Origin: an uncultured bacterium
GTDB lineage: Bacteria > Patescibacteriota > Microgenomatia > Levybacterales > UBA12049
Length of the DNA stretch: 64,000 nucleotides
Direction of reading: 5' to 3'
Assembly (NCBI GenBank): GCA_963826535.1
Contig: CAWGXL010000011.1
Coordinates: 512,809-576,808 of the forward strand
In this document: piece after piece, positions 1-64,000 of the stretch
Layout: the number at the start of each line of letters is the position of its first letter
Position numbering within the stretch: position 1 is the first letter of the stretch
Translations under genes and position numbers: made by a program
The notes under the pieces: generated by a model
What the model was told of the DNA's origin: nothing
Databases searched by the model: none
What the model saw: only the letters and a program-made list of their open reading frames with translations

Positions 1-3000
1 GTTGAGTTTCCGGGGTAAAGAGCGCCATTTGAAGAGTTCCAGAAGTTGGTGCCTGCACCGAGAGCACAGGATTGCCAGGTTGGAGCAGATGCTCCTGAGA
101 CAAGACAGAGGTTTTGGGTGGCTGTGGATGCTTGGGCTAGAAGTCCTGTAGTTTGGGTGCCGTAAATGACGCCATTCTGGCCATTCAAGTTATTGATTTG
201 TACGTTTCCGTTTTGGAGGACATTGAAGACAGTTGCGGAGTTATTCTTTACCTGTAAAATGTCTCCTGTGCTTGATGAATTTACCTGCTGGACAATTAAG
301 GCAACATTGCTGTCTGCGATGTTTCTGCTGATGGTTGTACCTGTACTGGCAGTATTTACTAACGCATTGTTAACGGTACTGTAATTTCTTAAACTTTGTC
401 CATAAATGTCCCCATTATCTACAACTTCAAAATTGGGAGCAGTGATGTATCTGTTGGAAAGAGTAGCTGATCCGGCAAGACCCAGATACCCATCGGGATT
501 AACAACAAACTTTCTAGCTCCGGACTTTGACGCTGTGAAGAGGTCGCCTGAGCCTCGATTGTCAACAATTAGGGAGGCAAAGTTTGAGTTAGCAGATATA
601 GATGCGGCAGGAGTCGTGGCGGAGTTGCCGCGGACGTCGAGGGTGGCGAGGGGGGAGGTGGTGTTGATGCCGAGATTGCCGGTACTTGTAACTCTTAGGC
701 GCTCTGTTGTTGATCCTCCTGAGGGTCGTGTACCTAGTGCAAAATATCCCGCAAAGTCGCTTCCTGTTGAACTCTCTTTAAACCCGCCTAGCATTGTAAA
801 TGTTCTTGTTGCATCAGCATTACCGCCAAAAGCTAAAGTTCCTCCTTTGTCTATTGCCGTAGCATCTGTGGTAAAGATACGCAGATTGCCTATATTGTCT
901 GAAAATCCTTGATAAGAATCACTTACAGATAATTTTGAATCAGGTGTTGTCGTCCCGATGCCGACGTTGCCTGTGCCGTTGGGGTTGAGGAGGATGTTGC
1001 CGGTTGTGTTGTAGGCGGAAGAGTTGCCTATGGTAAACGTTTGCCTGTTGGTTGTTGCCAGTGTACCATCGCCTGTGAGATAGGCTGCGTTATTGCTTGA
1101 GTTGGCTGAGATAGAGGCAGTTGGAGTACCTCCTGCTACATTGAGGAAGCCGAATTTGGCAGATGCAGTTGCCGTACCGCCAACCAGAAGATCAACGGTT
1201 GAGTTGCCCGGGTAGAGAGCGCCATTACTTGAGTTCCAGAAGTTGGTGCCTGCACCTAGAGCACAGGATTGCCAGGTTGGAGCAGATGCTCCTGAGACAA
1301 GACAGAGGTTTTGGGTCGCTGTGTTGGCGGAGGTTACAACTCCTGTTGTGTTGGCTGCATAAAGCACTTGATTATTGTTGGCAGTTAGACCTGCAAGAGT
1401 TAGATTCTGTCCTGAGGCAATTGTTGCTCCCGCGTTGAAGAGGGTAAGGTCTGCAAGGGCAATGTTGCCTGTGGTATCTCCTCCCAGAGTTAGTGTCTGA
1501 TTGGCGGTTGATTGAATGGTTGGAGTTGTGTAGAGTTTGAGTGCTCCTGAGATAGAGGCAGTTCCTGATATATCTAGGAGGGCGGTTGGGGTTGTGGTGC
1601 CAATACCGACTCTGCCGTTTGATTGGATAACCATGGCTTCTGTGCCCCCTTGGATGAGGGGATTAGTTCCCCAGGGAGCATTGACACGGAATTTAATACC
1701 ATTGGAACTGTCTTCACTGGCAAGGGTAAAGTAGTCGTCTGTGCGGTTGATTCCGATAGAGGCGGCATCGTTGTTGAAGTCTGTAAATAAGATAGATGCT
1801 CCGGCAACAGTTGTATCACTTATAAGAAATTTGGACGTATTACCTCCCAGGTTGGTTTCCGCACCTATCTGAAGGGAAGTTAAGGGGGAGGTTGTCCCGA
1901 TGCCCACGTTGCCACCCGCATCAATCACGAATGGAGTCGAGTCACCTGCGACATCATTGACCAGGAAGGAGTTACCTGTGCCGACGTTGGTGAGTGAGAA
2001 TACTTCCGCGTTGTCGGCAAGAAAGTCTGTTGAGGCATCAAGACTTAAAGTGTCTGAGAATTCTGTGAAACTCAGAATATCATCGGCGATTGAGATATTT
2101 GCTTCATTGCTGGGGCTTGCGGTAAGCAGAAAATCGGTGCTGAAGTCCATAGTGTCTACATCTGTACCAACAGGCGTTTCATTATTTTCAACATTTATAA
2201 CTCCTGCAGTTCCTAATCCTCCTGAATCCACCTTACACTCCCACAAAGAAGTTGTAGTATTCCATTTGAGAATTTGATTATTCGCGCAGCCCTTAAGAAG
2301 AGTTAATCCTGCAGAGGAGACTTCAAGACCTGAACTTGAGGAGGCAACGCCTGCATTTCCTGATGAAGTCAGGTTTATACCTGTACTTACTATTTTATTC
2401 ATTGTATCTGAGGTGAGGATAACTCCTGACCCACTGGCAAAGGTAAGTGTATCTGTATTACCACTTGCCGAGAAACTGGTATTGCCGACTGTTATTGTTT
2501 TGAATATATTTTGAGAAGAGCCCGGATCCTGGTTGGAGATAGTTGTGCCGCTTATGGCGATACCTGTTCCCGGGGTCAAAGTGATGCTGCCTGTCTGGCC
2601 CTGAAGAGAAAGTACACCGCTATTAGTTATAGTTGTGCCGCTGATTGCAATTCCTGAGCCATTGGTGAGGGTTACTGCGCCTGTTGTCCCCTGGAAACTG
2701 GTGACACCTGTATTGGTAAATGTGGTACCTACTATATCTATGCCCGAACCGGTAAAGCTTACAGCTCCTGTCTGGCCCTGGAGAGATAGTACTCCTGTAC
2801 TAGTGATCACAGGATTTACCTTAGCACCTGAAACTGCTATGCCATTTCCTGCGACTACACTTTGGAATAGATTGGGCGCAGTGAGAGTTCCTTTGATATC
2901 TACATTTTTATTGAACCTCGCATTTTCCCGGAAGAAGCTTTCTACGTTAACTGTAAAGATGAAGCGGGGACTAATTGAGTTGGTTGCTAAGACCGCGGCC

Positions 3001-3242
3001 AAATTGCGGGGATCAGTAAGAGGAGAGGGAATCTTAGACTGCTCATCGCTACTTAGGGAAGACAACCATGATTTAAGCGGGGAGCAAAAGGCAAGAGACT
3101 CATGCTTTAGGCAGAGCTCATTCAACTGAGCTTTAATAGTACCGGAGAGGAAAGAGGCATTGACAGATGCCAGACCAACTAAAAACAACACAACAAGACT
3201 TGTGTTGAGCAGCCATATTTTTCGGTTTATTTGTTTAAACAT
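1..3242 (-). CDS. giant secreted repeat protein, N-terminal >1080 aa (partial; continues beyond window start)
   Basis: Uninterrupted minus-strand reading frame from ATG at 3240-3242 to position 1. N-terminus MFKQINRKIWLLNTSLVVLFLVGLASVNA is signal-peptide-like. Thr/Gly/Ser/Asn-rich body with recurring motifs (GNVGIGTTSP, RVGIGTTTP, NLGINTTSP). Plus-strand ORFs 406..912, 1163..1438, 1900..2277 and 2635..3129 are antisense artefacts. Confidence 0.7.
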   Translation of the reverse strand, partial: MFKQINRKIWLLNTSLVVLFLVGLASVNASFLSGTIKAQLNELCLKHESLAFCSPLKSWLSSLSSDEQSKIPSPLTDPRNLAAVLATNSISPRFIFTVNVESFFRENARFNKNVDIKGTLTAPNLFQSVVAGNGIAVSGAKVNPVITSTGVLSLQGQTGAVSFTGSGIDIVGTTFTNTGVTSFQGTTGAVTLTNGSGIAISGTTITNSGVLSLQGQTGSITLTPGTGIAISGTTISNQDPGSSQNIFKTITVGNTSFSASGNTDTLTFASGSGVILTSDTMNKIVSTGINLTSSGNAGVASSSSGLEVSSAGLTLLKGCANNQILKWNTTTSLWECKVDSGGLGTAGVINVENNETPVGTDVDTMDFSTDFLLTASPSNEANISIADDILSFTEFSDTLSLDASTDFLADNAEVFSLTNVGTGNSFLVNDVAGDSTPFVIDAGGNVGIGTTSPLTSLQIGAETNLGGNTSKFLISDTTVAGASILFTDFNNDAASIGINRTDDYFTLASEDSSNGIKFRVNAPWGTNPLIQGGTEAMVIQSNGRVGIGTTTPTALLDISGTASISGALKLYTTPTIQSTANQTLTLGGDTTGNIALADLTLFNAGATIASGQNLTLAGLTANNNQVLYAANTTGVVTSANTATQNLCLVSGASAPTWQSCALGAGTNFWNSSNGALYPGNSTVDLLVGGTATASAKFGFLNVAGGTPTASISANSSNNAAYLTGDGTLATTNRQTFTIGNSSAYNTTGNILLNPNGTGNVGIGTTTPDSKLSVSDSYQGFSDNIGNLRIFTTDATAIDKGGTLAFGGNADATRTFTMLGGFKESSTGSDFAGYFALGTRPSGGSTTERLRVTSTGNLGINTTSPLATLDVRGNSATTPAASISANSNFASLIVDNRGSGDLFTASKSGARKFVVNPDGYLGLAGSATLSNRYITAPNFEVVDNGDIYGQSLRNYSTVNNALVNTASTGTTISRNIADSNVALIVQQVNSSSTGDILQVKNNSATVFNVLQNGNVQINNLNGQNGVIYGTQTTGLLAQASTATQNLCLVSGASAPTWQSCALGAGTNFWNSSNGALYPGNS

Positions 3243-3579
3243 ACTAATAATCCATATCAAATACACGAATAAGATTCGTTTACTTCCTACCTAGTAAGCA
3301 AGCGAATTCAATCTTCGTTTGAAAAATGTGATTAATAGTATTTTCTGTTTATTTCTGTTTTGTATTATGGGGAATTGTTCATATACTTTAATTGAAACAT
3401 AGTAGAGATAGGGAATGCAATAGAAATGCAAGAATAAAAGGCCAATCGCTAATAAATAGATAATTTAATTGTTCTACTGGTAGGTTGTTGTACTGGTTGA
3501 GTAGTAGTTTGATAGGTTGTTGAGTTATTACTCCGGGATTGTAATATTCGCTGAACTACGCAGTCAGGTTATTGAGGGT

Positions 3580-3609
3580 TTGACAAAAGCGATGTTTTTT
3601 GGCTATTCT
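3580..3609 (+). promoter_or_regulatory. putative sigma-70-type promoter of the ATP synthase operon (TTGACA-N18-TATTCT)
   Basis: TTGACA at 3580-3585, 18-nt spacer, TATTCT at 3604-3609. AGAGG ribosome-binding site before ATG at 3627. Confidence 0.4.
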
Positions 3610-3626
3610 AAACATAGAGGTTTATT

Positions 3627-4415
3627 ATGAGGCGAGTGTTCGCTTGTTTTATGGTGATTTTATTTTTTTTCTTGGTGGTGCCGTTGTGGCAAATTATTCC
3701 CGTTTCTTACGCTCAAAGTGATACTTCTTCCTCAGGAATAGCAGTTTCAATACAGGTGGTTGATAAAAAGGTTCAAGAGGGGGATATAATTACTCTTGCA
3801 CAAAAGGGGTATGCATTGGGTACTGTGCCATATGACCCTAATATTTTTGGTGTGGTTGTCAAAGATCCGGCAATCGCATTTGAGAGTAGTCAACCAGGTT
3901 CCTACCCGGTGATATCACATGGGAAAGTTTTCATGCGGGTATCAACAATTAACGGAAAGATAAAAAAGGGGGATTTGATTACGACTTCAGTTATTCCAGG
4001 AGTAGGACAGAAAGCTACAGAAACGGGTTTTATTGTTGCTTCAGCTTTGGAGGATTATGGATCTAGTTCTACAAAAGACGTCGGCAAAATTCTTGTGGTG
4101 CTTAATGTGGGGCAGGGAAATATATCAACGAATACAACCGGTAGCTTACTTAATGTATTTAAAACTGTCATGAGCGCGCCTCATCTGGCGCCATTAGCAG
4201 TGGTTAGATATATTTTTGCAGCGGTGATGGTTATATTGTCATTTGTAATTGCTGTAGGATATTTTGGCAGGATTTCAAGTTTAGGTATTGAAGCGCTGGG
4301 AAGAAATCCTTTGGCCAGCAAGATGATTACAATTGGTATAGTTTTACATGTTTTTTTAGCTCTTGTTATAGTTGCAGTTGGAGTCGCAGTTGCTTATTTC
4401 TCACTGGTGATTTAA
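3627..4415 (+). CDS. membrane protein: N-terminal signal/TM, ~170 aa extracytoplasmic domain, C-terminal ATP synthase c-subunit-like hairpin (no conserved carboxylate)
   Basis: First gene of the atp operon. C-terminus ...GIEALGRNPLASKMITIGIVLHVFLALVIVAVGVAVAYFSL resembles the c-subunit loop (ARQPE-like RNP) plus two helices. The position of the essential Glu/Asp (18 residues after the Pro) is Leu. Confidence 0.45.
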   Translation: MRRVFACFMVILFFFLVVPLWQIIPVSYAQSDTSSSGIAVSIQVVDKKVQEGDIITLAQKGYALGTVPYDPNIFGVVVKDPAIAFESSQPGSYPVISHGKVFMRVSTINGKIKKGDLITTSVIPGVGQKATETGFIVASALEDYGSSSTKDVGKILVVLNVGQGNISTNTTGSLLNVFKTVMSAPHLAPLAVVRYIFAAVMVILSFVIAVGYFGRISSLGIEALGRNPLASKMITIGIVLHVFLALVIVAVGVAVAYFSLVI

Positions 4416-4478
4416 GACGTATGAAATATGACTTAAGATGTATGATGTAAGATTTTAGTTTATACTATAATTTTAATT

Positions 4479-5192
4479 ATGAGTAATGTACTGCCTGCGG
4501 AATTATATTTGACGATTGGACCGATCGCGGTTCTTTCATTGGCTTTGGCCGCTGTGGCAGTTTCTTATGTATTTTTGCTTATAAAATTGGGTAAGAGTGA
4601 AAAGGATAAAGTATTTCTGCAAAGTAAAATCAGAGATCATGCATCGGATGTTTTACGGGATGCACATGAGAAACGTTTAAGAATTCTTCAAGAGGCCACG
4701 GAAACAGCACGAACAATAATCAATAATACACAGTTATTCAGCGATGAAGCAAAGACTCAATTTGCTACTGATCTTAACACCACGCGAAGGAAACAAGATG
4801 AACTATTAAATAAAAGAAGTGAGGAAATTTCAAAGCTGTATGAGCAGTTTGCTAACGATGTGCATGCCGAGACAACAGAGCAATTTAAAGGTGTTGCAAA
4901 AAATATGGAAAACTATGCAATAACCGGAATAGGAGAATTCAAAACGGCATTGGAAAGCGAGAAGTTATACATGCAGAAGCAGCTTGAGGTAAAAGTAGAA
5001 GAGGAGTACAAAAAGGCACAAAAGAATATTGAAGATTACAAAATAGATCAAATGAAGAAGGTTGATAAAAAAGTTTTTGACATTCTGCACGCGCTGATAC
5101 GTGATGTTTTGGGTAAGTCGTTGTCCTTGAAAGATCATGAAGAACTGGTGCAAAAAGCATTGGCACAGATGCAGACTGAGATGAATACTTAG
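4479..5192 (+). CDS. atpF: F-type ATP synthase subunit b-like (N-terminal TM helix plus long coiled coil)
   Basis: N-terminal hydrophobic helix, then a charged coiled-coil body. Sits between the c-like and delta genes. Confidence 0.55.
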   Translation: MSNVLPAELYLTIGPIAVLSLALAAVAVSYVFLLIKLGKSEKDKVFLQSKIRDHASDVLRDAHEKRLRILQEATETARTIINNTQLFSDEAKTQFATDLNTTRRKQDELLNKRSEEISKLYEQFANDVHAETTEQFKGVAKNMENYAITGIGEFKTALESEKLYMQKQLEVKVEEEYKKAQKNIEDYKIDQMKKVDKKVFDILHALIRDVLGKSLSLKDHEELVQKALAQMQTEMNT

Positions 5193-5282
5193 CTATAAGA
5201 CGTACGACCTATGACGTATGACTTAAGACTATAATTTTCTTATATCTTAAAGTCTTATATCATAAGTCTTAAGTCATGGAAT

Positions 5283-5768
5283 ATGGAAGAGAAGTTATTA
5301 AAATACAAGTCTTTGATCGAACTTACTAAAACAACTGATGATGTTGTTATTCTTGACCAAGAAATTGGTTTGCTTTTGCAGAGTCTGTTTCATTTTGACA
5401 AGAGAAAATTCGAAGAAATTTTGGAAAATCAGATTCGCATACGAGTTGCTTTGGAGATACGCAAGCTTCTGCAAACAAATATACATATGAGTAAAGAGGA
5501 GATAAAAGCACTTCTTTCCACTGGATACAAAACTATTTGTGCACTTCCAATACTTAGACTTACATTAGCTTTTGAACCAAGCGAATTGGTTATTAATAAT
5601 ATTTCCTATTGGGCACGGAATAATCTAGAGAAAGGAATACTAATTGATTTATCTTTGGACAGTAGTCTATTAGGAGGAGCTATTATTATGTATAAAGGAA
5701 AATTTTATGATTATTCCCTGCGAATAAAGCTGAAAGAGATTTTTCAAAAGGGAGACCTTAGCCTTTAG
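5283..5768 (+). CDS. atpH: F-type ATP synthase subunit delta (OSCP)
   Basis: Size and operon position fit. C-terminal LGGAIIMYKGKFYDYSLRIKLKEI matches the delta C-terminal motif. Confidence 0.6.
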   Translation: MEEKLLKYKSLIELTKTTDDVVILDQEIGLLLQSLFHFDKRKFEEILENQIRIRVALEIRKLLQTNIHMSKEEIKALLSTGYKTICALPILRLTLAFEPSELVINNISYWARNNLEKGILIDLSLDSSLLGGAIIMYKGKFYDYSLRIKLKEIFQKGDLSL

Positions 5769-5817
5769 CTATCAGCTATGAGCTATCAGCTGTTAGATTA
5801 TAGGGACATGTTATTGT

Positions 5818-7371
5818 ATGAAATCTTTTACGGAATATCTTAATGAGTATAAGGAGATTGGGTTTGTTTTGAAGGTCAATGGATTTATAGTCTTTATTGT
5901 GGGACTACCATCTGCGCGTGTTGGAGAACTGGTGATTTTTGAAGATAATAGTATCGGTGAAGTTATGTCGTTTGACGGTGACTATATTGAAGTTATGGTT
6001 TTCTCCCGAACTGCGCTTAAGTCACGAACGAGGGTTTCGAGGACAGACCGTTTTTTGACTATTCCGGTTGGGGAATCACTCCTGGGTAATGTTATCGATC
6101 CTTTTGGAGCGTCTTTAAATCCAGATCAATATATTCATGAGTCTACTGCCTTTGTTCCGCTTTGGACCGAAGCCTGGGGCATTTCCAGAAGGAAACGAAT
6201 TGACCGGCCTTTTGAAACGGGAGTGAGCCTGGTTGATTTGGCCGTTCCTTTGGGACGCGGACAACGAGAACTTATTATTGGGGACCGAAAAACAGGTAAA
6301 ACTTCTTTTGTGTTACAGACAATATTATTGCAGGCACGGGCAGGATCAATCTGTATTTATGCCGGAATAGGTCGTAAAAAAGCAGATATCAAGAGGATCG
6401 AGGAATATTTTATAGAGAACAAAATACAGAAAAATACTATAATTGTGGCTGCATCTTCCCATGATCCGGCAAGTTTAATTTATTTGACGCCTTATTCCGC
6501 AATGGCAATCGCAGAGTATTTTCGTGATCAGGGGAAAGATGTTTTTGTGGTTTTCGATGATTTGGTAACCCACGCAAAATTTTACCGCGAGATAGCCCTT
6601 CTTTCGGGCAGATTTCCAGGCAGGAATTCATATCCGGCAGATATTTTTTATGCCCATTCGCAATTATTGGAGCGTGCGGGAAATTTTGTTACTTCCAATG
6701 GTGACGCCTCGATCACAGCATTTGTAGTCGCGGAAACTCCACAGGGAGATCTTTCAGGTTATATTCAGACAAATATCATGTCAATGACTGATGGACATAT
6801 CTTTTTTGATAATGATTTTTTTATGTCGGGCCGGCGTCCGGCTGTTAATCCATTCCTTTCGGTGACCAGAGTAGGAAAGCAGGTTCAGAAGCCATTAAGA
6901 CGAGATGTTAGCCGAGAACTCAATTCGTTTTTTACCTACGCACAGCGTCTGCGTAATTTCGCTCACTTTGGCGAGGAGGCTACTCAATCTGTTCGGAGTG
7001 TGCTGGAGATGGAGGTTAAGATTAATGAATTTTTTACTCAACCAATATCTTTGATTATTCCTTCTGCTTTTCAGGTTTTTGTTTTTGCACTGATTTGGCA
7101 GAATAGATGGAAGGATGTAGCTATAGAGACTATGAGAAAGGAAATCCTGCAACTGCTTAAGGTTTATGAGACTGATACAAATGTCCGGAGCTCGGTTGAC
7201 CTTATGGTTTCCGAATCTAAGACTTTGAATGATTTTTTGAATAAGATAATAAAGAGCAATTTGGAAGTGCTGCAGAAGAAGCCTGAAGTGCCGGCTGAGA
7301 AAGTGATTCCTGGGGCTGACTTGGCAGAAGAAGCGGTGAAAGCAGAAAGGCAAATAGTGAGTGGTGAATAG
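5818..7371 (+). CDS. atpA: F-type ATP synthase alpha subunit
   Basis: P-loop GDRKTGKTS. FDDLVTHAKFYREIALLSGRFPGRNSYPADIFYAHSQLLERAG closely matches the alpha consensus. Confidence 0.9.
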   Translation: MKSFTEYLNEYKEIGFVLKVNGFIVFIVGLPSARVGELVIFEDNSIGEVMSFDGDYIEVMVFSRTALKSRTRVSRTDRFLTIPVGESLLGNVIDPFGASLNPDQYIHESTAFVPLWTEAWGISRRKRIDRPFETGVSLVDLAVPLGRGQRELIIGDRKTGKTSFVLQTILLQARAGSICIYAGIGRKKADIKRIEEYFIENKIQKNTIIVAASSHDPASLIYLTPYSAMAIAEYFRDQGKDVFVVFDDLVTHAKFYREIALLSGRFPGRNSYPADIFYAHSQLLERAGNFVTSNGDASITAFVVAETPQGDLSGYIQTNIMSMTDGHIFFDNDFFMSGRRPAVNPFLSVTRVGKQVQKPLRRDVSRELNSFFTYAQRLRNFAHFGEEATQSVRSVLEMEVKINEFFTQPISLIIPSAFQVFVFALIWQNRWKDVAIETMRKEILQLLKVYETDTNVRSSVDLMVSESKTLNDFLNKIIKSNLEVLQKKPEVPAEKVIPGADLAEEAVKAERQIVSGE

Positions 7372-7470
7372 TGAATGGTGAAGGGGGAGTTAAATTGAGA
7401 TGACCTCACCCCCTGCCTGTCGGCAGTACCCTCTCCTAAAAGGAGAGGGTTATGAGGAAGATATTATTTT

Positions 7471-8349
7471 ATGAGTGATTCACAGAAAACTGTTGGAATT
7501 GATATTGAGGCGATGTTGTCGATGAAGGAGTTTATCATCAGCCATGAAGAGATCGCGGCAAGCAGCATGCGGCGGATCCGGGATGCGGTTGTAAATAGAC
7601 GGGATTTTCTCGCAGAGCTTATTCAACTTTATAATGAGGTTAAGAAGAGCTATAAGCAAGAGATTAAAGGTTCCCACAATACCAAAGGCTTAGGTGGACA
7701 GGCGAAACTGAGCGTACTTAAGAAAATTAATAAAACGGTATGCGTTTTGTTATCTACAAATACCAGCTTATATGGAGATATCGTGAGAAATACTTACGAT
7801 CTTTTTAACGATTACCAAAAGAAGGAAAATGGCGACTCGGTTATAGTGGGAAAGGTCGGCAGGCGGGTTTTTGAGGCGGATAAGCCGGGGGTAAAATTCA
7901 CTTATTTTGATTTTCCAGATACGACTATGGACAATACGCTTTTGAAAGCAATTGCTCTTCATATCATTCAATATGAAAAAGTCGTTATTTTCCATTCAAA
8001 ATTTCAGTCACTTGTACGTCAGGTTCCTACCGCATTTGTGATTTCAGAGAGTAAGATAGATGAGACAGCCAGTTCAACTGATATTAAATATATTTTTGAG
8101 CCTTCAATGGAAAAAATTATGGAATATTTTGAGAAAGAAATTTTCAGTTCTATATTTGAGCAAACAATGCATGAATCACAACTCTCGAAATTTGCATCAC
8201 GCATGGTGACTCTGGATCAGGCTACTGATAGTATTAAAAGTAGACTGTCAGAATTAAATTTAAAAGAGAGACTTTTACATCATCAAATAATAAATAAGCA
8301 ACAACTTAATTCGATAACGAGACTGGTGATGTGGAAGAGAAATAGTTAA
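7471..8349 (+). CDS. atpG: F-type ATP synthase gamma subunit
   Basis: 292 aa between alpha and beta; divergent helical N- and C-termini. Confidence 0.6.
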   Translation: MSDSQKTVGIDIEAMLSMKEFIISHEEIAASSMRRIRDAVVNRRDFLAELIQLYNEVKKSYKQEIKGSHNTKGLGGQAKLSVLKKINKTVCVLLSTNTSLYGDIVRNTYDLFNDYQKKENGDSVIVGKVGRRVFEADKPGVKFTYFDFPDTTMDNTLLKAIALHIIQYEKVVIFHSKFQSLVRQVPTAFVISESKIDETASSTDIKYIFEPSMEKIMEYFEKEIFSSIFEQTMHESQLSKFASRMVTLDQATDSIKSRLSELNLKERLLHHQIINKQQLNSITRLVMWKRNS

Positions 8350-8370
8350 AAATTCAAAGTTAAAAGTTGA

Positions 8371-9759
<1,389 letters not shown>

Positions 9760-9780
9760 TTGTTTAATAGCTAATTTTTT

Positions 9781-9900
9781 ATGAATTGTCCGGGGTCGTG
9801 GGGCGTTGTCCGCCCCTGTCTCAGCCGATAAATCGGCTTCGCAGGCGGGCTCCTCCCTTCGGTCGTCCGCCCCCTACGCTAGCCACCCCTCTCAAGAGTA
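9781..9900. repeat. GC-rich MITE-like element (family shared with 17085-17140, 19621-19830, 24784-24900) inserted between atpD and atpC
   Basis: GC-rich island in an AT-rich genome. Shares CCGGGGTC...CCCCTGTCTC...GCAGGCGGGCTCCTCCCTTCGGTCGTCCGCCCC...CCACCCCT with other loci. Internal hairpin AGCCGAT-AA-ATCGGCT. Confidence 0.6.
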
Positions 9901-9942
9901 GATTTTATTGTTTTTATGAATACTTTAACGAAAGGGAATATT

Positions 9943-10182
9943 ATGTTGGTTATTAGGCGGAAGGAGAAGGTGCTTTTTGAGGGGGAGGTTCGCGCACTAA
10001 CTACTTATAATGAACGTGGAGTTTTTGATGTACTTTATGAACACGCTAATTTTATATCAATAATTAATAAGAATTGTTTGATTCATAAGACAGATGGAAC
10101 TACAAGCGAGGTGAAGATTGAAGAAGGGATATTGCGAGTACATGAGAATAAAGCGACGGTGTATTTGGGGATAATAGGCTAA
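9943..10182 (+). CDS. atpC: F-type ATP synthase epsilon subunit (N-terminal beta-sandwich domain only)
   Basis: MLVIRRKEKVLFEGEVRALTTYNERGVFDVLYEHANFISII is epsilon-like. GGGA ribosome-binding site before ATG 9943; the ORF track alternative start is 9916. Confidence 0.6.
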   Translation: MLVIRRKEKVLFEGEVRALTTYNERGVFDVLYEHANFISIINKNCLIHKTDGTTSEVKIEEGILRVHENKATVYLGIIG

Positions 10183-10189
10183 ATTAAGT

Positions 10190-10262
10190 TAAAAGTTCAA
10201 AATTAAAAGTTATATATAATAAAAGACAAACTTTGAACTTTGTTCTTTAAACTTTTAACTTA
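10190..10262. terminator. bidirectional hairpin terminator between convergent atpC and giant gene
   Basis: Inverted repeat TTAAGTTAAAAGTT...AACTTTTAACTTAA flanked by T/A runs, built from AAAGTTC-type heptamers. Confidence 0.5.
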
Positions 10263-13200
10263 ATTTATAATCCACCAGTTAATCTTTATATCTTTGTTGA
10301 TTGTATAGGGAATTGCAATAGTAAATGATTCACCGGTTTGGCGGGCTATATATGGGCTGAGTCCTTGGGTGTCTGATGCTGCTGAGAGATAGACTAGAGA
10401 TTCAGTCTTGACATACGGACTGATAATTGTTCTTTCAGTTTCATATGCCGTTATAATAGCAGTTCCGGCTGAAGATGAGGCTATGGTTTGAACAAGGGAA
10501 GTGTCAGCTTGCGCGCCTCGGATGATGTTGAATCCATTTGCGGCGACGCGCGCGAAAATTCCTGAGCCGGAGGCAATAATATCACCTACCTGATTAACAG
10601 CAAGAATTCCACTACCTGAAGAGTTTTGAATTATTAATTTTGACTGCTGATTGTTCGATTGTTCCATTGTTCCATTGTTAAGCTCCAGGATTAGGTCTTG
10701 ATTTGGGATGGGCGCGATTAGTGAGGCTGTCAGTTTGCCTTTGACAGCAACATCTTTGGCAAAGGTTGCGTTGCCGCTAACTTTAAGATTTCCGTTGGTG
10801 TCAATGGCTACTAAGTTTCCCATAATCGAAAGATTGCCTTGACGAAGTGGTTGTAGTTCTAAGTCACTGCCTAATGTGTTTATAGTGTTATTTGCTAAAA
10901 TCAAGTTTCCGCCTACATTGAGATTTCCGGCTATGGCAACATCCGAGAGAGTTGAAGGACCCAGCACCATCATTCCTTTGGAAAATTGGGCACGGTCTGA
11001 TTTTAAGGATGGTGTATAAGCCAGTTGTCCTGATAGGGAAGAAAGATTGGCGTAATCATTTGTTAATTGTTGATTGTTGTTTATGAGCTGCAATAATTCT
11101 AAATTATCCGGTTGAGCCGGGGGAGTCACATTCTCAATGATTGGTAATCCCGATATAATCGGGACTGGTTGGTGGTTGGTGATTGATGTATTTTGTAATG
11201 CGGACGTAGTCGCGGTTGGGCTGTTGAAATTTGCAGGAGAAGAGGCTATTAGTGAGGCTGGGTATAAGCCTGCACCTTGCTCCGCAGAGTTTGATGCATT
11301 CTCCGAAGCAGAACCTGAGGCATTAAAGATATTAGTGACATTGGTTATGTAAGCAGCTGAAAGGCTTGCAGATACATTATTATCAGAGGCAAGTTGACCT
11401 GAAGTACTTGCAACAGGGTTAGGGGTTAGGGGTAGGGGTGTTGGAGAGGCTGAGGTTGAGGCTAGAGGACTTAGAAGCTTGTTAGCTTTCAGCTCCTGGC
11501 TATCAGCTATCAGATTTAACTTTATACTTAATAATTCTTCTTTGATAAATTGATCTATCGATTCCTGGATAATTGCAGCTATGTATTCTTGAAGAGTTTG
11601 GCCACCTATTGTGATATTATCTGAAGTTACCTGCAATGAATCCGTCGCTGTTTTTTCGGCCTGTATAAATCCTACTTGAATATTAGTAATAATATTTTTT
11701 GTTAAAGCTTGAATAAGGCTGGAACTAGTACCTAAATTATCTTCAAGATTATACTTTTCAGTATAACCTGTAGAAGTAGAAGGGTCAAAAAATGATAGGT
11801 TAATAAAGACTATAATTTTGCCTGTTTGGTTTGGATAGGGATTTGTATAACTTTCCAAAGCTTTTCCTATAACTGTGCCTGACTTACTGGCTTTCATAGC
11901 TACACCAGGCAGAGAGGAGCTGGTTAAAAAGTCACCTGGTTGTATTATCCCATTTTCCGAGGATACTTTAACCGGTACTCTTCCAGAAAGCGCAATTGGA
12001 ATGATATATGGATGAGCACTATCTGTCAATGCATCAGAATTTAACGTTATACCAGGACGGGTTGAAACAATACCAATGGTCTGGGATTGATAAGCTTTCA
12101 CAGTTTTAATAACTGAAGGGTTATTATTATTTTCTTCAGGCATGACAACATCTCCCGGTTCCAGAGAATCAGCTGATACATAGTTTTCCGCTACATCAGC
12201 ATTTTGTACTATTGTGTTGGCTGCATAGATTGTGCCAGATGTGTTCCCTGCGCATGGTCCTGTAGTATTTTTTACACAAAGAGACCCGGCGATTTTTAGA
12301 GTATTTTCAGGTTTATTATCGGCAATTCCTATATTCCCGTTTTGAGCTATGGTAAAACTGGGGGATCCTGATGAAGATGAGGTGAAGATATCACCAGTAG
12401 TGTTTCTTTGCCAGAAACCGCTTACGGTCGCGGTTGGGCTGGTATATATATTGTCAATATAGCCGTTATTCCAGTGTTTTGTGGCAGATCCTAGATCGTA
12501 AGTGCCAGAAGTAAAAGGGATTAAATTCGAGGCTACATTGCCTGAGATAATTAGGGAGCGATCTGCGCTTATTGTTATGCCTCCGTTTGCAATAAGCGTG
12601 TTATTTATTTTGGTCGCTCCTGAGGGCCCACCTATAGAAATAGAACTCGCAGAACCAGCGATATTTAGATTGATAGTATTAGTGTTAAGTAGATCAAAGG
12701 AGGTATTTGCCGATGTTAAGTTGTTACCATTGATGACCAGATTCCCGGCAAATATGCCTGTACCATTGTTTTCGAGGGTAAACTTAGCAGTCCCACTTGC
12801 CGAAGCGCTAATTATGGGACCTGTAGAGTTTTGATTGATAGTGAATGCTGATTGGCCACTTGAGGTGGCTAGAACTGCAAATAAATCGTCAATTTCAACT
12901 GCACCTTGGGCTGAAGTTATATTATTATTGTTTGTTGTATTTTGTAATGGTTTTTGTAGATCAATTACTCCAATTCCGTTCGGAGAGATTTCAATATTGC
13001 CATCCGATCCTGCTGTTGAATTTAAAACAAGAGTTTTGCCGGAAATGGTAAATTTACCTCCGCTCGCCTGAAAGATTGGATTAGCTTTTCCACCTATAGT
13101 AAGATTTCCAGCAGAGTCCAATGCAAGTACAACATTATTTGTTCCAGCACCATTTTTAGTTATAGGTATTAATCCCTGTAGTTTTTCTGAATTATTTGAT

Positions 13201-14717
13201 AAAGATAATGTGGCTAGTTGTTGCCTTGGTTCCAGTTCATTGTCTGTACCAACTGTCATACCAAGATATAGGTTGGGGTTTTCTGAAAAAATAGAAGATA
13301 GCAGTTGATTGTTTCTGCCTATAATTGCGGAAAATTTACCTTCTTGATTTGGTCTGATATCTTGCACTTCCTGCCATAGTAATGCAGAACCTGAGGCAGA
13401 TTGGTTATTATATAGAGCGAATCTCAGCGGAGTGACTGAGGTTATTGGATTATTCTTTTCGTCTGATATTATTCCCTGAAATCTGATAGTTTTTGGAGGA
13501 GGTATAGAAGCACTTGCAAATACAGGTTTTTGTTTACTTAAATCCGGGTAAAACGAACCATATAAAGCAGACCCAAAAAGGGTTGTAAAAATGATAAGAA
13601 TACCTACATGCAAGTAAGTTGTTATAGGATATGAATGATATATTTTGTACCATTTTGGTCTTGTATGTTTAAGGTGATGAAATATTTTTTTATGTTTTGG
13701 CAATCCATTTATGGATATGCTTAAGGGGGCGTATGTTGATTTTGGAATATTTTGAATATCATGTTTTTTGATATTTTTTGATATATTAAATATAGATAAA
13801 AGGGGAATAGTTTTTTTATTTTCATCAATTCCTGCGTGAATGTCTACCTGAAATGGCTTAAAAACGTTTCCTCCACTTAATAACCAGATAAAATGTTCAG
13901 CTTTAGATATTAGTTTTGTAATAGGCAAGGTGAGGAGAAAGTCTAATATTGTTAAATATCCTAGAGATTTTTCTATATTTTCATTTTCGTTTATTTTTTG
14001 GATATTTTGGCCTTGTATTTCTTTGAAAATACTTAGATTAGTTTTTATTTTATGTCTTGTAGTTTTTTCTGTTTGAAGATTTGGTATTTGGCTTATTTTG
14101 ACTGTTTTTTTTCCTAGCCATGAAAGGTATTTGCGTATGGAGGATAATTTACGGTTTATTGAAGTAGGAGATAAGTGGACTACTAATAACAGCCTGTTTT
14201 TATATTCATTGATGACGAATTGATCTATGTTGTTTATTATTTCTGTGTTCTGGCTAGCAATAGGCTTAGATGGTGTAACTTTTTCGAACCAAGAAAGAAA
14301 TTGTTTTATATCCATAAGGTAGTTTTTCGTAGTTAACTTTGACAGATTATCACTTAATAGATATAGCCTGAATTCGTTAAGCATAAGCCGGTCAATTGGG
14401 AGTTCTTTAGTGTCAATTTCCTGGTCGAATGGGTTGTTAATTATTACTTTATTAAATTTTAAGAAATAGAAGAAGCTTCTAAGTGAAGATAAATAGCGTT
14501 CAATTGAGCTTGTGGATGCCTTATCTTTCAGCAAAGACATTTTATAAAGTTTAATTGTCTCAATGCTTATCTTTTTTGGAATGAAGGCGGAATTAGAGTA
14601 TTCTTCGCTCCATCTTATAAATCTTCTGGCGTCAGAGATATAATTTTTAACTGTAAATTTTGACGGTTTATTTTTTTTGGATAGTAAATGTATTTTGAAT
14701 TGTTCTAAAATATTCAT
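10260..14717 (-). CDS. giant membrane/surface protein (1485 aa): two tandem phage-integrase-N-terminal SAM-like (core-binding-like) domains, TM segment, large Thr/Ser/Asn/Gly-rich extracellular repeat region
   Basis: N-terminal ~200 aa contain two repeats resembling the tyrosine-recombinase core-binding domain (KNYISDARRFIRW...IERYLSSLRSFFYFL; TKNYLMDIKQFLSWF...INRKLSSIRKYLSWL). Hydrophobic helix at about aa 360-385 (YPITTYLHVGILIIFTTLFGSALYG). No C-terminal catalytic integrase domain. Plus-strand ORFs inside are antisense artefacts. Confidence 0.75.
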   Translation of the reverse strand: MNILEQFKIHLLSKKNKPSKFTVKNYISDARRFIRWSEEYSNSAFIPKKISIETIKLYKMSLLKDKASTSSIERYLSSLRSFFYFLKFNKVIINNPFDQEIDTKELPIDRLMLNEFRLYLLSDNLSKLTTKNYLMDIKQFLSWFEKVTPSKPIASQNTEIINNIDQFVINEYKNRLLLVVHLSPTSINRKLSSIRKYLSWLGKKTVKISQIPNLQTEKTTRHKIKTNLSIFKEIQGQNIQKINENENIEKSLGYLTILDFLLTLPITKLISKAEHFIWLLSGGNVFKPFQVDIHAGIDENKKTIPLLSIFNISKNIKKHDIQNIPKSTYAPLSISINGLPKHKKIFHHLKHTRPKWYKIYHSYPITTYLHVGILIIFTTLFGSALYGSFYPDLSKQKPVFASASIPPPKTIRFQGIISDEKNNPITSVTPLRFALYNNQSASGSALLWQEVQDIRPNQEGKFSAIIGRNNQLLSSIFSENPNLYLGMTVGTDNELEPRQQLATLSLSNNSEKLQGLIPITKNGAGTNNVVLALDSAGNLTIGGKANPIFQASGGKFTISGKTLVLNSTAGSDGNIEISPNGIGVIDLQKPLQNTTNNNNITSAQGAVEIDDLFAVLATSSGQSAFTINQNSTGPIISASASGTAKFTLENNGTGIFAGNLVINGNNLTSANTSFDLLNTNTINLNIAGSASSISIGGPSGATKINNTLIANGGITISADRSLIISGNVASNLIPFTSGTYDLGSATKHWNNGYIDNIYTSPTATVSGFWQRNTTGDIFTSSSSGSPSFTIAQNGNIGIADNKPENTLKIAGSLCVKNTTGPCAGNTSGTIYAANTIVQNADVAENYVSADSLEPGDVVMPEENNNNPSVIKTVKAYQSQTIGIVSTRPGITLNSDALTDSAHPYIIPIALSGRVPVKVSSENGIIQPGDFLTSSSLPGVAMKASKSGTVIGKALESYTNPYPNQTGKIIVFINLSFFDPSTSTGYTEKYNLEDNLGTSSSLIQALTKNIITNIQVGFIQAEKTATDSLQVTSDNITIGGQTLQEYIAAIIQESIDQFIKEELLSIKLNLIADSQELKANKLLSPLASTSASPTPLPLTPNPVASTSGQLASDNNVSASLSAAYITNVTNIFNASGSASENASNSAEQGAGLYPASLIASSPANFNSPTATTSALQNTSITNHQPVPIISGLPIIENVTPPAQPDNLELLQLINNNQQLTNDYANLSSLSGQLAYTPSLKSDRAQFSKGMMVLGPSTLSDVAIAGNLNVGGNLILANNTINTLGSDLELQPLRQGNLSIMGNLVAIDTNGNLKVSGNATFAKDVAVKGKLTASLIAPIPNQDLILELNNGTMEQSNNQQSKLIIQNSSGSGILAVNQVGDIIASGSGIFARVAANGFNIIRGAQADTSLVQTIASSSAGTAIITAYETERTIISPYVKTESLVYLSAASDTQGLSPYIARQTGESFTIAIPYTINKDIKINWWIIN

Positions 14718-16230
14718 AGGCGTATCCTATATATTAGCCTTGAAATTATACAGATTATACCGTGAACTTTATACCTAATAATAGCTTATAACCTTTAGAG
14801 AAGAGTTGTCAATAGGCATAAATGATATATATTTATATATTTATATATATTATTATATATAGAAAATAAGACGAACTATTAGCAAATGCTTTGTGAAAAG
14901 TTTTTTTTAACCGTGAAAATCATTAATTTAGCCTGGTAGTACTAAATATGGGTATGGATAGGGATCTAAAGTGGAGTTAACATGGCTAGTTTTGTAAATA
15001 TACATAAATTAAAAAGTAATTTTTACTTATTTATATTCTTAAATCTTAAATTTGCTTGTCTTAACAGTCTAAATTTATTAATATTGAAAAGTATATTAGT
15101 TATTAACATTTATACGGATGATAAAGTAGGGCAAAAATTTAATCAGGTAAAGTAAATGTCTATTTCAACCCGTTTTAGATCTATTTTTATAACTTTAATA
15201 TTATATAATATGGGCTTATTTTTAATTAGTTTAACTCTATGTTTTTAGATCTTATAGTAATAGTCAACTTTTGAGTATTAATTTCTTATATACTGTCCTT
15301 AACTCTAATTTACTATTTATCAGTAGCTATTGTTGAGTGCTAGGTTATTAATATTATTATTTGGACTATATTGTTAACTAATTATGCTAATTTCGTTTGT
15401 CAGTTTATAAGCATATCTCTAATAGGGCTATTCTTTTATAGAGGTATAGAATAGCTCTTAAAATTTTATCTGGAGGGTTATTAGTTTTACTTATTTAAAT
15501 ACATTTAATATTATAAGTTTTTAGTTCGTATTTATTTTTTAAGTATAATTATTGGTAATTTCAACTCAATTATTGGGTCGTATAATGAGTTTGCCGGGGT
15601 CTTTTAATATATTATATTGTTTTTTTAGAGTTCAATTAGCTTTCAGCTAATTAAAAGTCTATCTATTTCTTAATTAAGTCAATTTTTGCTTACTAATATT
15701 GGTATTTATGTTAATAGTATCAATTACCTATATATATTTAGGTAATTAAATTTATCTTATAATTTTGCTTTATATCATTTTTTCATCAATTTAACTCATC
15801 TTAAGTAGCAGCTTTTCTTCTAGCCAGGGCCTCTGAAAGGCCATATAGGACTTTAATTCTCTTAAATAGGGGCATTGTGTACTGGAAATCTATTATCTAT
15901 TCCCTTATTATATTTTCTTTTTTACATATATTAAATCAATTCTAGGTAAACTAAACTATCCCTTATCATCAGGCTATTTTTAAGTCTTGTAGTTTTCATT
16001 TTAATCTTATAATAGTACTTCTATTTTTGTTTATAATAGTTATAATATTTGGCTTTTTTATGCCTATTTTAATATTATAGGTTAAATGGTATATATATTT
16101 ATGCTTTAAGATATTATTTACCTGTGAATTACCTTTTAGATATGGTTAGTCGCAATGAAAAGTATTAACCTACTTTATTCTAATTGCAGAGCTGTTCACA
16201 TTATTGTTAACATATTATTAGGATGAAAAT
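14718..16230. other. 1.5 kb extremely AT-rich ORF-free region
   Basis: No ORF >60 aa on either strand. Poly-TA tracts (14820-14870). Lies next to transposase remnants. Confidence 0.5.
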
Positions 16231-16232
16231 GA

Positions 16233-17040
16233 CGAAATCTGCCCTTCGTCTGTCAAGTGGGGATAAGATTATTATAATTAAGAAAGTATTAGGAGGTAAA
16301 TCTATATCCTCGTCCTGTAGAAATGCAGGAATTTCACGAACGATATTCTATAAGTGGTTAAAGCAATAGTCTAGAGGCACTCCTAATAGTATTATTAAGG
16401 ATCTTTCAGCAAGAAATCCAAAAGGAAATCAAAACTGGAGGAAAATCGAAAGCAAACTATCACGCAGGATAGTAAAATTAGCATTAAGTCATCCTGATTA
16501 TAGTATAAGAACTATTGCTACAAGTTCAGAATTAAGTATTGGTTTTGTGTGGGAATTACTTAATAATAAATCACTTGCAACTAAATCTGATAGAAATAAA
16601 AGCCTTGATGTTTATGGGAAAATATATATAGGCCGATTATAGGTAGCGATAAGGAATTGATGATTAGGAGGTTTGAAAATGGTGATTCAATTAATACAAT
16701 TTGTAGGGATTTTCGAATATCCAGAACTATATTTTATAATTGGTTAAAAAAGTATAAAAAATCTAATAGTAATATTGAAGTTTTAAAGAACAGGAGGCCA
16801 AGTGGCAATGAACATTGGAGGTTTATATCAGGTTTAAATGAAATAGTAGCAGATTTTATAACAATTCATCCGGAATGTTCATTAAATCAAATACATTAAC
16901 TAATTCTTGAGAAGAAAGGAGTTAATGTCAGTAGATCCGGTTTATAATATATTTTAAAACGTTTGGACCATAATACTGCTGATAAAAGGCTTAAATATGC
17001 AGCTGCTCACAAGCTTGTAAGCAGACAATTGTACTCAGTG
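16233..17040 (+). pseudogene. two tandem degraded copies of the N-terminal HTH region of an IS630/Tc1-like transposase (no DDE domain)
   Basis: Copy 1: MTKSALRLSSGDKIIIIKKVLGGKSISSSCRNAGISRTIFYKWLKQ* then RNPKGNQNWRKI...HPDYSIRTIA in another frame. Copy 2 (16657..16899): ...ICRDFRISRTIFYNWLKKYK...RRPSGNEHW..., then LILEKKGVNVSRSGLYNILKRL after a stop. Frames are broken by stops. Confidence 0.5.
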
Positions 17041-17084
17041 CCAGACTTAGAATTGCCTCGAATTCCAAGGTATTCGTTCCTTTC

Positions 17085-17140
17085 TTCCCCCCACCCCTGT
17101 CAAGCAGGCGTGCTCCTTGGTCCGCCTCCCCATATAATAA
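17085..17140. repeat. degenerate copy of GC-rich MITE-like element
   Basis: CCCCACCCCTGTCAAGCAGGCGTGCTCCTTGGTCCGCCTCCCC parallels the 9781 and 19621 elements. Confidence 0.4.
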
Positions 17141-17574
17141 AATAATTTCTTCCTTTGCTTATTTTTTGGGGATCTCCATTTCTACTTTTTTGTCCGCTAT
17201 ATTACTACTATATATATTTAATATTTATTCAGGAGAAAGTATACCCTATAAAATTGGAATCTTTTTTGCTTTCATCTCACTATTCCTGGGTCTTATTTTT
17301 TTTCTTTATTCCCTCAAGTATTATATTTCTATTGCGGTTGTGTTGTCATTCTCCAGACAAGTAGATTCCACTCCGTCCAGACTTAGAGGGGTAGGAGGCC
17401 ATTTGACCACGTCAAACCCTGGGGCTAGCTCAGCCTTTGCAAGATTTCTAGCTGGTGTGTTTGGGGTATCGATCAGTGTTGAGTCAGATCCTAAATTATC
17501 CGGTACGTGGCACAGCCGGTTCATATAAGCTTTCCTACATTTGTTAATTCGGGAGTGGGTTAATTTATTCTTTA

Positions 17575-17605
17575 TCTAAAAGGAAAAGGCCGCCTCAGCG
17601 GATGA
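17575..17605 (-). terminator. rho-independent terminator downstream of minus-strand surface-protein operon
   Basis: On minus strand CCGCTGAGGCGG hairpin followed by CCTTTTCCTTTT. Confidence 0.45.
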
Positions 17606-17726
17606 AATGATCAAAAGATTGCTCAATTGTTGAATTGCTATATTGTTAATTTGTTTAACATTAAGATTGAAAAATTGTTGACCTTGTAGAGGCCTAGAAG
17701 GGCAGTTAAAATTTTAAGAGTACTAG

Positions 17727-18884
17727 TTATCTATCTGTTTTTAGGCGGTATCTGACGCGGAGAAAAATAGTTATGGCTATAGCCAATGCCAGGGTAATAA
17801 CGATAATCAGTTGTAATGGTAGTGCTAAGAATACAATTGATTGGTTAAAAATAGGTCCTTTTTCGGAAAGAGCAAGGTTGAGAGTCGCTGTATAGGGACC
17901 AAGCAGAAAATTTTCATTCCAGAAAATTTTCTGCACTGAGAACTTACCTGCCTCGCCGGCAGGCAGGGAACTTTGAACTGAGGAAAAGGATGAATTTGAA
18001 CGTGTTTGATTGTTTCCCAGGTTGACTAGTTTCGTTGAAGCCTCGTCGGTGAGAGAGCGAGTGCTGGAGGAGAGAATGTTGGCAGGCGAGATATCCAGCC
18101 TGGCAATGGTTTGGCCAAAAATATTTTTGATAAAAATTATTCCTTTGGGGGTAATAAAGTGTGGTCCGGTGTTTTTAATTCTTACCGTGAATTCAACCGG
18201 GCCGGATTGGAGAAAGTTGGGAGCAGAAAATTCTTCGATTGCAGCTTGAGGCTGGTTTTTGGATCTAATAGATAGCAATACATTGGCTGCAATTCCCGCA
18301 TTTATGGTTGAGAAATTTTGATCTTGTGTATTAGCTTCAGGGGCAGGACCTACTTCTTCAGGCTGAGAGGGGGTTTGCGGGACTGAACCCGCCTCCGCCA
18401 AAGGCTTCGGCGATGCAAGAAATATTAGAGAAAAATAATAATCAGAAATTTTTTCGTTTTTGGGGATAGTGAAATGGAGTTCAAGATTTTTCTTCTGTTT
18501 TGGACCTAGCTCAAAATGGGTTGTGACGATTCCATTGTCTGTGAGGCTAATCTTACTAAAGATATTTTTGTAGGAATCGGGTGTTTGGTCGTTGAAATAT
18601 TCAATTTGTCCGGATTCGCCATATGGACGGAAAGGTTTGAAGAGTACTTGGATATTAATAGGTTCAGTTCCTTGGTTTTGTAGAGTTAAAGGTGTTTTAG
18701 ATTCTGCTGGTGGATTTAGATGGATTTGAAGTAGTGAGGGGGAAACGGAGAGAGAGATTCCGTCTGCGTTTACAGTACTAAAGTTGAAAGTTAAAAGAGC
18801 AAAGTTCAAAGTTGCAGTGCAAAGTGCAAAGTTTAAACAAAAATAAATAATTTTTAATTTTGAATTGTAGTTTTGAGTTTTCAT
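17727..18884 (-). CDS. cell-surface protein with N-terminal signal peptide and C-terminal TM anchor
   Basis: N-terminal hydrophobic leader encoded by AAAGTTC-type heptamer repeats. C-terminal LALPLQLIIVITLALAIAITIFLRVRYR anchor. Confidence 0.55.
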   Translation of the reverse strand: MKTQNYNSKLKIIYFCLNFALCTATLNFALLTFNFSTVNADGISLSVSPSLLQIHLNPPAESKTPLTLQNQGTEPINIQVLFKPFRPYGESGQIEYFNDQTPDSYKNIFSKISLTDNGIVTTHFELGPKQKKNLELHFTIPKNEKISDYYFSLIFLASPKPLAEAGSVPQTPSQPEEVGPAPEANTQDQNFSTINAGIAANVLLSIRSKNQPQAAIEEFSAPNFLQSGPVEFTVRIKNTGPHFITPKGIIFIKNIFGQTIARLDISPANILSSSTRSLTDEASTKLVNLGNNQTRSNSSFSSVQSSLPAGEAGKFSVQKIFWNENFLLGPYTATLNLALSEKGPIFNQSIVFLALPLQLIIVITLALAIAITIFLRVRYRLKTDR

Positions 18885-18885
18885 T

Positions 18886-19587
18886 TTAGTATCCCGGTGC
18901 TGCGATGTAGGTGATATTGTTCGTATATGAACCGGCGGGTTGGGTTTTGGAGATATTTACTTTATAAGTTATTTCTGCTTCTTGAACTTCCTGCATGTTG
19001 TTGTTTGACATTATTATTTGGGGAGTTTCGTTTTTTGTGAAATCAGAAAACTGTTTGTAGTAATTTTTAATCTGAAAATCTACAGGACAGTTTTTACCAA
19101 TTACATCATCACAACGATATCCGAGTCCATAGGTGAGAGTATTTTCCCATAAGGCAGTGGTAATTTCAGAGCACGAGCCATTATCGCAGGTTGAGTCGGG
19201 GATGGTTGTAGTAGTTCCTTTAATGAGTAAAGGATGGTCCTGGTATAATGTTACTATAAACTTATTTTTTATATTCGACACTGAAAGGTTTGTAGTCCTA
19301 TAGACTGGGTTAGTCGAAGTAAGGATGCCATAATCTATTATCGAGTTGGAGATGTTGAATGAGAATGGGGTTTTGGAGTCAGTGGTTTCTTTTGGGATTT
19401 GGGTGGCTTTTTCGTTTGGTAGTCGGTTTTTTTTAATACTAATAGTGGGTACTTCAGAATTAATATTTATATCATCCACTTGAATTGTCCAATTATCATC
19501 GGTTGATATTGAGGCATAGGTTTTTGACTGGTGCGAATTAAGTATTAATATTAAAGAACATAGAAATATTATGGTGAAAATTTTCAT
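18886..19587 (-). CDS. secreted Cys-containing protein, co-operonic with 17727..18884
   Basis: Signal peptide MKIFTIIFLCSLILILNS. Lies 2 nt upstream of the next gene. Confidence 0.5.
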   Translation of the reverse strand: MKIFTIIFLCSLILILNSHQSKTYASISTDDNWTIQVDDININSEVPTISIKKNRLPNEKATQIPKETTDSKTPFSFNISNSIIDYGILTSTNPVYRTTNLSVSNIKNKFIVTLYQDHPLLIKGTTTTIPDSTCDNGSCSEITTALWENTLTYGLGYRCDDVIGKNCPVDFQIKNYYKQFSDFTKNETPQIIMSNNNMQEVQEAEITYKVNISKTQPAGSYTNNITYIAAPGY

Positions 19588-19620
19588 AAGAGGCGTATGT
19601 ATTATTATATAGTCTTATTT

Positions 19621-19830
19621 TTGAAATCTCAAATTTATATGGCCGGGGTCCTTTCTCCCTCCCACCCCTGTCTCGCTTCGCTCGCAGGCGGGCTCCTTCC
19701 TTCGGTCGTCCGCCCCCAGTCTCCCACAAGTGGACTATCTTCTTAGAAGGGTCGCCACGTCCTCCTTCTCCGCCAGCTGGCGGATCGCTGCGGGCGCTCG
19801 ATGGGTTCCCCAACGCCCGCCACCCCTGAC
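19621..19830. repeat. composite GC-rich element upstream of leuS (MITE-like module + CCCACAAG-GGAC hairpin module + CTGCGGGCGCTCGATGGG module)
   Basis: Shares long blocks with 9781-9900 and 24784-24900. Internal variant of the TCCCCACAAGGGGACTACCTTCTTCGAAGGGTCG element at 19722-19765. Confidence 0.55.
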
Positions 19831-19936
19831 GCCTTTTTTTAAGAGTAATATTATACCTAACTTGTTTAAGAAGTGTAAATGTAACGGATTTACAACGGGC
19901 TTTTTTCTTTTTAAGCTGTATGCTATACTGCTGAAG

Positions 19937-22691
19937 ATGAGGAAAAATGAGGCTAAATTCAGTGAAAAAAGTTTGGAGAAATATGACCCCTCAAGCATTG
20001 AACCGTATTGGCAGGCTAAGTGGGAGAGCGCTGGAGCTTATCAGACTGACCTTGAGAGTGCTAAAAACCCTTTTTATAACTTGATGATGTTTCCGTATCC
20101 GTCGGCTGAAGGCTTGCACATGGGCAGCGTGTTTACTTTCAGTGGTGTGGATATATATGGAAGGTTTAAGAGGATGCAGGGATATGATGTGTTTGAACCA
20201 ATTGGGCTGGATGGGTTTGGGATTCACTCGGAGAACCATGCGATTAAAACCGGAATGCATCCTATAGAACATGCTAAGAGAACTGAGGAGAATTTTTACA
20301 GGCAGCTTAGATTGATTGGGAATGGGTTTGATTGGAAGCATAAAGTTGAGACTTATGATCCTCATTATTATAAGTGGACGCAGTGGTTATTTGTTGAACT
20401 TTTTAAAGCTGGATTGTCCTATAGAAAAAAGTCTCCGGTTAATTTTTGTCCTTCATGTAAGACGGTATTGGCTGATGAACAGGTTATTGACGGAAAATGT
20501 GAAAGGTGCGGATCAATTGTTGAGAAAAGAGAGCTTGAGCAGTGGTTTTTTAGAATTACTAAATATGCAGAGAGGCTGCTTAATAATATTGTTAAATTGA
20601 ATTGGACTGAGAAGGTGAAGATCGCACAGAAGAATTGGATAGGAAGATCTGAAGGCGTTCGGATTAAGTTTGCTCTAAAAGTTTCCGGTCAAAAAGACGG
20701 GAAGCATTTTGTTGATGTTTTCACCACACGTCCCGATACGCTTTTTGGGGCAACGTTTCTTGTTATTTCTCCTGAGCTGGCAAAGTCCTGGTTGTCTGTT
20801 GGCTGGAAAGCTCGATCTGAATTAGTTGATTATATAGAGACGGCAATGGGATCTGACCCACGATTAAGAGAAGCAGCCGATCGGGAAAAAACCGGTGTTT
20901 CTACAGGTGTTATAGCAGTTAATCCAGTTACTAATGAGGAAATTCCGGTATGGGTGGCGGATTATGTGCTTGGTGGGTATGGAACAGGGGCGATTATGGC
21001 AGTACCGGCACATGATCAGCGGGATTTTGAATTTGCTCAGAAGTATAAATTAAAGATTAGTACTGTCATCCTGAACAAAAGTGAAGGATCTAAAGATTCT
21101 TCGGCTTTGCCTCAGAATGACAAAAAAGTAGCGTACACGGGCTCTGGGGTTTTGGTAAATTCAGGGGAGTGGGATGGGTTAGAAGTGCCGAAAGATATAA
21201 AAAAAGTTTTAGATTGGTTGGAAAATAAAGGGTTTGGGGAGAGAGAGGTGAATTACCATTTGCGGGATTGGCTGATTTCTCGCCAACGTTACTGGGGGCC
21301 GCCGATTCCGATGATTTATTGTGAGGCTTGTGCGAAGAAGGGGAAGAGTTGGTTTAGTCTGAAACCGAAGACCTCACCCCAACCCTCTTCTAAAAGGGGA
21401 GGGAGAAATGTGAGTGAAAATAATGATTGGGAAAGTGCGGGGTGGTATCCGGTTGAGGAAATGGAATTGCCGGTGAAATTGCCGTATATTGAGGATTTTA
21501 AGCCTATGGGTACGGGAAAATCGCCACTTGCCAATTACCCGAAGTTTTATGAGACGGTGTGTCCGGGGTGCGGGGGCAAGGCTAGGAGAGAGACAGATGT
21601 ATCCGATACTTTTTTGGATAGTGCTTGGTACTTTTTCCGTTACACGTCGACCGAGTTTGATGACCGTGCTTTCGATAAGCAGAGAGCAAAAAAATGGCTG
21701 CCTGTGAATATGTATATTGGCGGAGCAGAGCATTCGGTATTGCATTTGTTGTACGCACGCTTCATATGGAAAGTTCTTCTTGATCTTGGACATATTGGGT
21801 TTTCCGCCCAAGGCGGACCAGCCTCTGGGCTGGGAGGAACCGTTCGCTAGGTTTTATGCGCATGGGCTTTTGATCAAAGATGGTGCAAAGATGAGCAAAA
21901 GCCGGGGAAATGTGATAAATCCTGATGATTATATCCGAAAATTCGGCGCGGATGCGCTTCGTGCGTATTTGCATTTTTTGGGACCTTTTAATGAGGATGG
22001 AGATTTCAGGGATACCGGTATTGAGGGAATGCATAGGTTTTTGAAAAGGGTCTGGACTCTTTTCAAAAAAGTTCAAAGTTCAAAGTTCCCCACAAGGGGA
22101 CTACCTTCTTCGAAGGGTCGCAAAGTTCAAAGTTCAGAAGAAAATCTGAGGATGATGCATAGGACGATTGCGGGGGTGACTGAGGAACTTAAGAATTTGC
22201 GATATAATACGGCAATTGCGAAGCTTATGAGTTGGTATAACTTTTTGGCCAAGCAGGAATCTGTGAGTAGAGAAGAGATGGAAATATATTTGAAGCTTTT
22301 GGCACCGTTCGCGCCACACATAACTGAGGAATTGTGGCAGGCACTAAACTACCCAGAACGAGGCGCAGAACTACGCGGAAAAGATTGGTCAATTCATGCA
22401 AGTAAATGGCCGAAATTTGATCCTAAGTATATTAAAGACGTTGTTGTGAAGATTCCGGTACAGGTGAATGGGAAGTTGCGGGAGACAATAGAAGTTCAAA
22501 GTTCCCTCCTCGGTGGGCAGGCAAAGTTAAAAGTTCCCCACAAGGGGACTACCTTCTTCGAAGGGTCGCAAAGTGAAATAGAAAGGATGGCGAAAGAATG
22601 TGATAACGTCAGAAAATATCTTGAGGGGAAAAAGATTTTGAGAGTGATATATGTGCCTGGGAAGGTGATTAACTTTGTGGTAGGAAGTTAG
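19937..22691 (+). CDS. leuS: leucyl-tRNA synthetase, apparent +1 frameshift near 21795-21825 and two in-frame mini-element insertions
   Basis: N-terminus ...IEPYWQAKWE...NLMMFPYPSAEGLHMGS; KMSKS motif (GAKMSKSRGNV) in the second frame. Frame A ends at 21850 (...KVLLDLGHIGFS...). Frame B (21717..22691) continues ...EEPFARFYAHGLLIKDG. Confidence 0.8.
22068..22136. repeat. mini-element (CAAAGTT)n-TCCCCACAAGGGGACTACCTTCTTCGAAGGGTCG-(CAAAGTT)n inserted in-frame in leuS
   Basis: Two hairpins (CCCC-ACAA-GGGG; CCTTC-TTC-GAAGG). Translated as SSKFPTRGLPSSKGRKVQSSE. Nearly identical copy at 52122-52190. Confidence 0.7.
22491..22575. repeat. second copy of the same mini-element in leuS, inserted in a different reading phase
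   Basis: ...CAAAGTTAAAAGTTCCCCACAAGGGGACTACCTTCTTCGAAGGGTCGCAAAGTG translated as KLKVPHKGTTFFEGSQSE. Confidence 0.7.
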
Positions 22692-22735
22692 AGATTGGGG
22701 TTTAGTAATTATAGAGAATAGTATATAATTATGAT

Positions 22736-23419
22736 ATGGATACTTCGGGCCTTCGAGCAAAATATTCTCCGATACTTCGTAAATATGCTCTTCCATTGAC
22801 TCTCTTAGCGCTTGGTTTGATATTCTTAGTTTATGGTATGATCCAGTATTTTGCCCCGTATACCTCTCAAAAGGATTTAGAACAGAAAAAAGATAAATCG
22901 GATATTATTTTTGAAGCCTCGTCCAATCTTGCAGTGGACGAGACTAAAGTAGCCGAGTCTCGTATAGTCGGGGTTAAAGATTCAAAGCAGGTTGTAGTTG
23001 ATATCGAAGGAGCAGTGGAGAAACCGGGGGTATATAAGCTTGCAACTGAAGCCCGAGTTCAAGACGTTTTGATTGCGGCGGGAGGAATGAGTAAAGATGC
23101 GGATATGGAGAGAGTTGCACGAGGAATTAATTTAGCGGGCAAGATTATAGACGGAGGGAAGATTTATATTCCGTTTATTGGGGACGTGGAAACAGGAGGA
23201 TCAATTGAGGCGGGGATGTTGGGAGTTGAATCCAAGGATCTAATAAATATTAATAGTGCCGGCGAATCAGAGTTAAATAATTTACCAGGAGTAGGGCCTG
23301 TGACTTCACAGAAGATTATTAATAACCGGCCTTACGGAGGAATAGATGGGTTGGTTGAAAAAAAGGTTGTGGGCGCGAAGGTATTTGAGCAGATAAAGGA
23401 TAAGATAACCGCTCAGTAG
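22736..23419 (+). CDS. comEA: ComEA-like DNA-binding competence protein (TM + SLBB + helix-hairpin-helix)
   Basis: VVVDIEGAVEKPGVYKLATEARVQDVLIAAGG (SLBB-like). C-terminal INSAGESELNNLPGVGPVTSQKIINNRPYGG (HhH). Confidence 0.75.
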   Translation: MDTSGLRAKYSPILRKYALPLTLLALGLIFLVYGMIQYFAPYTSQKDLEQKKDKSDIIFEASSNLAVDETKVAESRIVGVKDSKQVVVDIEGAVEKPGVYKLATEARVQDVLIAAGGMSKDADMERVARGINLAGKIIDGGKIYIPFIGDVETGGSIEAGMLGVESKDLININSAGESELNNLPGVGPVTSQKIINNRPYGGIDGLVEKKVVGAKVFEQIKDKITAQ

Positions 23420-23486
23420 TGTATGCCAAATAGAAAATAGCGAATGGCCAATGGTTGTGGGTTATCATTGAGTCTTTTGAACTAGC

Positions 23487-24782
23487 ATGTTAAGTTTTAG
23501 GATTTTATTGATTATTGTTTTTCTTCTTATTTTTCTAGGTTTAAGATTTTGGAACTTTTATAAAGACTTACCGGAATATTATCATGGGCAGAAGATTTCT
23601 TTGATCGCTGAGATCGCAGACGAGCCGGAAATCGTTTTTGGGAGACAGAATTTTAATATAAGAGATGGATATGGGACCCGTATCAGAGTTGTCAGCGCTT
23701 CTTCGCCGCTTTTAAGTTACGGTGATAGAGTTTCTATTGATGGGTTTTTCACGAAGAAACTTTATAAAGGTAAAAATTATCTAGTCTTATATTTCCCAAA
23801 GATCCAAACTCTAGGATTAGATGATAATATTTTAACTAAATGGGCTATTTGGACTCGTAATAAAGCGCAAAATGACTATGAAAGGCATCTTCCGCCTGTG
23901 TCCTCCAGCTTGCTTTTAGGTATACTTTTCGGAGGGAAACATGGAATGCCGGATGTGTTTTCGGAACATCTGCGAGTTGCGGGAGTAATGCATGTAATTG
24001 CAGCGTCGGGGATGAATGTAACTTTTGTTGCTGGAGCTTTAATAGGTGTGTTGGGTTCAATATTCAACAGACAGTTTGCTATAGTTATAGCTGGGTTTGG
24101 TATTGTTTTTTATATGTTTTTAGCAGGATTTGAAGCATCGATTGTGCGTGCCGGGATCATGGCTCTTCTGGCTTTTGGGGCGAGTCTTTTGGGAAAGCAG
24201 TATTTGGGAATGTATTCACTGTTAGTTGCTTTTTATTTGATGTTAATTTACAGTCCTGGTTTGTTGTTTGATGTTGGTTTTCAGTTGTCTTTTTTGTCAA
24301 CGCTTGGGATAGTGATTTTCAGACCCCACTTCGTCCCGCTGAGCGGGACTTCGCGGGGCAGGCCCCACGCCACTGAAAATGCAAAGGGGAGTTCGCTTAG
24401 TAATATCCCCGGTATGACAATTTTGTCTGAGGATATTGGTACGACTATAGCAGCTCAGATTGCTGCGTTGCCGGTTTTGATGTCTGTTTTTGGGTCGGTT
24501 GGGATTTTGTCTATATTGGTAAATGCCCTGGTGCTTTGGACAATTCCAATTCTTATGGCTTTCGGGGCTTTGTCTTTGGTTTTAGGTTTAGTTGTTGAAC
24601 CTATTGGACTGGTGTTTTTGTATTTGTGCCTGCCTTTCCTTTTATTTTTTGAGCAGGTTGTTTCATTTTTTGGGGGTTTCGGCTGGGTTTGGAAAGTGGA
24701 GGAGTTTCCTTGGCAGTTGAGTATTGGGTATTATTTAGTGCTTTTGGCGATAGTATTGTATTTACGAAAAAAGAGGCTATGA
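23487..24782 (+). CDS. comEC: ComEC/Rec2 membrane channel, N-terminal and competence domains only
   Basis: Polytopic membrane protein with VAGVMHVIAASGMNVTFVAG (ComEC competence-domain motif). Carries an in-frame GC-rich mini-element at 24322-24395. Confidence 0.7.
   Translation: MLSFRILLIIVFLLIFLGLRFWNFYKDLPEYYHGQKISLIAEIADEPEIVFGRQNFNIRDGYGTRIRVVSASSPLLSYGDRVSIDGFFTKKLYKGKNYLVLYFPKIQTLGLDDNILTKWAIWTRNKAQNDYERHLPPVSSSLLLGILFGGKHGMPDVFSEHLRVAGVMHVIAASGMNVTFVAGALIGVLGSIFNRQFAIVIAGFGIVFYMFLAGFEASIVRAGIMALLAFGASLLGKQYLGMYSLLVAFYLMLIYSPGLLFDVGFQLSFLSTLGIVIFRPHFVPLSGTSRGRPHATENAKGSSLSNIPGMTILSEDIGTTIAAQIAALPVLMSVFGSVGILSILVNALVLWTIPILMAFGALSLVLGLVVEPIGLVFLYLCLPFLLFFEQVVSFFGGFGWVWKVEEFPWQLSIGYYLVLLAIVLYLRKKRL
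24322..24395. repeat. GC-rich two-hairpin mini-element (GTCCCGC-TGA-GCGGGAC; GGGGC-AG-GCCCC) inserted in-frame in comEC
   Basis: Perfect 7-bp stem. Translated as RPHFVPLSGTSRGRPHATENAKG. Related copies at 32226-32265 (minus orientation) and 44068-44090. Confidence 0.65.
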
Positions 24783-24783
24783 G

Positions 24784-24900
24784 GTAGTGTTTTTGTCCCA
24801 ATGGGGTCCTGTCTCGCCTTTTCCCAGTCCGACGTCCTCGCTCACTACGTTCACTGCGGGCGCTCGACTGGGAGCCCTAGGCTCGCCACCCCTAACTAAT
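24784..24900. repeat. GC-rich MITE-like element between the comEC membrane part and the MBL-domain gene
   Basis: Shares GGGGTCCTGTCTCGCC and CTGCGGGCGCTCGACTGGG...CGCCACCCCTAAC blocks with 19621-19830. Confidence 0.55.
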
Positions 24901-24912
24901 TCTATATAAATA

Positions 24913-25776
24913 ATGAAAAAATATATATTGTTAAGTTTTTTGGCTTTTATTTTGTTGTTGGGTATTGGAGTATATCAATATTTTCTATTTCATGATGGCC
25001 GTTTACATGTAGTTTTTTGTGATGTCGGGCAAGGAGATGCAATATTTATAAGAGCGCCAAATAACAAATATATTTTGGTTGATGGAGGGCCGGATAAAAA
25101 AGTGCTGGATTGTTTAGCAAAGCATATGGGTTTTTGGGAACGGACTATTGATTTGGTAGTGCTAACGCATCCGCACCAAGACCATTTTTTTGGACTGAAT
25201 TATGTATTAGATCGATATATTACTTTATCTTTTGCAACAGAAAGATTGAATAATAATACCGGGAGTTATCGGGATCTTAATCGAAAAATTGGAGAGAAGA
25301 AGATAGCTCAGAGGACAGTTTTTGCGGGGGATAGATATAGGATCGGAGAAGATTTATTTATAGCTATTGAATCACCTTCGCATCAACTGTTGCAGCGTTC
25401 AAGTCCTAATGGAGTGATCGGCGAGAGTCGCGAATTTGCTTCAATTATTTTGAAATTAACTTATGGAAACTTTGATGTGATTTTTACCGGTGACGCACAA
25501 GCTGAAGCTTTGGGTGAAGTTGCATCAGAAAACCAAAACAAAATCGAAGTGCTTCAGGTTCCTCATCATGGGTCGAAGACCGGGTTGAATAGGGGCATTA
25601 TTGAACAACTTGCTCCAGAGCTAGCAGTTATTTCTGTCGGAGCAAAGAATCGTTATGGGCATCCAAGTAAAGCAGCATTGAGTTTGTTCGATGAAAAGAG
25701 GATAAAGATTTTGCGGACTGATAGGGATGGGGATGTAGAGATCTTGAGTGATGGAATGAGTTTTTGGATTAAGTAA
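24913..25776 (+). CDS. metallo-beta-lactamase-fold protein, ComEC C-terminal domain encoded as a separate gene
   Basis: N-terminal TM helix. HxHxDH motif (VLTHPHQDHFFGL), later GD and HHGS motifs. Confidence 0.7.
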   Translation: MKKYILLSFLAFILLLGIGVYQYFLFHDGRLHVVFCDVGQGDAIFIRAPNNKYILVDGGPDKKVLDCLAKHMGFWERTIDLVVLTHPHQDHFFGLNYVLDRYITLSFATERLNNNTGSYRDLNRKIGEKKIAQRTVFAGDRYRIGEDLFIAIESPSHQLLQRSSPNGVIGESREFASIILKLTYGNFDVIFTGDAQAEALGEVASENQNKIEVLQVPHHGSKTGLNRGIIEQLAPELAVISVGAKNRYGHPSKAALSLFDEKRIKILRTDRDGDVEILSDGMSFWIK

Positions 25777-25842
25777 ATCTGGTTGAGGACATATTGACAA
25801 GGCTTAAAATTTAGTGTCTACTGATTATAGAAGCAATTATTT

Positions 25843-27384
25843 ATGATCAGAAAATCCCTCTTATTGTTTTTATCTATTAGTATATTTCTATTTTTCTTTA
25901 ATATTTTCTCTTTTAATAAAACTCAAGCGCAAACTTGTGCCCATACGCCTACAAGTACTAACAGTGTTACAAGCATAGTCGCATTCACTGTGGCCGGAGA
26001 TTATAAAGTATGGAGCAGGATATTGGCTCCTGATTCAGCAAGCAATTCATTTTATCTTCAAATTGATAATAATTGCGCTATTAATATAGGTGACCAAACA
26101 ACAATCCCTGCCAATAGTTTTACCTGGGTTGATTATCAGGATGGGGTAGTGACGAATTCAGTTAGTGTTAACCTTACGGCAGGAGATCACACAGTCAAGA
26201 TAACTGAACGTGAAGGAGGAGTGGGTATTGATAAATTGCTCTTTATCACGGATATGCAATGTGTTCCAACGGGGACAGGAGATAATTGTCCTTCCGTCAC
26301 TGATACGCCATCTCCAACACTTTCAAACATTCCGCCAACAATTCCACCTTCCAACATAATAACTATCGGAGAAACGAACATTTTGAGTAGGAACGACAGC
26401 GGCAATGGTAATCAGCTGTTCGCTACAAAAACGACCCTCTCACAGACGGCCACACTTCAGAGTCTCTCTTTCTATGTCACGACAGCGACCGGCAATCTCC
26501 GGCTCGGCATATTTGACGCGACCGGTCCCGGTGGAGCGCCGGGTGCCAGGAAAGCCGAAACGGCTAGTTTGACTCCCACGACGGGCTGGAACACGGCGGG
26601 CGTCACTCCAGTTTCCCTGCCGGCTGGGAACTACTGGCTGGCCTATCTGCCGAGCAATAACACTCTTGGCTACAGAGCGGAATCTACCGGAGGAGATTCC
26701 AAGCAGATGTCACATGCCTACGGCCCAATGCCCACCACTTACTCAACTGCTCCAGGCTCTACACACTGGCGTTGGTCTTTATACGCTACACTCAATACTT
26801 CAGCCTCCGAACCTACACCGACTAAAACTCCAGCTCCTACCTCGACACCTTTACCAACAGCAACTCCTTCGCCACTTCCAACCCCAACACCCACTTCAAC
26901 ACCTACGCCGATACCTCTGCCTACAGCAACACCAACTAAGACTCCTACGCCTACCCCAACAGGCAATGGTTTGCAAGCAGTCTATTACAACAATACAAAT
27001 TTCACCGGCATCTCCATAGTGCGCATTGATCCAAGCATTAATTTCAATTGGGGCACGGGCTCTCCTCATTCATCAATTGCTGGCGATACCTTTAGCACCA
27101 TTTGGACAGGTTTTGTAGTTCCCCGTAATAGCCAAACTTATACTTTTTATGCAAAAACAGACGATGGTGTGCGTCTATGGGTAAATGGTCAACAACTGAT
27201 AAATAGTTGGATCAATCAGAGCGCGACTGAGCGGAGCGGGTCAATAACTCTTATTGCAGGACGAAAATATACAATCAGGATGGAATATTATGAGAATAAT
27301 GGAAGCGCTCTTGCCCAGCTTCGCTGGAGCAGCTCGGCTCAGATCAAAGAGATTATTCCTCAGAGTAGATTATATAGTTTTTAA
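25843..27384 (+). CDS. secreted protein: signal peptide, N-terminal beta-sandwich domain, Pro/Thr-rich linker, C-terminal PA14 domain
   Basis: PT linker PTPTKTPAPTSTPLPTATPSPLPTPTPTSTPTP. C-terminal GLQAVYYNNTNFTG...WTGFVVP...YTFYAKTDDGVRLWVNGQQLI...RMEYYENNGSALAQLRWSS is a typical PA14 domain. Confidence 0.7.
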   Translation: MIRKSLLLFLSISIFLFFFNIFSFNKTQAQTCAHTPTSTNSVTSIVAFTVAGDYKVWSRILAPDSASNSFYLQIDNNCAINIGDQTTIPANSFTWVDYQDGVVTNSVSVNLTAGDHTVKITEREGGVGIDKLLFITDMQCVPTGTGDNCPSVTDTPSPTLSNIPPTIPPSNIITIGETNILSRNDSGNGNQLFATKTTLSQTATLQSLSFYVTTATGNLRLGIFDATGPGGAPGARKAETASLTPTTGWNTAGVTPVSLPAGNYWLAYLPSNNTLGYRAESTGGDSKQMSHAYGPMPTTYSTAPGSTHWRWSLYATLNTSASEPTPTKTPAPTSTPLPTATPSPLPTPTPTSTPTPIPLPTATPTKTPTPTPTGNGLQAVYYNNTNFTGISIVRIDPSINFNWGTGSPHSSIAGDTFSTIWTGFVVPRNSQTYTFYAKTDDGVRLWVNGQQLINSWINQSATERSGSITLIAGRKYTIRMEYYENNGSALAQLRWSSSAQIKEIIPQSRLYSF

Positions 27385-27390
27385 AACATT

Positions 27391-29001
27391 TTGAAAAAAT
27401 TCTTTATAGACTACATACATGCACTAATACCTCCATACAAGAGGGCTGATCTGCCATTGGTCACTTTAACAATAGTATTAACTGTAGCTATGTTGTTTGC
27501 AATAAATAACATAAGGTATGAAGATACCAAATCTCAAAGCTATGCACTAAGTACTTATACTATTAATGTTGAAGCGGAGAACGGGAATTTTGCAGGAAAT
27601 GTGAGTATGGTTAATGATTCGAATGCCTCCGGAGGGAGGTATGTTGTATTTGGTAGCGGGAATGTTGCGAGTGTTGCTGCCTTTCCCGGCGCAGAAGGAT
27701 TCGGGGCAATTTCGGTTGGCGGGCGTGGAGGTCGTGTGATCCAGGTGACGAACTTGGATGATTCCGGGCCTGGCAGCTTTCGCGATGCTGTTACGCAGAG
27801 CGGACCGCGTACGGTCGTTTTCAGGGTTGGGGGTACTATCACTTTGGCATCGGATATCAATATTATAGAACCATACCTTACAATTGCCGGACAAACCACT
27901 CCAGGGGGCGGCATCCAGTTCCGTGGCAAAGGGCTTAGGGTCCAGCCTCCGGCCCACGATATCACTATCCGTCACATACGGATCCGCCGCGGATGGATAA
28001 CTAACCCGGGCGTTAACGATGTAGGACTCTCGGTGGAGTCTGGATCTAATGCGGGCAATTCCTCATCCTTGGCGGTCTACAACGTTATTGTTGACCATTC
28101 ATCTCTTGGATGGCAGCAAGACGACAACGCTGGCTGGGGGAAGATACGAAATATTACCTTCCAGTGGAATTTTATCAATGAGGGAAACAATCCGGATTCA
28201 CCATTCAATAATGGTATAAGCGGGAAAGGCCTCTTATTAGGGGCGCCTCCGGGTCAGGGCAACGATATGGGGACTATCTCGATCCACCACAACTTTCTCG
28301 CAAGCAACCATCAGCGTAATCCATCGATTGGTGGCCATGGACCGACCGAGGTCGTGAACAACGTGATCTATAATTGGGGAGCCTTCGGCACTCAGATTCA
28401 GAACCGCGGAACGGATGGGACCAAGATGAATATAATCGGTAATTATTACAAGGCGGGACCTAATACCGGTTTGTCTCGTTATGAGGTGCTCATAAGTAGC
28501 GCTAGCGCGGGGGTTCTGGATCAACTTCCAGAGATGATATATATAAGTGACAACCTTAGCCCGCATCGGACAAGCAGCGCCCAACCTGAGTGGGCTCTAG
28601 TTGGCTATTGCGGGGCAGGAGGCCCAACTTACTGTACGATACCTGCTTCTACTTCGTTCCAGCGGAGTACTCCCTGGCCATCATCCGATTATCCCATCAG
28701 CGTTTCTAGCGTTCAGGAAAACATTACGGATGTCCTGAATAATGCCGGTGCCACTTTGCCTGTTCGAGACGAGGTAGATGCTCGGCTGGTAGCTGAATAC
28801 AATTCTGGTACAGGAACCATCGGAGGTGATAACAATTGGCCGATTCTTCAAGCCGGCACTCCGCCGGCGGACAGCGATAGTGATGGCATGTCAGATACTT
28901 GGGAAACAGCTAATGGACTCAATCCGAATGATGCAAGTGATGGACCTAAGATTGTTAGTAATGGTTACTCTAATCTGGAAAATTATATTAACAGTTTGTA
29001 A
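27391..29001 (+). CDS. membrane-anchored pectate-lyase-like (right-handed beta-helix) protein with C-terminal DxDxDG / NGYSNLENYINSL tail
   Basis: AEGFGAISVGGRGGRVIQVTNLDDSGPGSFRDAV...RTVVFRVGGTITL...TIAGQTTPGGGI resembles the PL1-type pectate lyase N-terminal signature. C-terminal DSDSDGMSDTWETANGLNPNDASDGP. Confidence 0.55.
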   Translation: MKKFFIDYIHALIPPYKRADLPLVTLTIVLTVAMLFAINNIRYEDTKSQSYALSTYTINVEAENGNFAGNVSMVNDSNASGGRYVVFGSGNVASVAAFPGAEGFGAISVGGRGGRVIQVTNLDDSGPGSFRDAVTQSGPRTVVFRVGGTITLASDINIIEPYLTIAGQTTPGGGIQFRGKGLRVQPPAHDITIRHIRIRRGWITNPGVNDVGLSVESGSNAGNSSSLAVYNVIVDHSSLGWQQDDNAGWGKIRNITFQWNFINEGNNPDSPFNNGISGKGLLLGAPPGQGNDMGTISIHHNFLASNHQRNPSIGGHGPTEVVNNVIYNWGAFGTQIQNRGTDGTKMNIIGNYYKAGPNTGLSRYEVLISSASAGVLDQLPEMIYISDNLSPHRTSSAQPEWALVGYCGAGGPTYCTIPASTSFQRSTPWPSSDYPISVSSVQENITDVLNNAGATLPVRDEVDARLVAEYNSGTGTIGGDNNWPILQAGTPPADSDSDGMSDTWETANGLNPNDASDGPKIVSNGYSNLENYINSL

Positions 29002-29072
29002 TGACGCACACATCCCGCCCCTAGTTGACAACACTCCGCTTTTTCTAATAGGCTAAAGAAGTAGATTCTAAA

Positions 29073-31352
29073 ATGTTTAATAACAAACTAAAAAGAATAA
29101 AAAGCATATTTTCCCCGCGTGGCGCGGTTATTGATAAAGGAGCTATTTACGTAGTTGTCATCTTAACAATACTCATTTTCGGAGGATTTATCTTTGTAGG
29201 AGGAACTCTTCCCACCAAATTACCAAAGGCCAGCTCAGAATTGGTTGCGCTTGTTGTCTCACCTCCAGAACCTACAACTGCCAGTCTGCAGCTACATACC
29301 TTTTACGGAGTGACAAGCACACCACGTCCGCAGCAGCCAACTCTTGCTCCCGAGTCAGACAGCGATCCTGTGCTTATAGATTGCCGCCGAGACATAACAG
29401 GAAGTAGCGAGCCTCAGATGATATGGGGATTTACCTTTGATGCTGCGTCTTCAAGCTTGAGAGCATTTTATACCAATAAAAATGCGCTTGTTCTCGGTTC
29501 AGGAGCTGTGACCCAGATGGGAAGTCACCCTGCGTCTCAAGTTGCAAATCCCTCCATTGGTAACGCAGGTGCAAAAGACAGCGATAACTTACCCCTCTAT
29601 CCTGCAATATTCATAACAGATATTACAAATCTACCTCAAAACATATCAGGAGACTCACAAGGGGGAGGACAGGCAAACAAACCCGGCGCGCTCTACGGCA
29701 CATGGAAGGCAAATGGTACAGCTGACCCTGAAGCAAATGGACAGGAGCGGGGACCAGGCGCTTCAACCTGGCCGCCTGCCAATGGACCACAGGGGATCCA
29801 TGGAGAAGATTTTACAACTGAGATTGTTTGGACAACAGCGTCAATACAAGCACGTGATCCTAGTACAGGTCAGTTTGTATCCCTTCAGCCCGGACATAAA
29901 TACCGGATTCAAATAGTTCTCCATGACGGAGCAAGCCCAAGTGATGTCGGACAAGCTTGTATGCAGTTTAATATGCCCGGGGACGCACCGCCACCTCAAT
30001 CGCAAGCCAATTCCTGTGACGTTTCTTCCACTAATCCCCTAGCGGTACCTGCATTTCCCTGTGCACAAGGAGGAGGAGCAGAAGCCAAAGGAGGTCGGGG
30101 CGGACGAGCAATAGAAGTCACTAACCTCAACGATTCAGGTACAGGAAGTCTTCGGGCATGCGTGGAAGCTTCCGGCCCTCGTACCTGCGTCTTCCGCGTG
30201 GGAGGGACGATCAATCTTTCGAGTACGCTGGGCATAACGAATTCATTTCTCACCGTCGCAGGACAGACCGCTCCCGGGGGAGGCATTACCCTGAGCGGGA
30301 AGAGTATGGGCGAAAATGTGTTTTTATTGAGGGGAGCCAATAATGTTATTGTCCGCTATATACGAGTTCGCAAGGGACAGCATTCATCTTGCGGGGGCTC
30401 TAACCAATGCGGATCAAACGTACGCATGAATAAGGACGCTCACACTGCCATATTCGACCACCTTAGTCTGTCCTGGAATCAGGATGAAGGGATCAACCCG
30501 CACGTCAATACTACGATATCGCACAGCCTCATCTGTTGCGGGTTTAACACGCATCCTACAGGGATACTTTCCGATTCTGGTGCTTCGGGAGTGAATGAAG
30601 ATATTCATCACAATCTTGTAATGAATAACAGCCATCGCAATCCTCTCCTTAGAAACAAGTCGAGCCGTGTTGTCAACAATATCTGGTACAACCAGAGGAG
30701 TTATGTCACCCACGTGAGCGGCGGCATGCAGTTGGACAATATTGGGAACAAGTACAAGAGAGGTCCGCTGACCGGGAACTCAACGTGGCACGAGGTCGGA
30801 GCTTTTTCCGGTTACTCTGGATTATCCGCGCCCGGCATGCCGTCTGTTTACATGAGCGGGAATGTCGGATGGCATCAGCCTAACCCTGCTGGGGATCAGT
30901 GGGCTATGGTTAATCAGATAGGAGGAGAGAATGGTCCGGATACCGGACCCATGCCAACCTCCTGGCGTCGTTCCTCTCCCATGCCCAACACTGCCTACCC
31001 GGTCATTGCTGAACCGGTCGGGAATATTGAAGCGAGCATTCTTCCCATCGTCGGTGCGTCCCGCAGGCTCGACTGCAATGGCAACTGGGTGGCCAACCGG
31101 GATTCGCTGGATACCAGTCTCATCAACCAGTACCAGACCAATACCGGCATCGGTGCTCTGCCGCAAAACGAATCGGGTTATGGGGGATATCCGTCAATCG
31201 CAAACGGCACACCCTGCGCTGACGCCGATCATGACGGTATGCCGGATCAGTGGGAGACAGCCAAAGGATTTAATCCCAACGATCCAAGCGATGGGCCGAC
31301 GATTGCTGCAAACGGTTACTCCAATTTGGAGAATTATATTAACGGGTTGTAA
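29073..31352 (+). CDS. membrane-anchored protein: ~310 aa N-terminal domain shared with 52542..54656, pectate-lyase-like domain, same C-terminal tail
   Basis: N-terminal ~310 aa about 80% identical to the product of 52542..54656. GGRGGRAIEVTNLNDSGTGSLRACV...FRVGGTINL...VAGQTAPGGGI. C-terminal DADHDGMPDQWETAKGFNPNDPSDGPTIAANGYSNLENYINGL. Confidence 0.55.
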   Translation: MFNNKLKRIKSIFSPRGAVIDKGAIYVVVILTILIFGGFIFVGGTLPTKLPKASSELVALVVSPPEPTTASLQLHTFYGVTSTPRPQQPTLAPESDSDPVLIDCRRDITGSSEPQMIWGFTFDAASSSLRAFYTNKNALVLGSGAVTQMGSHPASQVANPSIGNAGAKDSDNLPLYPAIFITDITNLPQNISGDSQGGGQANKPGALYGTWKANGTADPEANGQERGPGASTWPPANGPQGIHGEDFTTEIVWTTASIQARDPSTGQFVSLQPGHKYRIQIVLHDGASPSDVGQACMQFNMPGDAPPPQSQANSCDVSSTNPLAVPAFPCAQGGGAEAKGGRGGRAIEVTNLNDSGTGSLRACVEASGPRTCVFRVGGTINLSSTLGITNSFLTVAGQTAPGGGITLSGKSMGENVFLLRGANNVIVRYIRVRKGQHSSCGGSNQCGSNVRMNKDAHTAIFDHLSLSWNQDEGINPHVNTTISHSLICCGFNTHPTGILSDSGASGVNEDIHHNLVMNNSHRNPLLRNKSSRVVNNIWYNQRSYVTHVSGGMQLDNIGNKYKRGPLTGNSTWHEVGAFSGYSGLSAPGMPSVYMSGNVGWHQPNPAGDQWAMVNQIGGENGPDTGPMPTSWRRSSPMPNTAYPVIAEPVGNIEASILPIVGASRRLDCNGNWVANRDSLDTSLINQYQTNTGIGALPQNESGYGGYPSIANGTPCADADHDGMPDQWETAKGFNPNDPSDGPTIAANGYSNLENYINGL

Positions 31353-31378
31353 CGAGTGGAATATAAAAGGTTTATTAG

Positions 31379-32722
31379 TTAGTTGGCTAGATGGTTGATG
31401 GGTTTTTCGCTTGGTCCCGATTTAACCCCGATTATATCGGGGGGACTCGGAGTTGGGTTTGGTGTAGATGCGAGATTTTTTGTCGTGGAATTGATTGGGA
31501 TGGTGAAGGTGATTGTGGTTCCTTTGTCGGGGTCGGAAACGAGGGCGATGGTACCGCCGTGGGCTTCAACTATTCCTTTGGAGATATATAATCCAAGTCC
31601 GGTTCCTACAGTTGCATTTGGGCTACGGATTTGTGTGAATTTTGAAAAGAGTAGATGTTGTTTTTCTTTGGGAATTCCGATTCCCGTATCGCTTACACTA
31701 ATAGAAATTTTTTCATTGTCAATCCAAGCTCGTATGGTAATAGTACCTCCGCTTGAAGTGAATTTAAGACTGTTAGTGAGTAGATTGTTTATTACCTTGC
31801 GTATCTGATAGCTTTCGAAGCTGGCTTCGGGCACAAGCGGGTCAATTTGGCATACTAAATGGATAGATTTATTTTCAGCAAGATGTTTGTATGCTTCTAC
31901 AGCTTCTGCAATGACTTTTTTAACATCTCCGTTTGTTTTCTGTATTGTAAAAAGTCCGTTGTCTAGCTTAGCAGCATCTAGAATTGTAGATACTTCATCG
32001 AGCATTTTGCCTGTTTGAACGCTGATGATCCCTATCAGGCGCTTTTTTTCATCATCTGTAAGATTTGTTCCTCCTGTTAACATTTCGGAACTGGCTTTGA
32101 TGGAGGTGAGGGGACTGCGCAATTCGTGGACGATGATGCTAGTGAAATCTTCTTTCATTTTTGATAGTGATTTTTCCAAAGTAACATCATGGATTAAAAA
32201 TGAGGCTCCAGTAACTTTGACTTCCTGTTCGTTCCGCTCAGCGGGACTTCGCGGGGCGAGTCCCAAGACACTGGAAACATCGTTGGGAGCCAGGATGGGA
32301 TTTATTGTTACATTAAAGGATTTGTTATCATGGAGTATATTTTTTTCTTCAATTTTTTGGTTTAATTTTATGGCTTTTTCAATTCTTTCACCGAAATTAT
32401 AGGTATTGGGTAGGCTACTTAATACATCTATTATTGACGGGTTGTCTTTTTGCAGTCCCAGGAAATCTTTGGCGGTTTTGTTTATCAAAGTTAGACGGCT
32501 GTTAACATCTACCAAAAAGAGACCGTCATCAAGGTTCCCAACTAATGATGTCAAATCGTGTTTTTCTCTAACCAGTGCTTCCTGCAACTTTTTTTCATTT
32601 TCGTTGAGTGCCTTTTTAAGTTTTTCTTCTTTAATAGAGTAAAAAATGGCAAGTATGCCAAAAAATAATGTTGCAGAAATAGCAATGATTATGGGCAGGT
32701 CCATGATAAGTTCAAAGTTCAA
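31379..32722 (-). CDS. sensor histidine kinase (TM, PAS-like, HisKA, HATPase_c)
   Basis: H-box IIVHELRSPLTSI. ATP-lid GTGLGLYISKGIVEAHGG. Contains an in-frame GC-rich mini-element at 32226-32265. Confidence 0.8.
   Translation of the reverse strand: MNFELIMDLPIIIAISATLFFGILAIFYSIKEEKLKKALNENEKKLQEALVREKHDLTSLVGNLDDGLFLVDVNSRLTLINKTAKDFLGLQKDNPSIIDVLSSLPNTYNFGERIEKAIKLNQKIEEKNILHDNKSFNVTINPILAPNDVSSVLGLAPRSPAERNEQEVKVTGASFLIHDVTLEKSLSKMKEDFTSIIVHELRSPLTSIKASSEMLTGGTNLTDDEKKRLIGIISVQTGKMLDEVSTILDAAKLDNGLFTIQKTNGDVKKVIAEAVEAYKHLAENKSIHLVCQIDPLVPEASFESYQIRKVINNLLTNSLKFTSSGGTITIRAWIDNEKISISVSDTGIGIPKEKQHLLFSKFTQIRSPNATVGTGLGLYISKGIVEAHGGTIALVSDPDKGTTITFTIPINSTTKNLASTPNPTPSPPDIIGVKSGPSEKPINHLAN
32226..32265. 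repeat. GC-rich hairpin mini-element (CCGCTCAGCGGGACTTCGCGGGGC family) in-frame in the histidine kinase gene
   Basis: Reverse orientation of the comEC copy. Translated as LGLAPRSPAERN. Confidence 0.6.
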
Positions 32723-32765
32723 AGTTAAAAGTTCTAAGTGAAAAGTTATAAAGTATTTTTAGCTT

Positions 32766-33005
32766 CTAATCTTTGTTGATATTTGATAGTTTTTCTTGAT
32801 TGGCAGTAGGAGTTGGTTGTTCTGTGGAAGGGAGGCTCTCTTCTTCGGGGGGCAAGGGTGCAGGTATTCCGCTCAGTGGGACTGACGGGGTTTCGTCAGC
32901 CCCGATTAAATCGGGGTCAGGTGGAGTTGCCGGAGGGGTATCGCTCAGCGGGGCTGGAGGTGGGGTGGTGGTTGATTTTTGGGATTCCTCGTCGGTCGGT
33001 TGCAT
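32766..33005 (-). CDS. 79-aa Pro/Thr-rich ORF between receiver and kinase genes, built largely from GC-rich repeat modules
   Basis: GC-rich 200 nt containing CCGCTCAGTGGGACTGACGGGG and a CCCCGATTAAATCGGGG hairpin. Starts 2 nt after the receiver-gene stop. Confidence 0.3.
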   Translation of the reverse strand: MQPTDEESQKSTTTPPPAPLSDTPPATPPDPDLIGADETPSVPLSGIPAPLPPEEESLPSTEQPTPTANQEKLSNINKD

Positions 33006-33006
33006 G

Positions 33007-33384
33007 TTATTTACTTTGGACTTCTTGTAAGAGATTTTTTATCTTGTTTACAAGATCCATCGGTTCTACCTGGTATTTAAGGATGTAGTCTAGTGCCCCT
33101 TGTTGAATTGCTTCCTGCATCAATTGAGAATCAGAATAATTTGAGGCCATTGCCATTGGGATCATATTGGTTGTTGGATCTTCTTTGAGGGTTTTGAGTA
33201 CATCGTTGCCTTTCATATCGGGCATAATTTGATCTATGAGGATAAAATCCGGTTTTTGTGATTTTGCCTGATCAATGCCTGACCTTCCGTCAATAGCGCT
33301 CAATACTTCGAAGCCGTTTTGTTTTAACATAATTTTCCAGATTTCTGTAATATTTGCGTCATCGTCAATTATTAACACTTTCAT
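33007..33384 (-). CDS. single-domain response regulator (CheY-like receiver)
   Basis: MKVLIIDDD...; phospho-acceptor D in ...FILIDQIMPDMKG; conserved T and K. Confidence 0.8.
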   Translation of the reverse strand: MKVLIIDDDANITEIWKIMLKQNGFEVLSAIDGRSGIDQAKSQKPDFILIDQIMPDMKGNDVLKTLKEDPTTNMIPMAMASNYSDSQLMQEAIQQGALDYILKYQVEPMDLVNKIKNLLQEVQSK

Positions 33385-33581
33385 ACTCTATTTAGGCTAA
33401 CAGGAATTTATTTAAAATGCAATAGGAAATGGACATTATTTGGGTGATAAAATAGAAGTCATATTTTAAGTAGGGACCGGTATAGATTTTACTTTTTATT
33501 AAAATCCAATTAAAAGGCACCAATGAAGCTTGTTTTAGGTTCCCGGGAGATGGTAAAATATAAGATATAATAAAATAAATA

Positions 33582-34490
33582 ATGACCTTTCTTGAAAAAT
33601 ATCAGCTCCTGAAAAAATCTGTTCCTGTTCCGGCAGTGACGATTCCAAACTCGGTTAATTGTGATTTTGTGGATTATTGCTATTGGTGTAAAAATTGTTA
33701 TTATTGCTTTAATGGACACAAACTTGTAGATGGAATTTATACAAATGCGGGATGGGGAAATAAGCTTGTAGATTGTGATTTAGTTACGGAGTCGGAAAAG
33801 TGTTACAAATGTATTGATAGCAACGCGTGTAATAGTTGCACATACCTAATAGAATGTAATAGCTGCACAGATTGTCATTTTTCTGCCTTTTTAAACTCAT
33901 GCATTGATTGTTTCGGTTGTATTGCTCTCACGCATAAAAAATATTGTATTTTGAACATTCAGTACGGCAAGGATGAATATTTTAAAAAGGTTGAAAAAAT
34001 GAAAAAAGAGAAGCCCGAAAAGATTCTTGCCCAAATGCTTGAACTAAAACAACAGATTCCGCATCCGGCAAGCCAGCAATTCAATAGCGTGAATTGTCCA
34101 TATGGTAATTTTATATATAATTCAAAGAACAGTTACTGGTGTTTTAATAATTACACTATTGAAAATTCCGGTTATAATTTCGTGAGTAATAATGTAAAGA
34201 ATTGTTGGGATGTCTGGTACTCCGGCGGAGACTCGACTAAAAAAACTTTCTCTGAACAATGTTATGAATATATATATTCTGCAAATTGCTACGAATGCGC
34301 TTTTATATACAATTGTCATTCTTGCACGAATAGTTACTACAGTGAAAATCTTATAAACTGCTCCGATTGTTTCGGGTGCGTAGGTCTAAAAAATAAGAAG
34401 TATTGCATTTTAAATAATCAGCTATCCAAAGAACAATATGGAAAGGCTGTTAGTGGGATTAAGAAAGAGCTAGGGTGGAGAGAATTATGA
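33582..34490 (+). CDS. Cys-rich internal-repeat protein (302 aa), paralog of 62434..63342
   Basis: Repeated CxxC / Cx2Cx2C spacing (NCYYCFN, KCYKCIDSNACNSCTYLIECNSCTDCHF, DCFGCIAL..KKYCILN). Two ~150 aa half-repeats. Confidence 0.55.
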   Translation: MTFLEKYQLLKKSVPVPAVTIPNSVNCDFVDYCYWCKNCYYCFNGHKLVDGIYTNAGWGNKLVDCDLVTESEKCYKCIDSNACNSCTYLIECNSCTDCHFSAFLNSCIDCFGCIALTHKKYCILNIQYGKDEYFKKVEKMKKEKPEKILAQMLELKQQIPHPASQQFNSVNCPYGNFIYNSKNSYWCFNNYTIENSGYNFVSNNVKNCWDVWYSGGDSTKKTFSEQCYEYIYSANCYECAFIYNCHSCTNSYYSENLINCSDCFGCVGLKNKKYCILNNQLSKEQYGKAVSGIKKELGWREL

Positions 34491-36352
34491 CGGTTAAAGA
34501 ACAATTGGTAAAAGATTTACATTCGATAGTTAAAAAACTGGGGGGGGATTTTACTCCGGTGGTGGAGTTTCCGGCGGATTTGGGGCATGGAGATTTTACT
34601 ACTAACGCTGCTCTAGTTCTGGGGAAGACGTTAAAGCGTGATCCGATGGAAGTGGCGGAGATAATAAGTTCAAAGTTCAAAGTTCAAAGTTCAAAGTTCA
34701 AAATTATTGAAAAAATAGAGGTGGTGAGGCCGGGGTTTGTTAATTTTTGGTTTAGCGGGGGATATCTTAATACAGAGCTTGAAAGATTGAAGAAAGTTGA
34801 TTTTTTCTCAAATAATAAAAATCAAAAGGGGAGAGTGGTTGTTGAATACTCCAGTCCAAATATAGCAAAACCTTTCACAATAGGTCATTTACGATCAACA
34901 ATTATTGGGGATGCAATTGCTAATTTATTACAAGCTACAGGTTGGGAGGTTTATAGGGATAATCATTTGGGGGATTGGGGAACTCAGTTTGGGAAGCAAA
35001 TTTATGCAATTAAAGAATGGGGGGATGAAAAGAAGCTTGATGAATCTGAACATCCGGTAAAGATGCTTGTGGAATTATATGTGAGATTTCATGCAGAGAC
35101 GGCCGCGTCAAACGCGGTTAGAAAGGAAAATGAAGTTGATGCAATGTCAAACGTTGCCAATATTGAGGATGAGGCTCGAAAATGGTTTAAGCGGCTTGAA
35201 GAGGGGGACATAGAGGCGAAAAGACTATGGCAGAAATGTGTTGATTGGTCATGGAGGGAGTTTGATGCAATTTATAAACAGCTCGGGGTTTCATTTACAG
35301 AAAATGAGGGGCGTGGATATGGCGAATCTTTTTTTGAAGACAAGATGGAATCCGTTGTTGAGGAACTTGAACAAAAGAAACTTCTTAAGGAATCTGAAGG
35401 GGCAAAGCTTGTTTTTTTTCCTGGCGATAAATATTCGCCACTTATGATTATTAAAAAAGATGGTGCTACCCTTTATGCAACTCGGGATTTGGCGACTGAT
35501 AAGTTTCGTTTAGATAAGTATGGTAAAGATATTTTGGTTATCAATGAAGCCGGAGCTGAGCAGTCATTATATTTTCAACAGCTTTTTGCAGTTGAGGAGA
35601 TGCTTGGTTGGTTCAAAAAAACAAAGAGGGTTCATATAAAACATGGCTTATATCGTTTTAAAGATGAAAAGATGTCTACCAGAAAGGGGAGTGTGATTTG
35701 GTTAAAAGATGTTCTTTATGCAGCAAACCACCAGGCTTTGCAATTGATGAGTAATAAATTTGAATTTGACATAGACGACAAAGTAAACGTGAAAAAGAAA
35801 GATAACAAGCATGTGATTTTAGAGAGAAAAGAGGCTGTAGATAATGCTTCGGTGGTAGGTATTGGTGCTCTGAAATGGAACGATCTAAAGCGGGATTCCA
35901 AGCAGGATATTACATTTGATTGGAGAGAGGCATTGAATATGGAAGGGAACTCCGGGCCGTATTTACAATATACATACGCAAGAACACAAAGTGTTTTGCG
36001 TAAATCCGAAATTCGAATATCGAAATACGAAACAAATTCAAAATTCAAAATTCAAAATTCAAAATTAGAACAAGAAGAGTTACTGCTATTGCGTTCGCTT
36101 GTGAGATTCGAGGAGGTTGTGCTCGAGGCAGCGGAGAAGTATGCGCCGAATATTCTTTGTAATTATTTGTTTGTTTTAGCACAGGCGTTTAATTTGTTTT
36201 ATCAGAAGTTGCCGATATTGACCCCAATCAAATCGGGGATGAAAGAAATAGGGGAGATTAGGGATATGCGTTTAGCTTTGACTGAGGGGACAGGAAAAGT
36301 TATAAAATTGGGGCTTGAGCTATTGGGGATTGAGGCACCAACACGCATGTAG
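34475..36352 (+). CDS. argS: arginyl-tRNA synthetase with two in-frame AT-rich repeat insertions
   Basis: PNIAKPFTIGHLRSTIIGD (HIGH region). Insertions (CAAAGTT)4 at 34671-34705 (SSKFKVQSSKFKII) and a CGAAAT/CAAAATT repeat at 36018-36068 (RISKYETNSKFKIQNSKLE). Confidence 0.85.
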   Translation: MERIMTVKEQLVKDLHSIVKKLGGDFTPVVEFPADLGHGDFTTNAALVLGKTLKRDPMEVAEIISSKFKVQSSKFKIIEKIEVVRPGFVNFWFSGGYLNTELERLKKVDFFSNNKNQKGRVVVEYSSPNIAKPFTIGHLRSTIIGDAIANLLQATGWEVYRDNHLGDWGTQFGKQIYAIKEWGDEKKLDESEHPVKMLVELYVRFHAETAASNAVRKENEVDAMSNVANIEDEARKWFKRLEEGDIEAKRLWQKCVDWSWREFDAIYKQLGVSFTENEGRGYGESFFEDKMESVVEELEQKKLLKESEGAKLVFFPGDKYSPLMIIKKDGATLYATRDLATDKFRLDKYGKDILVINEAGAEQSLYFQQLFAVEEMLGWFKKTKRVHIKHGLYRFKDEKMSTRKGSVIWLKDVLYAANHQALQLMSNKFEFDIDDKVNVKKKDNKHVILERKEAVDNASVVGIGALKWNDLKRDSKQDITFDWREALNMEGNSGPYLQYTYARTQSVLRKSEIRISKYETNSKFKIQNSKLEQEELLLLRSLVRFEEVVLEAAEKYAPNILCNYLFVLAQAFNLFYQKLPILTPIKSGMKEIGEIRDMRLALTEGTGKVIKLGLELLGIEAPTRM

Positions 36353-36370
36353 AAAAAAAATAATTTCTTA

Positions 36371-37258
36371 TTATCTTATAAAGACAATAGAAGAAACCTT
36401 TGTTGCTTCTGATTTTTCAATCTCATATGCTCTGTTGCGGAGTTGTTGTAATTTTTTCATTCGAATATCAAATCGTTCCAAAAAATCCTCATTTTTTTTA
36501 TCTTTTCTCATAATTGTAAGATCTTTAATGTCACACGAATCAATTAAAACAAGCCTAGGAGATCCTTTGTAATCTGCGATGCTAAGATTTTTTACTCCTA
36601 ATATATCTATAGTACGGTCAGATCTAGTCACATCATGGGAAACTTTGTCTGCAACCTTTATGAAGTTTCTTCGTACGGAAGGATTTTGTGAAAAAAATAT
36701 AGTAAGTTGGTTATCAGTAAAATCTTCAAAAACACCCCGAAATTTTTCAATATATGGTTGTACAGTGCCTACGGCCTTCTGATTTCTAAATGGTAAACGA
36801 CCGATAAAGAATTCACTTGGTACGACAAAATCTTTCACATCCCGAAACCATTCGGATATTTGGTCATGGTCAGATTTTATTTTTCTAGCTCTTTCCAGTT
36901 GCTGCACTAAAGGTAATTCAATAGATGTCTTATCCATTTTTACAACTGTTGGATTTTCTCCTTTTAGCAGGAAGACAAAGTTTTCTCCACCATATCCCTG
37001 AAGCACAGGTTTTTCTTCAAAAGGAAGGCCAGTTGAATTGAAATAAAAATTAGATATAGCAGGTTTCGCATTAACTCCTATGCTATTTAATGCTTTTATG
37101 GCAAGCTGTATAGTTGCGAGAAGCCGTCTTGGTTTTGGTTCGTTAGAATTTACTAAGGTCTTACCTAAGTCTGAGGCAGGCGGTTCAGGAGAAAGTCCCA
37201 TTAGAAAGAGTTCATGTTGAACATCTGTAGTTAAATAACTAGATATTACTCTTTCCAT
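36371..37258 (-). CDS. hypothetical protein with protein-kinase-like fold signatures
   Basis: Gly-rich QGYGGENFVF, VVK lysine, catalytic-loop-like DILGVKN and LIDSCD (DFG-like) at kinase-typical spacing. Confidence 0.3.
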   Translation of the reverse strand: MERVISSYLTTDVQHELFLMGLSPEPPASDLGKTLVNSNEPKPRRLLATIQLAIKALNSIGVNAKPAISNFYFNSTGLPFEEKPVLQGYGGENFVFLLKGENPTVVKMDKTSIELPLVQQLERARKIKSDHDQISEWFRDVKDFVVPSEFFIGRLPFRNQKAVGTVQPYIEKFRGVFEDFTDNQLTIFFSQNPSVRRNFIKVADKVSHDVTRSDRTIDILGVKNLSIADYKGSPRLVLIDSCDIKDLTIMRKDKKNEDFLERFDIRMKKLQQLRNRAYEIEKSEATKVSSIVFIR

Positions 37259-37365
37259 CCCGATATTATACTATGGGTCTGATAAATTTACAAGGTGAGG
37301 CGGATTCTAGAAAATACTTTAGAAGTGTGTTAATATTTGGTTTAAATAATTATTTTTTTAAAAAT

Positions 37366-37749
37366 ATGAATAAGCTAACAGCTCAGGAAAAGAGGGTGAT
37401 CGAAGAGCGGGGGACGGAGGCTCCGTTTTCGGGGGAGTATGATAATTTTTATGAGGACGGGACGTTTGTTTGCCGCAAATGTAATGCCCCTTTATTTGGG
37501 GCAAAAAGCAAATTTGATGCAGGGTGCGGGTGGCCGAGTTTTGATGAAAATTTTCCAAATGCTGTAAAGCGCATTGCTGATCCTGATGGGTTTAGAACTG
37601 AGATAGAATGCGCTAATTGCGGGGCTCATTTAGGTCATGTATTTACGGGTGAGCAAATGACCGCAAAGGATACAAGACATTGCGTTAATTCATTGTCAAT
37701 TCGATTTGTTCCTCAGGGAAAGGGGTTGCCGGAAACATTACATGAATAA
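37366..37749 (+). CDS. msrB: peptide-methionine (R)-S-oxide reductase
   Basis: Zinc CxxC pairs (CRKCNAPLF, CANCGAHLGHVF) and catalytic RHCVNS. Confidence 0.85.
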   Translation: MNKLTAQEKRVIEERGTEAPFSGEYDNFYEDGTFVCRKCNAPLFGAKSKFDAGCGWPSFDENFPNAVKRIADPDGFRTEIECANCGAHLGHVFTGEQMTAKDTRHCVNSLSIRFVPQGKGLPETLHE

Positions 37750-38293
37750 AAGTACTGAGATAGCAACATTGGCAGGCGGGTGTTTTTGGTGTACGGAGGC
37801 AATATTTAAGAGGCTTAAAGGAGTTAAGTCTGTAGTGCCCGGCTATTCAGGTGGAGATATAGAGAATCCTACATATGAACAGGTTTGCTCAGGTGGTACA
37901 GGACATGCGGAAGCCATACAAATAGAATTTGATCCAAGCAAAATCCCTTTTGAGAAAATCTTGGATATTTTCTGGCATACCCATAACCCAACTACACTTA
38001 ATCAGCAGGGCAATGATATCGGTACACAATATCGTTCTTCAATTTTTTATCATGATAAAAGCCAACAAGAAATTGCTGAAAAATCTAAAGCTGAACTTGG
38101 AAAATCACGGTTGTATAAAGATCCAATTGTTACTGAAATTGTTCCCTTTAGCAAATTTTATATTGCGGAGGATTATCATAAGGACTATTTTGATAGCAAT
38201 AGGGAGAAGTCGTATTGTAATTTTGTGATCGACCCAAAGATTCACAAGCTTTTGAAAGAATATGGTCAGGATGTGAAAGATGAATATAAATAG
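37742..38293 (+). CDS. msrA: peptide-methionine (S)-S-oxide reductase
   Basis: ATLAGGCFWCTEA active-site motif. Overlaps the msrB stop. Confidence 0.85.
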   Translation: MNKSTEIATLAGGCFWCTEAIFKRLKGVKSVVPGYSGGDIENPTYEQVCSGGTGHAEAIQIEFDPSKIPFEKILDIFWHTHNPTTLNQQGNDIGTQYRSSIFYHDKSQQEIAEKSKAELGKSRLYKDPIVTEIVPFSKFYIAEDYHKDYFDSNREKSYCNFVIDPKIHKLLKEYGQDVKDEYK

Positions 38294-38380
38294 AGGGGTG
38301 GCTTGGCAAAGGGCTGTAATATCAATTATATAAGGCTCAGGGTTCATGATTTTTCAATTATAACCTGGTAAAATTTTAGT

Positions 38381-47057: not shown

Positions 47058-48689
47058 TTGTCAAAGGTTAGCGTTGAAAAATTAATCCGAAGTGCTATAA
47101 CTTATAGTAGTTTGAATTTTTATTTAATTTCTGTTATTATTTCACATATGTTGAGGAATGAGGTTTTACGTTACAATGGAGAGCCTGAGGAAAGGCAAAG
47201 TCTTAAAGGGTCAGACAATATACGGCGGCGGGCTTTTCACATAAAGGTTACTCCGGAGAATGATTTGATTCTTATACAAAACAGGGATAAACATCCTCAA
47301 GAGGTCATGGTTGATCCTCACTTTAGGCGATCTATATCTCCAGAAGACCATGAGAAGTGGGATTATATTCTTTCACATGAGTCAAGTGTTGAGAATGTAA
47401 TTGTTGCTCTTCATCAGGGATATGTAACTCAGATAGCATTGAAAATAAACGGGGAAGGACTTGAGCTGAGTGATAGAGTCGCGGGAGGAAATGAAGGATT
47501 AATAAAAGCGATACGAAAATTTAATCCCAAGAGGGGTAATAAATTACGTAATATAGCCGGCTGGGAGGTAAGACGCGGAGTTACTAAAGCTGTAAGAGAA
47601 AAACTTGGAATGAGCGAGAATGAATACAAGGGCTTGAGTAAAGCTCGTTATGTAAGGGCAATTTTTATAAAAGTTTTTCAGAGGGAGCCCTCAATAGAAG
47701 AGTTGAGGCAGCAGCTACTTGCAAACACAAAAATATCTATGAAAAACATAGATACCGCCCTCTCGATTATGTATTCAAGAGCAAAGGAGCCCAAGTCTTC
47801 CGCAAATAAATTTAACTCTGAAGGGATAATTTTCAATGGCCAAGTCGATTCAGATAATGACTATAGCGTTGAGGAAGATATTTATCAGGGACAATTAAAA
47901 CAAACTTTAGCTGACGCGTTAAGACTACTATCAGATGAGGAGCAGAAAGCAGTTAGTGAATTTTGTGGTTTAGGAATAGGTGATGATTCGAGTGAAGAGA
48001 ATATTGATAAGACGAAGCGGTTATCTCCAGCAGATCAGGCTATTTTAGAGGGTGTGCTTAAAAAGTTAAAAGGGATTGAGGCTATAAAGAAACTGCATGA
48101 AGATCAAAGAAGCCCAGGTGGCACTATCTTAGAAGCCACGTCTATAAAGCAAGAGAGTGTGAAAGTTCCAGTGAACGGCGATGCTCAAATAGATGCTTAT
48201 TTGGCCGGGAAAAGAATTTCCAGATTTACAATGTATGGAATAGCTCGAATGGTAAATGCTGGAAAAAGCAATATGGAAATCGCAACTGAGCTTAATCTAA
48301 CAGTGAATTCAGTGTGGAGTTATAAAACTTATGCCGGAAGATTAGGATTAATACCCCAGCGAAAGCATACTGAATCTGATTTAGAGAAAATAAAAAAGTT
48401 ATCAGAAGAAGGCAATAGGGCAAAGGAAATAGCAGAAATATTAGAATTGAGTCCAGGTTATATAACGCAAATTTTAGCTAAATATAGGAGGGCCGGCAAG
48501 CTAGCGCACGTTTATAGAACACAACCCGCATTAGCAGCTAAAAGTACAGAGACGGAGCTAGTTAGGAAAGAGATGATAAGAGATCCTCAAATGGCGCAGA
48601 TTTTCCCCAGAAGGCGTAAGGTGTTAGATAGATCTTTGTTAGAGGATGGATCAGGAAGTACCGCCGTACAGATTGTTGTGTTTGTTTGA
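47058..48689 (+). CDS. sigma-70 family factor (regions 2-4) with ~190 aa C-terminal extension carrying two extra HTH-like modules
   Basis: Region 2: GLIKAIRKFNPKRGNKLRNIAGWEVRRGV. Region 4: LSDEEQKAVSEFCGLGIGDD...LSPADQAILEGVLKKLKG. Extension: MEIATELNLTVNSVWSY and EIAEILELSPGYITQILAKY. Confidence 0.6.
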   Translation: MSKVSVEKLIRSAITYSSLNFYLISVIISHMLRNEVLRYNGEPEERQSLKGSDNIRRRAFHIKVTPENDLILIQNRDKHPQEVMVDPHFRRSISPEDHEKWDYILSHESSVENVIVALHQGYVTQIALKINGEGLELSDRVAGGNEGLIKAIRKFNPKRGNKLRNIAGWEVRRGVTKAVREKLGMSENEYKGLSKARYVRAIFIKVFQREPSIEELRQQLLANTKISMKNIDTALSIMYSRAKEPKSSANKFNSEGIIFNGQVDSDNDYSVEEDIYQGQLKQTLADALRLLSDEEQKAVSEFCGLGIGDDSSEENIDKTKRLSPADQAILEGVLKKLKGIEAIKKLHEDQRSPGGTILEATSIKQESVKVPVNGDAQIDAYLAGKRISRFTMYGIARMVNAGKSNMEIATELNLTVNSVWSYKTYAGRLGLIPQRKHTESDLEKIKKLSEEGNRAKEIAEILELSPGYITQILAKYRRAGKLAHVYRTQPALAAKSTETELVRKEMIRDPQMAQIFPRRRKVLDRSLLEDGSGSTAVQIVVFV

Positions 48690-48701
48690 TATGGACATTA
48701 G

Positions 48702-50036
48702 TTATTTTAATCCAATAGTATAAAGGGTGGGGGAGACGTTGGGGTTGCTTAGATTGGTGAGAATAACTAATTTGGATGTATCGGGCCAGGTCACTGCGAA
48801 CGTATCAACAAAAGGACCAGCATAGACGGTGATGTCGTTTGATCCATCTTCATCCATTATGATTAATTTTTTATCATTAATATATAGTAGATGTTTTGAG
48901 TTAGGTAGCCATGATATTGGTAATGCGCAATCAACGAACGCTTCTTGATCTCGATTAGGTAGAGGAAGGTCCTCTAAAGCTAAGGGTTCATCATTTGCGG
49001 AAGCTTCAGTGGGGGACACTCCTTCCTTCGCTATAGTTACGACGGGTAAACATGAAGCGGGAAGTTTAACCGGGATATGCATATTTGTGTCTTCTTTTGT
49101 ATCATATGCATATATATCTCCTTTGGTAAGCTGTCTTTTTTCAACCAGTGTATTAATACCAAGCCGGCGTGGTTTGAGAATAAGGGGCAGCTGAGCTGAT
49201 GTTGATGCAGCGTAGAGAATTTTTGATTTATCAGGGGACCAAGCGATAACGGAGAAATTATCAGAGATCATTTGGCGCATGTTTTTTTTGAGCCCGGAGA
49301 TCAGGTTATTATCTGTTTCCTGTTTTTGTTGATTCCACTCATCTTTTACGCTTTGCAATATCGCAGTTACGTCCTGAGGTGTTTCATTGAAACGGTTAGT
49401 TAAGAGTAGGTAGGTTGTCGGGCTACCCGGTATTTTGTCAATTTGAGCAAGTATTTGTGTTCCATCGGGAGACCATTTTAATTTAGCTTCGGAGAAAAGG
49501 TCGATTGTATTATCAGCTATTTGAGTTGAAGAACTTTGTAAGGTAAGTATGGGAACCGGGATATTGCTAGTCATATTTAAAATGTAAATACCATTCTTAC
49601 GAATTGCCGATTCTGAGGCTATTTGGAAGGCAATTTTTGTTCCAGAGGGGTCAATCATGGGGTTTTGGACTGAAGTGGTGGCAATACTTTCAAGCCTTGG
49701 AGCCACGGGAAAGAGCCTAGCTTCAGCTTTCGTAACGATTTCTTCTTTAATTATTAGTTTTTTTTCCCAGGGAAAGTAACCTTCTTTTTGGATTTTTATA
49801 TTGTATGTGCCGGGTGGTAGAGTTATGGTATTGTCGGTAGCAGTTGTTAGGTGATTATCTATGAATACCTGGGCACCATTAGGAATGCTGTTGGTTACAA
49901 GAAGTCCGGTTTTGGAGATTTGAGGAAGATCTTTTTTGAAAGCTATTCTATAACCTTTTCCATATAGGATAACGAGTGTGGTGGCAATGATAAGAAACAG
50001 TAAAATTAATGCAGGGACTATGATTTGTTTTTTCAT
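48702..50036 (-). CDS. PEGA-domain / TolB-like beta-propeller envelope protein
   Basis: N-terminal TM. PEGA motif LPPGTYNIKIQKEGYFPWEKKLIIK. WSPDGTQILA / WSPDKSKILY propeller-blade motifs. Confidence 0.55.
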   Translation of the reverse strand: MKKQIIVPALILLFLIIATTLVILYGKGYRIAFKKDLPQISKTGLLVTNSIPNGAQVFIDNHLTTATDNTITLPPGTYNIKIQKEGYFPWEKKLIIKEEIVTKAEARLFPVAPRLESIATTSVQNPMIDPSGTKIAFQIASESAIRKNGIYILNMTSNIPVPILTLQSSSTQIADNTIDLFSEAKLKWSPDGTQILAQIDKIPGSPTTYLLLTNRFNETPQDVTAILQSVKDEWNQQKQETDNNLISGLKKNMRQMISDNFSVIAWSPDKSKILYAASTSAQLPLILKPRRLGINTLVEKRQLTKGDIYAYDTKEDTNMHIPVKLPASCLPVVTIAKEGVSPTEASANDEPLALEDLPLPNRDQEAFVDCALPISWLPNSKHLLYINDKKLIIMDEDGSNDITVYAGPFVDTFAVTWPDTSKLVILTNLSNPNVSPTLYTIGLK

Positions 50037-50319
50037 GCAGCAAGCCTAATTATACTTTAATTAAGCATGCTCTTGCAACTAAGTTCAGGTCTGGTTATAA
50101 TCAATAATAGGTGAAGCTAAAATCGAGATTTTGATGTGGTAAATAAGTATTATGATATATTTATCTTGGGCAAATAATAATGGCAACAAAAGTAAAAATT
50201 ATAAATTCAAAATTCAAAGCACCAAATCCTAAATAATATCAAAATACAAATAACAAAATCCAAAACATGTTTTGATATTTGAAATTAAATATTTGTATTT
50301 ATTTGTAATTTTAAAAGTT

Positions 50320-51354
50320 ATGCTTAATTTTAAACTGCCTACTACGAAGCGAATAGGAATAGATTTAGGAACGGCTAACACTTTGGTTTATGTAGTTGGG
50401 CAGGGGATTGTGCTTAATGAGCCGACGGTAGTTGCGGTTACTGCTGAAGAAAATCGTGTTGTTGCAGTTGGGCGAGATGCCAAAGAAATGCTTGGCAGGA
50501 CTCCCGGCAATGTTACGGCACTCAGGCCACTGCGTAATGGTGTGATCGCTGATTATACTATTACAGAGGCAATGCTTTCATATTTCATTGATAAGGTTTG
50601 CGGGCGGACTCGCTTTTTTAAGCCCGAAGTGATGGTTTGTATTCCTTCCGGTATTACCCAGGTTGAGCGCAGAGCTGTTCTTGATGCGACGATGTCGGCA
50701 GGGGCAAAAATTGCTTATCTTATTGATGAGCCATTGGCTGCGGCGATCGGAGCCAAGATACCAATTGCTCAGGCGGCAGGGCATATGATTGTGAATATAG
50801 GCGGAGGATCAACAGAATCGGCGGTAATTTCACTTGGCGGAGTTGTTGTTCACAGTTCGGTCAGAGTGGCAGGTAATAAGATAGATGAGGCAATTGCTAA
50901 TTTTGTGAAGAGGAAGCATAATTTGCTGATCGGAGAGACCACTTCAGAGACTATAAAGATTGAAATCGGCAATGCGACTACAACAAGCGTGACGGCAGCA
51001 AAATTGCGGACTATGGAGGTGCGTGGACGAGATACTATAAACGGTTTGCCGCGAACTCTTGTTTTGGATGAGACGACAGTGAATGAAGCAATTAAACCTG
51101 TGCTTATGGAAATTGTTAAGGGGGTTAAAGAAGTACTAGAGCAATGTCCGCCAGAGCTCGCAAGCGATATTATCGACAAGGGAATCGTAATGTCCGGAGG
51201 GACGTCACTACTTGTAAATTTTGATAAACTGATGACGGAAATGACAGGTGTGCCGTGTCATGTGGCGGAGGACTCACTTTTATGTGTGGCCCGAGGAACC
51301 GGAGTCGCGATGGAGAATATTGAGCTTTATAAGAGAACTATAAATAGGAAGTAA
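50320..51354 (+). CDS. mreB: rod-shape determining actin homologue MreB
   Basis: KRIGIDLGTANTLVYVVGQGIVLNEPTVVAV and the rest collinear with MreB. The ORF track alternative start 50272 is upstream. Confidence 0.85.
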   Translation: MLNFKLPTTKRIGIDLGTANTLVYVVGQGIVLNEPTVVAVTAEENRVVAVGRDAKEMLGRTPGNVTALRPLRNGVIADYTITEAMLSYFIDKVCGRTRFFKPEVMVCIPSGITQVERRAVLDATMSAGAKIAYLIDEPLAAAIGAKIPIAQAAGHMIVNIGGGSTESAVISLGGVVVHSSVRVAGNKIDEAIANFVKRKHNLLIGETTSETIKIEIGNATTTSVTAAKLRTMEVRGRDTINGLPRTLVLDETTVNEAIKPVLMEIVKGVKEVLEQCPPELASDIIDKGIVMSGGTSLLVNFDKLMTEMTGVPCHVAEDSLLCVARGTGVAMENIELYKRTINRK

Positions 51355-51388
51355 ATTTAGAATTTACAATTTATAATTTAGAATCAAT

Positions 51389-51440
51389 TTTCCCCACAAG
51401 GGGACTAGGTTTTTCCCCACAAGGGGACTGGCGCAAACCG
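51389..51440 (+). terminator. tandem TTCCCCACAAGGGGAC hairpins with T-run, probable mreB terminator derived from the mini-element family
   Basis: TCCCC-ACAA-GGGGA stem-loop followed by CTAGGTTTTT; second copy immediately after. Confidence 0.5.
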
Positions 51441-51701
51441 TCGCAATGAATAAATTTTTATATAGCCCTGTAAGTTGTAAATTTTTGCAATTATTATATG
51501 GTTGGAAATTGTCTGTCATAAATTTTTCATATAATCTCTGTGTCTTATAATATTTTTTTGTACAAATATGATTTTTTTAGTTTTTTTGAAAGCACGAGGC
51601 ATGAGAATTAGGGCTGAGAATTGTTTAAGTTTTATATTCTAAATATGTGGTTTAGAAAATTTTAGTTCTTTTTTAAAAATCTTATAGTACATCTGTGAAA
51701 T

Positions 51702-52493
51702 ATGTTGAGGAAAAGTTACATCCTTGGTGTTGGTATAACTAACGAAATCGAAGATAAAATCTTGGAGTATTTGTTATTGGGCCTAAAAAGTGCAAGGGAA
51801 AAGTATTATATTGTTACTCCTAATCCAGAGATACTGGTTCATTCATTTGGCAATCCGCATTATAAAAAGATTCTAAATGAGGCTAAAATAGCATTACCTG
51901 ATGGAATTGGGGTGTTTTTGGCAAGCGCATTGATGGGGAACATTATGAGAGAGAGGATTGCCGGGGTAGATTTCATGGACGAGATCTGTAAAAGATCAGT
52001 AAAAAGGCCCATAACAGTGGGCTTTTTGGGGGGTAGAGATGGGGTAGCAGAGAGAACAGCCGAGTGCTTAAAGGCGAAATATCCTTGGATAGAAGTGGGG
52101 TTTGTGGGAGAGGAATGGGCAAAAAGTTCAAAGTTCCCCACAAGGGGACTACCTTCTTCGAAGGGTCGCAAAGTTAAAAGTTCAAAGTTAGAGCTTGATA
52201 TTCTCTTTGTGGCGTTTGGGCATCCTAAGCAGGAGGAGTGGATTTATAAAAATCTTGAACGCCTGCCGGTGAGGGTGGCTATGGGAGTGGGAGGGGCATT
52301 TGATTACATTAGCAGCAAAGTAGTCCGGGCACCTTTTATGGTTCGCGCGATGGGGTTTGAGTGGTTGTTTCGGTTGATTGTGGAGCCGTGGCGCTGGCGG
52401 AGACAGTTGGTGTTACCAAAATTTGTGTGGCTGGTTTTGAAAGAAAGATTTGGAAAAAATATAGAACAACGCAAAATTTCATCCCGCCTCTAG
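51702..52493 (+). CDS. WecB/TagA/CpsF-family (GT26) glycosyltransferase with in-frame mini-element insertion
   Basis: YIVTPNPEILV...ALPDGIGVFLASALMG. Insertion at 52122-52190 encodes SSKFPTRGLPSSKGRKVKSSK. Confidence 0.7.
   Translation: MLRKSYILGVGITNEIEDKILEYLLLGLKSAREKYYIVTPNPEILVHSFGNPHYKKILNEAKIALPDGIGVFLASALMGNIMRERIAGVDFMDEICKRSVKRPITVGFLGGRDGVAERTAECLKAKYPWIEVGFVGEEWAKSSKFPTRGLPSSKGRKVKSSKLELDILFVAFGHPKQEEWIYKNLERLPVRVAMGVGGAFDYISSKVVRAPFMVRAMGFEWLFRLIVEPWRWRRQLVLPKFVWLVLKERFGKNIEQRKISSRL
52122..52190. repeat. copy of the (CAAAGTT)n-CCCCACAAGGGG-CCTTCTTCGAAGG mini-element inside the tagA-like gene
   Basis: Nucleotide sequence nearly identical to 22068-22136. Confidence 0.7.
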
Positions 52494-52541
52494 TTGACAA
52501 CTCTTTACTATATCTAATAGGCTAAAGTAGTAGATTATAAA

Positions 52542-54656
52542 ATGCTAAGAAACAAGTTAAAAAGGATAGTAAATATCTTTTCTTCCCGCGGCTCGGTTAT
52601 TGATAAAGGAGCGATTTACGTAGTTGTCATCTTAACAATACTCATTTTCGGAGGTTTTATCTTTGTGGGAGGAACTCTTCCCACCAAACTTCCTAAAGCC
52701 AGCTCGGAACTCGTTCAACTGAATATATCACCTCCGGATCCCACAAAAGCCGGACTGCAGCTCTATACTTTTTACGGAGTGACTAACACTCCCCATCCCA
52801 CACGTCCACCTCTGCCAGCCGAGTTAGACAGCGATCCACAGCTAATTGATTGCCGCCGGGAGATAACGGGAAACGCAGAACCACAGATGATCTGGGGATT
52901 TACCTTTGACCCGGTCACTTCCAGCTTAAGAGTGTTTTATACCAATAAAAATGCTCTTGTACTCGGCGCGGGAGCTGTCTCACAGATGACCACTCACCCT
53001 GCAAGTTCAGTAGTAAATCCTGCCATAGGCAACAGCGCTGCACGCGACAGCGATAATTTCCCTCTTTTTCCTGCAGTATTCATAACAGACATTACCAATC
53101 TTCCCCAGGACGTATCAGGAGACTCACAAGCCGGAGGACAAGCAAAACAACCCAGTGAACTCAAAGGAACATGGAAAGCAACAGGCACAGCTGACCCTGA
53201 AGCAAATGGACAGGAGCGGGGACAAGGCGCCGCTCCCTGGCCGCCTGCCAATGGACCGGCCGGGATCCATGGAGAAGATTTTACAAGCGAAATTGTCTGG
53301 ACAACCGCAAGCCTTACGGCACGTGATCCTACAACAGGCCAGTTTGTGGCACTTCAACAGGCACATAAATACCGAGTGCAGATCGTTCTCCATGACGGAG
53401 GGAATCCATCTGATGTGGGACAGGCTTGTATGACGTTTAAAATGCCGGGAGATGCACAAGCGCCTGCAGTTCCACCTCCTTCTACAGCAAATGTAACCTG
53501 CATGAAGTATGTAGCCCCCAATGGTTCAGACGCGAGTCCCGGCACCCAAGCCGCTCCTTTTGCCACACTTCAGAAAGCCCACGATGGAGCCGTACCAGGC
53601 GATACAATCTGCATGCGTGGCGGCACCTACACGTTTAACGGGCAGACGACAATCACCCGCAATGGAGCAAGCGGTAATCATATCAAAGTCTTCGCGTATC
53701 CGGGGGAAAAGCCGGTGATCGATGCGATCAATCAACCGGGCGGGGGTGTTGTTGCTGTAATCCGCCTGACGAGTGCTTCTTGGTGGCATATCAAGGGGCT
53801 TGAGATAAAGAATGGACCGGTAGAAGGGCTCGAAGTGACAGGGAATTCAGGTAACAATATTTTTGAGCAGCTGAATATTCATCATACGGGCCGTCTTGCA
53901 AGCGCGGGAGGTACGGGTACGGCGTTAAAGATCTATGGTACCGGCAGTAATAATCTCGTTCTCGACAACGATTTACATGATAATGAGGACCAGCTGAGTT
54001 TTGGTGGCGGCGCCAATGGTATCAACTTAGTAACGAGCGGTACCGGAAATATTATCCGCAGCAACCGCCTCTGGTGCAATTCCGATGACGGGATTGATAT
54101 GTGGAATTCAGCGCCTGCTTTGATCGAGAATAACTGGGTCTGGGCTAGCGGGCAAGGCATTAATTGCAGGGCGACAGGTGGCAATGGGATGGGATATAAG
54201 CTTGGAGGAACATATAGCGGAGGTCCAGGTACTGAAAATGACGGCGGTCATACTTTAAATAACAATCTGGCGTGGAAAAATAAAGTAACGGGATTCCATG
54301 AAAATGGCGGGAAACTCCCGATGAAGCTTTACAACAACACTTCATGGAATAATGGCAGCAACAACTTTGCTTTTTGGAATCCGTCCACTATCTATCGTAA
54401 CAACATCAGTGTTGGGAATCTTGGCCGCATAACAGGATCTGCCACATCCAACTCCTGGACTCTCCCGGTCACAGCTAATGACGCTGACTTCCAATCGGTA
54501 GACGACTCATGTGCACGTGGCCCACGCCAGGCAGACGGTTCGTTGCCGAATTGCGGATTCCTGCACCTCGTGGCCGGCAGTGATTTGATAGACAAAGGCA
54601 CGAACGTGGGAATTCCATTCACCGGTTCTGCTCCTGACCTCGGAGCGTTTGAATAA
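52542..54656 (+). CDS. membrane-anchored right-handed beta-helix (pectin-lyase-fold) protein sharing N-terminal domain with 29073..31352
   Basis: N-terminal 310 aa paralogous to 29073 gene. Then VAPNGSDASPGTQAAPFATLQKA...GDTICMRGGTYTF and NNxxxxN-type beta-helix repeats. Confidence 0.6.
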   Translation: MLRNKLKRIVNIFSSRGSVIDKGAIYVVVILTILIFGGFIFVGGTLPTKLPKASSELVQLNISPPDPTKAGLQLYTFYGVTNTPHPTRPPLPAELDSDPQLIDCRREITGNAEPQMIWGFTFDPVTSSLRVFYTNKNALVLGAGAVSQMTTHPASSVVNPAIGNSAARDSDNFPLFPAVFITDITNLPQDVSGDSQAGGQAKQPSELKGTWKATGTADPEANGQERGQGAAPWPPANGPAGIHGEDFTSEIVWTTASLTARDPTTGQFVALQQAHKYRVQIVLHDGGNPSDVGQACMTFKMPGDAQAPAVPPPSTANVTCMKYVAPNGSDASPGTQAAPFATLQKAHDGAVPGDTICMRGGTYTFNGQTTITRNGASGNHIKVFAYPGEKPVIDAINQPGGGVVAVIRLTSASWWHIKGLEIKNGPVEGLEVTGNSGNNIFEQLNIHHTGRLASAGGTGTALKIYGTGSNNLVLDNDLHDNEDQLSFGGGANGINLVTSGTGNIIRSNRLWCNSDDGIDMWNSAPALIENNWVWASGQGINCRATGGNGMGYKLGGTYSGGPGTENDGGHTLNNNLAWKNKVTGFHENGGKLPMKLYNNTSWNNGSNNFAFWNPSTIYRNNISVGNLGRITGSATSNSWTLPVTANDADFQSVDDSCARGPRQADGSLPNCGFLHLVAGSDLIDKGTNVGIPFTGSAPDLGAFE

Positions 54657-54788
54657 GTTTACTTCCATCCCTGACACAGCTAGTTCTGACGGCTTACTTC
54701 ATCCGGCTTTCTTAATGATTCAAAGAGGAGATTTGGATAAGGCGCAAGCGATATTAGATATTATAGGAGTGAGTGGTATACTAATTAT

Positions 54789-55331
54789 ATGAATCATAAT
54801 TTAAAAGTTATTGTGCTGGTAAATACGCTATTTACTTTCGCTGTTGTTTTATTGACTCCTATGTATGCACTATTTATTACCAAGATCGGGGGAGGTGCTG
54901 AAATTGCCGGAATTTTATTTGCTGTTACATTCCTAAGCAGTTTTCTTGCTGATCTATTTATTGTTCGGGTAAAAGATAAGAATTTTTTGGATGCTAAAAT
55001 GCTTAAATACAATTATTTAATCAAAGGCTTCTGCTGGCTATTATTAGTATTTTTTCAAACTATACCTGCATTTTTTTTGGTTCAAGTTATTTTGGGTTAT
55101 AGTGAGGCTTTGGGTACGCCGGCTTTTAATTCACTCTTTGGTGAGAATTTGGACAAAAAAAGTCACATACGAGAATGGGGGGTATGGGAGTTAATTAAAA
55201 ATCCCGCGGTGGCTGTGGCCAGTATATTAAGCGGTTTTATTGTTACTTACCTGGGTTTTACTGCTTTGTTTTTCGTGATGGCAACTTTGGCGTTTGTTTG
55301 CTTGTTTTTGTTTGATAGGTACTACGAATAA
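54789..55331 (+). CDS. six-TM membrane protein, resembles half of an MFS transporter
   Basis: Six hydrophobic helices in 180 aa. Confidence 0.4.
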   Translation: MNHNLKVIVLVNTLFTFAVVLLTPMYALFITKIGGGAEIAGILFAVTFLSSFLADLFIVRVKDKNFLDAKMLKYNYLIKGFCWLLLVFFQTIPAFFLVQVILGYSEALGTPAFNSLFGENLDKKSHIREWGVWELIKNPAVAVASILSGFIVTYLGFTALFFVMATLAFVCLFLFDRYYE

Positions 55332-55399
55332 GAGGCATTATCACTTGTTGATGCATTTTGTTGCCCAATTGGAGCTAGTCAGCTATAATCGCTTCCACT

Positions 55400-56575
55400 A
55401 TGTTAAGAACCGAGCGTGAAGGGCCATTGCGTATAGCGGTTATACCGTCTCCGGTTATTACCACTCCTATAGCTCGAGATAGAGTGCCGCCGGGTTGGTC
55501 GGGGGCGCCTGAGCAAATTACTTTTGAGCTGGCAAATGGTTTGGCAGGAAGAGGGCATGAAGTTACTTTATTTGCAACCGGTGAGACACAACCTGATCCA
55601 AATGTAACACTTAGATTCGTTAGGCAAAAATCAAGCTATGAAGATCCTGAAATCGGTTTGCAGGGAAATAGACAGCATGAACAGGCGCTGATAGTTTCGG
55701 CGTATCACAATCCCAGAGAATACGAAATTTATCAGTCTGCTCTACCACTAGAAACCGCCGGCGCCGCTATGGGTTCTAAGACTCCAACGGTCGCGACAAT
55801 TCATTTTCCTATTACAGATATTAAGCCTGAATTTTTCCCTTTTTATGCTCTGGGTCAAAGCCTTGTTTCAGTTTCTCACGGACAGCGGCAAGATTATCCA
55901 AAAAAGTTATTTACTGAGAATATTTATCATGGTGTGGATACGAAAATATTCAAATTTGATCCTCATGGCGGAGATGGATTGGTGATGGTGGGCCGGATGG
56001 AAAGGGGTAAGGGCCCGGATGTTGCAGTTGCGGCTGCCCAAAGGTTGAATATGGATATAAAGCTTGTGGGTTCAAACTGGGGAGATCCAACTAAAACATG
56101 GGGAAGGGATTCATATTGGGATCTGGTTATGGATGATATTGATAAAGATCCAAGTCATATCCAACTGGTTGGGCATGTTGATCGTGAGAAGACGGTGGGT
56201 TATTATCAAAAGGCAAAGATGACACTTCATCCGGTGCAGGTGCCTGAATCTTTTGGGTTAAGTATTGCCGAGAGTATGGCCTGCGGTACGCCGGTCATTG
56301 CATTTGCCAAAGGGTCTACACCTGAGCTGATTGATGATGGAGTGACAGGATTTCTTGTGGATCCGGAAGATAAGCAAACAGGAAAATGGATAGTAAAACA
56401 AACAGGCCTTGAAGGTTTTATGGAAGCGATAAAACTAATATATACAATGGATCAGCTGGCGTATCTTGAAATGCGGGTTTCAGCACGGAAACGTGTTGAA
56501 GATAGGTTTACACTTGTAAGAATGGTCGAAGACTATGAGAAGCTATATCGGAGAATTCTGCCAAGAAAATTTTAA
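55400..56575 (+). CDS. GT4-family (GT-B) glycosyltransferase
   Basis: ESFGLSIAESMACGTPVIAF...DGVTGFLVDP (E-x7-E motif region). Confidence 0.7.
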   Translation: MLRTEREGPLRIAVIPSPVITTPIARDRVPPGWSGAPEQITFELANGLAGRGHEVTLFATGETQPDPNVTLRFVRQKSSYEDPEIGLQGNRQHEQALIVSAYHNPREYEIYQSALPLETAGAAMGSKTPTVATIHFPITDIKPEFFPFYALGQSLVSVSHGQRQDYPKKLFTENIYHGVDTKIFKFDPHGGDGLVMVGRMERGKGPDVAVAAAQRLNMDIKLVGSNWGDPTKTWGRDSYWDLVMDDIDKDPSHIQLVGHVDREKTVGYYQKAKMTLHPVQVPESFGLSIAESMACGTPVIAFAKGSTPELIDDGVTGFLVDPEDKQTGKWIVKQTGLEGFMEAIKLIYTMDQLAYLEMRVSARKRVEDRFTLVRMVEDYEKLYRRILPRKF

Positions 56576-56586
56576 GTGAATTTATT

Positions 56587-57693
56587 ATGAGTGAACGATT
56601 AAAAACTTACGATCGCAAGCCAATTATTACGCCAGAGCGAGCTTATGATTTGACGCGCGAAATAAGGGGGCGAGGCGAGAATGTACTTATAGTCAATGAC
56701 TTTGATGAGACTATTTCACAAGGTGAACCACCGCAGGATGGATATAATCAGGGTGATGATCCGCGAAGGGTAATTATACATCCTAAAGCAGGTAAGGCAC
56801 TAATAGAAATTGCTAAATCCGGTGGTTACAATGGTATTATTACCAATCGCGGTGGAGCAGATGTGGCCGGAAAACTGGCGGCAATCGGGTTGCACCAGAC
56901 AAAAATCGTTGGCACTTTTGGTTGGGAATTGTATAAGCAAGATGATGCTAATGGCAGGCGTGTAGAAATTGATAAGAAGTTTCTCCCTTACGCAAACGTG
57001 ATCACGCAAACACTTCAAGTAATACGGGAGGGGTTTCTTGAAGAATTAGGAAACCCGAGAGTCGCAGGTGATGAAGCATATATCGTAGTTCCGACTAATC
57101 CGCTTGGTAAAACAACAAAAGAACAAGGACCTATGATCATTCAACAAAAGGGTGTCTCGCATGAATTTCCGTTAGGATTGGCAAATGGTTACAATTTTAA
57201 TCTTATTTCGCGCGATACTGGGATTCGGAAACTTCTAACGAAACGAATAGAGGAGACGTTTCAAAAGGTTTCATTGCCTGATGAGCTATTAAGTATTTGG
57301 GCGATGCGAGGAGATGGAATTCGTAATTCCCGCTCAGCAGATCCTGATGCAGACCTGCGATTTTCCAGGGGTTTTGAACCAATTATTGAACGTGGGAAAG
57401 GAAATGCCATGGTAAAGCTAATTCGTGCTGTTATGAAAGAACAAGAAAAGAAAGGTGAACAGGTAGAGAAGATTGGCCTAATTTATTACGCCGGCGATAG
57501 TGACCCTGATGCTTATGCGATGCGGGCGGCAAGGTTAATCGAAAGCTTAACAAGGGGAGAGGTTAGATCAATTGGAGTTTGGACCAAAGGCGGCAGTAAA
57601 GCCCAGGAAGTAGAAAAAAAGTCAGACTTACAGGTTGTTGATGTTGATGCTCACGCAGAAATTCTTCAAGGAATTGCCGCAGCGTTGGGTTAG
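56587..57693 (+). CDS. HAD-superfamily phosphatase-like protein
   Basis: Motif I LIVNDFDETIS (DxDxT) and motif IV YYAGDSDPD. Confidence 0.5.
   Translation: MSERLKTYDRKPIITPERAYDLTREIRGRGENVLIVNDFDETISQGEPPQDGYNQGDDPRRVIIHPKAGKALIEIAKSGGYNGIITNRGGADVAGKLAAIGLHQTKIVGTFGWELYKQDDANGRRVEIDKKFLPYANVITQTLQVIREGFLEELGNPRVAGDEAYIVVPTNPLGKTTKEQGPMIIQQKGVSHEFPLGLANGYNFNLISRDTGIRKLLTKRIEETFQKVSLPDELLSIWAMRGDGIRNSRSADPDADLRFSRGFEPIIERGKGNAMVKLIRAVMKEQEKKGEQVEKIGLIYYAGDSDPDAYAMRAARLIESLTRGEVRSIGVWTKGGSKAQEVEKKSDLQVVDVDAHAEILQGIAAALG

Positions 57694-64000: not shown

Follow-up and report, generated by a model that had tools for sequence, protein, structure and literature searches.

An F-type ATPase operon in an ultra-small CPR bacterium, starting at position 3627 on the plus strand of the 64-kb window (the whole stretch of DNA analysed here), opens with a gene that joins a putative extracytoplasmic domain to a c-subunit-like membrane hairpin lacking the ion-binding carboxylate. 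We lean modestly towards the view that this operon encodes an F-type ATPase derivative, conserved in and specific to CPR bacteria, that is unable to move ions and delivers the work of ATP to the cell surface. As judged from its genes, it probably hydrolyses ATP for cell-surface work rather than making ATP. An earlier note on this DNA had proposed a membrane-anchored F-type ATPase that is non-translocating or highly derived, and our analysis supports that reading: the hairpin is c-like, the carboxylate is missing family-wide, no a subunit was found across 86 loci, the F1 motifs are intact, and epsilon has lost its inhibitory helices. A full-text literature search found no published description of the fusion family.

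Operon organization and distribution

Downstream of the c-like fusion gene, the operon encodes b, delta, alpha, gamma, beta and a truncated epsilon (Table 1), an order that the earlier note had given and that profile, Pfam, NCBIfam and PDB matches now confirm subunit by subunit. No gene in the operon encodes a multi-TM protein, and the fusion gene lies directly 5′ of atpF, the placement of a c gene. The promoter-like site ahead of the first gene is consistent with a promoter and is no evidence for one, since such sites number 21 in the region against 18.8 in shuffled sequence; a scan of the region for promoters and terminators found nothing above background. The higher-GC stretch at 1-3600 was considered as rRNA and rejected, as Rfam recovers only two tRNAs in the window and the stretch is a giant minus-strand ORF.

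The fusion operon is a conserved CPR-wide family and not a one-off. At least 345 Microgenomates species genomes carry the fusion (405 clusters at 50% identity), and a longer form occurs in Parcubacteria, which answers the earlier question of whether related genomes share the architecture. The gene order is the same in about 70 of 84 loci, and nearly every one of the 84 has its seven ORFs intact; eight loci are without b and delta too. The context loci kept from a scan of genome contigs are the best 80 (best identity 66%), all from genomes other than the host's. In the Parcubacteria form, a longer fusion, extended by a cytoplasmic HTH domain and one more TM helix, heads the same operon, with a giant gene downstream. 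A Woesebacteria subgroup has gpmI between the fusion gene and the b gene.

Table 1. Features of the ATPase operon and its flanking genes (positions in the window)
Feature	Position	Strand	Description or basis
Giant membrane-anchored surface protein	3..3290	-	>1096 aa, runs off the window; divergent from the operon
Promoter-like site	3580..3609	+	TTGACA-18-TATTCT; 10/12 matches, just 5′ of the first gene
c-like fusion protein	3627..4415	+	262 aa; signal peptide, cement-like ectodomain, carboxylate-less c hairpin
Signal peptide (putative)	3627..3713	+	aa 1-29; probable cleavage between SYA and QS; model helix 2-21
Extracytoplasmic beta domain (predicted)	3723..4121	+	aa ~33-165; Foldseek and family Pfam matches
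c-subunit-like TM hairpin	4182..4412	+	aa 186-262
Invariant cytoplasmic loop	4284..4316	+	G-I-E-A-L-G-R-N-P-L-A, aa 220-230; equivalent of the c-subunit RQP/RNP loop
Leu246 codon	4362..4364	+	CTT at the essential Asp/Glu position; R+20 = E. coli Asp61
Subunit b	4479..5192	+	237 aa; a single N-terminal TM helix, long coiled coil
Subunit delta	5283..5768	+	161 aa; C-terminal part alone recognisable; Pfam OSCP
F1 alpha	5818..7371	+	517 aa; P-loop GDRKTGKT; short N-terminus
F1 gamma	7471..8349	+	292 aa; Pfam ATP-synt, E = 9.4e-24
F1 beta	8380..9759	+	459 aa; P-loop GGAGVGKT; catalytic GERIREG
Epsilon	9916..10182	+	88 aa; N-terminal beta sandwich only; Pfam ATP-synt_DE_N, E = 8.8e-10
Giant surface protein	10260..14717	-	1485 aa; convergent with the operon
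Copy of the fusion ectodomain module	11790..12176	-	aa 848-976 of the 1485-aa giant; ectodomain HMM, E = 2e-26

F1 and stalk subunits

Beta aligns end to end with the PDB subunit beta 2qe7_D (E = 1e-107) and reaches 430.8 bits on NCBIfam atpD (cut-off 462.85). Alpha scores 415.7 bits on the NCBIfam F0F1 alpha model (cut-off 554), aligning from model position 26, and is without about 16-25 N-terminal residues. The P-loops of both subunits and the GERxxEG residues, described earlier as kept, are indeed in place (motifs in Table 1). On the corresponding NCBIfam models gamma obtains 67.3 (cut-off 194.45), epsilon 31.6 (cut-off 67.25) and delta 22.5 (cut-off 57.5), with every delta model scored below its cut-off, and none of alpha, beta, gamma, delta and epsilon reaches the equivalog threshold. 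Delta passes Pfam OSCP (E = 5.5e-5, 23.8 bits vs a cut-off of 22.3). The alt_F1F0 (N-ATPase) models give 352.6 vs 750.5 for alpha, 404.2 vs 752 for beta and 18.5 vs 100.1 for epsilon, and none of the extra N-ATPase genes (atpQ/atpR, a, c) is found in the operon.

In the stalk, subunit b is about 70 aa longer than usual. A profile of 26 b orthologues recovers Chloroflexus b (E = 3.2e-7, over both ends) and Pseudomonas b (E = 1.9e-5); Pfam ATP-synt_B is matched by 7 of these orthologues, and the window protein searched alone against Pfam has no match. Epsilon covers residues 11-76 of a 132-aa homologue, and the C-terminal inhibitory helices are absent; its orthologues range from 84 to about 134 aa, most of them below 105.

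Subunits that all fall under the NCBIfam equivalog cut-offs would be compatible with a decaying, functionless ATP synthase remnant, as would the reduced genomes of CPR bacteria; Ch65 and other related Microgenomates no longer have any ATP synthase (PMC7143001). We find such a remnant barely credible, and conservation brings it close to refutation: seven intact ORFs persist in almost all of the 84 loci, the hairpin loop and the catalytic residues are invariant, two distinct architectures are maintained across superphyla, and the ectodomain constitutes a gain of function.

A c-like hairpin without the carboxylate

The AlphaFold2 model of the fusion protein (mean pLDDT 85.8) places a helix at residues 2-21, a beta domain at 38-160, a short helix at 174-183 and a hairpin at 189-224 / 228-261. 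The C-terminus had been likened to a c subunit from its letters alone, and this likeness is upheld by structure prediction and by profile comparisons. Foldseek superimposes the predicted C-terminal helices on F-type c subunits with TM-scores of 0.7-0.82 and rmsd values of 1.7-2.2 Å at 19-25% identity. With hhalign, the family hairpin profile and nine canonical c subunits (approximate sequences) form a single ungapped 68-column alignment (P = 2e-4), in which Arg226 of the GRNP motif falls on E. coli Arg41. When about 5,500 ORFs were scored with a small c-subunit HMM, fusion proteins took the first 38 ranks, and a PDB profile search returned c subunits in register at E about 1. The Pfam test that the earlier note had suggested gave a divided result: the window protein has no match to ATP-synt_C (PF00137) at E <= 1, and the hairpin lies below the gathering threshold, whereas 14 of 53 relatives match weakly (best E = 0.0014).

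The loop columns G-x-E-A-x-G-R-N-P-L-A are invariant among relatives; in c subunits, the RQP/RNP loop contacts gamma and epsilon. Anchoring on this loop confirms the earlier assignment of a Leu to the essential Glu/Asp site, namely Leu246, although the string match from which it had been read (LALVEAL to LALVIVA) is offset by two residues. The R+20 position is L, I, A, V, F or G, and never D or E, in 192 of 192 unique relatives, and I/L/V/A/F/T and similar in 127 further cluster representatives. Neither hairpin helix has a conserved acidic residue among the 192. This uniform absence of the carboxylate, together with the invariant loop, shows purifying selection on the F1 contact and none on ion binding. 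Helix 1 (RYIFAAVMVILSFVIAVGYFGR), with conserved positions R, Y, A, S, F, G and F-G-R, is without the GxGxGxG packing motif, so the ring geometry may differ.

Search for subunit a

The absence of atpB from the operon, claimed earlier, extends further: neither an a subunit nor a free c subunit was found anywhere in the 64-kb window, the operon included, or at 86 related loci within 10 kb of their operons. A phmmer search with E. coli AtpB, an approximate query that had no positive control for CPR a subunits, gave a best E of 1.4, and the precomputed Pfam tables contain no ATP-synt_A (PF00119). Several candidates were rejected. None of the 16 multi-TM neighbours of a-like size in 80 loci is an ATP-synt_A protein; all were checked, being ABC-2, BacA, MgtE, EamA, ComEC, Bax1-I, M50 and similar proteins or having no match. 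In Woesebacteria-type loci, the 1.7 kb that separate c from b encode the phosphoglycerate mutase gpmI and no hidden a subunit. A second alpha-like gene in locus L058 is Rho rather than a second ATPase, and the genes without annotation that separate the L1 and L10 ribosomal genes in locus L001 are neither b nor delta.

These results bear on whether the operon encodes an ordinary ion-coupled F1Fo, with a subunit a that lies elsewhere or is too divergent and with H+ or Na+ carried at a non-carboxylate site, for example the Asn/His at R+15. That residue in helix 2 is strictly conserved as polar (N in 130, H in 62 of 192), and all other subunits are F-type and in canonical order. Within the host genome the search for subunit a covered 64 kb of 894 kb, and a distant atpB/atpE is possible. 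An a subunit is nevertheless lacking in 86 loci from two CPR superphyla, though c and b accompany the F1 genes, and b and delta are missing too in some relatives. To our knowledge, no F-, V- or A-type ring translocates ions without a membrane-embedded Asp/Glu. The ProAD survey calls such c subunits 'non-catalytic'. In reviews, CPR ATP synthases are taken to pump or use ions (PMC11665869; PMC13293708), and highly divergent a subunits in apicomplexans and ciliates have reportedly escaped earlier sequence searches. Weighing both sides, we regard ion coupling here as very doubtful.

The ectodomain of the fusion protein

The hydrophobic helix at 2-21 is likely a signal peptide, judging from its sequence, with likely cleavage between SYA and QS, and Ala29 is near-invariant among fusion relatives. 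The topology is coherent, since a signal peptide would place the ectodomain outside and the N-termini of c subunits face outward. In Foldseek (E = 1e-4 to 1e-3, with a TM-score of 0.5 on target length at E = 1e-4), the predicted beta domain matches capsid structures of Borrelia phage BB1, Pam3 and Sf11 as well as the phi29 gp12 C-terminal chaperone and gp8.5. In Pfam, XM1_gp53_minor_capsid (PF23982) is matched weakly by 31 of 53 relatives (best E = 3.4e-7) and by the window protein itself at 17.6 bits against a cut-off of 27; Peptidase_G2 is matched by 4 of the 53, and Phage_cement likewise by some. The names of these family matches call the fold 'cement', and an NCBIfam search of the fusion protein gave no match. 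Model and family matches together suggest a phage capsid-cement-like or tailspike-chaperone-like fold of ~130 aa. Phage domains of this kind, which are usually trimers on larger assemblies, appear to have the fold in common with the ectodomain (XM1_gp53_minor_capsid, Phage_cement, Peptidase_G2, gp12, gp8.5); the CPR domain differs in being cellular, secreted through a putative Sec signal, tethered to a c hairpin and repeated within giant surface proteins.

The likeness of the ectodomain to chaperone domains that cleave themselves raises the possibility that it is removed once assembly is complete. Shedding would leave a bare, carboxylate-less ring as a passive anchor for a cytoplasmic F1-ATPase with some other, perhaps regulatory, role. 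The structural match to the phi29 gp12 C-terminal fragment fits this idea, as do the Peptidase_G2 matches (an IMC autoproteolytic cleavage domain), the invariant Ser121 and nearly invariant Lys129, and the low-confidence linker at 161-185 (pLDDT 57-67), which could be a processing site. However, across 345 species and the Parcubacteria form, conservation of the ectodomain matches that of the hairpin, and no cleavage motif was identified. In phage tailspikes, moreover, the chaperone domain is C-terminal to the part that it folds, whereas the ectodomain is N-terminal to a simple hairpin. We give shedding a slim chance.

Association with giant surface proteins

The giant encoded divergently from the operon has one N-terminal TM helix and no Pfam match. 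Across the family, a giant occupies the upstream position in 36 of 72 species loci, whereas giants make up 20 of 294 background genes (odds ratio 13.7, Fisher p = 4e-16). CPR genomes often carry giants, and at half of the loci none lies immediately upstream. The convergent giant combines two cytoplasmic integrase-SAM-like domains, a TM helix and a fibre-like ectodomain. The fusion ectodomain module that it contains (Table 1) is also detected by HMM in neighbouring giants of nine other loci, 10 loci in all. HTH_17/MerR-like cytoplasmic modules recur in the Parcubacteria fusion, in the giants and in small neighbouring ORFs. The operon appears to be linked to giant surface proteins, by genomic association only.

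The F1-related FliI/FliJ/FliH complex energises type III export, and F1 could in a similar way serve as an export, insertion or assembly ATPase for the giants, with the ring as a membrane dock or conduit and not as a torque rotor. The strong synteny with giant proteins suits this proposal, and the kinship of the ectodomain to the module of the giants, and apparently to tailspike intramolecular chaperones, suggests a folding or assembly role outside the cell. The recurring HTH_17/MerR-like modules could be docking domains, and variants without b and delta resemble stator-less assemblies. We consider export unlikely, as alpha and beta score far better on F0F1 than on T3SS/FliI models and a full rotary set (heterohexameric alpha3beta3, gamma, epsilon, b, delta) is conserved in most loci. 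In addition, the lumen of a c ring is lipid-plugged and too narrow for protein passage, and no secretion-gate proteins are found nearby.

A proposed model for ATP-driven work at the cell surface

Our preferred reading remains a non-translocating F-type derivative that works at the cell surface, and we infer ring formation, rotation and ATP hydrolysis by the operon product alike from sequence and predicted structure. The carboxylate-less hairpins would still form a ring beneath F1, and F1 would hydrolyse ATP, as expected where synthesis has no driving ion path and the inhibitory helices of epsilon are lost. Torque or conformational work would then pass to a crown of ectodomains on the outer membrane face instead of to an ion gradient. 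This crown may act on, or co-assemble with, the adjacent giant fibre-like proteins, some of which carry the same module. With the a subunit absent, the torque model leaves unexplained how the b stalk is held stationary against the ring, and the eight loci without b and delta have no known stator, which counts against simple torque delivery.

A bolder and tentative possibility, which we think on the unlikely side, is that the operon encodes an unrecognised ATP-driven rotary machine of the cell surface, in which F1 spins a c-like ring whose crown holds or co-assembles with a giant fibre. Cytoplasmic ATP hydrolysis would then turn, wind, extend or retract a surface fibre that serves in attachment to the host, in motility or in uptake. 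If this is true, part of what is annotated as CPR 'F-type ATP synthase' is no energy-conserving enzyme, which would bear on why organisms without respiratory chains keep ATP synthase genes.

Comparison with known rotary ATPases

The CPR operon shares with canonical F1Fo (atpBEFHAGDC) the gene order from c onward, an end-to-end beta, alpha and beta subunits that score best on F0F1 models and keep the P-loops and GER..EG, a c-like hairpin with an R-N-P loop as in mitochondrial c, and a b subunit with one TM helix and a coiled coil. It differs in the absence of atpB, in the Leu that replaces the c-ring carboxylate and in a helix 1 without GxGxGxG. Its c protein carries a predicted signal peptide and an ectodomain of ~130 aa, epsilon is without the C-terminal helices, b is about 70 aa longer, and the N-terminus of alpha is shorter.

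The ProAD survey recorded c/K subunits without the ion-binding Glu/Asp as 'non-catalytic' F/N- and A-ATPases. Those loci resemble the CPR operon in being rotary ATPase loci with a c that has no essential carboxylate, but no ectodomain fusion is described there. Because ProAD needed a subunit a and a recognised c, the CPR family would count as an incomplete set. The assumption of ion coupling in CPR ATP synthases is probably wrong for at least 345 Microgenomates species genomes and the Parcubacteria sister form, as the rotor has no ion-binding site and no channel subunit lies nearby. Metabolic reconstructions that treat alpha, beta and gamma genes as 'complex V' would overstate the chemiosmotic capacity of these organisms. 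The locus also raises the question of how they energise their membrane.

The closest analogue of the CPR machine appears to be the F1-like X0 ATPase of Mycoplasma, which would follow the same logic. The Type 2 F1-like X0 ATPase is the gliding motor of M. mobile. The Type 3 enzyme is required for a surface protein system, MIB-MIP, and is encoded by a cluster of seven genes in which a 12-TM subunit and a small cytoplasmic subunit replace Fo (PMC12994834). Its component MMCAP2_0577 has a signal peptide, an ectodomain and two C-terminal TM helices (PMC12994834), an arrangement that the CPR fusion appears to share in architecture only, as NCBIfam detects no sequence relation between the fusion and the Mycoplasma X0 proteins. 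Both systems have F1-derived alpha, beta, gamma and epsilon without an ion-translocating Fo, an alpha-like subunit with a shortened N-terminus, a coupling to surface proteins (on the CPR side known from genes alone) and a host-dependent, genome-reduced organism. On the Mycoplasma NCBIfam models, CPR alpha scores 274 and 349.4 against cut-offs of 520 and 600, respectively, and CPR beta 366.9 and 340.8 against 570 and 850. Both subunits resemble genuine F1 more than they do the MSC_0618/0619 or MMOB1660/1670 models. In addition, b and delta are retained in the CPR operon, which is without the 12-TM and 19-kDa subunits, and mycoplasmas keep a separate genuine F1Fo. The CPR operon would be a second independent case, after the mycoplasmas, of an F1 motor recruited to the surface of a host-dependent, genome-reduced bacterium, and one in which a recognisable c-ring relic shows the evolutionary path of such a machine from F1Fo.

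The fusion protein pairs a c-derived hairpin with an ectodomain

ORF1, the fusion protein that opens the ATPase operon, joins a folded domain exposed outside the cell to a c-derived hairpin, which retains the F1-contact loop but is unable to bind a coupling ion by the known mechanism. AlphaFold2 with a 53-sequence alignment (mean pLDDT 85.8) gave the domains listed in the table, and Ala29, before the putative cleavage site, is nearly invariant in the family. The N-termini of c subunits face outside, which is also where the signal peptide puts the N-terminal domain, so the topology matches that of a canonical c subunit.

Foldseek matches to the PDB separate cleanly, with the hairpin resembling F-type c subunits and the beta domain phage proteins. 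The hairpin matched the Bacillus PS3 c subunit (TM-score 0.79, rmsd 1.8 Å, 25% identity), as well as chloroplast, Chloroflexus, E. coli, mycobacterial and bovine c. The beta domain matched Borrelia phage BB1, Pam3 and Sf11 capsid structures, in addition to the phi29 gp12 C-terminal fragment and gp8.5 base (E = 1e-4 to 1e-3). Sequence-level support for c kinship is individually weak but consistent. The family profile returned 3 c subunits among 6 PDB matches (E about 1), with the alignment at the loop, and hhalign placed the hairpin family on nine canonical c subunits in one ungapped 68-column alignment (P = 2e-4). When about 5,500 ORFs were ranked by an HMM built from the same nine canonical sequences, fusion proteins took the first 38 places, and two family members already carry the JGI label subunit c/K. 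The c-like C-terminal hairpin claimed in an earlier note is thereby backed by predicted structure and by sequence; its proposed Pfam ATP-synt_C search gave no match for ORF1 itself and weak matches in 14 of 53 relatives.

In the hhalign register, Arg226 corresponds to E. coli Arg41 and Leu246 lies at the Asp61 position (R+20, counted from the loop Arg), in agreement with the earlier reading of Leu at the essential Glu/Asp site. At this position, 192 distinct relatives have L, I, A, V, F or G and never an acidic residue, neither hairpin helix has a conserved acidic residue, and the sole conserved polar residue of helix 2 is an Asn/His at R+15. The same pattern at the carboxylate position is seen in 127 more cluster representatives. 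Helix 1 has no GxGxGxG motif. The loop, G-x-E-A-x-G-R-N-P-L-A, does not vary within the family, which together with the absent carboxylate indicates that selection kept the gamma/epsilon-touching part of c and dropped the ion-binding part. Judged by the carboxylate in these alignments, ORF1 falls outside the canonical c-subunit family.

Within the ectodomain, at residues 121-129 (window 3987-4013), Ser121 is invariant and Lys129 nearly so (motif TTS-x-IPGVGQKAT), and the Ser-Lys spacing recurs in the giant protein's copy of the module. These residues could be purely structural, or could pair as the Ser-Lys dyad of self-cleaving chaperone domains does. That the ectodomain is auto-cleaved, leaving a passive membrane anchor, is quite unlikely.

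Coordinates of the operon, its giant neighbours and the domains of ORF1
Feature	Position	Strand	Remark
Giant ORF	3-3290	-	upstream of operon; runs off window
c-like fusion (ORF1)	3627-4415	+	first of seven same-strand ORFs
N-terminal hydrophobic helix	ORF1 N-terminus	+	read as signal peptide, putative cleavage SYA|QS; model and sequence
Beta domain	ORF1 residues 38-160	+	AlphaFold2
Linker	ORF1, between beta domain and hairpin	+	poorly ordered, with short helix; AlphaFold2
Helical hairpin	ORF1 residues 189-224 and 228-261	+	AlphaFold2
Subunit b	4479-5192	+	gene 2; profile search
Subunit delta	5283-5768	+	gene 3; Pfam OSCP
F1 alpha	5818-7371	+	gene 4; GDRKTGKT
F1 gamma	7471-8349	+	gene 5
F1 beta	8380-9759	+	gene 6; GGAGVGKT, GERIREG
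Epsilon, 88 aa	9916-10182	+	gene 7; N-terminal beta sandwich
1485-aa giant	10260-14717	-	downstream, convergent with operon

The operon encodes an F1 and no subunit a

Profile, Pfam and NCBIfam searches identified the subunits in the order first read from the sequence, and the P-loops reported there are present in alpha and beta, the GERxxEG motif in beta. ORF2 as a single sequence had no match; a profile of 26 orthologues matches Chloroflexus subunit b at both ends (E = 3.2e-7), with ~70 additional residues mid-protein. Delta falls narrowly above the Pfam cut-off. Alpha, gamma and beta are clear F1 subunits, beta aligning end to end with PDB subunit beta (E = 1e-107). The N-terminal stretch of alpha, which in canonical alpha is the delta-binding helix, is short, as alignment to the NCBIfam model begins at about position 26. 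Epsilon is without the inhibitory C-terminal helices. None of the subunits reached NCBIfam equivalog cut-offs, and genuine F0F1 models gave them higher scores than did models for N-ATPase, Mycoplasma F1-like ATPase or T3SS. From its sequences, the F1 set looks catalytically competent.

No operon product has more than three hydrophobic segments, and the window's 64 kb encode, as multi-TM proteins, ComEC and an MFS fragment. Searching the window and 84 loci by phmmer with E. coli AtpB gave a best E of 1.4; because a CPR positive control was lacking for this query, Pfam was added, and found ATP-synt_A in 0 of 16 multi-TM neighbours of a-like size. Neither PF00119 nor PF00137 occurs in precomputed Pfam tables for six loci. 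The absence of atpB noted for the operon thus holds, and extends to the window, which covers 64 kb of a genome of about 894 kb. Beside these searches of the window and related loci, a hidden subunit a with non-carboxylate ion coupling is rather improbable.

The architecture is widespread in Patescibacteria

The window belongs to a Patescibacteria (CPR) genome. A protein search found 537 relatives of ORF1, all named ones from Patescibacteria, and when one genome per species was scanned, at least 345 species genomes encoded a relative. Informatively titled scan records are all Patescibacteria and almost all Microgenomates, where the fusion occurs in Levy-, Shapiro-, Woese-, Ames- and Roizmanbacteria; many others are titled, for example, 'uncultured Gammaproteobacteria' and seem to be mislabelled. 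Exhaustive searching with a hairpin HMM gave 405 clusters at 50% identity (E <= 1e-10). The same architecture, suggested earlier as a check, does recur in related genomes, with the order c-b-delta-alpha-gamma-beta-epsilon in about 70 of 84 loci. Against this spread and the intact catalytic motifs, a relic operon is highly improbable.

Eight loci have c-alpha-gamma-beta-epsilon, without b and delta. A Woesebacteria-type subgroup (loci L052, L056, L058, L064, L069, L072, L073, L077 and L080) carries gpmI, the glycolytic 2,3-bisphosphoglycerate-independent phosphoglycerate mutase (about 570 aa), between c-fusion and b. In Parcubacteria (Sungbacteria and relatives) and Berkelbacteria, a longer fusion (396-590 aa) has a cytoplasmic HTH_17/MerR-like domain and TM helix replacing the signal peptide; the operon is the same, and subunit a is likewise absent from it.

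One MAG, CAZSWA01, holds two divergent complete c-fusion operons of similar GC (loci L010 and L074; identity 59% for beta, 37.5% for c-fusion). The L010 operon adjoins a giant of 1497 aa that contains the shared ectodomain module, and that of L074 an ORF of 1218 aa truncated where the locus ends. This reflects either true paralogy, each fibre having its own motor, or a mixed bin.

Giant surface proteins often adjoin the operon

The directly upstream gene is a giant (700 to >3200 aa, often contig-end-cut) in 36 of 72 species loci, against 20 of 294 other genes of the same loci (odds ratio 13.7, p = 4e-16); in two Parcubacteria loci a giant follows epsilon. The ectodomain HMM matches neighbouring giants in ten loci (E about 1e-16 to 1e-31), among them the window's 1485-aa protein (aa 848-976). 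Peptidase_S74 chaperone domains occur in other giants, and several begin with cytoplasmic HTH or integrase-SAM modules. That the operon encodes an export or assembly ATPase serving the giants, a role this linkage would suit, is unlikely.

The window's higher-GC stretch upstream of the operon, considered as non-coding, is instead the giant minus-strand ORF. The 1485-aa protein has two N-terminal cytoplasmic phage-integrase SAM-like domains, a TM helix at ~aa 367 and a fibre-like ectodomain, an odd pairing of DNA-binding-type module and giant surface protein. The giant of locus L036 starts with MerR/HTH_17, not integrase-SAM. HTH_17/MerR-like modules also form small stand-alone ORFs beside the operon (L086 9347-9571, L001 14864-15079, L003 14776-14985) and are fused to cytoplasmic N-termini of Parcubacteria c-fusions (P0209-P0269). 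They may serve in DNA binding or in docking to F1.

Other features of the window

Nearly all 2-kb bins of 1-64000 have a GC skew between about +0.1 and +0.3 regardless of gene orientation, and cumulative skew climbs monotonically. The same one-strand G/C disparity is published for UBA1400 Microgenomates (Ch65, Collierbacteria, Beckwithbacteria), with unidirectional replication proposed (PMC7143001). An AT-rich 2.4-kb stretch (14718-17165, about 26% GC) has no long ORFs, Rfam match or clear repeats; its short HTH-like fragments (16223-16369, 16657-16899) look like transposase remnants. A DNA-uptake locus (22736-25776) encodes ComEA (SLBB and HHH domains), then ComEC as two ORFs (Competence domain, 23487-24782; metallo-beta-lactamase domain, 24913-25776). 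Two paralogous gene pairs have nearly identical N-termini: 29073-31352 and 52542-54656, membrane-anchored proteins, one with a pectate-lyase-like beta helix, and 33582-34490 and 62434-63342. Blocks 26000-32000 and 52000-54000 have GC of 0.47-0.49, above the remainder.

Proposed function and comparison with known systems

Our analysis shows a competent-looking F1, no nearby channel subunit, occurrence in hundreds of species and linkage to giant surface proteins. We propose that the c-like hairpins would form a ring, that F1 would hydrolyse ATP, and that the work would pass to an external ectodomain crown, which would relay it to surface proteins. The stator is a weak point, as nothing obvious fixes b and eight loci have neither b nor delta.

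The full-text literature searched gave no description of the c-fusion architecture. Reviews take CPR ATP synthases as ion-coupled and their presence as puzzling (PMC11665869, PMC13293708). ProAD contains 20 F/N-ATPases whose c subunit has no carboxylate, and called a locus only with subunits a and c. Among working systems, the nearest parallel is the Mycoplasma Type 3 F1-like X0 ATPase, which is required for the surface MIB-MIP system. Its alpha-like subunit is without the N-terminal helix, and one of its subunits combines a signal peptide and an ectodomain with two TM helices at the C-terminus (PMC12994834). By sequence, the CPR system lies outside the Mycoplasma X0 families, and we class it as a variant among F-type and F1-like ATPases.

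Follow-up and report, generated by a model that had tools for sequence, protein, structure and literature searches.

The closest described setting for the gene studied here is the neighbourhood of the CPR Pam pilus, for which a 'tail fibre-like protein' is mentioned once, as a node of a similarity network, and Microgenomatia is one of two classes highlighted (Troman et al. 2026, bioRxiv doi 10.64898/2026.03.03.709456). The words integrase, recombinase and SAM are absent from the text of that preprint, from which the architecture of PamC/PamD was also taken for comparison with one of the companion proteins described below. The fibre protein analysed in this study is probably the 'tail fibre-like protein' of the preprint.

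The inner part of this protein is related to tyrosine recombinases. Recombinase core-binding (CB, or SAM-like) domains without a catalytic domain usually bind DNA weakly. The first-pass annotation of this DNA had described the fusion of a giant envelope protein with an integrase module that would bind DNA or a partner, a description that profile and fold searches, together with the transmembrane (TM) helix and the ectodomain, show to be accurate.

Results

Tandem core-binding domains on a membrane tether

The gene occupies positions 10260..14717 on the minus strand of the window (the whole 64-kb stretch of DNA that was analysed), with an ATG start and a stop codon at 10260-10262, exactly where a 1485-aa protein had been annotated; an identical protein (P0001) is present in NCBI/ENA on an 894-kb contig. 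With high confidence in this architecture and in the family description below, the product is a single-pass membrane protein, in which two CB domains are followed by a basic tether, a TM helix and an ectodomain of ~1100 aa.

Both integrase N-terminal-domain signatures quoted in the first-pass annotation are present in the protein. In Pfam, the whole protein matched Phage_int_SAM_1 (E=8.4e-15) and Phage_int_SAM_4 (E=1.3e-10), each over two stretches, and the proposed tandem repeats were recovered independently of each other by PF02899 (gathering cut-off 22.3 bits), residues 1-107 alone scoring 34.1 bits and residues 108-237 alone 37.5 bits. Domain 1 (residues ~2-99; 14421..14714, minus strand) and domain 2 (residues ~113-206; 14100..14381, minus strand) are 35% identical over 92 aa (E=8e-10). 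In the AF2 model of residues 1-425 they form two four-helix bundles with pLDDT ~90 and ~85-90 (90-95 and 81-91 within the domain boundaries), a predicted fold in agreement with the Xer/Int/Cre CB fold: the best PDB matches of both bundles were all tyrosine-recombinase CB domains, including those of XerA (5hxy, 89 columns, rmsd 2.7 A), lambda Int (1z19, 95 columns, rmsd 2.4 A), IntI, Tn1549 Int and Cre. The catalytic domain was reported as missing, and indeed the Phage_integrase catalytic family had no match in the whole protein in a Pfam search down to E<=10, while the NCBIfam XerC/XerD models, ~295 positions long, aligned at positions ~5-98 only and scored 55-68 bits, where the cut-offs are 330-335 bits. 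Because it is without this domain, the gene product cannot be an integrase.

Residues invariant across the family are T22, K24, N25, Y26, D29, F33, W36, S71 and R74 in domain 1, and K131, N132, Y133, D136, F140, S186, N188, R189, K190, S192, S193, R195 and Y197 in domain 2. In both domains the invariant polar and basic residues cluster around the N-termini of helices B and D (T22/K24/N25/Y26, S71/R74, K131/N132/Y133 and S186/N188/R189/K190), which we take to be the helices entering the major groove beside the crossover region in Cre, Xer and lambda Int structures. The median net charge of each domain among homologs is about +6, which, like the clustered residues, fits a surface still able to bind nucleic acid.

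The tether between the CB pair and the membrane (residues 207-363; 13629..14099, minus strand) is ~150 aa long, largely disordered and basic; its disordered linker is followed by an amphipathic helix (257-280) and, next to the membrane, by the basic motif HHLKHTRPKWYKIYH. Its AF2 pLDDT is <50 at 207-255 and 286-317, helices are predicted at 257-280 and 341-362, and R353, P354, W356, Y357 and Y360 are invariant across the family. A single TM helix follows at residues 364-389 (13551..13628, minus strand; Kyte-Doolittle peak 1.78, helix pLDDT 87-94) and is kept in the family. No signal peptide was found in the 1485-aa protein, and in most homologs charged residues fall within the first hydrophobic segment (252-270), which is flanked by basic sequence. 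Residues 1-370 hold 59 K+R against 30 D+E, the N-terminal 365 residues being strongly basic; among homologs, the median net charge is +12 for the pre-TM loop (110 homologs) and -9 for residues 421-700 of the ectodomain. By the positive-inside rule, these charges suggest an N-in/C-out topology, which would leave the CB domains in the cytoplasm and the fibre on the cell surface.

A fibre with an internal autochaperone-like domain

A TM helix followed by a tail-fibre-like ectodomain had been proposed, consistent with the one hydrophobic helix at ~364-389 and with the fibre-like fold matches obtained here. The ectodomain is tail-fibre/tailspike-like and holds an internal phi29-gp12-type autochaperone-like domain, although its monomer model is mostly of low confidence (mean pLDDT 46). 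It opens with a membrane-proximal beta-sandwich domain (residues ~409-504; 13206..13493, minus strand; pLDDT 74-90), among the best-conserved parts of the ectodomain (identity to the query 0.38-0.63 over residues 421-510 of the family alignment), and continues as a beta-rich shaft rich in Asn/Ser/Gly/Thr (residues ~505-838; 12204..13205, minus strand), modelled with low confidence as a monomer and highly conserved over residues 511-660. Of the ~1100 aa of Thr/Asn/Gly-rich repeats described previously, the Asn/Ser/Gly/Thr-rich composition stands but the repeats do not: self-BLASTP at E<=1 detected none, and TRF reported trivial short arrays only.

The central beta-domain (residues ~839-979; 11781..12203, minus strand; pLDDT 76-90), which bears an ADVAENY motif, resembles the phi29 gp12 autochaperone (Peptidase_G2 IMC), as reflected by Foldseek matches to 3gqh (E=4.5e-4) and 3suc (E=9.9e-4) and by a BFVD search that returned 'preneck appendage protein'. 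Precomputed domains of 120 listed homologs include PF11962 (30 proteins) and PF13884 (14); PF12708 is also present in homologs. The clearest tail-fibre/tailspike-like element is thus internal, not at the C-terminal end as first annotated. Beyond it, long helices (residues ~998-1078; H594-623 and H638-674 in the numbering of the ectodomain model) and a poorly conserved Ser/Pro/Ala/Thr-rich linker extending to ~1240 (together 10998..11726, minus strand), with low alignment occupancy and identity over residues 1051-1230, lead to a conserved distal region (1241-1415) and a C-terminal beta-domain (1416-1485; both within 10263..10997, minus strand; identity to the query 0.35-0.68). The last ~70 residues have pLDDT 74-87 and end in INWWIIN, and a C-terminal FNWWIVN motif occurs in 41 of the 42 complete genes checked. 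By analogy with the phage proteins that share its autochaperone domains, the fibre is probably a trimer.

Family distribution and gene neighbourhood

The protein, from an ultrasmall (CPR) bacterium, is part of a large cellular family that is restricted to CPR bacteria and found mainly in Levybacteria. Proteins with its N-terminal module form ~286 clusters at 50% identity and reach 6048 aa in length, and the survey of related genomes recovered the same fusion in at least 245 species-representative genomes, mostly of Levybacteria and nearly all within Levybacteria/Microgenomatia; the architecture called unusual by the first-pass annotation is so with respect to characterised proteins, but it is not rare. 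Full-length architecture is kept at 34-58% identity in >200 proteins, and one subfamily has a split gene in which SAM1 is a separate ORF. Homologs are named 'site-specific integrase' or 'site-specific recombinase XerD' in the source databases; no catalytic domain was found in any listed homolog, and these pipeline names are mislabels. The origin of the family is cellular, not phage: housekeeping genes are among the neighbours of the fibre gene, and 2.9 million viral contigs yielded one weak match alone.

The fibre gene adjoins a divergent Pam-type pilus module and an ATP synthase operon. Upstream of it lies a 385-aa companion (17727..18884, minus strand) that bears a signal peptide and is anchored by a C-terminal TM segment, an architecture like that of the membrane-anchored PamC/PamD chaperones; it gave a weak WxLIP_PGBD match (E=0.017), and 63 of 80 loci have a homolog upstream in the same orientation as the fibre gene. 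The adjacent 233-aa secreted protein (18886..19587, minus strand), whose gene was found in 60 of the 80 loci, resembles a Pam pilin or PamT and matched NF058581 (CPR_Pam_pilin_C) at E=5e-7 and 29.9 bits, under the cut-off of 55; its equivalents in loci L047 and L029 gave the same result. A 262-aa membrane protein (3627..4415, plus strand) has a signal peptide, a paralog of the central beta-domain of the fibre (aligned with fibre residues ~876-983 over 108 aa, 34% identical, E=2e-16) and C-terminal TM helices; homologs flank 28 of the 80 loci and lie downstream of the fibre gene in other genomes. ComEA and ComEC are encoded within 10 kb of the fibre gene in 29-31 of the 80 loci, and LeuRS is as strongly linked to it.

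A gene-specific element in the leader

Directly upstream of the fibre gene we identified a ~33-bp element, ATAAT-NN-GTATAAT-CN-GTATAAT-CTCGAGGCTA, whose linkage to the gene is new here. In the window it spans 14735..14774 on the minus strand and ends 17 nt before the ATG, with a displaced GTATAAA (14768-14774), perfect GTATAAT units (14754-14760 and 14745-14751) and, as its last part, TTCAAGGCTA at 14735-14744. The GTATAAT units are phased at 9 bp, and the usual array has three units, one of them degenerate. The element is unique in the 64-kb window (0/100 shuffles match), and in 66 of 80 loci it occupies the upstream position and occurs nowhere else. An independently trained PWM scored it above every other site of the locus in 72 of 76 loci (median 47.5 bits, about 57 bits more than the -9.3 bits of the runner-up), and a motif-only metagenome scan found the fibre gene on 52 of 59 contigs, against 1 of 47 for a look-alike motif. 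It is kept in the split-gene subfamily; exceptions are locus L060, with the array inverted and ~450 nt upstream, and locus L067, without an array. Information content drops to about zero beyond the block, giving sharp bounds, and no RNA structure was detected in it (z=-0.27). As the element is unique per locus, neither the pilus genes nor the second large fibre-like gene has a copy.

A sigma-70-type promoter-like site was read from the sequence at 14785..14812 (minus strand), with TTGACA at 14807-14812, a 16-nt spacer and TATAAG at 14785-14790. Of 116 distinct loci, 87 have an equivalent promoter with a perfect TTGACA upstream of the element, vs 7% of shuffles, and where it is present the distance from the end of the -10 to the element is mostly 21-41 nt (15 nt in the window). 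The element, downstream of a consensus promoter, is in operator/leader position, and across these loci the sole DNA-binding-type domain that always accompanies it is the CB pair encoded directly downstream.

Discussion

A conserved array and recombinase-derived inner domains suggest a fibre wired directly to DNA inside the cell. We tentatively propose, giving the two parts jointly somewhat less than an even chance, that the CB domains would retain the DNA-binding role known from Xer recombinases and that their target would be the GTATAAT array in the leader of their own gene. Being head-to-tail in one chain, the CB pair is suited to direct repeats about one helical turn apart, and by targeting its own leader array it would constitute a ToxR-like membrane-tethered DNA binder. 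Such a protein could act as a roadblock at about +15 to +50 and so repress its own costly gene, or it could keep the locus of that gene at the membrane, and surface events (host contact, fibre tension or cleavage) might modulate repression or tethering. The gene context, with a Pam-type pilus and a gene-specific cis-element, makes a DNA-binding role of the module more than a guess. Against this mechanism, CB domains on their own are usually weak DNA binders, the restriction of the element to the fibre gene would leave the protein, if it is a regulator, with itself as its whole regulon, a three-unit array has no obvious stoichiometric match in two CB domains, and L060 has an inverted and distant array and L067 none. 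Moreover, the units, each a perfect -10 hexamer past a promoter, would also fit sigma-dependent promoter-proximal pausing or an ops-like antitermination leader without any CB domain.

Array and CB module might be functionally independent, which we consider rather unlikely: as a leader element, the array would have RNA polymerase as its target and would either cause sigma-70-dependent promoter-proximal pausing or, in the manner of ops/JUMPStart, load an antitermination factor that genes of 4.5-18 kb would require, and the CB pair would bind DNA non-specifically, as a nucleoid-to-envelope tether at the fibre/pilus site or in handling incoming DNA. The -10 hexamers 21-41 nt past a consensus promoter favour this account, -10 hexamers shortly downstream of a promoter being the geometry of sigma-dependent pause elements, as does the length of family members (up to 6048 aa), since long genes often require processive antitermination. 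However, neither a NusG paralog nor a Q-like gene was seen in the conserved neighbourhood, the element is found neither at the pilus genes nor at the second large fibre-like gene, and units, spacers and CTCGAGGCTA are all conserved though the proteins are ~35% identical, more than a pause hexamer needs. The nearby comEA and comEC genes and the basic CB domains would suit DNA handling, but that linkage could be inherited gene order because LeuRS is equally linked.

It is still more doubtful that the bundles have abandoned DNA for a cytoplasmic protein-interaction or oligomerisation hub, organising the fibre base, docking it to a complex of the envelope such as the Pam pilus machinery, or recruiting a genuine Xer recombinase or division protein. 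The missing catalytic domain, which normally completes the DNA clamp, the conserved juxtamembrane module after the CB pair and the consistent co-location with the Pam-like pilin/chaperone pair (and with ATP synthase genes; doi 10.64898/2026.03.03.709456) would agree with a hub, yet the conserved residues are canonical CB signature positions, invariant basic ones included, net positive charge is kept in both domains, and the gene-specific cis-element would be left without a binding partner. We give next to no credence to the pipeline annotation being right or near right, be the gene a site-specific integrase/XerD, one for a prophage tail fibre, or a decayed integrase that owes its fusion to mis-assembly. 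The database names and the phage-like ectodomain folds speak for it; an integrase/XerD or prophage gene is refuted by the catalytic-domain searches in the protein and all listed homologs, the housekeeping neighbours and the near absence of viral-contig matches, and mis-assembly or decay is ruled out by an architecture conserved in so many proteins and species genomes.

Comparison with known systems

The fibre protein shares with XerC/XerD-type tyrosine recombinases, its best NCBIfam matches, above-threshold CB/SAM-like profile matches and the same four-helix bundle; unlike them, it has two tandem CB domains, a TM helix and a giant ectodomain in place of a catalytic domain, and cannot cleave or rejoin DNA. 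It resembles phage tailspikes and fibres with intramolecular chaperone domains (phi29 gp12/Peptidase_G2; endosialidase/Peptidase_S74) in its central domain, for which the autochaperone fragment from the C-terminus of gp12 (3gqh, 3suc) is a match; PF11962 or PF13884 occurs at the same position in homologs, and a D-x-A-E motif marks the domain start; whereas the phage domains are C-terminal and disposable, that of the fibre is internal, with ~500 conserved residues after it, in a cellular, membrane-anchored protein outside any virion. The locus resembles the Pam neighbourhood of Troman et al. in bringing together Pam-type pilin, membrane-anchored chaperone-like, ATP synthase and tail-fibre-like genes in a Microgenomatia lineage, although the pilin beside the fibre gene matches Pam models below threshold only.

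With ToxR/TcpP/CadC-type regulators, the protein has in common the order of its parts, with an N-terminal, probably cytoplasmic, putative DNA-binding module, a linker, a single TM helix and a domain predicted to be extracytoplasmic, and a candidate operator at its own promoter; it differs in having a recombinase CB bundle where those regulators have an OmpR-type winged helix, and an outer fibre of 1100-5600 aa where they have a small sensor domain. The array, finally, is comparable to sigma-70-dependent promoter-proximal pause and ops-type leader elements in that a long gene has -10-like hexamers within the stretch transcribed first, but it consists of two or three perfectly phased copies followed by a conserved 10-mer, and belongs to one gene family only.

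Tandem core-binding domains without a recombinase

The first-pass annotation had placed a 1485-aa surface protein at 10260..14717 on the minus strand, and the coordinates and ATG start of this open reading frame (ORF), hereafter the fibre gene, were confirmed. Pfam searches matched Phage_int_SAM_1 (E=8.4e-15) and Phage_int_SAM_4 (E=1.3e-10) to the fibre protein, over two stretches each. When scanned apart against PF02899 (Phage_int_SAM_1; gathering threshold 22.3 bits), residues 1-107 and 108-237 scored 34.1 and 37.5 bits, so that both repeats are significant matches to an integrase core-binding profile, as expected for the two tandem SAM-like domains originally proposed. These domains (SAM1 and SAM2) are 35% identical to each other (E=8e-10), which indicates an internal duplication. 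The reported lack of a catalytic recombinase domain also held, since no Phage_integrase family of Pfam was matched at E<=10. The NCBIfam models of XerC and XerD aligned only over profile positions ~5-98 of ~295, at 55-68 bits versus cut-offs of 330-335, and none of the 120 homologs listed contains the catalytic domain. A PHROGs search with the fibre protein returned nothing beyond a marginal integrase match.

The AF2 model of residues 1-425, which rests on a 26-sequence alignment, contains two confident four-helix bundles (pLDDT ~90 and ~85-90), followed by a disordered linker (207-255), a helix (257-280) and a confident juxtamembrane-plus-transmembrane (TM) helix (341-389). The best PDB fold matches of this N-terminal model were all core-binding (CB) domains of tyrosine recombinases, including XerA (89 columns, 2.7 A), lambda Int (95 columns, 2.4 A), IntI, Tn1549 Int and Cre; structure prediction thus recovers the CB fold in both copies. 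A PDB sequence search using the protein and the family profile gave a single match, the P. gingivalis 'RaiA' chain 9i5v_14. The N-terminal domain of this 401-aa protein (PDB 9i5v chain 14) is SAM-like, of the integrase type (profile E=4.5e-8), and the entry may represent a fusion of a recombinase-like protein with RaiA or have been mislabelled; because only 34 of its residues are modelled on the ribosome, the chain is uninformative on the SAM domain.

Predicted topology and ectodomain of the fibre protein

The fibre protein has one strong hydrophobic segment (~364-389). In many homologs a weaker segment, with charged residues inside and basic flanks, precedes it by ~100 residues. Among 110 homologs, the median net charge was ~+6 for each SAM domain, +12 for the loop preceding the TM helix, which carries the motif HHLRHTRPKWYKKYH, and -9 for ectodomain residues 421-700. 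From this positive-inside pattern, together with the lack of a signal peptide on the fibre protein, an N-in/C-out topology is predicted. The TM helix annotated behind the SAM pair therefore stands, while the cytoplasmic location of the N-terminus is a prediction from the charge pattern of the 110 homologs. A two-TM topology with the N-terminus outside is unlikely, given the amphipathic first segment, its basic flanks and the +12 loop between the two segments.

The ectodomain is rich in Asn, Ser, Gly and Thr, and the sequence repeats initially ascribed to it were not detected. Its monomer model, built on a 14-row alignment, is of low confidence for the most part (mean pLDDT 46), and for this reason no claim is drawn from the shaft (pLDDT ~25-45). 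Three domains are confident, at residues ~409-504, ~839-979 and ~1416-1485. In Foldseek searches, the central domain (~839-979) matched the C-terminal autochaperone fragment of the phi29 gp12 tailspike (3gqh, E=4.5e-4) and pre-mature gp12 (3suc, E=9.9e-4), and other pieces matched the Pam1 tailspike, the R2 pyocin fibre and the K1 lyase C-domain; the best matches among viral structures were uncharacterised caudoviral proteins and a 'preneck appendage protein' (E down to 2e-13). The likeness to tail fibres noticed at first is therefore justified. Its placement at the C-terminal end is not, as the domain resembling an intramolecular chaperone (IMC) is internal (residues ~839-979 of 1485), with conserved sequence behind it, including a nearly invariant C-terminal tail ...FNWWIVN (41 of 42 complete genes checked). 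Pfam gave no significant match to the IMC domain of the window's own protein. Among the 120 homologs listed, precomputed annotations assign PF11962 (Peptidase_G2 IMC) to 30, PF13884 (Peptidase_S74) to 14 and PF12708 to one, so that two distinct phage-type IMC modules alternate within the family. A paralog of the central domain (34% identity, E=2e-16) is found in a 262-aa protein with a signal peptide and C-terminal TM helices (3627-4415, plus strand); 28 of 80 related loci encode a homolog close to the fibre gene, and this protein may be a membrane partner of the fibre.

Family and distribution

A word-indexed search identified 231 relatives of the fibre protein. Full-length identity is 34-58% and length ranges from 1196 to 2254 aa; SAM families are present in 116 of the 120 relatives listed, and the source databases label them 'site-specific integrase' or 'XerD'. 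An exhaustive search with a profile of the N-terminal module yielded 286 clusters at 50% identity (E<=1e-30); the module begins at or near residue 1 in almost all of the 150 best matches listed, in proteins of up to 6048 aa. The same fusion was likewise recovered in a survey of species-representative genomes, at least 245 stretches of which encode a relative. Where the titles of fibre-positive genomes are informative, they read, almost without exception, Levybacteria/Levyibacteriota or 'Patescibacteria group'. CPR contigs among the related loci are often titled 'uncultured Gammaproteobacteria bacterium', and some SMAG bins Sulfotelmatobacter or Methylomirabilota; to judge by the genes they contain, such titles seem to be placeholders or mistaken taxonomic assignments.

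Conservation spans the full length of the protein, both SAM domains included, and the ectodomain varies from ~920 to ~3350 aa across complete genes. A phage origin of the gene was rejected, viral contigs having given a single weak partial match. In a split-gene subfamily found on eight metagenome contigs (L108, L149, L152, L161, L175, L176, L178 and L179), SAM1 forms a stand-alone ORF of ~165-190 aa, and the second ORF starts with SAM2, followed by the TM helix and the fibre. In several of these contigs, an ORF of ~120-130 aa of the four-helix-bundle type, like '23S rRNA intervening-sequence protein', lies between the array (the cis-element described below) or SAM1 and the fibre ORF.

Genomic neighbourhood and Pam-type pilus genes

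The fibre gene is directly preceded on its strand by two genes that recur in 63 and 60 of the 80 loci, and beyond them lie divergent genes for LeuRS, ComEA and ComEC. In the window, this pair (17727-19587, minus strand) resembles a minimal Pam-like pilus module. The 233-aa product, CPR_Pam_pilin_C/PamT-like, has a signal peptide and matches NCBIfam CPR_Pam_pilin_C below its cut-off (E=5e-7, 29.9 bits versus 55), as do, likewise below threshold, its counterparts in two loci from other genomes (L047 and L029). The 385-aa product, which matches WxLIP_PGBD weakly, combines a signal peptide with a C-terminal TM anchor, an architecture shared with PamC/PamD as described for the Pam pilus. The Pam models (NCBIfam NF058579/NF058581) come from Troman et al. 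2026 (doi 10.64898/2026.03.03.709456), where this pilus was published for a Saccharimonadia parasite; the module in the window is probably a divergent Microgenomatia version of it. The same study reported ATP synthase genes co-located with a tail-fibre-like gene and the Pam genes, and this co-location is found in the window, where an F-type ATP synthase operon (4479-10182) adjoins the fibre gene. Their text has no further word on the tail-fibre-like protein, and integrase, recombinase and SAM-like are absent from it; the locus context was published in 2026 without an analysis of the fibre protein. No Pam family was matched in the fibre protein itself at E<=10 (NCBIfam).

In a typical unrearranged locus, one strand carries ComEC, ComEA and LeuRS, and the other a ~200-aa ORF, the pilin-like and chaperone-like genes, the fibre gene, a ~710-aa TPR protein and a ~270-aa ORF. 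A second large fibre-like ORF (>1088 aa, N-terminal signal-anchor) occupies 3-3266 of the minus strand, extending past the window start; it has no SAM domains, no Pfam or NCBIfam matches and no GTATAAT array, and 41 of the 80 loci encode a homolog of it downstream of the SAM-fibre gene. LeuRS is represented in the window by two overlapping ORFs (19730-21850 and 21717-22691, plus strand) where L047 and L029 have a single ORF of 862-887 aa, which could result from a frameshift, an error in sequencing or a genuine split of the gene. ComEC is also divided into two ORFs (23487-24782 and 24913-25776, plus strand), carrying the Competence and metallo-beta-lactamase domains respectively, and this split appears to be a lineage feature because L047 and L029 share it. 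Finally, three large ORFs (513, 536 and 759 aa; 25843-31352, plus strand) have a GC content of 0.47-0.49 and near-zero GC skew, the remainder of the window being at ~0.40 with strongly positive skew; the 80 related loci contain no homolog of any of these ORFs, and the block may be acquired DNA.

A gene-specific GTATAAT array

AT-rich, ORF-poor DNA of at least 500 nt always precedes the fibre gene. This leader measures ~520-1290 nt in other genomes and 3 kb in the window (14813-17726, GC ~0.26), where it contains an 80-aa HTH transposase-like fragment (16657-16899, plus strand; HTH_23, HTH_Tnp_IS630) and other broken ORFs; the 3-kb stretch looks like IS decay within an already AT-rich leader. 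When the last 130 nt before the gene were aligned, a pattern of direct repeats became apparent, GTATAAT-N2-3-GTATAAT with yTyGwrGCTA behind it. The 64-kb window contains a single copy of this pattern, 28-43 nt ahead of the ATG, and 0 of 100 shuffles matched it. The entire array lies at 14735..14774 (minus strand) and ends 17 nt before the ATG. An anchored alignment resolved it as a sharply bounded block of ~33 bp, ATAAT-NN-GTATAAT-CN-GTATAAT-CTCGAGGCTA, with a period of 9 bp and information close to zero outside the block.

The array is found solely just upstream of the fibre gene in 66 of the 80 loci, on the strand of the gene in 65 and on the opposite strand in L060, a locus from another genome. 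In a motif-only search of metagenomes, the first ORF downstream of a consensus 3' half encoded a SAM domain in 52 of 59 evaluable contigs, versus 1 of 47 for look-alike 3' halves. A position weight matrix (PWM) trained on the contigs recovered by the motif was then applied to independent genome loci, and in 72 of 76 its top site in the entire locus preceded the fibre gene, at a distance of 4-529 nt (median ~41), with a median score of 47.5 bits versus -9.3 for the next best site anywhere. The array also precedes the divergent subfamily in which SAM1 is a separate ORF of ~165-190 aa and SAM2, TM helix and fibre form the second.

A near-consensus promoter with a perfect TTGACA was found upstream of the array in 87 of 116 distinct loci, compared with 7% of shuffles, its -10 element mostly ending 21-41 nt before the array; the site in the window comprises TTGACA at 14807-14812 and TATAAG at 14785-14790. 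The array therefore occupies an operator or leader position. That it might itself be a generic strong promoter was rejected, since it occurs once per locus and is otherwise absent from ~1.2 Mb, the next-best PWM score being -9 bits. An RNA structure was also rejected (z=-0.27 versus shuffles for the window copy; a sharp block without flanking covariation), and Rfam matched nothing at the array.

L060 is the one locus of the 80 in which a three-unit array (9533-9557) is inverted and stands ~450 nt upstream of the gene. An invertible, phase-variable promoter, which this case suggested, was not supported, the longest flanking inverted repeats averaging 8.9 nt versus 8.6 nt in shuffles (110 loci). 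A second recurrent leader motif, TTTTCACA, stands before or after the array in many loci (e.g. L006, L010, L023 and L047) and at ~14890-14905 in the window. Many start codons are in a CTGCC(C)ATG context, with no obvious Shine-Dalgarno sequence ahead.

Proposed mechanism and alternative explanations

The architecture, family, context and cis-element of the fibre gene are established by these observations; from them we infer an N-in/C-out surface fibre, probably trimeric, that binds DNA through its cytoplasmic pair of CB domains. For this pair, the array before its own gene would be the most economical target, as these loci have no other conserved, gene-specific DNA site and no other DNA-binding-type module always accompanies the array. 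Two head-to-tail CB domains would suit direct repeats spaced about one helical turn apart. The arms of Xer/dif sites end in (C/T)ATAA beside the spacer, the portion contacted by the CB domain, and we take the GTATAAT units to resemble such half-sites. Binding would result in negative autoregulation through a roadblock or in tethering of the locus to the membrane, and we propose this tentatively, at somewhat less than an even chance. A more far-reaching version, in which a giant trimeric fibre beside the Pam pilus of these ultrasmall episymbionts would convey a host signal straight to DNA through CB domains seated on the dif-arm-like half-sites in the leader of its own gene, appears rather doubtful; in it, promoter occupancy or the tethering of the locus to the membrane would respond to contact with the host, to tension or to autocleavage of the fibre.

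The main rival assigns the array to RNA polymerase, as a signal for sigma-dependent pausing or antitermination loading ahead of a giant gene, and leaves the CB pair with non-specific DNA binding or DNA handling. A leader position downstream of a promoter would agree with such a role as well as with an operator; we consider this rival unlikely. It seems improbable that the CB pair serves protein interactions. The integrase annotation of the source databases is refuted by the missing catalytic domain and has practically no prospect of being correct.

CPR/Patescibacteria, which account for much of bacterial diversity, live attached to hosts, and very few regulators can be recognised in them. In the fibre family, recombinase core-binding domains are reused without the enzyme. 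This surface fibre is conserved across the lineage and systematically annotated, in error, as an integrase, with the consequence that mobile-element gene counts in CPR genomes are inflated. The CB module (~200 aa) and the array (~40 bp) constitute a directly testable protein-DNA pair. Confirmed binding would establish a new class of DNA binders tethered to the membrane and link the Pam pilus neighbourhood to a regulatory mechanism; otherwise the array would still be a clear candidate for a leader or pause signal in the expression of giant CPR genes. Should the host signal indeed reach DNA through the fibre, this would be the first case in which Xer-type CB domains were exapted as an independent module that is tethered to the membrane and binds DNA sequence-specifically.

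Comparison with known systems

Neither the SAM/CB-TM-fibre architecture nor the array was found described in the searchable literature. Tyrosine recombinases such as XerC and XerD share the CB domain and its fold with the fibre protein, where it is present twice, but they possess a catalytic domain (R-K-H-R-H/W plus the Tyr nucleophile) that the fibre protein lacks. The layout of ToxR-type regulators is analogous, the fibre protein being predicted to be N-in with a single TM helix and an extracytoplasmic domain; however, these regulators carry an OmpR/PhoB winged helix, in place of which the fibre protein has the CB four-helix bundle, with no Trans_reg_C or wHTH match in Pfam or NCBIfam. ToxR-type regulators bind operators, and the array provides the fibre gene with a candidate operator. 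Phage tailspikes and tail fibres share, according to the structural model, the fold of the IMC domain, which in them is located at the extreme C-terminus and released after trimer folding, whereas that of the fibre protein is internal. The fibre combines two known kinds of protein, membrane-tethered DNA binders (here predicted) and tail-fibre-like adhesins with intramolecular chaperones, through a putative DNA-binding module of a type not previously seen in a membrane-tethered role.

Follow-up and report, generated by a model that had tools for sequence, protein, structure and literature searches.

The ERIC (IRU) sequences are 127-bp imperfect palindromes of the Enterobacteriaceae and Vibrio. 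Such elements are ~100 nt long and non-coding, form one long imperfect hairpin in transcribed operon spacers, occur as size variants made by internal insertions or deletions, and are unusually conserved between genera. To our knowledge, no transposase is known for them. Repeats of the ERIC/IRU type have been reviewed (PMC3184786, PMC2229807), and REP or REPIN sequences have been described as palindromes of 20-40 bp that bear a GTAG or CGTC head, frequently lie as inverted doublets and share their genome with a RAYT gene (PMC3733652). For the candidate phyla radiation (CPR), Patescibacteria or Microgenomates, we found no description of interspersed repeats (MITE, REP or palindromic) in the literature. 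Bacteria of the candidate phyla have genomes of <1 Mb that are usually described as streamlined.

Here we analysed a 64-kb stretch of DNA with 40% GC (the window, i.e. the whole stretch at its full length). A first-pass annotation had proposed that short, GC-rich, MITE-like elements located at gene boundaries form one family, with four copies, called A to D below; our own count of three to four copies applies to these 64 kb. The proposal held, and further copies were found in related genomes at non-orthologous sites. We demonstrate a multi-copy element at non-orthologous positions, with a covarying hairpin, a modular nested architecture and, at one copy, an 11-bp duplication. A to D are probably lineage-specific small non-coding hairpin repeats of Microgenomates, members of the candidate phyla radiation, and resemble MITE, ERIC, BOX and REP elements in kind. 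The family is previously undescribed, and its conservation is unusually strong.

Copies in the window

The four copies were present at or near the coordinates first reported, all on the + strand, and each formed a sharp C-rich island of 62-75% GC, compared with 40% GC for the window. Their limits required correction, e.g. the start first assigned to B (19621) had taken in ~22 nt of AT-rich flank. The gene context of A, B and C was derived from Pfam domain matches in the window.

Copy A (full insert 9787-9910, GC core 9792-9889) lies in the atpD/atpC spacer and is a long form that lacks the central hairpin. It consists of GGGGTC...CCCCTGTCTC, the hairpin AGCCGATAAATCGGCT, a 33-nt block and CCCTACGCTAGCCACCCC, followed by a 21-nt AT-rich 3' tail, and its predicted fold reaches -48 kcal/mol (z=-2.3). 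Copy B (19643-19831, core 19645-19830) is a long mosaic in the spacer between leuS (start 19937) and a divergent 233-aa gene (start 19587, minus strand). Nested within it are the 33-nt block (19682-19717), a variant of a module termed H1 (19718-19760) and the apical hairpin CCGCCAGCTGGCGG. Copy C (extra spacer 24783-24912, core 24803-24892) is the basic ~91-nt hairpin with an AT-rich lead and tail, and separates the gene for the comEC membrane domain from that for the MBL domain. Copy D (~17077-17133) is truncated and degenerate; it corresponds to the left part of B, to which it is identical at 22 of 24 nt, and comprises TCCTTTCTTCCCCCCACCCCTGTC followed by the CCTGTCAAGCAGGCG hairpin.

The long shared blocks claimed for these copies proved to be beyond chance. 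When each copy was compared with the window by blastn (word size 7), A and B shared 36 nt with 97% identity (E=2e-9), B and C 46 nt with 78% identity (E=1e-5), and B and D 24 nt with 92% identity (E=1e-3). An internal piece of B matched the H1 module over 43 nt (84% identity, E=7e-7), and three identical 43-nt copies of H1 were located inside genes. The sequence CCTGTCTC occurred four times in the window, compared with 1.1 occurrences expected, and three of the four fell within A, B and C. The proposed mosaic structure was equally borne out: B is a C-type backbone with nested inserts, and one insert, which sits precisely at the junction of CCCAGTC and CCACGTCCTC, is a variant form of the two-hairpin module CCCACAAGGGG.

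Some neighbours of the copies deserve mention. D adjoins the broken end of what had been taken for an IS remnant; it is in fact a pseudogene of an HTH+LysM protein (16223-17007) with internal stops and a frameshift. The gene is intact in the related loci L002 and L003, and homology ends ~60 nt before D. Next to atpC, a 1485-aa protein is encoded on the minus strand (10260-14717), whose Pfam matches include two phage-integrase SAM-like N-terminal domains but none of the integrase catalytic-domain families. The protein gene adjoins atpC in all syntenic relatives and is followed by ~1.2-2 kb of gene-poor, very AT-rich DNA. Another GC-rich hairpin module, TTCGTCCCGCTGAGCGGGACTTCGCGGGGC, recurs in more than one genome and is located in coding sequence (24330-24359 inside comEC, 32234-32257, and L002 1474-1503).

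Family members in related genomes

We compared the window with related loci. Three of these, L002 (GCA_041643235.1), L003 (GCA_041643395.1) and L004 (GCA_964516195.1), were fully collinear with it over the genes between and including atpD and the MBL gene. L003 and L011 come from one assembly, L002 and L013 from another. The next relatives of the window's LeuS (residues 1-637) were 62-67% identical, and the named ones were Candidatus Levybacteria.

A covariance model (R1), an approach that the first-pass annotation had suggested, was built from five copies. It retrieved 9-10 full-length copies with E<=1e-9 at six distinct sites in five genomes or strains. Copy C scored 109 bits (E=4e-24), and the matches in relatives had E values from 1e-24 to 6e-10. 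They were located at L006 7211-7307 and 13148-13244, L008 2835-2931 and 9385-9481, L011 9882-9978 and 10892-10984, L003 13475-13553 and, on the minus strand, L007 1844-1933. The sites occupied in relatives were the comEA/comEC, trpB/trpA and aroB/aroA junctions, an aminotransferase/PEP-carboxylase spacer and the spacer after trpA. The metagenome scan used only the pattern GGGGTCCTGTCTC...TGCGGGCGCTCGA and matched three JGI contigs; TrpA homologues placed these in Microgenomates, with named matches in Daviesbacteria and Roizmanbacteria.

The model returned no full hits for A and B, whose membership was assigned by block homology and by comparison with L011b, a long form at L011 10820-11045. A was 79% identical to L011b over 86-93 nt (E=5e-14), and the right half of B was 76% identical to L008 2865-2928 over 70 nt (E=4e-7 to 9e-7). 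C was 80% identical to L003 13465-13544 over 81 nt; the comEA/comEC spacer that this copy occupies measures 200 nt in L003, compared with 67-68 nt in the window and L002. The hairpin module of D was also found at L006 4272-4294 and within L011 10967-10989.

Neither the covariance model nor blast detected family members in L002, L004, L005, L009, L010, L012 and L013. Other GC-rich hairpin elements occupied similar junctions in L002 (447-618) and L013 (9880-9990) where this family was absent; the one in L013 is an unrelated element at trpB/trpA of GCA_041643235.1, and the ends of one such other element, GTCATTTCGA...TCGAAATGAC, are inverted. It therefore seems that hairpin elements in general land at operon junctions.

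A 25-mer of the A/B block was searched against 185,579 species genomes and had one match, in a Gaiellales MAG of high GC content (L001, DASUHT010000100.1), where two unrelated palindromes of REP type flank it. This match to the A/B block is exact over 29 nt (GGCGGGCTCCTTCCTTCGGTCGTCCGCCC, window 19687-19715, L001 3147-3175). We treated it as unexplained and not as a family member; coincidence and a cross-phylum module are both possible. The A/B block was absent from the JGI metagenomes and viral contigs searched, and since the C-type and H1 patterns were likewise missing from the viral contigs searched, a phage origin is unsupported.

Anatomy and covariation of the hairpin

The basic (C-type) unit is an imperfect hairpin of ~91 nt with 31 pairs. 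Its frame reads (TTGYYC)GGGGT-CCTGTCTC-GCNT...ANGC-TCGCC-ACCCC(TYGCA) and encloses a core hairpin, CCCAGTCCGACGTCCTC-(variable apical hairpin)-TGCGGGCGCTCGACTGGG, of which the apical 15 nt are swappable among copies (TCCGCCYGAGGCGGA, GCTCGCTTTGCTCTC or GCTCACTACGTTCAC). The GGGGT...ACCCC ends named in the first-pass annotation were found in all of A, B and C, and the consensus structure pairs one end with the other. As terminal inverted repeats they are short: beyond these 5 bp, TTGCTC... and ...TYGCAG match at ~3 of 6 positions, and TTGC/GCA is a partial extension of the inverted ends.

In seven aligned copies, 97% of the alignment cells were compatible with pairing, compared with 39-48% when the partners were slid. 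Compensatory changes occurred in 6 of the 31 pairs (one position is G:C, C:G or U:A depending on the copy), and none of 500 shuffles reached the covariation score. The stems thus covary while the loop sequences CCTGTCTC and TCGCC are invariant. Sense and antisense strands fold about equally well, and the minimum free energies therefore do not distinguish RNA from DNA structure. No ORF was conserved in any frame across the elements.

Element size ranges from 91 to 210 nt. In the long forms (A, B and L011b; ~125-210 nt), extra hairpin modules are nested within the frame. L011b and A have CCCCTGTCTCAGCCRATAAATYGGYTTCGCAGGCGGGCTC in common, with one compensatory change from G:C to A:U, and L011b contains the CGCCTGTCAAGCAGGCG hairpin found in D. 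By sequence, A is the long form minus the central core. Its inner hairpin (CCGCC-CCTGTCTC-AGCCG...CGGCT-TCGC-AGGCGG) is a miniature of its outer frame (GGGGT-CCTGTCTC-GCGT...ACGC-TCGCC-ACCCC), with other stems and the same loop sequences.

Strongly folding GC-rich islands in an AT-rich genome, with a structure that covaries, could also be small-RNA genes in their own right, or what is left of ribozymes or introns. However, Rfam at gathering threshold yielded only two tRNAs in the window, and in a permissive search of A, B and C the best match had E=0.47, nothing at E<=10 rising beyond noise. The elements also lack a promoter or terminator of their own, sit in tight operon spacers, and vary among relatives in presence and in module content. 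We regard this explanation as very unlikely.

The leuS region and modules within genes

B had been described as a leuS leader with a possible role of such elements as promoters or terminators. The Pfam matches confirmed the gene context given for the copies, except that B occupies a divergent intergenic region. An extended -10 box (TGnTATACT), followed by 7 nt and the leuS ATG, is present in the window, L002, L003 and L005, i.e. also in relatives without B; in the window, this promoter region spans 19913-19936. Because the conserved box is only 7 nt from the ATG, the leuS mRNA is, as judged from sequence, probably leaderless. B ends ~90 nt upstream of the box, which speaks against a leuS leader.

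Two sigma-70-like promoters on the minus strand (19604-19632 and 19850-19879; 11/12 consensus positions) flank B, and a run of seven T residues follows it. These features would fit promoters, intrinsic terminators or a structured regulatory leader. Both of these strong promoter-like sites, however, point to the 233-aa gene and lie within the AT-rich flanks, outside the GC core. An intrinsic terminator (a GC-rich hairpin with a direct T-run) was sought and not found at A, B or C. Moreover, A and C are internal to operons, and transcription has to pass through them to reach the genes downstream. The first-pass annotation had named a match to a known riboswitch or leader family as grounds against the proposed family; no riboswitch, T-box or other Rfam match was obtained. 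A promoter, terminator or leader function of the elements is therefore very unlikely.

Smaller modules were found within leuS itself. A 31-nt double hairpin (TCCGCCCAAGGCGGACC AGCCTCTGGGCTGG; 21803-21833, + strand), the first hairpin of which equals the apical loop of C-type copies, shifts the reading frame ~20 residues before KMSKS. ORF1 (19937-21850) encodes a 637-aa part, and the frame of ORF2, which extends to 22691, a ~290-aa part. Deletion of the 31 nt restores ...GHIGF|EEPFARFYAHGL, as in LeuS homologues. The gene could be a true split LeuRS, a pseudogene or the product of a 1-nt assembly error. A natural split at a nearby position, within the leucine-specific domain, is present in the LeuRS of Aquifex aeolicus (PMC3643597).

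The two-hairpin module H1 (CCCCACAAGGGGACTACCTTCTTCGAAGGGTCGC; 22515-22575, + strand) is inserted in frame in leuS and adds 17 aa that are missing in four homologues. The module recurs at 22068-22136 and 52123-52184, and half-copies of it are found at 51388-51429. H1 is flanked by AAAGTTC heptamers and was also found inside a WecG/TagA-type glycosyltransferase gene; its in-gene insertion is reminiscent of Rickettsia palindromic elements. In relatives, H1 is present at L006 5893-5927 and L003 1624-1655, and intergenic versions carry compensatory changes in the second hairpin. Tandem (AAAGTTC)n arrays and variants thereof occur at nine places of the window (8349, 22068, 22122, 22523, 32714, 34672, 36040, 52123 and 52170), at gene ends and within genes, all on the + strand. 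Relatives contain heptamer arrays as well (L002 156-180, L006 5870-5960), also of other heptamers (GGTGATA, AATTTTC), and in-frame arrays in their LeuS encode KVQSSKF-like stretches.

Insertion and target-site duplication

A synteny comparison had been recommended by the first-pass annotation, and it identified relatives without inserts at the sites of A and C. The atpD-atpC spacer is 156 nt long in the window, compared with lengths of 25, 20 and 38 nt among the three relatives L002, L003 and L004. A is flanked by an 11-bp direct repeat, TTTTTATGAAT, which we interpret as a target-site duplication. The upstream copy lies at 9776-9786 (+) and the downstream copy, which holds the atpC start codon (ATG 9916-9918), at 9911-9921 (+). 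The 11 nt are the longest match between the flanks, a length reached in none of 2000 shuffles (p<0.0005). The empty site of L003 (...ttgttaTATGAATgatac...) has a single repeat copy with one TATGAAT, and subtraction of insert A and one repeat from the window spacer leaves 48 nt, approximately the length in L002.

Between the comEC and MBL genes, the window has a gap of 130 nt where the genes of L002 and L003 overlap by the 4 nt ATGA. C is bounded by ATGA on either side (24779-24782 and 24913-24916), which is the ancestral overlapping stop/start. These comparisons show at the sequence level that A and C are inserted DNA. The spacer upstream of leuS varies widely among relatives (79-373 nt), and the insertion of B was therefore argued from composition and homology. 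We rejected the idea that the promoter region had undergone a long duplication at B, as the flanks of B have only a 7-mer in common (p=0.33).

In all, five orthologous junctions were empty in relatives. The trpB/trpA and aroB/aroA junctions are occupied in L006 and L008 (trpB/trpA also in L011) and empty in L012, where the spacers measure 12 and 8 nt; TrpA of L012 is 81% identical to that of L006. An origin as integron attC sites was considered and rejected: the 3' ends vary (CCCCTAAC, CCCCTGAC, CCCCTCTC, CCCCTTGC), and the flanks are core operon genes in conserved order.

At the nine other copies, the shuffle test found no significant flank repeats. A duplication at one of ~10 copies counts against a MITE and would suit REP/REPIN-type or IS200/IS605-derived palindromes, which an HUH tyrosine transposase (RAYT/TnpA) mobilises in the form of single-stranded hairpins. 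The elements are hairpin-based, a CGTC motif precedes the apical hairpin, and small GC-rich hairpin modules are also found within genes, as is the case for REPs (PMC3733652). Against this reading, the unit has 91 nt and not 20-40 nt, the copies are single without inverted doublets, and the GTAG head is absent. HUH transposition does not make an 11-bp duplication like that at A, and neither a RAYT nor a Y1 transposase was encoded in the sequences examined (window and related loci). We thus consider an HUH-type origin unlikely.

Conservation between distant genomes

The copies are much more conserved than the genes around them. Excluding the apical 15 nt, C of the window was 97.4% identical both to the copy L008a and to the copy L011a, and L008a and L011a were identical to each other at all 76 non-apical positions. 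At the four-fold degenerate sites of the adjacent trpA, these genomes were only 52-54% identical. Synonymous sites are saturated between genomes in which the 76 stem positions stay 97-100% identical. The trpB/trpA flanks of L006, L008 and L011 have in common ACATAT, which follows the stop codon, and ATAAATT, which precedes the ATG. Because these flanks are homologous and have diverged, the simplest reading of the sequences is that the trpB/trpA copies go back to a single old insertion with a conserved core.

Neutral decay is excluded for the element sequence, which leaves selection or continual overwriting from conserved active copies. The conservation of the stem points to a constraint at the sequence level, and possibly to a function. 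A sequence that is nearly constant across genomes argues for recognition by some protein, be it a mobilising enzyme or a host factor, and against free decay. Near-perfect conservation of copies that look orthologous is unexpected for a purely selfish, decaying MITE and counts against our main reading.

The elements may instead be mainly a cis-acting RNA signal between cistrons that is selected by the host, with mobility only as the mode of arrival; this is compatible with a mobile origin. Candidate functions would be an RNase III/E processing site, a barrier to 3'-exonucleases, a 5' stabiliser, or the uncoupling or tuning of translation of the next cistron. The identity of L008a and L011a next to four-fold sites with 52% identity fits such a signal, as do the single old insertion at trpB/trpA suggested by the flanks and the invariance of the unpaired loops beside covarying stems. 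Further, at A, C, trpA and aroA a distance of 20-26 nt separates the end of the core from the start codon that follows, and the sense orientation was found at six of seven co-directional sites, a preference that is not statistically significant. However, relatives lack the element at the same junctions, where it is therefore dispensable, the copy in L007 is antisense, and the core hairpin has been lost in the mosaic or truncated copies A and D. The conservation could also stem from gene conversion and transfer from active copies. On balance, we consider a host-selected signal possible but doubtful.

In its most specific form, the hairpin stem-CCUGUCUC-stem-loop-UCGCC-stem would be a protein-recognised intercistronic signal, kept by a clade of Microgenomates under strong purifying selection, which serves to process operon mRNAs, to stabilise them or to uncouple their translation and is still spreading as a mobile element. 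We put this forward tentatively. If true, the hairpin would have retained 97-100% identity over the time in which synonymous sites became saturated. Smaller modules would also remodel essential genes, e.g. by splitting leuS.

Proposed mechanism of spread

For the preferred reading, a family of mobile hairpin repeats, we propose the following scheme. Element DNA would insert into short AT-rich spacers between operon genes, transposed by a putative enzyme that recognises the frame. At A, the 11-bp target including the atpC start codon would have been duplicated in this step, leaving both neighbouring genes intact. A copy would survive only if its insertion spares the stop and start codons as well as the ~20 nt of AT-rich DNA that precede the start. 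Transcripts of the operon would then include the element, mostly with its C-rich strand as the sense strand, and in the mRNA it is predicted to form a stem-loop of -37 to -70 kcal/mol, with 20-26 nt between its end and the following start codon. The mild sense preference may be due to GGAGG-like motifs, which an antisense copy would expose.

As in MITEs, the elements are small, lack coding capacity, are present in several copies and show insertion polymorphism. The cognate transposase was missing from the sequence examined: no transposase, RAYT or IS with matching ends was found in the 64-kb window or in ~220 kb of related loci. The gene of a parent mobilising enzyme, if present, would be expected to be flanked by TTGYYCGGGGTCCTGTCTC...GCCACCCCTYGCA.

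The family means that modular GC-rich hairpins proliferate within the core operons atp, comE, trp and aro, and modules akin to them also occupy essential genes. It accounts for odd GC islands and for extra 'split gene' spacers that confuse annotation, and it could serve as a marker for strain typing and insertion polymorphism. Its extreme conservation makes it a concrete candidate for a nucleic-acid-protein interaction in unculturable organisms.

Comparison with known systems

The likenesses given here concern architecture and genomic setting, and the systems were compared by description. With the ERIC/IRU sequences, the window elements share size, the single hairpin, the position in operon spacers, variants by internal indels, conservation and the lack of a known transposase. 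They differ in that no sequence similarity is apparent, the host belongs to another phylum (candidate phyla radiation), the elements are GC-rich in an AT-rich genome, the duplication at one copy has 11 bp and is not TA, and modules also invade coding regions.

Like the BOX elements of Streptococcus pneumoniae and the BIMEs of E. coli, the window elements combine few recurring modules in variable arrangements and numbers, with stable folds at gene boundaries. Unlike in BOX elements and BIMEs, the modules are nested in a conserved outer hairpin frame and not set in a row, and no relationship of sequence is apparent. MIRUs of mycobacteria similarly occupy intercistronic operon spacers where the stop and start codons of the neighbours overlap or abut. 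MIRUs, however, carry small ORFs that restore translational coupling, and a MIRU-type coupling ORF was sought in the window elements and not found.

The likeness to the Rickettsia palindromic elements (RPEs) and intragenic REPs (PMC3733652) lies in the reduced genome and in the in-frame palindromic modules in essential genes (H1 in leuS and the WecG-type gene). It covers the small modules (H1 and the 31-nt hairpin) and not the 91-210-nt intergenic elements, and one of the insertions breaks the frame. Finally, classical MITEs such as Correia/NEMIS, RUP and Nezha are likewise small, non-autonomous, multi-copy elements with insertion polymorphism, complementary ends, target duplication (here at copy A) and co-transcription with their neighbours (here predicted). 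The window elements differ from them in having very short terminal inverted repeats and no parent IS or transposase in the sequence examined, and in that the whole element is a hairpin instead of two terminal inverted repeats around a spacer.

Follow-up and report, generated by a model that had tools for sequence, protein, structure and literature searches.

REP sequences and the BIME mosaics built from them are GC-rich imperfect hairpins of 20-40 nt that occur in fixed-order combinations, are non-autonomous, and have neither target-site duplications (TSDs) nor terminal inverted repeats (TIRs). IS200/IS605 elements and PATEs are likewise free of TSDs and TIRs, are recognized through hairpins, use a short specific target, and are oriented with respect to the replication strand. 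GC-rich hairpin inserts in AT-richer coding sequence are also familiar as bypass elements, among them the gap of T4 gene 60 and the "byps" of Magnusiomyces mitochondria. Mitochondrial GC clusters, double-hairpin elements and repetitive hairpin-forming elements (RHE), with sizes of 17-84 bp, are known from AT-rich compact genomes (PMC2800124), and the Rickettsia palindromic elements (RPEs) form families of ~100-150 bp (~150 bp in PMC10969869). CPR genomes have been described as having no mobile elements, the related Ch65 genome being one example (PMC7143001). Here we analyzed a 64-kb stretch of DNA (the window, by which we mean the whole of it) from an ultra-small, Microgenomates-like CPR bacterium, and found a 33-nt GC-rich module, CCCCACAAGGGGACTACCTTCTTCGAAGGGTCG, in three identical copies, two in leuS and one in a WecG/TagA-family gene. 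We read the module as a REP/BIME- or double-hairpin-like micro-element that is tolerated in disordered loops; a point against this reading is that, to our knowledge, every element whose transposition mechanism has been demonstrated is longer than 33 nt.

With REP/BIME, the module family shares short GC-rich imperfect palindromes that form hairpins and are joined in mosaics. REPs are extragenic by definition, whereas approximately half of the copies in the window lie within ORFs (leuS, tagA, comEC, a histidine-kinase gene and others); further differences are that neither a GTAG-type motif nor a RAYT gene turned up in the window, and that the modules are near-identical across very divergent genomes. 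As in IS200/IS605-derived elements, TSDs and TIRs are absent and hairpin features are present, but no Y1 transposase was found in the window, 33 nt is far below the known left-plus-right ends, and a cleavage or target motif of the module is only a guess (after ...AAGTT). The combined absence of TIRs and TSDs also sets it apart from MITEs. The mitochondrial elements resemble it as tiny GC-rich single, double or triple hairpins, in tandem or mosaic, located in intergenic regions and also within variable regions of protein and rRNA genes; they are organellar, however, and neither heptamer-array targeting nor comparable strand polarity is described for them there (PMC2800124). The preliminary description of this DNA had drawn a parallel with the RPEs, which holds for in-frame insertion into unrelated conserved genes, for palindromic repeats in the small genome of a host-dependent bacterium, and for an extra peptide apparently compatible with fold and function, but not for homology or size (33 nt vs ~150 bp; PMC10969869). 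An RPE family has a single conserved peptide, read in one frame, whereas the module uses several frames, lies within 7-nt arrays and acts like part of a mosaic, and its host belongs to the Patescibacteria and not to Rickettsia, with no sequence relation known.

The two host genes, encoding LeuRS and a PF03808 WecG/TagA glycosyltransferase, contain the following features:

19937-22691, + strand: leuS (leucyl-tRNA synthetase), host gene of copies 1 and 2; frame A 19937-21850 (TAG stop), frame B ~21801-22691
22067-22087, + strand: heptamer array left of copy 1, AAAAGTT CAAAGTT CAAAGTT; relatives have arrays at the orthologous site
22088-22120, + strand: module copy 1, 33 nt, read (F)PTRGLPSSKGR
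22121-22134, + strand: heptamer array right of copy 1, CAAAGTT twice
22490-22503, + strand: heptamer array, left side of leuS site 2, AGAAGTT CAAAGTT; uninterrupted arrays of 4-5 units in relatives L002 and L003
22504-22521, + strand: second-family 18-nt GC module CCCTCCTCGGTGGGCAGG (CCC...GGCAGG), peptide LLGGQA
22522-22535, + strand: heptamers between the site-2 modules, CAAAGTT AAAAGTT
22536-22568, + strand: module copy 2, identical 33 nt in another phase (VPHKGTTFFEGS), followed by CAAAGTG at 22569-22575
51702-52493, + strand: WecG/TagA-family glycosyltransferase gene (PF03808), host of copy 3
52122-52135, + strand: heptamer array left of copy 3, AAAAGTT CAAAGTT
52136-52168, + strand: module copy 3, identical 33 nt; exactly the sole gap in the alignment with L004
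52169-52189, + strand: heptamer array right of copy 3, CAAAGTT AAAAGTT CAAAGTT

Exact matches of the 29-nt core CCCCACAAGGGGACTACCTTCTTCGAAGG begin at 22088, 22536 and 52136, each of them on the + strand (0 expected from shuffles). Identity common to the three copies extends over 33-34 nt, 62 nt including flanks are shared at 87-98% identity, and CAAAGTT-type heptamers stand on either side of every full copy; only these three full copies are visible in the window. The preliminary description, which had one element occurring twice in leuS and once in a tagA-like gene in different reading phases, is borne out on both counts, and the peptides it quoted agree with our translations. Within the C-terminal leuS ORF, copies 1 and 2 read KKVQSSKFPTRGLPSSKGRKVQSSE and KLKVPHKGTTFFEGSQSE, and copy 3, in the same phase as copy 1, reads SSKFPTRGLPSSKGRKVKSSK, so that two of the three phases are used. 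The module is accordingly PTRGLPSSKGR in one phase and a different peptide in the other, and antisense AASQKLVPLGD in a 1464-aa protein of L003; with at least two sense phases and one antisense in use, its peptide is not conserved in one frame. Other in-frame copies occur in a 487-aa ORF of L009 and in ComEC and the histidine kinase of the window. Stop codons are absent from all sense frames of the module, whose length is a multiple of three, although a GC-rich 33-mer free of stops in all three would not be statistically remarkable (estimated at ~0.37).

For tagA, filled and empty sites could be compared directly. The closest TagA relative, L004, has 87% DNA identity and an uninterrupted 5-unit heptamer array, and the single gap of 33 nt between the two genes falls exactly between heptamers 2 and 3 of that array. 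Given this clean empty site, the module is an insertion. A target-site duplication of the heptamer had been considered in the preliminary description, but none is found in the comparison of window and L004 tagA beyond a 1-nt ambiguity. The AF2 model places the insert in coil between two strands (pLDDT ~47-52). The idea of a DNA-uptake sequence was ruled out, the copies being insertions and not point-mutation motifs. The locus provides a clean filled-versus-empty-site case of apparently selfish-type DNA within essential genes of a CPR bacterium.

The heptamers themselves had been assigned to the element, a view we do not retain. At orthologous loop positions in relatives, CAAAGTT-type heptamers are resident 7-nt arrays with no module or with other GC modules, and they are neither part of the mobile unit nor a target duplication. 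The window also has arrays in the argS region:

34664-34706, + strand: (CAAAGTT)5 array in argS, with no GC module (an unoccupied array); orthologous arrays in L002
36002-36070: second heptamer array in the argS region; L002 has orthologous arrays

Perfect lag-7 runs number 7 in the window, 9 in L002 and 6 in L003, with 0-2 for other lags, and period-7 arrays are a property of the clade. Genome-specific homogenization of the heptamer units was rejected, since the leuS units of L002 are CAAAGAT whereas its argS units are of the CAAAGTT type. Such 7-nt microsatellites at conserved loop positions serve as landing pads; literature searches on such arrays or elements in CPR bacteria found no description.

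At leuS site 1, the arrays of L002 and L003 are (CAAAGAT)n and (CAAAAGT)n and are accompanied by other GC modules, including members of the second family to which the 18-nt module belongs, and at site 2 both have pure heptamer arrays with no module. The site 2 insert is absent from all 17 of the 17 aligned LeuRS relatives, and in PDB LeuRS alignments gaps face the inserts, with 19 residues missing from 3ziu opposite site 2. For the leuS empty sites, a search for closer relatives yielded none above ~61% identity. Together with the empty site in tagA, the site 2 alignment upholds the earlier proposal of a lineage-specific in-frame insertion in conserved proteins as far as the GC core is concerned, and in both LeuRS and TagA the inserts fall in variable or disordered loops, as had been expected (the AF2 model of LeuRS, with a mean pLDDT of 57.6, is usable for coil assignment only). 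Because the arrays lie in loops and the 33-nt module is a multiple of three with no stops, the ribosome would read through it and the protein would gain only a longer disordered loop. Many odd low-complexity CPR peptides (..SGQA.., ..PTRGL.., ..KFKVQSS..) are repeat DNA read through in this way and not protein features, which matters for annotation, phylogeny alignments and structure prediction.

The preliminary description treated leuS as a single ORF, overlooking a change of frame at 21800-21850; in the protein database, its product stands as two entries of 637 aa and 259 aa (P0001 and P0241) from an 894,453-bp contig. Upon inspection, this frameshift is caused by, or adjacent to, a related insertion that adjoins a T4 run:

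21803-21833, + strand: 31-nt two-hairpin insertion (T)CCGCCCAAGGCGGACCAGCCTCTGGGCTGG between conserved ...GHIGF and EEPFARF...; shifts the leuS frame

With one T fewer, the insert would read in frame as F-PPKADQPLGW-EEPF. Relatives continue directly with TTT GAA GAG and have no insert, 3ziu is also gapped there, and the first hairpin of the insert resembles a CCGCC..GGCGG module of the composites listed below. Like a byp, the insert disrupts the frame, but the 33-nt copies keep it, contain no stops and therefore need no bypass. Reading the codons of 21788-21850, we rejected bypass or hopping by the ribosome at the 31-nt insert as well, as matched take-off and landing codons are absent and no stop lies right after take-off. 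That the break is nevertheless real, with LeuRS made by +1 slippage on UUU_U (21800-21803) before the hairpin or in the form of two subunits like the Aquifex enzyme, we regard as doubtful. In its favour, the assembly looks clean because 15 syntenic genes have no other indel-type breaks, C-terminal LeuRS fragments are found on long contigs in other CPR assemblies, tRNA-Phe can re-pair +1 on UUUU with PPKADQPLGW-EEPF as the next codons, and the break lies ~17 residues before the natural split position of Aquifex LeuRS, a naturally split alpha-beta enzyme (PMC3643597). Against it, the A site holds neither a slow codon nor a stop, an SD-like stimulator of any conviction is absent, the TTG start candidates for a C-terminal subunit have no Shine-Dalgarno, and assemblies commonly go wrong by one base in a T-run next to GC hairpins. 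Either the frame break in leuS warns of assembly errors at elements of this kind, or the gene is a candidate for recoding.

A much wider artefact, in which repeated k-mers produced chimeric joins and the real genome lacks some or all of the coding copies, is highly improbable. In its favour, the genome has 40% GC and the elements are GC-rich and repeated, and the leuS frame break adjoins one of them; but the same in-frame module type recurs in independent NCBI, JGI and Logan assemblies, including in the same TagA loop, every copy except the 31-nt one keeps the frame, and the intact syntenic genes count against this explanation too.

The two-hairpin GC-rich core with heptamer flanks recognized earlier is confirmed, with heptamers on both sides and hairpins, CCCC-ACAA-GGGG and CCTTC-TTC-GAAGG, that are supported by compensatory changes. 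An alignment of 14 distinct copies has 98.4% of its cells paired; in helix 2, compensatory changes affect three pairs (the closing pair being GC, CG, AU or UG), and the covariation score is above all 500 shuffles. The hairpins are separate and do not make a TIR pair, and the fold is not more stable than shuffles (z = -1.3). When the whole window was searched with Rfam 15, only two tRNAs reached gathering score, and relaxed E-values for the composites and the nested Daviesbacteria form gave nothing better than E = 0.24.

The + strand of the window, which is the G-rich one, carries 14 of the 15 GC-module copies (5 families), including copies within - strand genes, a small sample that is partly confounded by most genes being on the + strand; an inverted member of the 18-nt module's family is at 17947-17967. 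The L003 copy is on the + strand inside a - strand gene, and the element strand is the G-rich strand at 12 of 14 loci, again small numbers and confounded with gene orientation. The U-G pairs of helix 1 become A-C mismatches on the opposite strand.

Behind mreB, the preliminary description had placed intergenic copies acting as terminator hairpins:

51354-51445, + strand: post-mreB spacer with an AATTTAG-type heptamer array, hairpin-1-only copies at 51392-51405 and 51415-51428, and a third small hairpin

Both copies consist of the first hairpin, CCCCACAAGGGGAC, only; the second is absent, and a terminator is weakly indicated, with a weak terminator-like match of 5-bp stem in 51392-51428 and a T-run after an intergenic hairpin-1 copy. 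The whole block at 51354-51445 is missing from the L004 mreB spacer. Conservation of the module across very divergent genomes could mean a host function, as a protein-binding or RNA motif. A functional cis-element under selection, whether a DNA signal with a protein-binding or a strand-polar architectural role or a hairpin acting in the mRNA (stability, termination, pausing), with genic presence incidental or useful, would be in keeping with sequence and covarying hairpins conserved across phylum-level lineages, strong strand polarity, the asymmetry of the helix 1 pairs and the T-run behind mreB. We nonetheless consider it quite unlikely, given that L004 does without the module in both tagA and the mreB spacer with no visible substitute, that fold stability is like that of shuffles, that no Rfam family matched, and that the terminator-like stem is just 5 bp.

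Beyond the three full copies, the module forms the centre of a mosaic that is ~190 nt long and is built of hairpin modules. These can stand alone, pair up, or follow one another in fixed order in composites of ~100-190 nt. The window contains the following mosaics, together with GC hairpin elements of another family (D12):

9788-9891, + strand: partial mosaic (5' modules) after atpD; 9809-9852 is 44/44 identical to part of the L005 TagA in-frame insert
19640-19834, + strand: ~195-nt GC-rich hairpin mosaic upstream of leuS, with a degenerate module at its centre (19722-19755)
24324-24377, + strand: D12 element, a different GC hairpin family, inserted in frame into ComEC; ~23 extra residues vs L002 and L003
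24795-24896, + strand: mosaic without the central module, between comEC and an MBL gene; one long imperfect hairpin (z = -2.6)
32228-32277, + strand: second D12 copy, in frame in a - strand histidine-kinase gene; adds 13-16 aa vs relatives

The variant reported upstream of leuS is real insofar as a degenerate module is present, but it is embedded in the larger composite. Together with the module, the composites at 19640-19834, 9788-9891 and 24795-24896 (the last of which folds end to end) are collinear with ~190-nt in-frame TagA insertions of L005 and L006. The 44-nt stretch is identical between the window and L005 while the TagA proteins are 58% identical, and the elements are far better conserved than their host genes. 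The module family has 9 additional loci in MAGs of Levybacteria, Daviesbacteria and other Patescibacteria, and 1 in a JGI contig; Daviesbacteria members sit in loops of other hairpins, and L001 has a partial tandem duplication of the module. Exact 21-mer scans of the module gave no match in the genome contigs searched and none in viral contigs, the JGI contig being the one match. As judged from these loci, the mosaic family is spread through Microgenomates MAGs (Levy- and Daviesbacteria).

The module is probably a non-autonomous two-hairpin micro-repeat of this Microgenomates mosaic family, copied with no target duplication into resident heptamer arrays in LeuRS and TagA loops. The arrays, ((C/A)AAAGTT)n, predate the module and occupy variable surface loops of both proteins. 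For the copying itself we infer a strand-specific single-strand or hairpin process, with a Y1/HUH transposase or a RAYT-like protein acting in trans, whose targets would be stretches of unpaired DNA, for example in slipped heptamer arrays and in the loops of other hairpins. A Pfam scan of ~45 window ORFs found no transposase or RAYT; the polarity and cross-lineage conservation suggest trans-acting machinery worth seeking. The main alternative, possible but clearly less likely in our estimation, dispenses with a transposase and has the module move by homology-driven copying between arrays (gene conversion, template switching or slipped-strand repair), the arrays being both vehicle and target. 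This would fit the position of all three full copies in arrays with the same heptamer, phase and orientation, the length of sequence they share including flanks, the absence of a TSD, and the partial tandem duplication in L001, which is typical of slippage. It fits poorly with members outside arrays (Daviesbacteria hairpin loops, heptamer-free composites, and the insert beside TTTT in leuS), and leaves near-identical modules in genomes with different heptamers unexplained. Extending the favoured single-strand process further, the module might represent a new class of single-strand-mobilized micro-elements, at 33 nt the smallest known, that integrate into unpaired DNA, are oriented by replication and pass horizontally across Microgenomates, with a real leuS break such that the sole LeuRS needs +1 recoding at UUU_U or is a split enzyme; we consider this full scenario improbable.

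A tRNA-derived origin of the composites was also considered and rejected, as the composite has no match to a tRNA model. The repeats that prompted this idea, which resemble the 3' half of a tRNA, lie at 45300-45376.

A scan of the window found the 29-nt core of the 33-nt GC-rich, two-hairpin module, CCCCACAAGGGGACTACCTTCTTCGAAGG, as three exact matches starting at 22088, 22536 and 52136, all on the forward strand, where shuffles are expected to give none. Each core is surrounded by CAAAGTT-type heptamers. Copies 1 and 2 lie in leuS in different translation phases, reading ...KKVQSSKFPTRGLPSSKGRKVQSSE... and ...KLKVPHKGTTFFEGSQSE..., and copy 3, in the phase of copy 1, lies in a WecG/TagA glycosyltransferase gene (PF03808). 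The preliminary description had reported a near-identical element twice in leuS, in different phases, and once in a tagA-like gene; this is a real feature, and the observation stands after small corrections. The intergenic copies described after mreB consist of hairpin 1 only, present twice in that spacer, with the rest of the module missing, while the variant upstream of leuS is present but, rather than standing alone, occupies the middle of a GC-rich block of ~195 nt.

The closest TagA homologue (P0122, locus L004; 83% amino acid identity to window TagA) is encoded by a gene that aligns to window tagA at 87% DNA identity with one gap only, of exactly 33 nt. At this site L004 reads ACAAGTT CAAAATT / TAAAGTT AAAAGCT CAAAGTC, and the window reads AAAAGTT CAAAGTT (33 nt) CAAAGTT AAAAGTT CAAAGTT. 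L004 tagA is the empty site: the array is older than the insert, which lies between two of its units. Heptamers had been considered both a part of the element and a possible target-site duplication; the first idea is contradicted by the L004 array, present without the module, and the second by the comparison of filled and empty sites, which shows no duplication beyond a 1-nt ambiguity. What was inserted is the module alone, without the heptamers.

Ortholog alignment also bore out the proposal that the LeuS and TagA peptides are lineage-specific insertions: besides the 33-nt TagA gap, the leuS site 2 insert is absent from 17/17 aligned LeuRS relatives. At site 2, the syntenic relatives L002 (GCA_041643235.1) and L003 (GCA_041643395.1) carry unbroken heptamer arrays (GAAAGTT x4-5; CAAAGAT x4); at site 1 they have (CAAAGAT)n and (CAAAAGT)n arrays, each broken by a different GC module, CCCTTCGGCAAGGCTCAGGGCAGG and CCCACCAATTCGGCGGGCAGG. 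Window site 2 additionally contains an 18-nt module of the 'CCC...GGCAGG' family, like those GC modules. Window argS arrays at 34664 and 36002 have orthologous arrays in L002, without the module. Read on the sense strand, CAAAGTT has no stop in any frame; read antisense, it contains TGA.

Arrays of period 7 are characteristic of the window, L002 and L003 genomes, with seven, nine and six perfect lag-7 runs, respectively, against zero to two at any other lag. In the window TRF found ~30 of them, often at gene boundaries. Their units are of many different sequences, are strongly over-represented relative to every other period, and also occur in protein loops, in L002 and L003 as well.

Example heptanucleotide arrays in the window (coordinates)
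5196-5277
7353-7382
8344-8368
10229-10261
18780-18837
32708-32747
34666-34702
36002-36070
46632-46658
50187-50265
51354-51384
62377-62421

At 18769-18884 (reverse strand), antisense heptamers (AACTTTG) give the signal-peptide region of a secreted protein its hydrophobic stretch LNFALCTATLNFALLTFNF, part of which is missing in relatives. Several arrays lie in a 1485-aa protein conserved in synteny (10260-14717, reverse strand), in which two integrase N-terminal SAM-like (core-binding) domains, but no catalytic domain, can be recognised; it could be a DNA-binding protein.

Across 14 distinct copies, for which the search pattern fixed most positions but not the 3′ side of the variable closing pair, standard pairs fill 98.4% of pair cells, helix 2 shows compensatory changes at three pairs (closing pair GC, CG, AU or UG), and the covariation score is higher than in any of 500 shuffles or any slid control. 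A single copy folds with no unusual stability (z = -1.3); the 102-nt composite folds from one end to the other (z = -2.6). Neither window elements nor composites matched Rfam.

Strand polarity is pronounced: all six hairpin-1 copies in the window are on the forward strand, as is every copy of three further GC families, even within reverse-strand genes, with a single inverted case (17947-17967). Copies in L002 and L003 are also forward in syntenic orientation, and at 12 of 14 loci the element lies on the G-rich strand. Window GC is ~40%, with positive GC skew across all 64 kb; one-directional skew has been described for the UBA1400/Collier-/Beckwithbacteria group (PMC7143001, where the 801,504-bp genome is another one). 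The polarity fits a replication-strand-specific process, numbers being small and most genes co-oriented.

TagA homologues P0132 (L005) and P0128 (L006) carry a ~190-nt in-frame GC-rich insert in the same loop as window TagA, its hairpin modules collinear with those of the window mosaic at 19640-19834 and, for part of the order, with those at 9788-9891 and 24795-24896. At the centre of this mosaic lies the 33-nt module; the 24795-24896 copy is the same mosaic lacking that centre. Window 9809-9852, in an intergenic mosaic, is identical at 44/44 nt to L005 4342-4385, in the TagA insert, whereas TagA itself is 58% identical at the protein level; conservation of the element sequences goes far beyond that of the host genes. 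A relaxed pattern scan covering one genome per species added nine loci in Levybacteria, Daviesbacteria and other Patescibacteria MAGs. Among further contexts, the module stands behind a (GCATAGA)9 array in a JGI contig and, in Daviesbacteria, inside the loop of another palindrome (GATTCCCGC-TTT-module-GCGCGGGAATGACA) whose outer stem covaries between L010 and L013. Coding copies occur in frame in a 487-aa ORF of L009 (...PTRGLASSKRR...) and, antisense, in a 1464-aa L003 protein, flanked by AATTGTT repeats. Relative to L002 and L003, other GC families lie in frame in window ComEC (~23 extra residues) and a histidine kinase (13-16 extra). This kinase (31379-32722, reverse strand) also lacks residues ~47-196 of the orthologues, a sensor-domain deletion.

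In the TagA AF2 model (mean pLDDT 81.6), residues ~140-164, comprising array and module, form coil (pLDDT ~47-52) between strands 131-136 and 165-171. In alignments with solved structures (3ziu, 1h3n), the LeuRS inserts coincide with gaps or a variable linker; the LeuRS model was too poor in quality to contribute further.

The module is copied and inserted into arrays without target-site duplication; the family is modular, its hairpins are conserved and strand-polar, and coding copies are translated by read-through. The putative agent is a trans-acting enzyme specific for hairpins or single strands that would target unpaired DNA; alternatively, copying between heptamer arrays could be driven by homology. 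No transposase-like domain was found in ~45 window ORFs. The suggested parallel with Rickettsia palindromic elements (PMC10969869) holds for palindromic in-frame insertion within essential genes, but the module differs in size, taxon and the one-peptide rule. REP/BIME mosaics look similar, though the module family is not extragenic, and so do mitochondrial double-hairpin/RHE elements (PMC2800124), except that it is not organellar. Literature searches returned no account of arrays or elements like these in CPR bacteria.

The sole LeuRS gene seen also has a frame change (21800-21850), where a T4 run precedes a two-hairpin insertion of 30/31 nt: leuS is in one frame up to a TAG at 21848, then in +1, and public annotation gives two products (637 and 259 aa). 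The N-terminal fragment is 100% identical to one database protein; the nearest relatives, Levybacteria and Patescibacteria MAGs among them, are 63% identical. At the junction of the invariant ...GHIGF with EEPFARF..., where all relatives read TTT GAA GAG, the window carries 31 additional bases, T plus CCGCCCAAGGCGG-A-CCAGCCTCTGGGCTGG, forming two hairpins, the first resembling a mosaic module. With TTT in place of TTTT, the insert becomes a 30-nt in-frame loop (PPKADQPLGW). Both L002 and L003 have intact leuS. At the window break we found no matched bypass codons, classic +1 stimulators or Shine-Dalgarno sequence for a second subunit; on the other side, indel breaks affect 0/15 other syntenic genes, and Aquifex LeuRS is naturally split just downstream of this point (PMC3643597). 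An error in consensus or assembly, or else a minority allele, is the probable cause of the break; a genuine break, with recoding or a split enzyme as the rescue, seems unlikely.

Elsewhere in the window, the lowest-GC part (26%) includes a pseudogene (16226-17010) of an HTH/LysM gene conserved in L002 and L003, disrupted by a change of frame and by multiple in-frame TAG/TAA codons. A ~5.5-kb block at 25843-31352 (GC 47-49%), absent from the syntenic relatives, holds a gene for a PA14-domain protein plus two large ORFs that lack Pfam matches; segments within it (29011-29310, 29850-29988) match the beta-helix gene at 52480-53457 with 79-82% identity. After tRNA-Pro (45377-45449), two tRNA-3′-half-like sequences (45300-45376, reverse strand) end in CCCCGACCA; with a 37-nt repeat pair at 44464 and 45140, they look like att-type duplications of an integrated element. 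Since the ends of ArgRS (argS, 34475-36352) are very similar to L002/L003 and its central ~380 residues far more divergent (~40-44% overall), comparison of the sequences suggests that the catalytic core was replaced or recombined. Paralogous 302-aa ORFs without Pfam matches at 33582-34490 and 62434-63342, 28.9 kb apart, share 74-87% DNA identity.

Follow-up and report, generated by a model that had tools for sequence, protein, structure and literature searches.

A 39-nucleotide GC-rich hairpin unit in unrelated genes of Microgenomates/Levybacteria-type CPR bacteria is probably a translated, frame-neutral selfish cassette

INTRODUCTION

Mobile DNA is usually said to be almost lacking from the ultrasmall genomes of CPR bacteria. 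Several kinds of short hairpin elements are known from other genomes. REPs are extragenic, high-copy elements that are often paired (REPINs), start with GTAG, and are mobilized by RAYT (HUH Y1) transposases, and insertion of the IS608 type requires a fixed target of 4 to 5 nt. In fungi, mitochondria carry GC clusters and double-hairpin elements, and Magnusiomyces has byp elements; all of these are organellar, and byp is skipped by the ribosome, with no need for a preserved frame. Bacterial MITEs (Coxiella QMITE, Correia, ERIC) are usually 50 to 500 bp long and AT rich, with terminal inverted repeats (TIRs) that match those of an IS and with target duplications (PMC10969869, PMC5896051). The Rickettsia palindromic elements (RPEs; Ogata et al. 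2000), as summarized in PMC10969869, are ~100 to 150 bp long, specific to Rickettsia, and divided into ten families.

The 64-kb stretch of DNA analyzed here, referred to in its whole length as the window, had been proposed in a first-pass annotation to carry a GC-rich hairpin mini-element inserted in frame in comEC and in a histidine kinase gene. The element is real, and its recurrence elsewhere, the comparison with orthologs, and its folding, the checks proposed with that annotation, were all favorable and support the in-frame reading. We infer from its distribution that the element is mobile. A literature search for hairpin, MITE, or palindromic elements in CPR/Patescibacteria/Levybacteria found no description of one.

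RESULTS

The ComEC Competence-domain ORF contains an intact 39-nt hairpin unit in sense orientation (Table 1), which scores 66.4 bits (E = 2.4e-10) with a covariance model derived from 18 copies of the unit, occupies codons 280 to 292, and is translated as PHFVPLSGTSRGR. The adjoining second unit has the CCCCAC...TCG ends and the 33-nt length of a "family 1" cassette, folds only weakly, and is shared with the kinase copy. Together the two form a composite of 72 nt, or 24 codons (39 + 33 nt), which agrees with the interval first annotated (24322-24395), for which the translation FVPLSGTSRGRPH had been given correctly. The ComEC loop has 35 residues here versus 11 to 12 in the shortest orthologs of an alignment, an excess close in length to the 24-codon composite. 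In an AlphaFold model of ComEC (pLDDT 84), the sole segment below 50 is residues 285 to 307, an interhelix coil at the site of the insert.

Table 1 Features of the window that bear on the hairpin unit
Feature	Position	Strand	Remarks
Host gene 1, ComEC Competence-domain ORF	23487..24782	+	431 aa; Pfam PF03772, E = 1.7e-45
Intact 39-nt hairpin unit	24324..24362	+	CCCCAC TTC GTCCCGC TGA GCGGGAC TTC GCGGGG CAGG
Inner stem GTCCCGC-TGA-GCGGGAC	24333..24349	+	Perfect 7 bp, 3-nt loop
Second 33-nt unit, CCCCACGCCACTGAAAATGCAAAGGGGAGTTCG	24363..24395	+	Abuts hairpin unit; codons 293-303, PHATENAKGSS
Host gene 2, PAS/HisKA/HATPase sensor histidine kinase	31379..32722	-	Pfam matches
Second copy of 39-nt unit, TTCCTGTTCGTTCCGCTCAGCGGGACTTCGCGGGGCGAG	32222..32260	+	Antisense to kinase gene
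Second unit after kinase copy, TCCCAAGACACTGGAAACATCGTTGGGAGCCAG	32261..32293	+	~19/33 positions as in ComEC second unit (hand count)
Decayed copy, TTCCGCTCAGTGGGACT	32867..32883	+	Antisense within Pro-rich ORF 32766-33005
Possible further decayed copy, TCGCTCAGCGG	32941..32951	+	Same Pro-rich ORF; 11-mer core, 1 mismatch
Inner-hairpin-only match, CCCGCTGAGCGGG	44076..44088	.	Intergenic, 13 nt; no T-run follows

The unit has the formula CCCCACTTCGTCCCGCTSAGCGGGACTTCGCGGGG plus YAAR, a 35-nt GC-rich nested hairpin followed by 4 nt. When it folds, a 6-bp outer stem with one mismatch (CCCCAC / GCGGGG) is separated by a 3x3 internal loop from an inner stem of 7 bp, which is capped by a loop of 3 nt. 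The unit is a short imperfect GC-rich palindrome in the 20- to 40-nt range. The whole unit approximates a single palindrome, so its ends qualify as terminal inverted repeats. The perfect 7-bp stem of the first-pass annotation is thus present in ComEC as the inner part of a larger nested hairpin. Read by eye, the consensus is free of stops in at least five of the six frames, and since 39 is a multiple of three, the reading frame is neither shifted nor ended by the unit. The hairpin is stable, with a folding energy of -20.3 kcal/mol (z = -3.7) in the sense orientation and -25.6 kcal/mol (z = -5.2) in the antisense orientation. Among the aligned copies the ends are sharp: information is ~0 immediately 5' of CCCCAC and fades past YAAR. 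Conservation across genomes is as high at positions that do not pair, namely the TTC/TTC internal loop, the T-S-A loop, and the A.C mismatch, as it is in the stems. Selection on the loop base was considered, since the TGA variant would be a stop codon when read in one of the sense frames, and none of the five copies in that frame carries it; by a rough binomial estimate this is not significant (p ~0.16).

Rfam searches of the whole window at the gathering threshold returned only two tRNAs, and at E ≤ 1 the element region gave only a chance snoRNA match and no ribozyme or intron match. Between 23400 and 25000 there were no terminator-like sites and no T-run after the GC stem, and a promoter scan at the element was also empty. 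An origin as a fragment of rRNA or another structured RNA was rejected, the matches lying in protein genes only and being too few for a conserved RNA. A CRISPR origin was rejected because there is a single copy per locus and there are no arrays.

The kinase copy (52.8 bits, E = 7.8e-08) is antisense to its host, whereas the ComEC copy is sense, because the kinase gene lies on the minus strand and both copies lie on the plus strand. This confirms the forward and reverse orientations that had been assigned, as well as the kinase translation APRSPAERN. The copy is decayed in the 5' outer stem and has one G.T pair in its inner stem (GTTCCGC/GCGGGAC). The kinase insert, NDVSSVLGLAPRSPAE, comprises 16 residues and is absent in 13 of 13 aligned orthologs. 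Positions 24330-24379 and 32228-32277 have 50 nt in common at 84% identity, both on the plus strand, and a 24-nt core has two matches in the window versus 0.00 expected; a covariance-model search of the window gave no significant match beyond the ComEC and kinase copies. Since both copies have the bipartite layout of 39 + 33 nt, and since the ComEC and kinase genes are adjacent in one relative, the two probably reflect local copying of the composite.

Fainter matches occur elsewhere in the window. The variant that had been noted in the Pro-rich ORF is borne out at 32867-32883, where 17 nt match the kinase copy with one mismatch; we regard this copy as real because only 0.01 such matches are expected. 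It has the T variant of the kinase copy, and the ORF translation there is ..SVPLSGIP... The other match in this ORF, at ~32941, is weak: the 11-mer core with one mismatch has seven matches in the window versus 0.21 expected, and this one is not significant alone. The partial copy annotated at 44068-44090 shrinks to the inner hairpin, whose cmsearch E value of 0.8 to 1.8 is not significant by itself; it is a possible remnant of the element. The 64-kb window thus has few copies: two that are solid and one that has decayed.

Scans of sequence collections, which accepted exact matches only, recovered 16 further near-identical copies in other AT-rich contigs of the Microgenomates/Levybacteria type (CPR), nearly all in conserved genes. 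Seven are at AT-rich CPR loci in genome contigs, and nine are at additional distinct sites in metagenome contigs, where 12 loci were returned, some duplicating one site. Near-identity and conservation across genomes are partly a product of the demand for exact matches; a query without the 5' 14 nt still brought back the full 35-nt consensus in seven AT-rich CPR loci. Each locus has one copy of the unit. The motif thus recurs in unrelated genes, encoding ValRS, TrxR, HMG-CoA reductase, RarA, RadA, DprA, RecJ, an ATP-dependent ligase, ribosomal protein L4, a GT4 glycosyltransferase, a PMT_2 protein, NusG, and Nth. Genes of DNA uptake, recombination, and repair make up 7 of the 17 hosts, a pattern noticed post hoc. 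All but one of the 18 copies are intragenic, and all 17 of these keep the frame open. Taken over all hosts, both strands and each of the three frames are used, and the copies have no peptide in common. A search of viral contigs with a 26-nt core gave no match and hence nothing to suggest carriage by phages.

The inserts in ValRS and TrxR are exactly 13 codons long with no duplicated flank, and they appear as gaps of exactly 13 residues against Thermus thermophilus ValRS (1GAX) and structure 5UTH, respectively. In no gene family is the site of the unit fixed, and it is missing from most orthologs. Three independent contigs (L003, L017, and L018) have the same filled site. The available loci yielded no filled site paired with an empty one at near-identical DNA; the closest pair (L004 and L025, 91% protein identity) has an apparent decayed copy at the common site, not an empty site. 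In HMG-CoA reductase the loop contains, according to lineage, no core or an 18-nt, 21-nt, nested, or 39-nt core, with heptamer flanks unchanged. A remnant in HMG-CoA reductase orthologs, SSIRQAQD, is kept as protein with a synonymous CGG/CGA difference.

Fourteen of the 18 copies are sense to their gene, three are antisense, and one is intergenic. The top strand of the unit is the G-rich DNA strand in 17 of 20 loci (the window counted once and three duplicate-site loci included), and the remaining three have a skew near zero. Two of the three antisense copies, in the kinase and NusG genes, are still on the G-rich strand. Outside two cases, strand bias and gene orientation are confounded. As an alternative, the orientation bias could stem from selective removal of antisense copies, whose mRNA hairpin is the more stable.

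No conserved target tetranucleotide was found 5' of the unit, where flank information is ~0 to 0.6 bit per position. A majority of the intact copies lie exactly at a unit boundary of a heptamer tract (..GTT-unit-CAAA..), and period-7 arrays are ~14-fold enriched in the window and common in related loci. The ValRS, TrxR, ligase, and ComEC sites lack heptamer flanks yet have identical unit ends. A 7-bp target duplication, as the flanking heptamers might suggest, was rejected because the clean ValRS and TrxR inserts measure exactly 39 nt without duplication and because 39 + 7 nt would shift the frame; the heptamer direct repeats at other sites are preexisting tandem tracts. A 3-bp CCC duplication is present at only two or three sites and was likewise rejected.

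Variants of 32, 30, and 18 nt combine the same shell with other inner hairpins. The unit belongs to a wider set of GC cassettes of 18 to 39 nt, mostly multiples of three, often within period-7 A-rich repeats and in some cases nested. A separate 31-nt GC insert in the window breaks the LeuRS frame. A Pfam search of ~40 window ORFs found no transposase, HUH protein, reverse transcriptase, or homing endonuclease; the sole related match is an integrase SAM-like N-terminal domain in a 1,485-aa ORF.

DISCUSSION

The unit is probably a non-autonomous, frame-neutral, translated selfish hairpin cassette of Microgenomates/Levybacteria-type CPR bacteria. It would be transcribed and translated as a 13-residue stretch rich in Pro, Ser, Arg, and Gly that is tolerated in surface or interhelix loops, and copies would decay in place after insertion, as those in the kinase gene and the Pro-rich ORF appear to have done. 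As to how it moves, we offer only tentatively that a trans-acting enzyme might recognize the folded single strand and insert the unit as DNA, strand specifically onto the G-rich strand, with a preference for A-rich period-7 sequence and no target duplication. Such insertion would resemble the supposed movement of REP/RAYT and IS200/IS605-derived hairpin elements.

Exchange of cassettes by recombination, with no dedicated enzyme, is an unlikely alternative that would have the GC cores move via their common A-rich period-7 flanks (AAAGTTC/AAAATTC), whether by homologous recombination, gene conversion, or template switching between tracts, and also with DNA from relatives. It accords with the position of over half of the intact copies at heptamer-tract boundaries, with the enrichment of period-7 arrays, and with the HMG-CoA reductase loop, where the core differs by lineage between constant heptamers; no transposase was seen, and ComEA, ComEC, and DprA are encoded by these organisms. 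However, movement via flanks should give variable boundaries and cotransferred flank sequence, whereas the ValRS, TrxR, ligase, and ComEC sites have the same ends and the clean 13-codon size with no heptamers at all. We give little credence to the unit as a functional module kept by selection, either as an RNA or DNA signal (for protein binding, RNase action or ribosome pausing, or replication or uptake) or as a useful peptide. The conservation of unpaired positions, the strong orientation rule, and the 7 of 17 hosts concerned with DNA uptake, recombination, and repair would suit such a module, but the apparent conservation is inflated by exact-match searching. Reading in three frames and both strands, the lack of a fixed gene position, the majority of orthologs without the unit, and the persistence of decayed copies all argue against it, as do the lack of an Rfam match or a terminator-like tail and a density far too low for an uptake signal.

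It is very improbable that the insert is kept out of the protein, by intron-like excision from the mRNA or by ribosome bypass as in T4 gene 60 or mitochondrial byp. A stable GC-rich hairpin in essential genes of an AT-rich genome is superficially byp-like, and the other GC insert in the window, of 31 nt, does break a frame. However, open frames in 17 of 17 intragenic copies and a length divisible by three speak for translation; there is no stop behind a take-off codon, there are no matching take-off and landing codons, and no ribozyme or intron was matched, while decayed copies stay in frame and are conserved at the amino acid level. The elements come from metagenome-assembled genomes, where coding sequences that are GC rich and of low complexity might be suspected of resembling one another by chance, or an artifact of assembly or adapters might be suspected, but this explanation is effectively refuted: zero matches are expected by chance, the same 35 nt recur in independent projects and assemblers in codon-compatible form in conserved genes, the three independent contigs agree on one filled site, and decayed copies exist.

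Beyond the selfish cassette itself, we regard as speculative and rather doubtful a wider reading in which the unit is part of an undescribed, lineage-wide Microgenomates system of protein-loop insertions whose mobilization matches no known transposon class. In such a system, frame-neutral GC hairpin cassettes of 18 to 39 nt with a common CCCNNC...GGG-CARG shell, together with period-7 A-rich repeats, would continually insert, nest, and turn over in loops of essential proteins. They would land preferentially on one strand and favor DNA-uptake and recombination genes (ComEC, DprA, RadA, RecJ, RarA, Nth, and ligase), and they would spread between species, plausibly on DNA acquired by natural transformation.

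The design of the unit makes insertion almost harmless, with 39 nt being a multiple of three, nearly stop free, and coding for flexible residues. If the selfish reading is correct, the unit is among the smallest selfish elements known in coding sequence, CPR genomes are being reshaped inside essential genes, and some lineage-specific loop insertions in CPR proteins are explained, which bears on annotation, alignment, structure prediction, and the choice of phylogenetic markers. The conserved asymmetric hairpin and the strand rule define a substrate with which the responsible enzyme may be sought, and the links to period-7 repeats and to DNA-uptake and recombination genes offer testable clues to the movement of DNA between uncultured episymbiotic bacteria.

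The unit resembles REP/RAYT and IS200/IS605 elements in being an imperfect GC-rich palindrome of 20 to 40 nt with no target-site duplication, a strand or orientation bias, and a conserved mismatch and asymmetry that suggest recognition of the folded single strand. It differs from REPs in being intragenic in 17 of 18 cases, at low copy per 64 kb, and in starting with CCCCAC, and from IS608-type elements in having no fixed 5' target; the DNA available, 64 kb of the source genome and ~140 kb of related loci, showed neither RAYT nor TnpA. Like MITEs, which occasionally make in-frame fusions, it is a short non-autonomous repeat with inverted ends, but it has 39 nt, is GC rich, shows no duplication in ValRS or TrxR, and has no known cognate IS. 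Fungal mitochondrial elements are likewise short GC-rich hairpins that spread in AT-rich genomes, lie in some cases within coding regions (yeast var1), nest, and form families with common ends. In contrast to byp and gene 60, which are defined by landing codons that match the take-off codons, by a stop behind the take-off site, and by freedom from frame, the unit has no such signals and always preserves the frame, and its remnants look translated. In function the unit is like the much larger RPEs as they are summarized in the source cited above: a dispersed palindrome, in frame in unrelated housekeeping genes of a small-genome bacterium, that adds a peptide segment tolerated in loops, has no known transposase, and decays in place. 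In our material the palindrome is dispersed over 18 sites, is in frame in all 17 intragenic copies, and is absent from orthologs. Its length of 39 nt, its GC richness in an AT-rich genome, its occurrence in several CPR genera, and its frequent placement in period-7 repeats are differences from RPEs. The unit is therefore RPE-like in function but not a member of the RPEs, from which its 39-nt length and its CPR host set it apart.

Structure of the unit and its copies in the window

The sequence described in the first-pass annotation, a GC-rich hairpin inserted in frame in comEC and in a histidine kinase gene, was confirmed on inspection of the two sites. Repeat comparison within the window aligned 24330-24379 with 32228-32277 (50 nt, 84% identity, both + strand), and a 24-nt core occurs twice, versus 0.00 occurrences expected. 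Since the element lies on the + strand at both sites and the genes are encoded on opposite strands, it is read in sense in ComEC (..FVPLSGTSRGRPH..) and in antisense in the kinase (..APRSPAERN..), in line with the orientations proposed. Search with a covariance model of the unit copies (R1) gave no solid copy in the window other than these two, and one in each related locus. Each window copy is followed by a second unit; these are alike at ∼19 of 33 positions by hand count, and the ComEC composite of 39-nt and 33-nt units makes up exactly codons 280 to 303. The variant proposed in a small Pro-rich ORF stands as a decayed copy, while a match near 32941 is weak. The partial intergenic copy proposed near 44 kb is at most a possible remnant, as it consists of the inner hairpin only and its covariance match alone is not significant.

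Positions of features in the window
Feature	Position	Strand	Remarks
ComEC Competence-domain protein ORF	23487-24782	+	
39-nt unit in ComEC	24324-24362	+	R1 score 66 bits
Second 33-nt unit, ComEC	24363-24395		
PAS/HisKA/HATPase histidine kinase ORF	31379-32722	-	
39-nt unit in kinase	32222-32260	+	R1 score 53 bits
Second 33-nt unit, kinase	32261-32293		
Decayed copy, Pro-rich ORF	32867-32883		17 nt, 1 mismatch; 0.01 expected
Inner hairpin only	44076-44088		
18-nt variant in LeuRS	22504-22521		between heptamer repeats; also L027 386-403
33-nt cassette	22088-22120, 22536-22568, 52136-52168		
Variants of 33-nt cassette	19723-19755, 51392-51444		
Period-7 arrays (examples)	5196-5277, 18780-18837, 32708-32747, 34666-34702, 36002-36070, 62377-62421		
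LeuRS region	19730-22691		two overlapping ORFs
31-nt double hairpin in LeuRS	∼21803-21833		
∼110-nt GC-rich elements	9785-9896, 17084-17133, 19639-19837, 24790-24900		intergenic
5.5-kb block	25843-31352		paralogous block 52480-54656
1485-residue ORF	10260-14717	-	
302-residue ORFs	33582-34490, 62434-63342		paralogous

The consensus of the aligned copies (A3) is CCCCAC TTC GTCCCGC TSA GCGGGAC TTC GCGGGG plus YAAR, 39 nt in total, and folds as a nested hairpin: the 6-bp outer stem is separated by a 3x3 internal loop from a 7-bp inner stem, which a 3-nt loop closes. The outer stem contains an A.C mismatch that is G.U on the other strand. The predicted RNA hairpin is stable in both orientations, at -20.3 kcal/mol (z -3.7) for sense and -25.6 kcal/mol (z -5.2) for antisense; as DNA, the corresponding free energies are -9.8 and -12.6. 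The 5' end is sharp, with flank information of ∼0 directly upstream of CCCCAC, and the 3' end fades past YAAR. One genome per bacterial species was scanned with only the 3' 21 nt as the query pattern, and in each of the seven AT-rich matches the same 14 nt preceded this pattern at its 5' end. Nine further distinct sites came from a scan of metagenomes, so that the element recurs beyond the window as a family. These scans scored exact matches only and therefore undersample diverged copies and overstate identity across genomes.

The insertion is absent from orthologs

Alignment of ComEC orthologs (A2) showed that the loop joining two conserved motifs, KP and DDIGTT, is 11 to 12 residues long in the shortest orthologs versus 35 residues here, and the nearest relative (L023, 61% identity) has no element at this site. 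AlphaFold gave a confident ComEC model (pLDDT 84, pTM 0.81) apart from residues 285 to 307, a predicted coil between two helices where the insert lies. Similarly, 16 residues at the insert position in the kinase are missing from 13 of 13 orthologs with 54 to 69% identity (alignment A4).

Intact copies elsewhere are found in genes for ValRS, thioredoxin reductase, HMG-CoA reductase, RarA, RadA, DprA, RecJ, ATP-dependent DNA ligase, ribosomal protein L4, two glycosyltransferases, a TIGR00375-family protein, endonuclease III, and NusG. Comparison with solved structures gave a gap of exactly 13 residues for both ValRS (1GAX, ..LGWP[HSVPLSGTSRGKP]E..) and thioredoxin reductase (5UTH), which indicates a 39-nt insertion without duplication of the flanks. 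Among the loci compared, there was no filled/empty pair of nearly identical sequence. DNA uptake, recombination, and repair genes host 7 of the 17 intragenic copies (ComEC, DprA, RadA, RarA, RecJ, endonuclease III, and the ATP-dependent ligase), an enrichment noted post hoc. A 32-nt variant lies in another ligase, which also has an apparent intein-like insertion, as read by eye from its sequence.

Reading frames and orientation

All three sense frames of the unit are used (PHFVPLSGTSRG, PTSSRSAGLRG, and PLRPAQRDFAG), as are antisense frames (APRSPAERDEVG and others), indicating that no common peptide is under selection. By reading, at most one of the six frames of the consensus has a stop, depending on the loop base. 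A shortened, decayed version in HMG-CoA reductase, TCC ATT CGG CAA GCT CAG GAC, encodes SSIRQAQD; several orthologs keep it and differ by a synonymous CGG/CGA change, which argues that remnants of the unit are translated.

Among 18 sites, 14 copies are in sense, 3 in antisense (kinase, endonuclease III, and NusG), and 1 is intergenic (14 versus 3, P ∼ 0.013 by our two-sided binomial estimate). In 17 of 20 loci (the window taken as one locus, three loci with duplicate sites included), the element has its top strand on the G-rich strand; skew is near zero in the other three. In the kinase and NusG, the element tracks the G-rich strand, not the gene. GC skew in the window averages ∼+0.18 and is mostly +0.1 to +0.3 across nearly all 64 kb independent of gene direction, the exception being 26 to 30 kb, where it is ∼zero. 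This positive skew agrees with published complete genomes of related Microgenomates (UBA1400), in which G/C strand disparity is chromosome-wide (PMC7143001).

Heptamer tracts and related cassettes

More than half of the intact copies lie where two units of an A-rich heptamer tract meet (..AAAGTT/unit/CAAAATT..). Arrays of period 7 or 14 account for 25 of 50 tandem-repeat arrays in the window, versus ∼1.8 per shuffled window, and for 44 of 122 in the related loci. The period-7 repeats have many different unit sequences and occur in intergenic spacers and in frame in genes, e.g., ArgRS. One HMG-CoA reductase loop has six states among orthologs of 77 to 91% identity: basal, heptamers only, an 18-nt core, a 21-nt remnant, the remnant plus a nested GC hairpin, and the intact 39-nt unit, all between similar heptamer flanks. 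Judged from these states, the loop is a hot spot with cassette turnover.

Variants share the outer shell of the unit but have different inner hairpins. These include a 32-nt form (CCCCACTTCG..CTTCGAGGGGCAAA), two 30-nt forms (CCCTCCTTCGCCAAGGCTTCGGCGGGCAGG, and TCCTACTTCGCCAAGGCTACGAGGGGCAAG at a different site in the kinase of another organism), and an 18-mer (CCCTCCTCGGTGGGCAGG) that is identical in the window LeuRS and in the HMG-CoA reductase loop of another organism (L027). Cassette lengths are mostly multiples of three (39, 33, 30, and 18). The 33-nt cassette CCCCACAAGGGGACTACCTTCTTCGAAGGGTCG, the first family of the first-pass annotation, has AAAGTTC heptamer flanks, a length divisible by three, and the CCCCAC start of the unit. 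It lies in frame twice in the C-terminal part of LeuRS and once in a WecG-type glycosyltransferase ORF.

Other features of the window

LeuRS is divided into two overlapping ORFs by a frame shift that a 31-nt GC-rich double hairpin (TCCGCCCAAGGCGGACCAGCCTCTGGGCTGG) introduces immediately ahead of the KMSKS motif; frame A closes with ..GFSAQGGPASGLGGTVR and a stop, and frame B runs on as ..GWEEPFARFYAHGLLIKDGAKMSKSRGN. Possible causes are a true split of LeuRS, as in Aquifex, programmed frameshifting, or an error in sequencing. The ∼110-nt elements, a third kind, have common ends (..CCGGGGTC..CCCCTGTCTC.. and ..GCCACCCCT) and mosaic interiors. One fills the spacer between the ComEC Competence and Lactamase_B ORFs, which is only ∼30 nt in L023.

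The 5.5-kb block has higher GC (0.47 to 0.49) and almost zero GC skew and contains, besides a gene for a PA14-domain protein, two large unknown ORFs. It lies between ComEC and the kinase, genes that are adjacent in a relative (L024), and is probably an inserted island. A segment of ∼130 residues that orthologs have between their N-terminal transmembrane stretch and PAS region, annotated in many of them as GAF (PF13185), is missing from the kinase (441 to 447 amino acids versus ∼570 to 585 in orthologs). The only Pfam matches of the 1485-residue ORF are phage-integrase N-terminal SAM-like models (PF02899 and PF13495), which overlap at residues ∼113 to 206. The 302-residue ORFs, ∼29 kb apart and 74 to 87% identical in DNA, had no Pfam match.

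Mode of movement and comparison with known systems

The ends of the element stay constant across unrelated sites and genomes, orthologs lack it, its size is frame neutral with no target duplication, and it shows a strand bias; from these four observations we identify it as a putative non-autonomous selfish DNA cassette, which would be tolerated since translation turns it into a short, flexible loop. The statistics and the occurrence in independent assemblies exclude chance or artefact. Selection for an RNA or peptide function is unlikely, since all frames and both strands are used, most orthologs lack the element, and copies are decaying. Strict preservation of the frame likewise makes RNA removal or ribosomal bypass unlikely.

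As to how the cassette moves, our preferred model is that a trans-acting enzyme would insert it, recognizing one strand folded as a hairpin. This would be consistent with the invariant ends seen at sites with unrelated flanks, with conservation of the asymmetric mismatch and of the internal loop, with the absence of duplication, and with the strand rule. Against it, the DNA examined yielded neither an enzyme of this kind nor a fixed target sequence. The chief alternative is that recombination or template switching copies the cassette between heptamer tracts. The HMG-CoA reductase hot spot and the heptamer flanks favor this alternative; clean sites lacking heptamers speak against it.

Literature searches found no description of such an element in CPR bacteria. 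The closest functional parallel is the Rickettsia palindromic elements, in-frame selfish palindromes (PMC10969869). The 39-nt element is a quarter of their size and comes from a different phylum, and it is on size and phylum, not sequence comparison, that we set it apart. With REP/RAYT and IS200/IS605-type elements it shares the hairpin, lack of duplication, and strand bias, but not their defining extragenic location, GTAG start, high copy number, and fixed target. Mitochondrial GC clusters resemble it as GC-rich hairpins that nest in an AT-rich genome.
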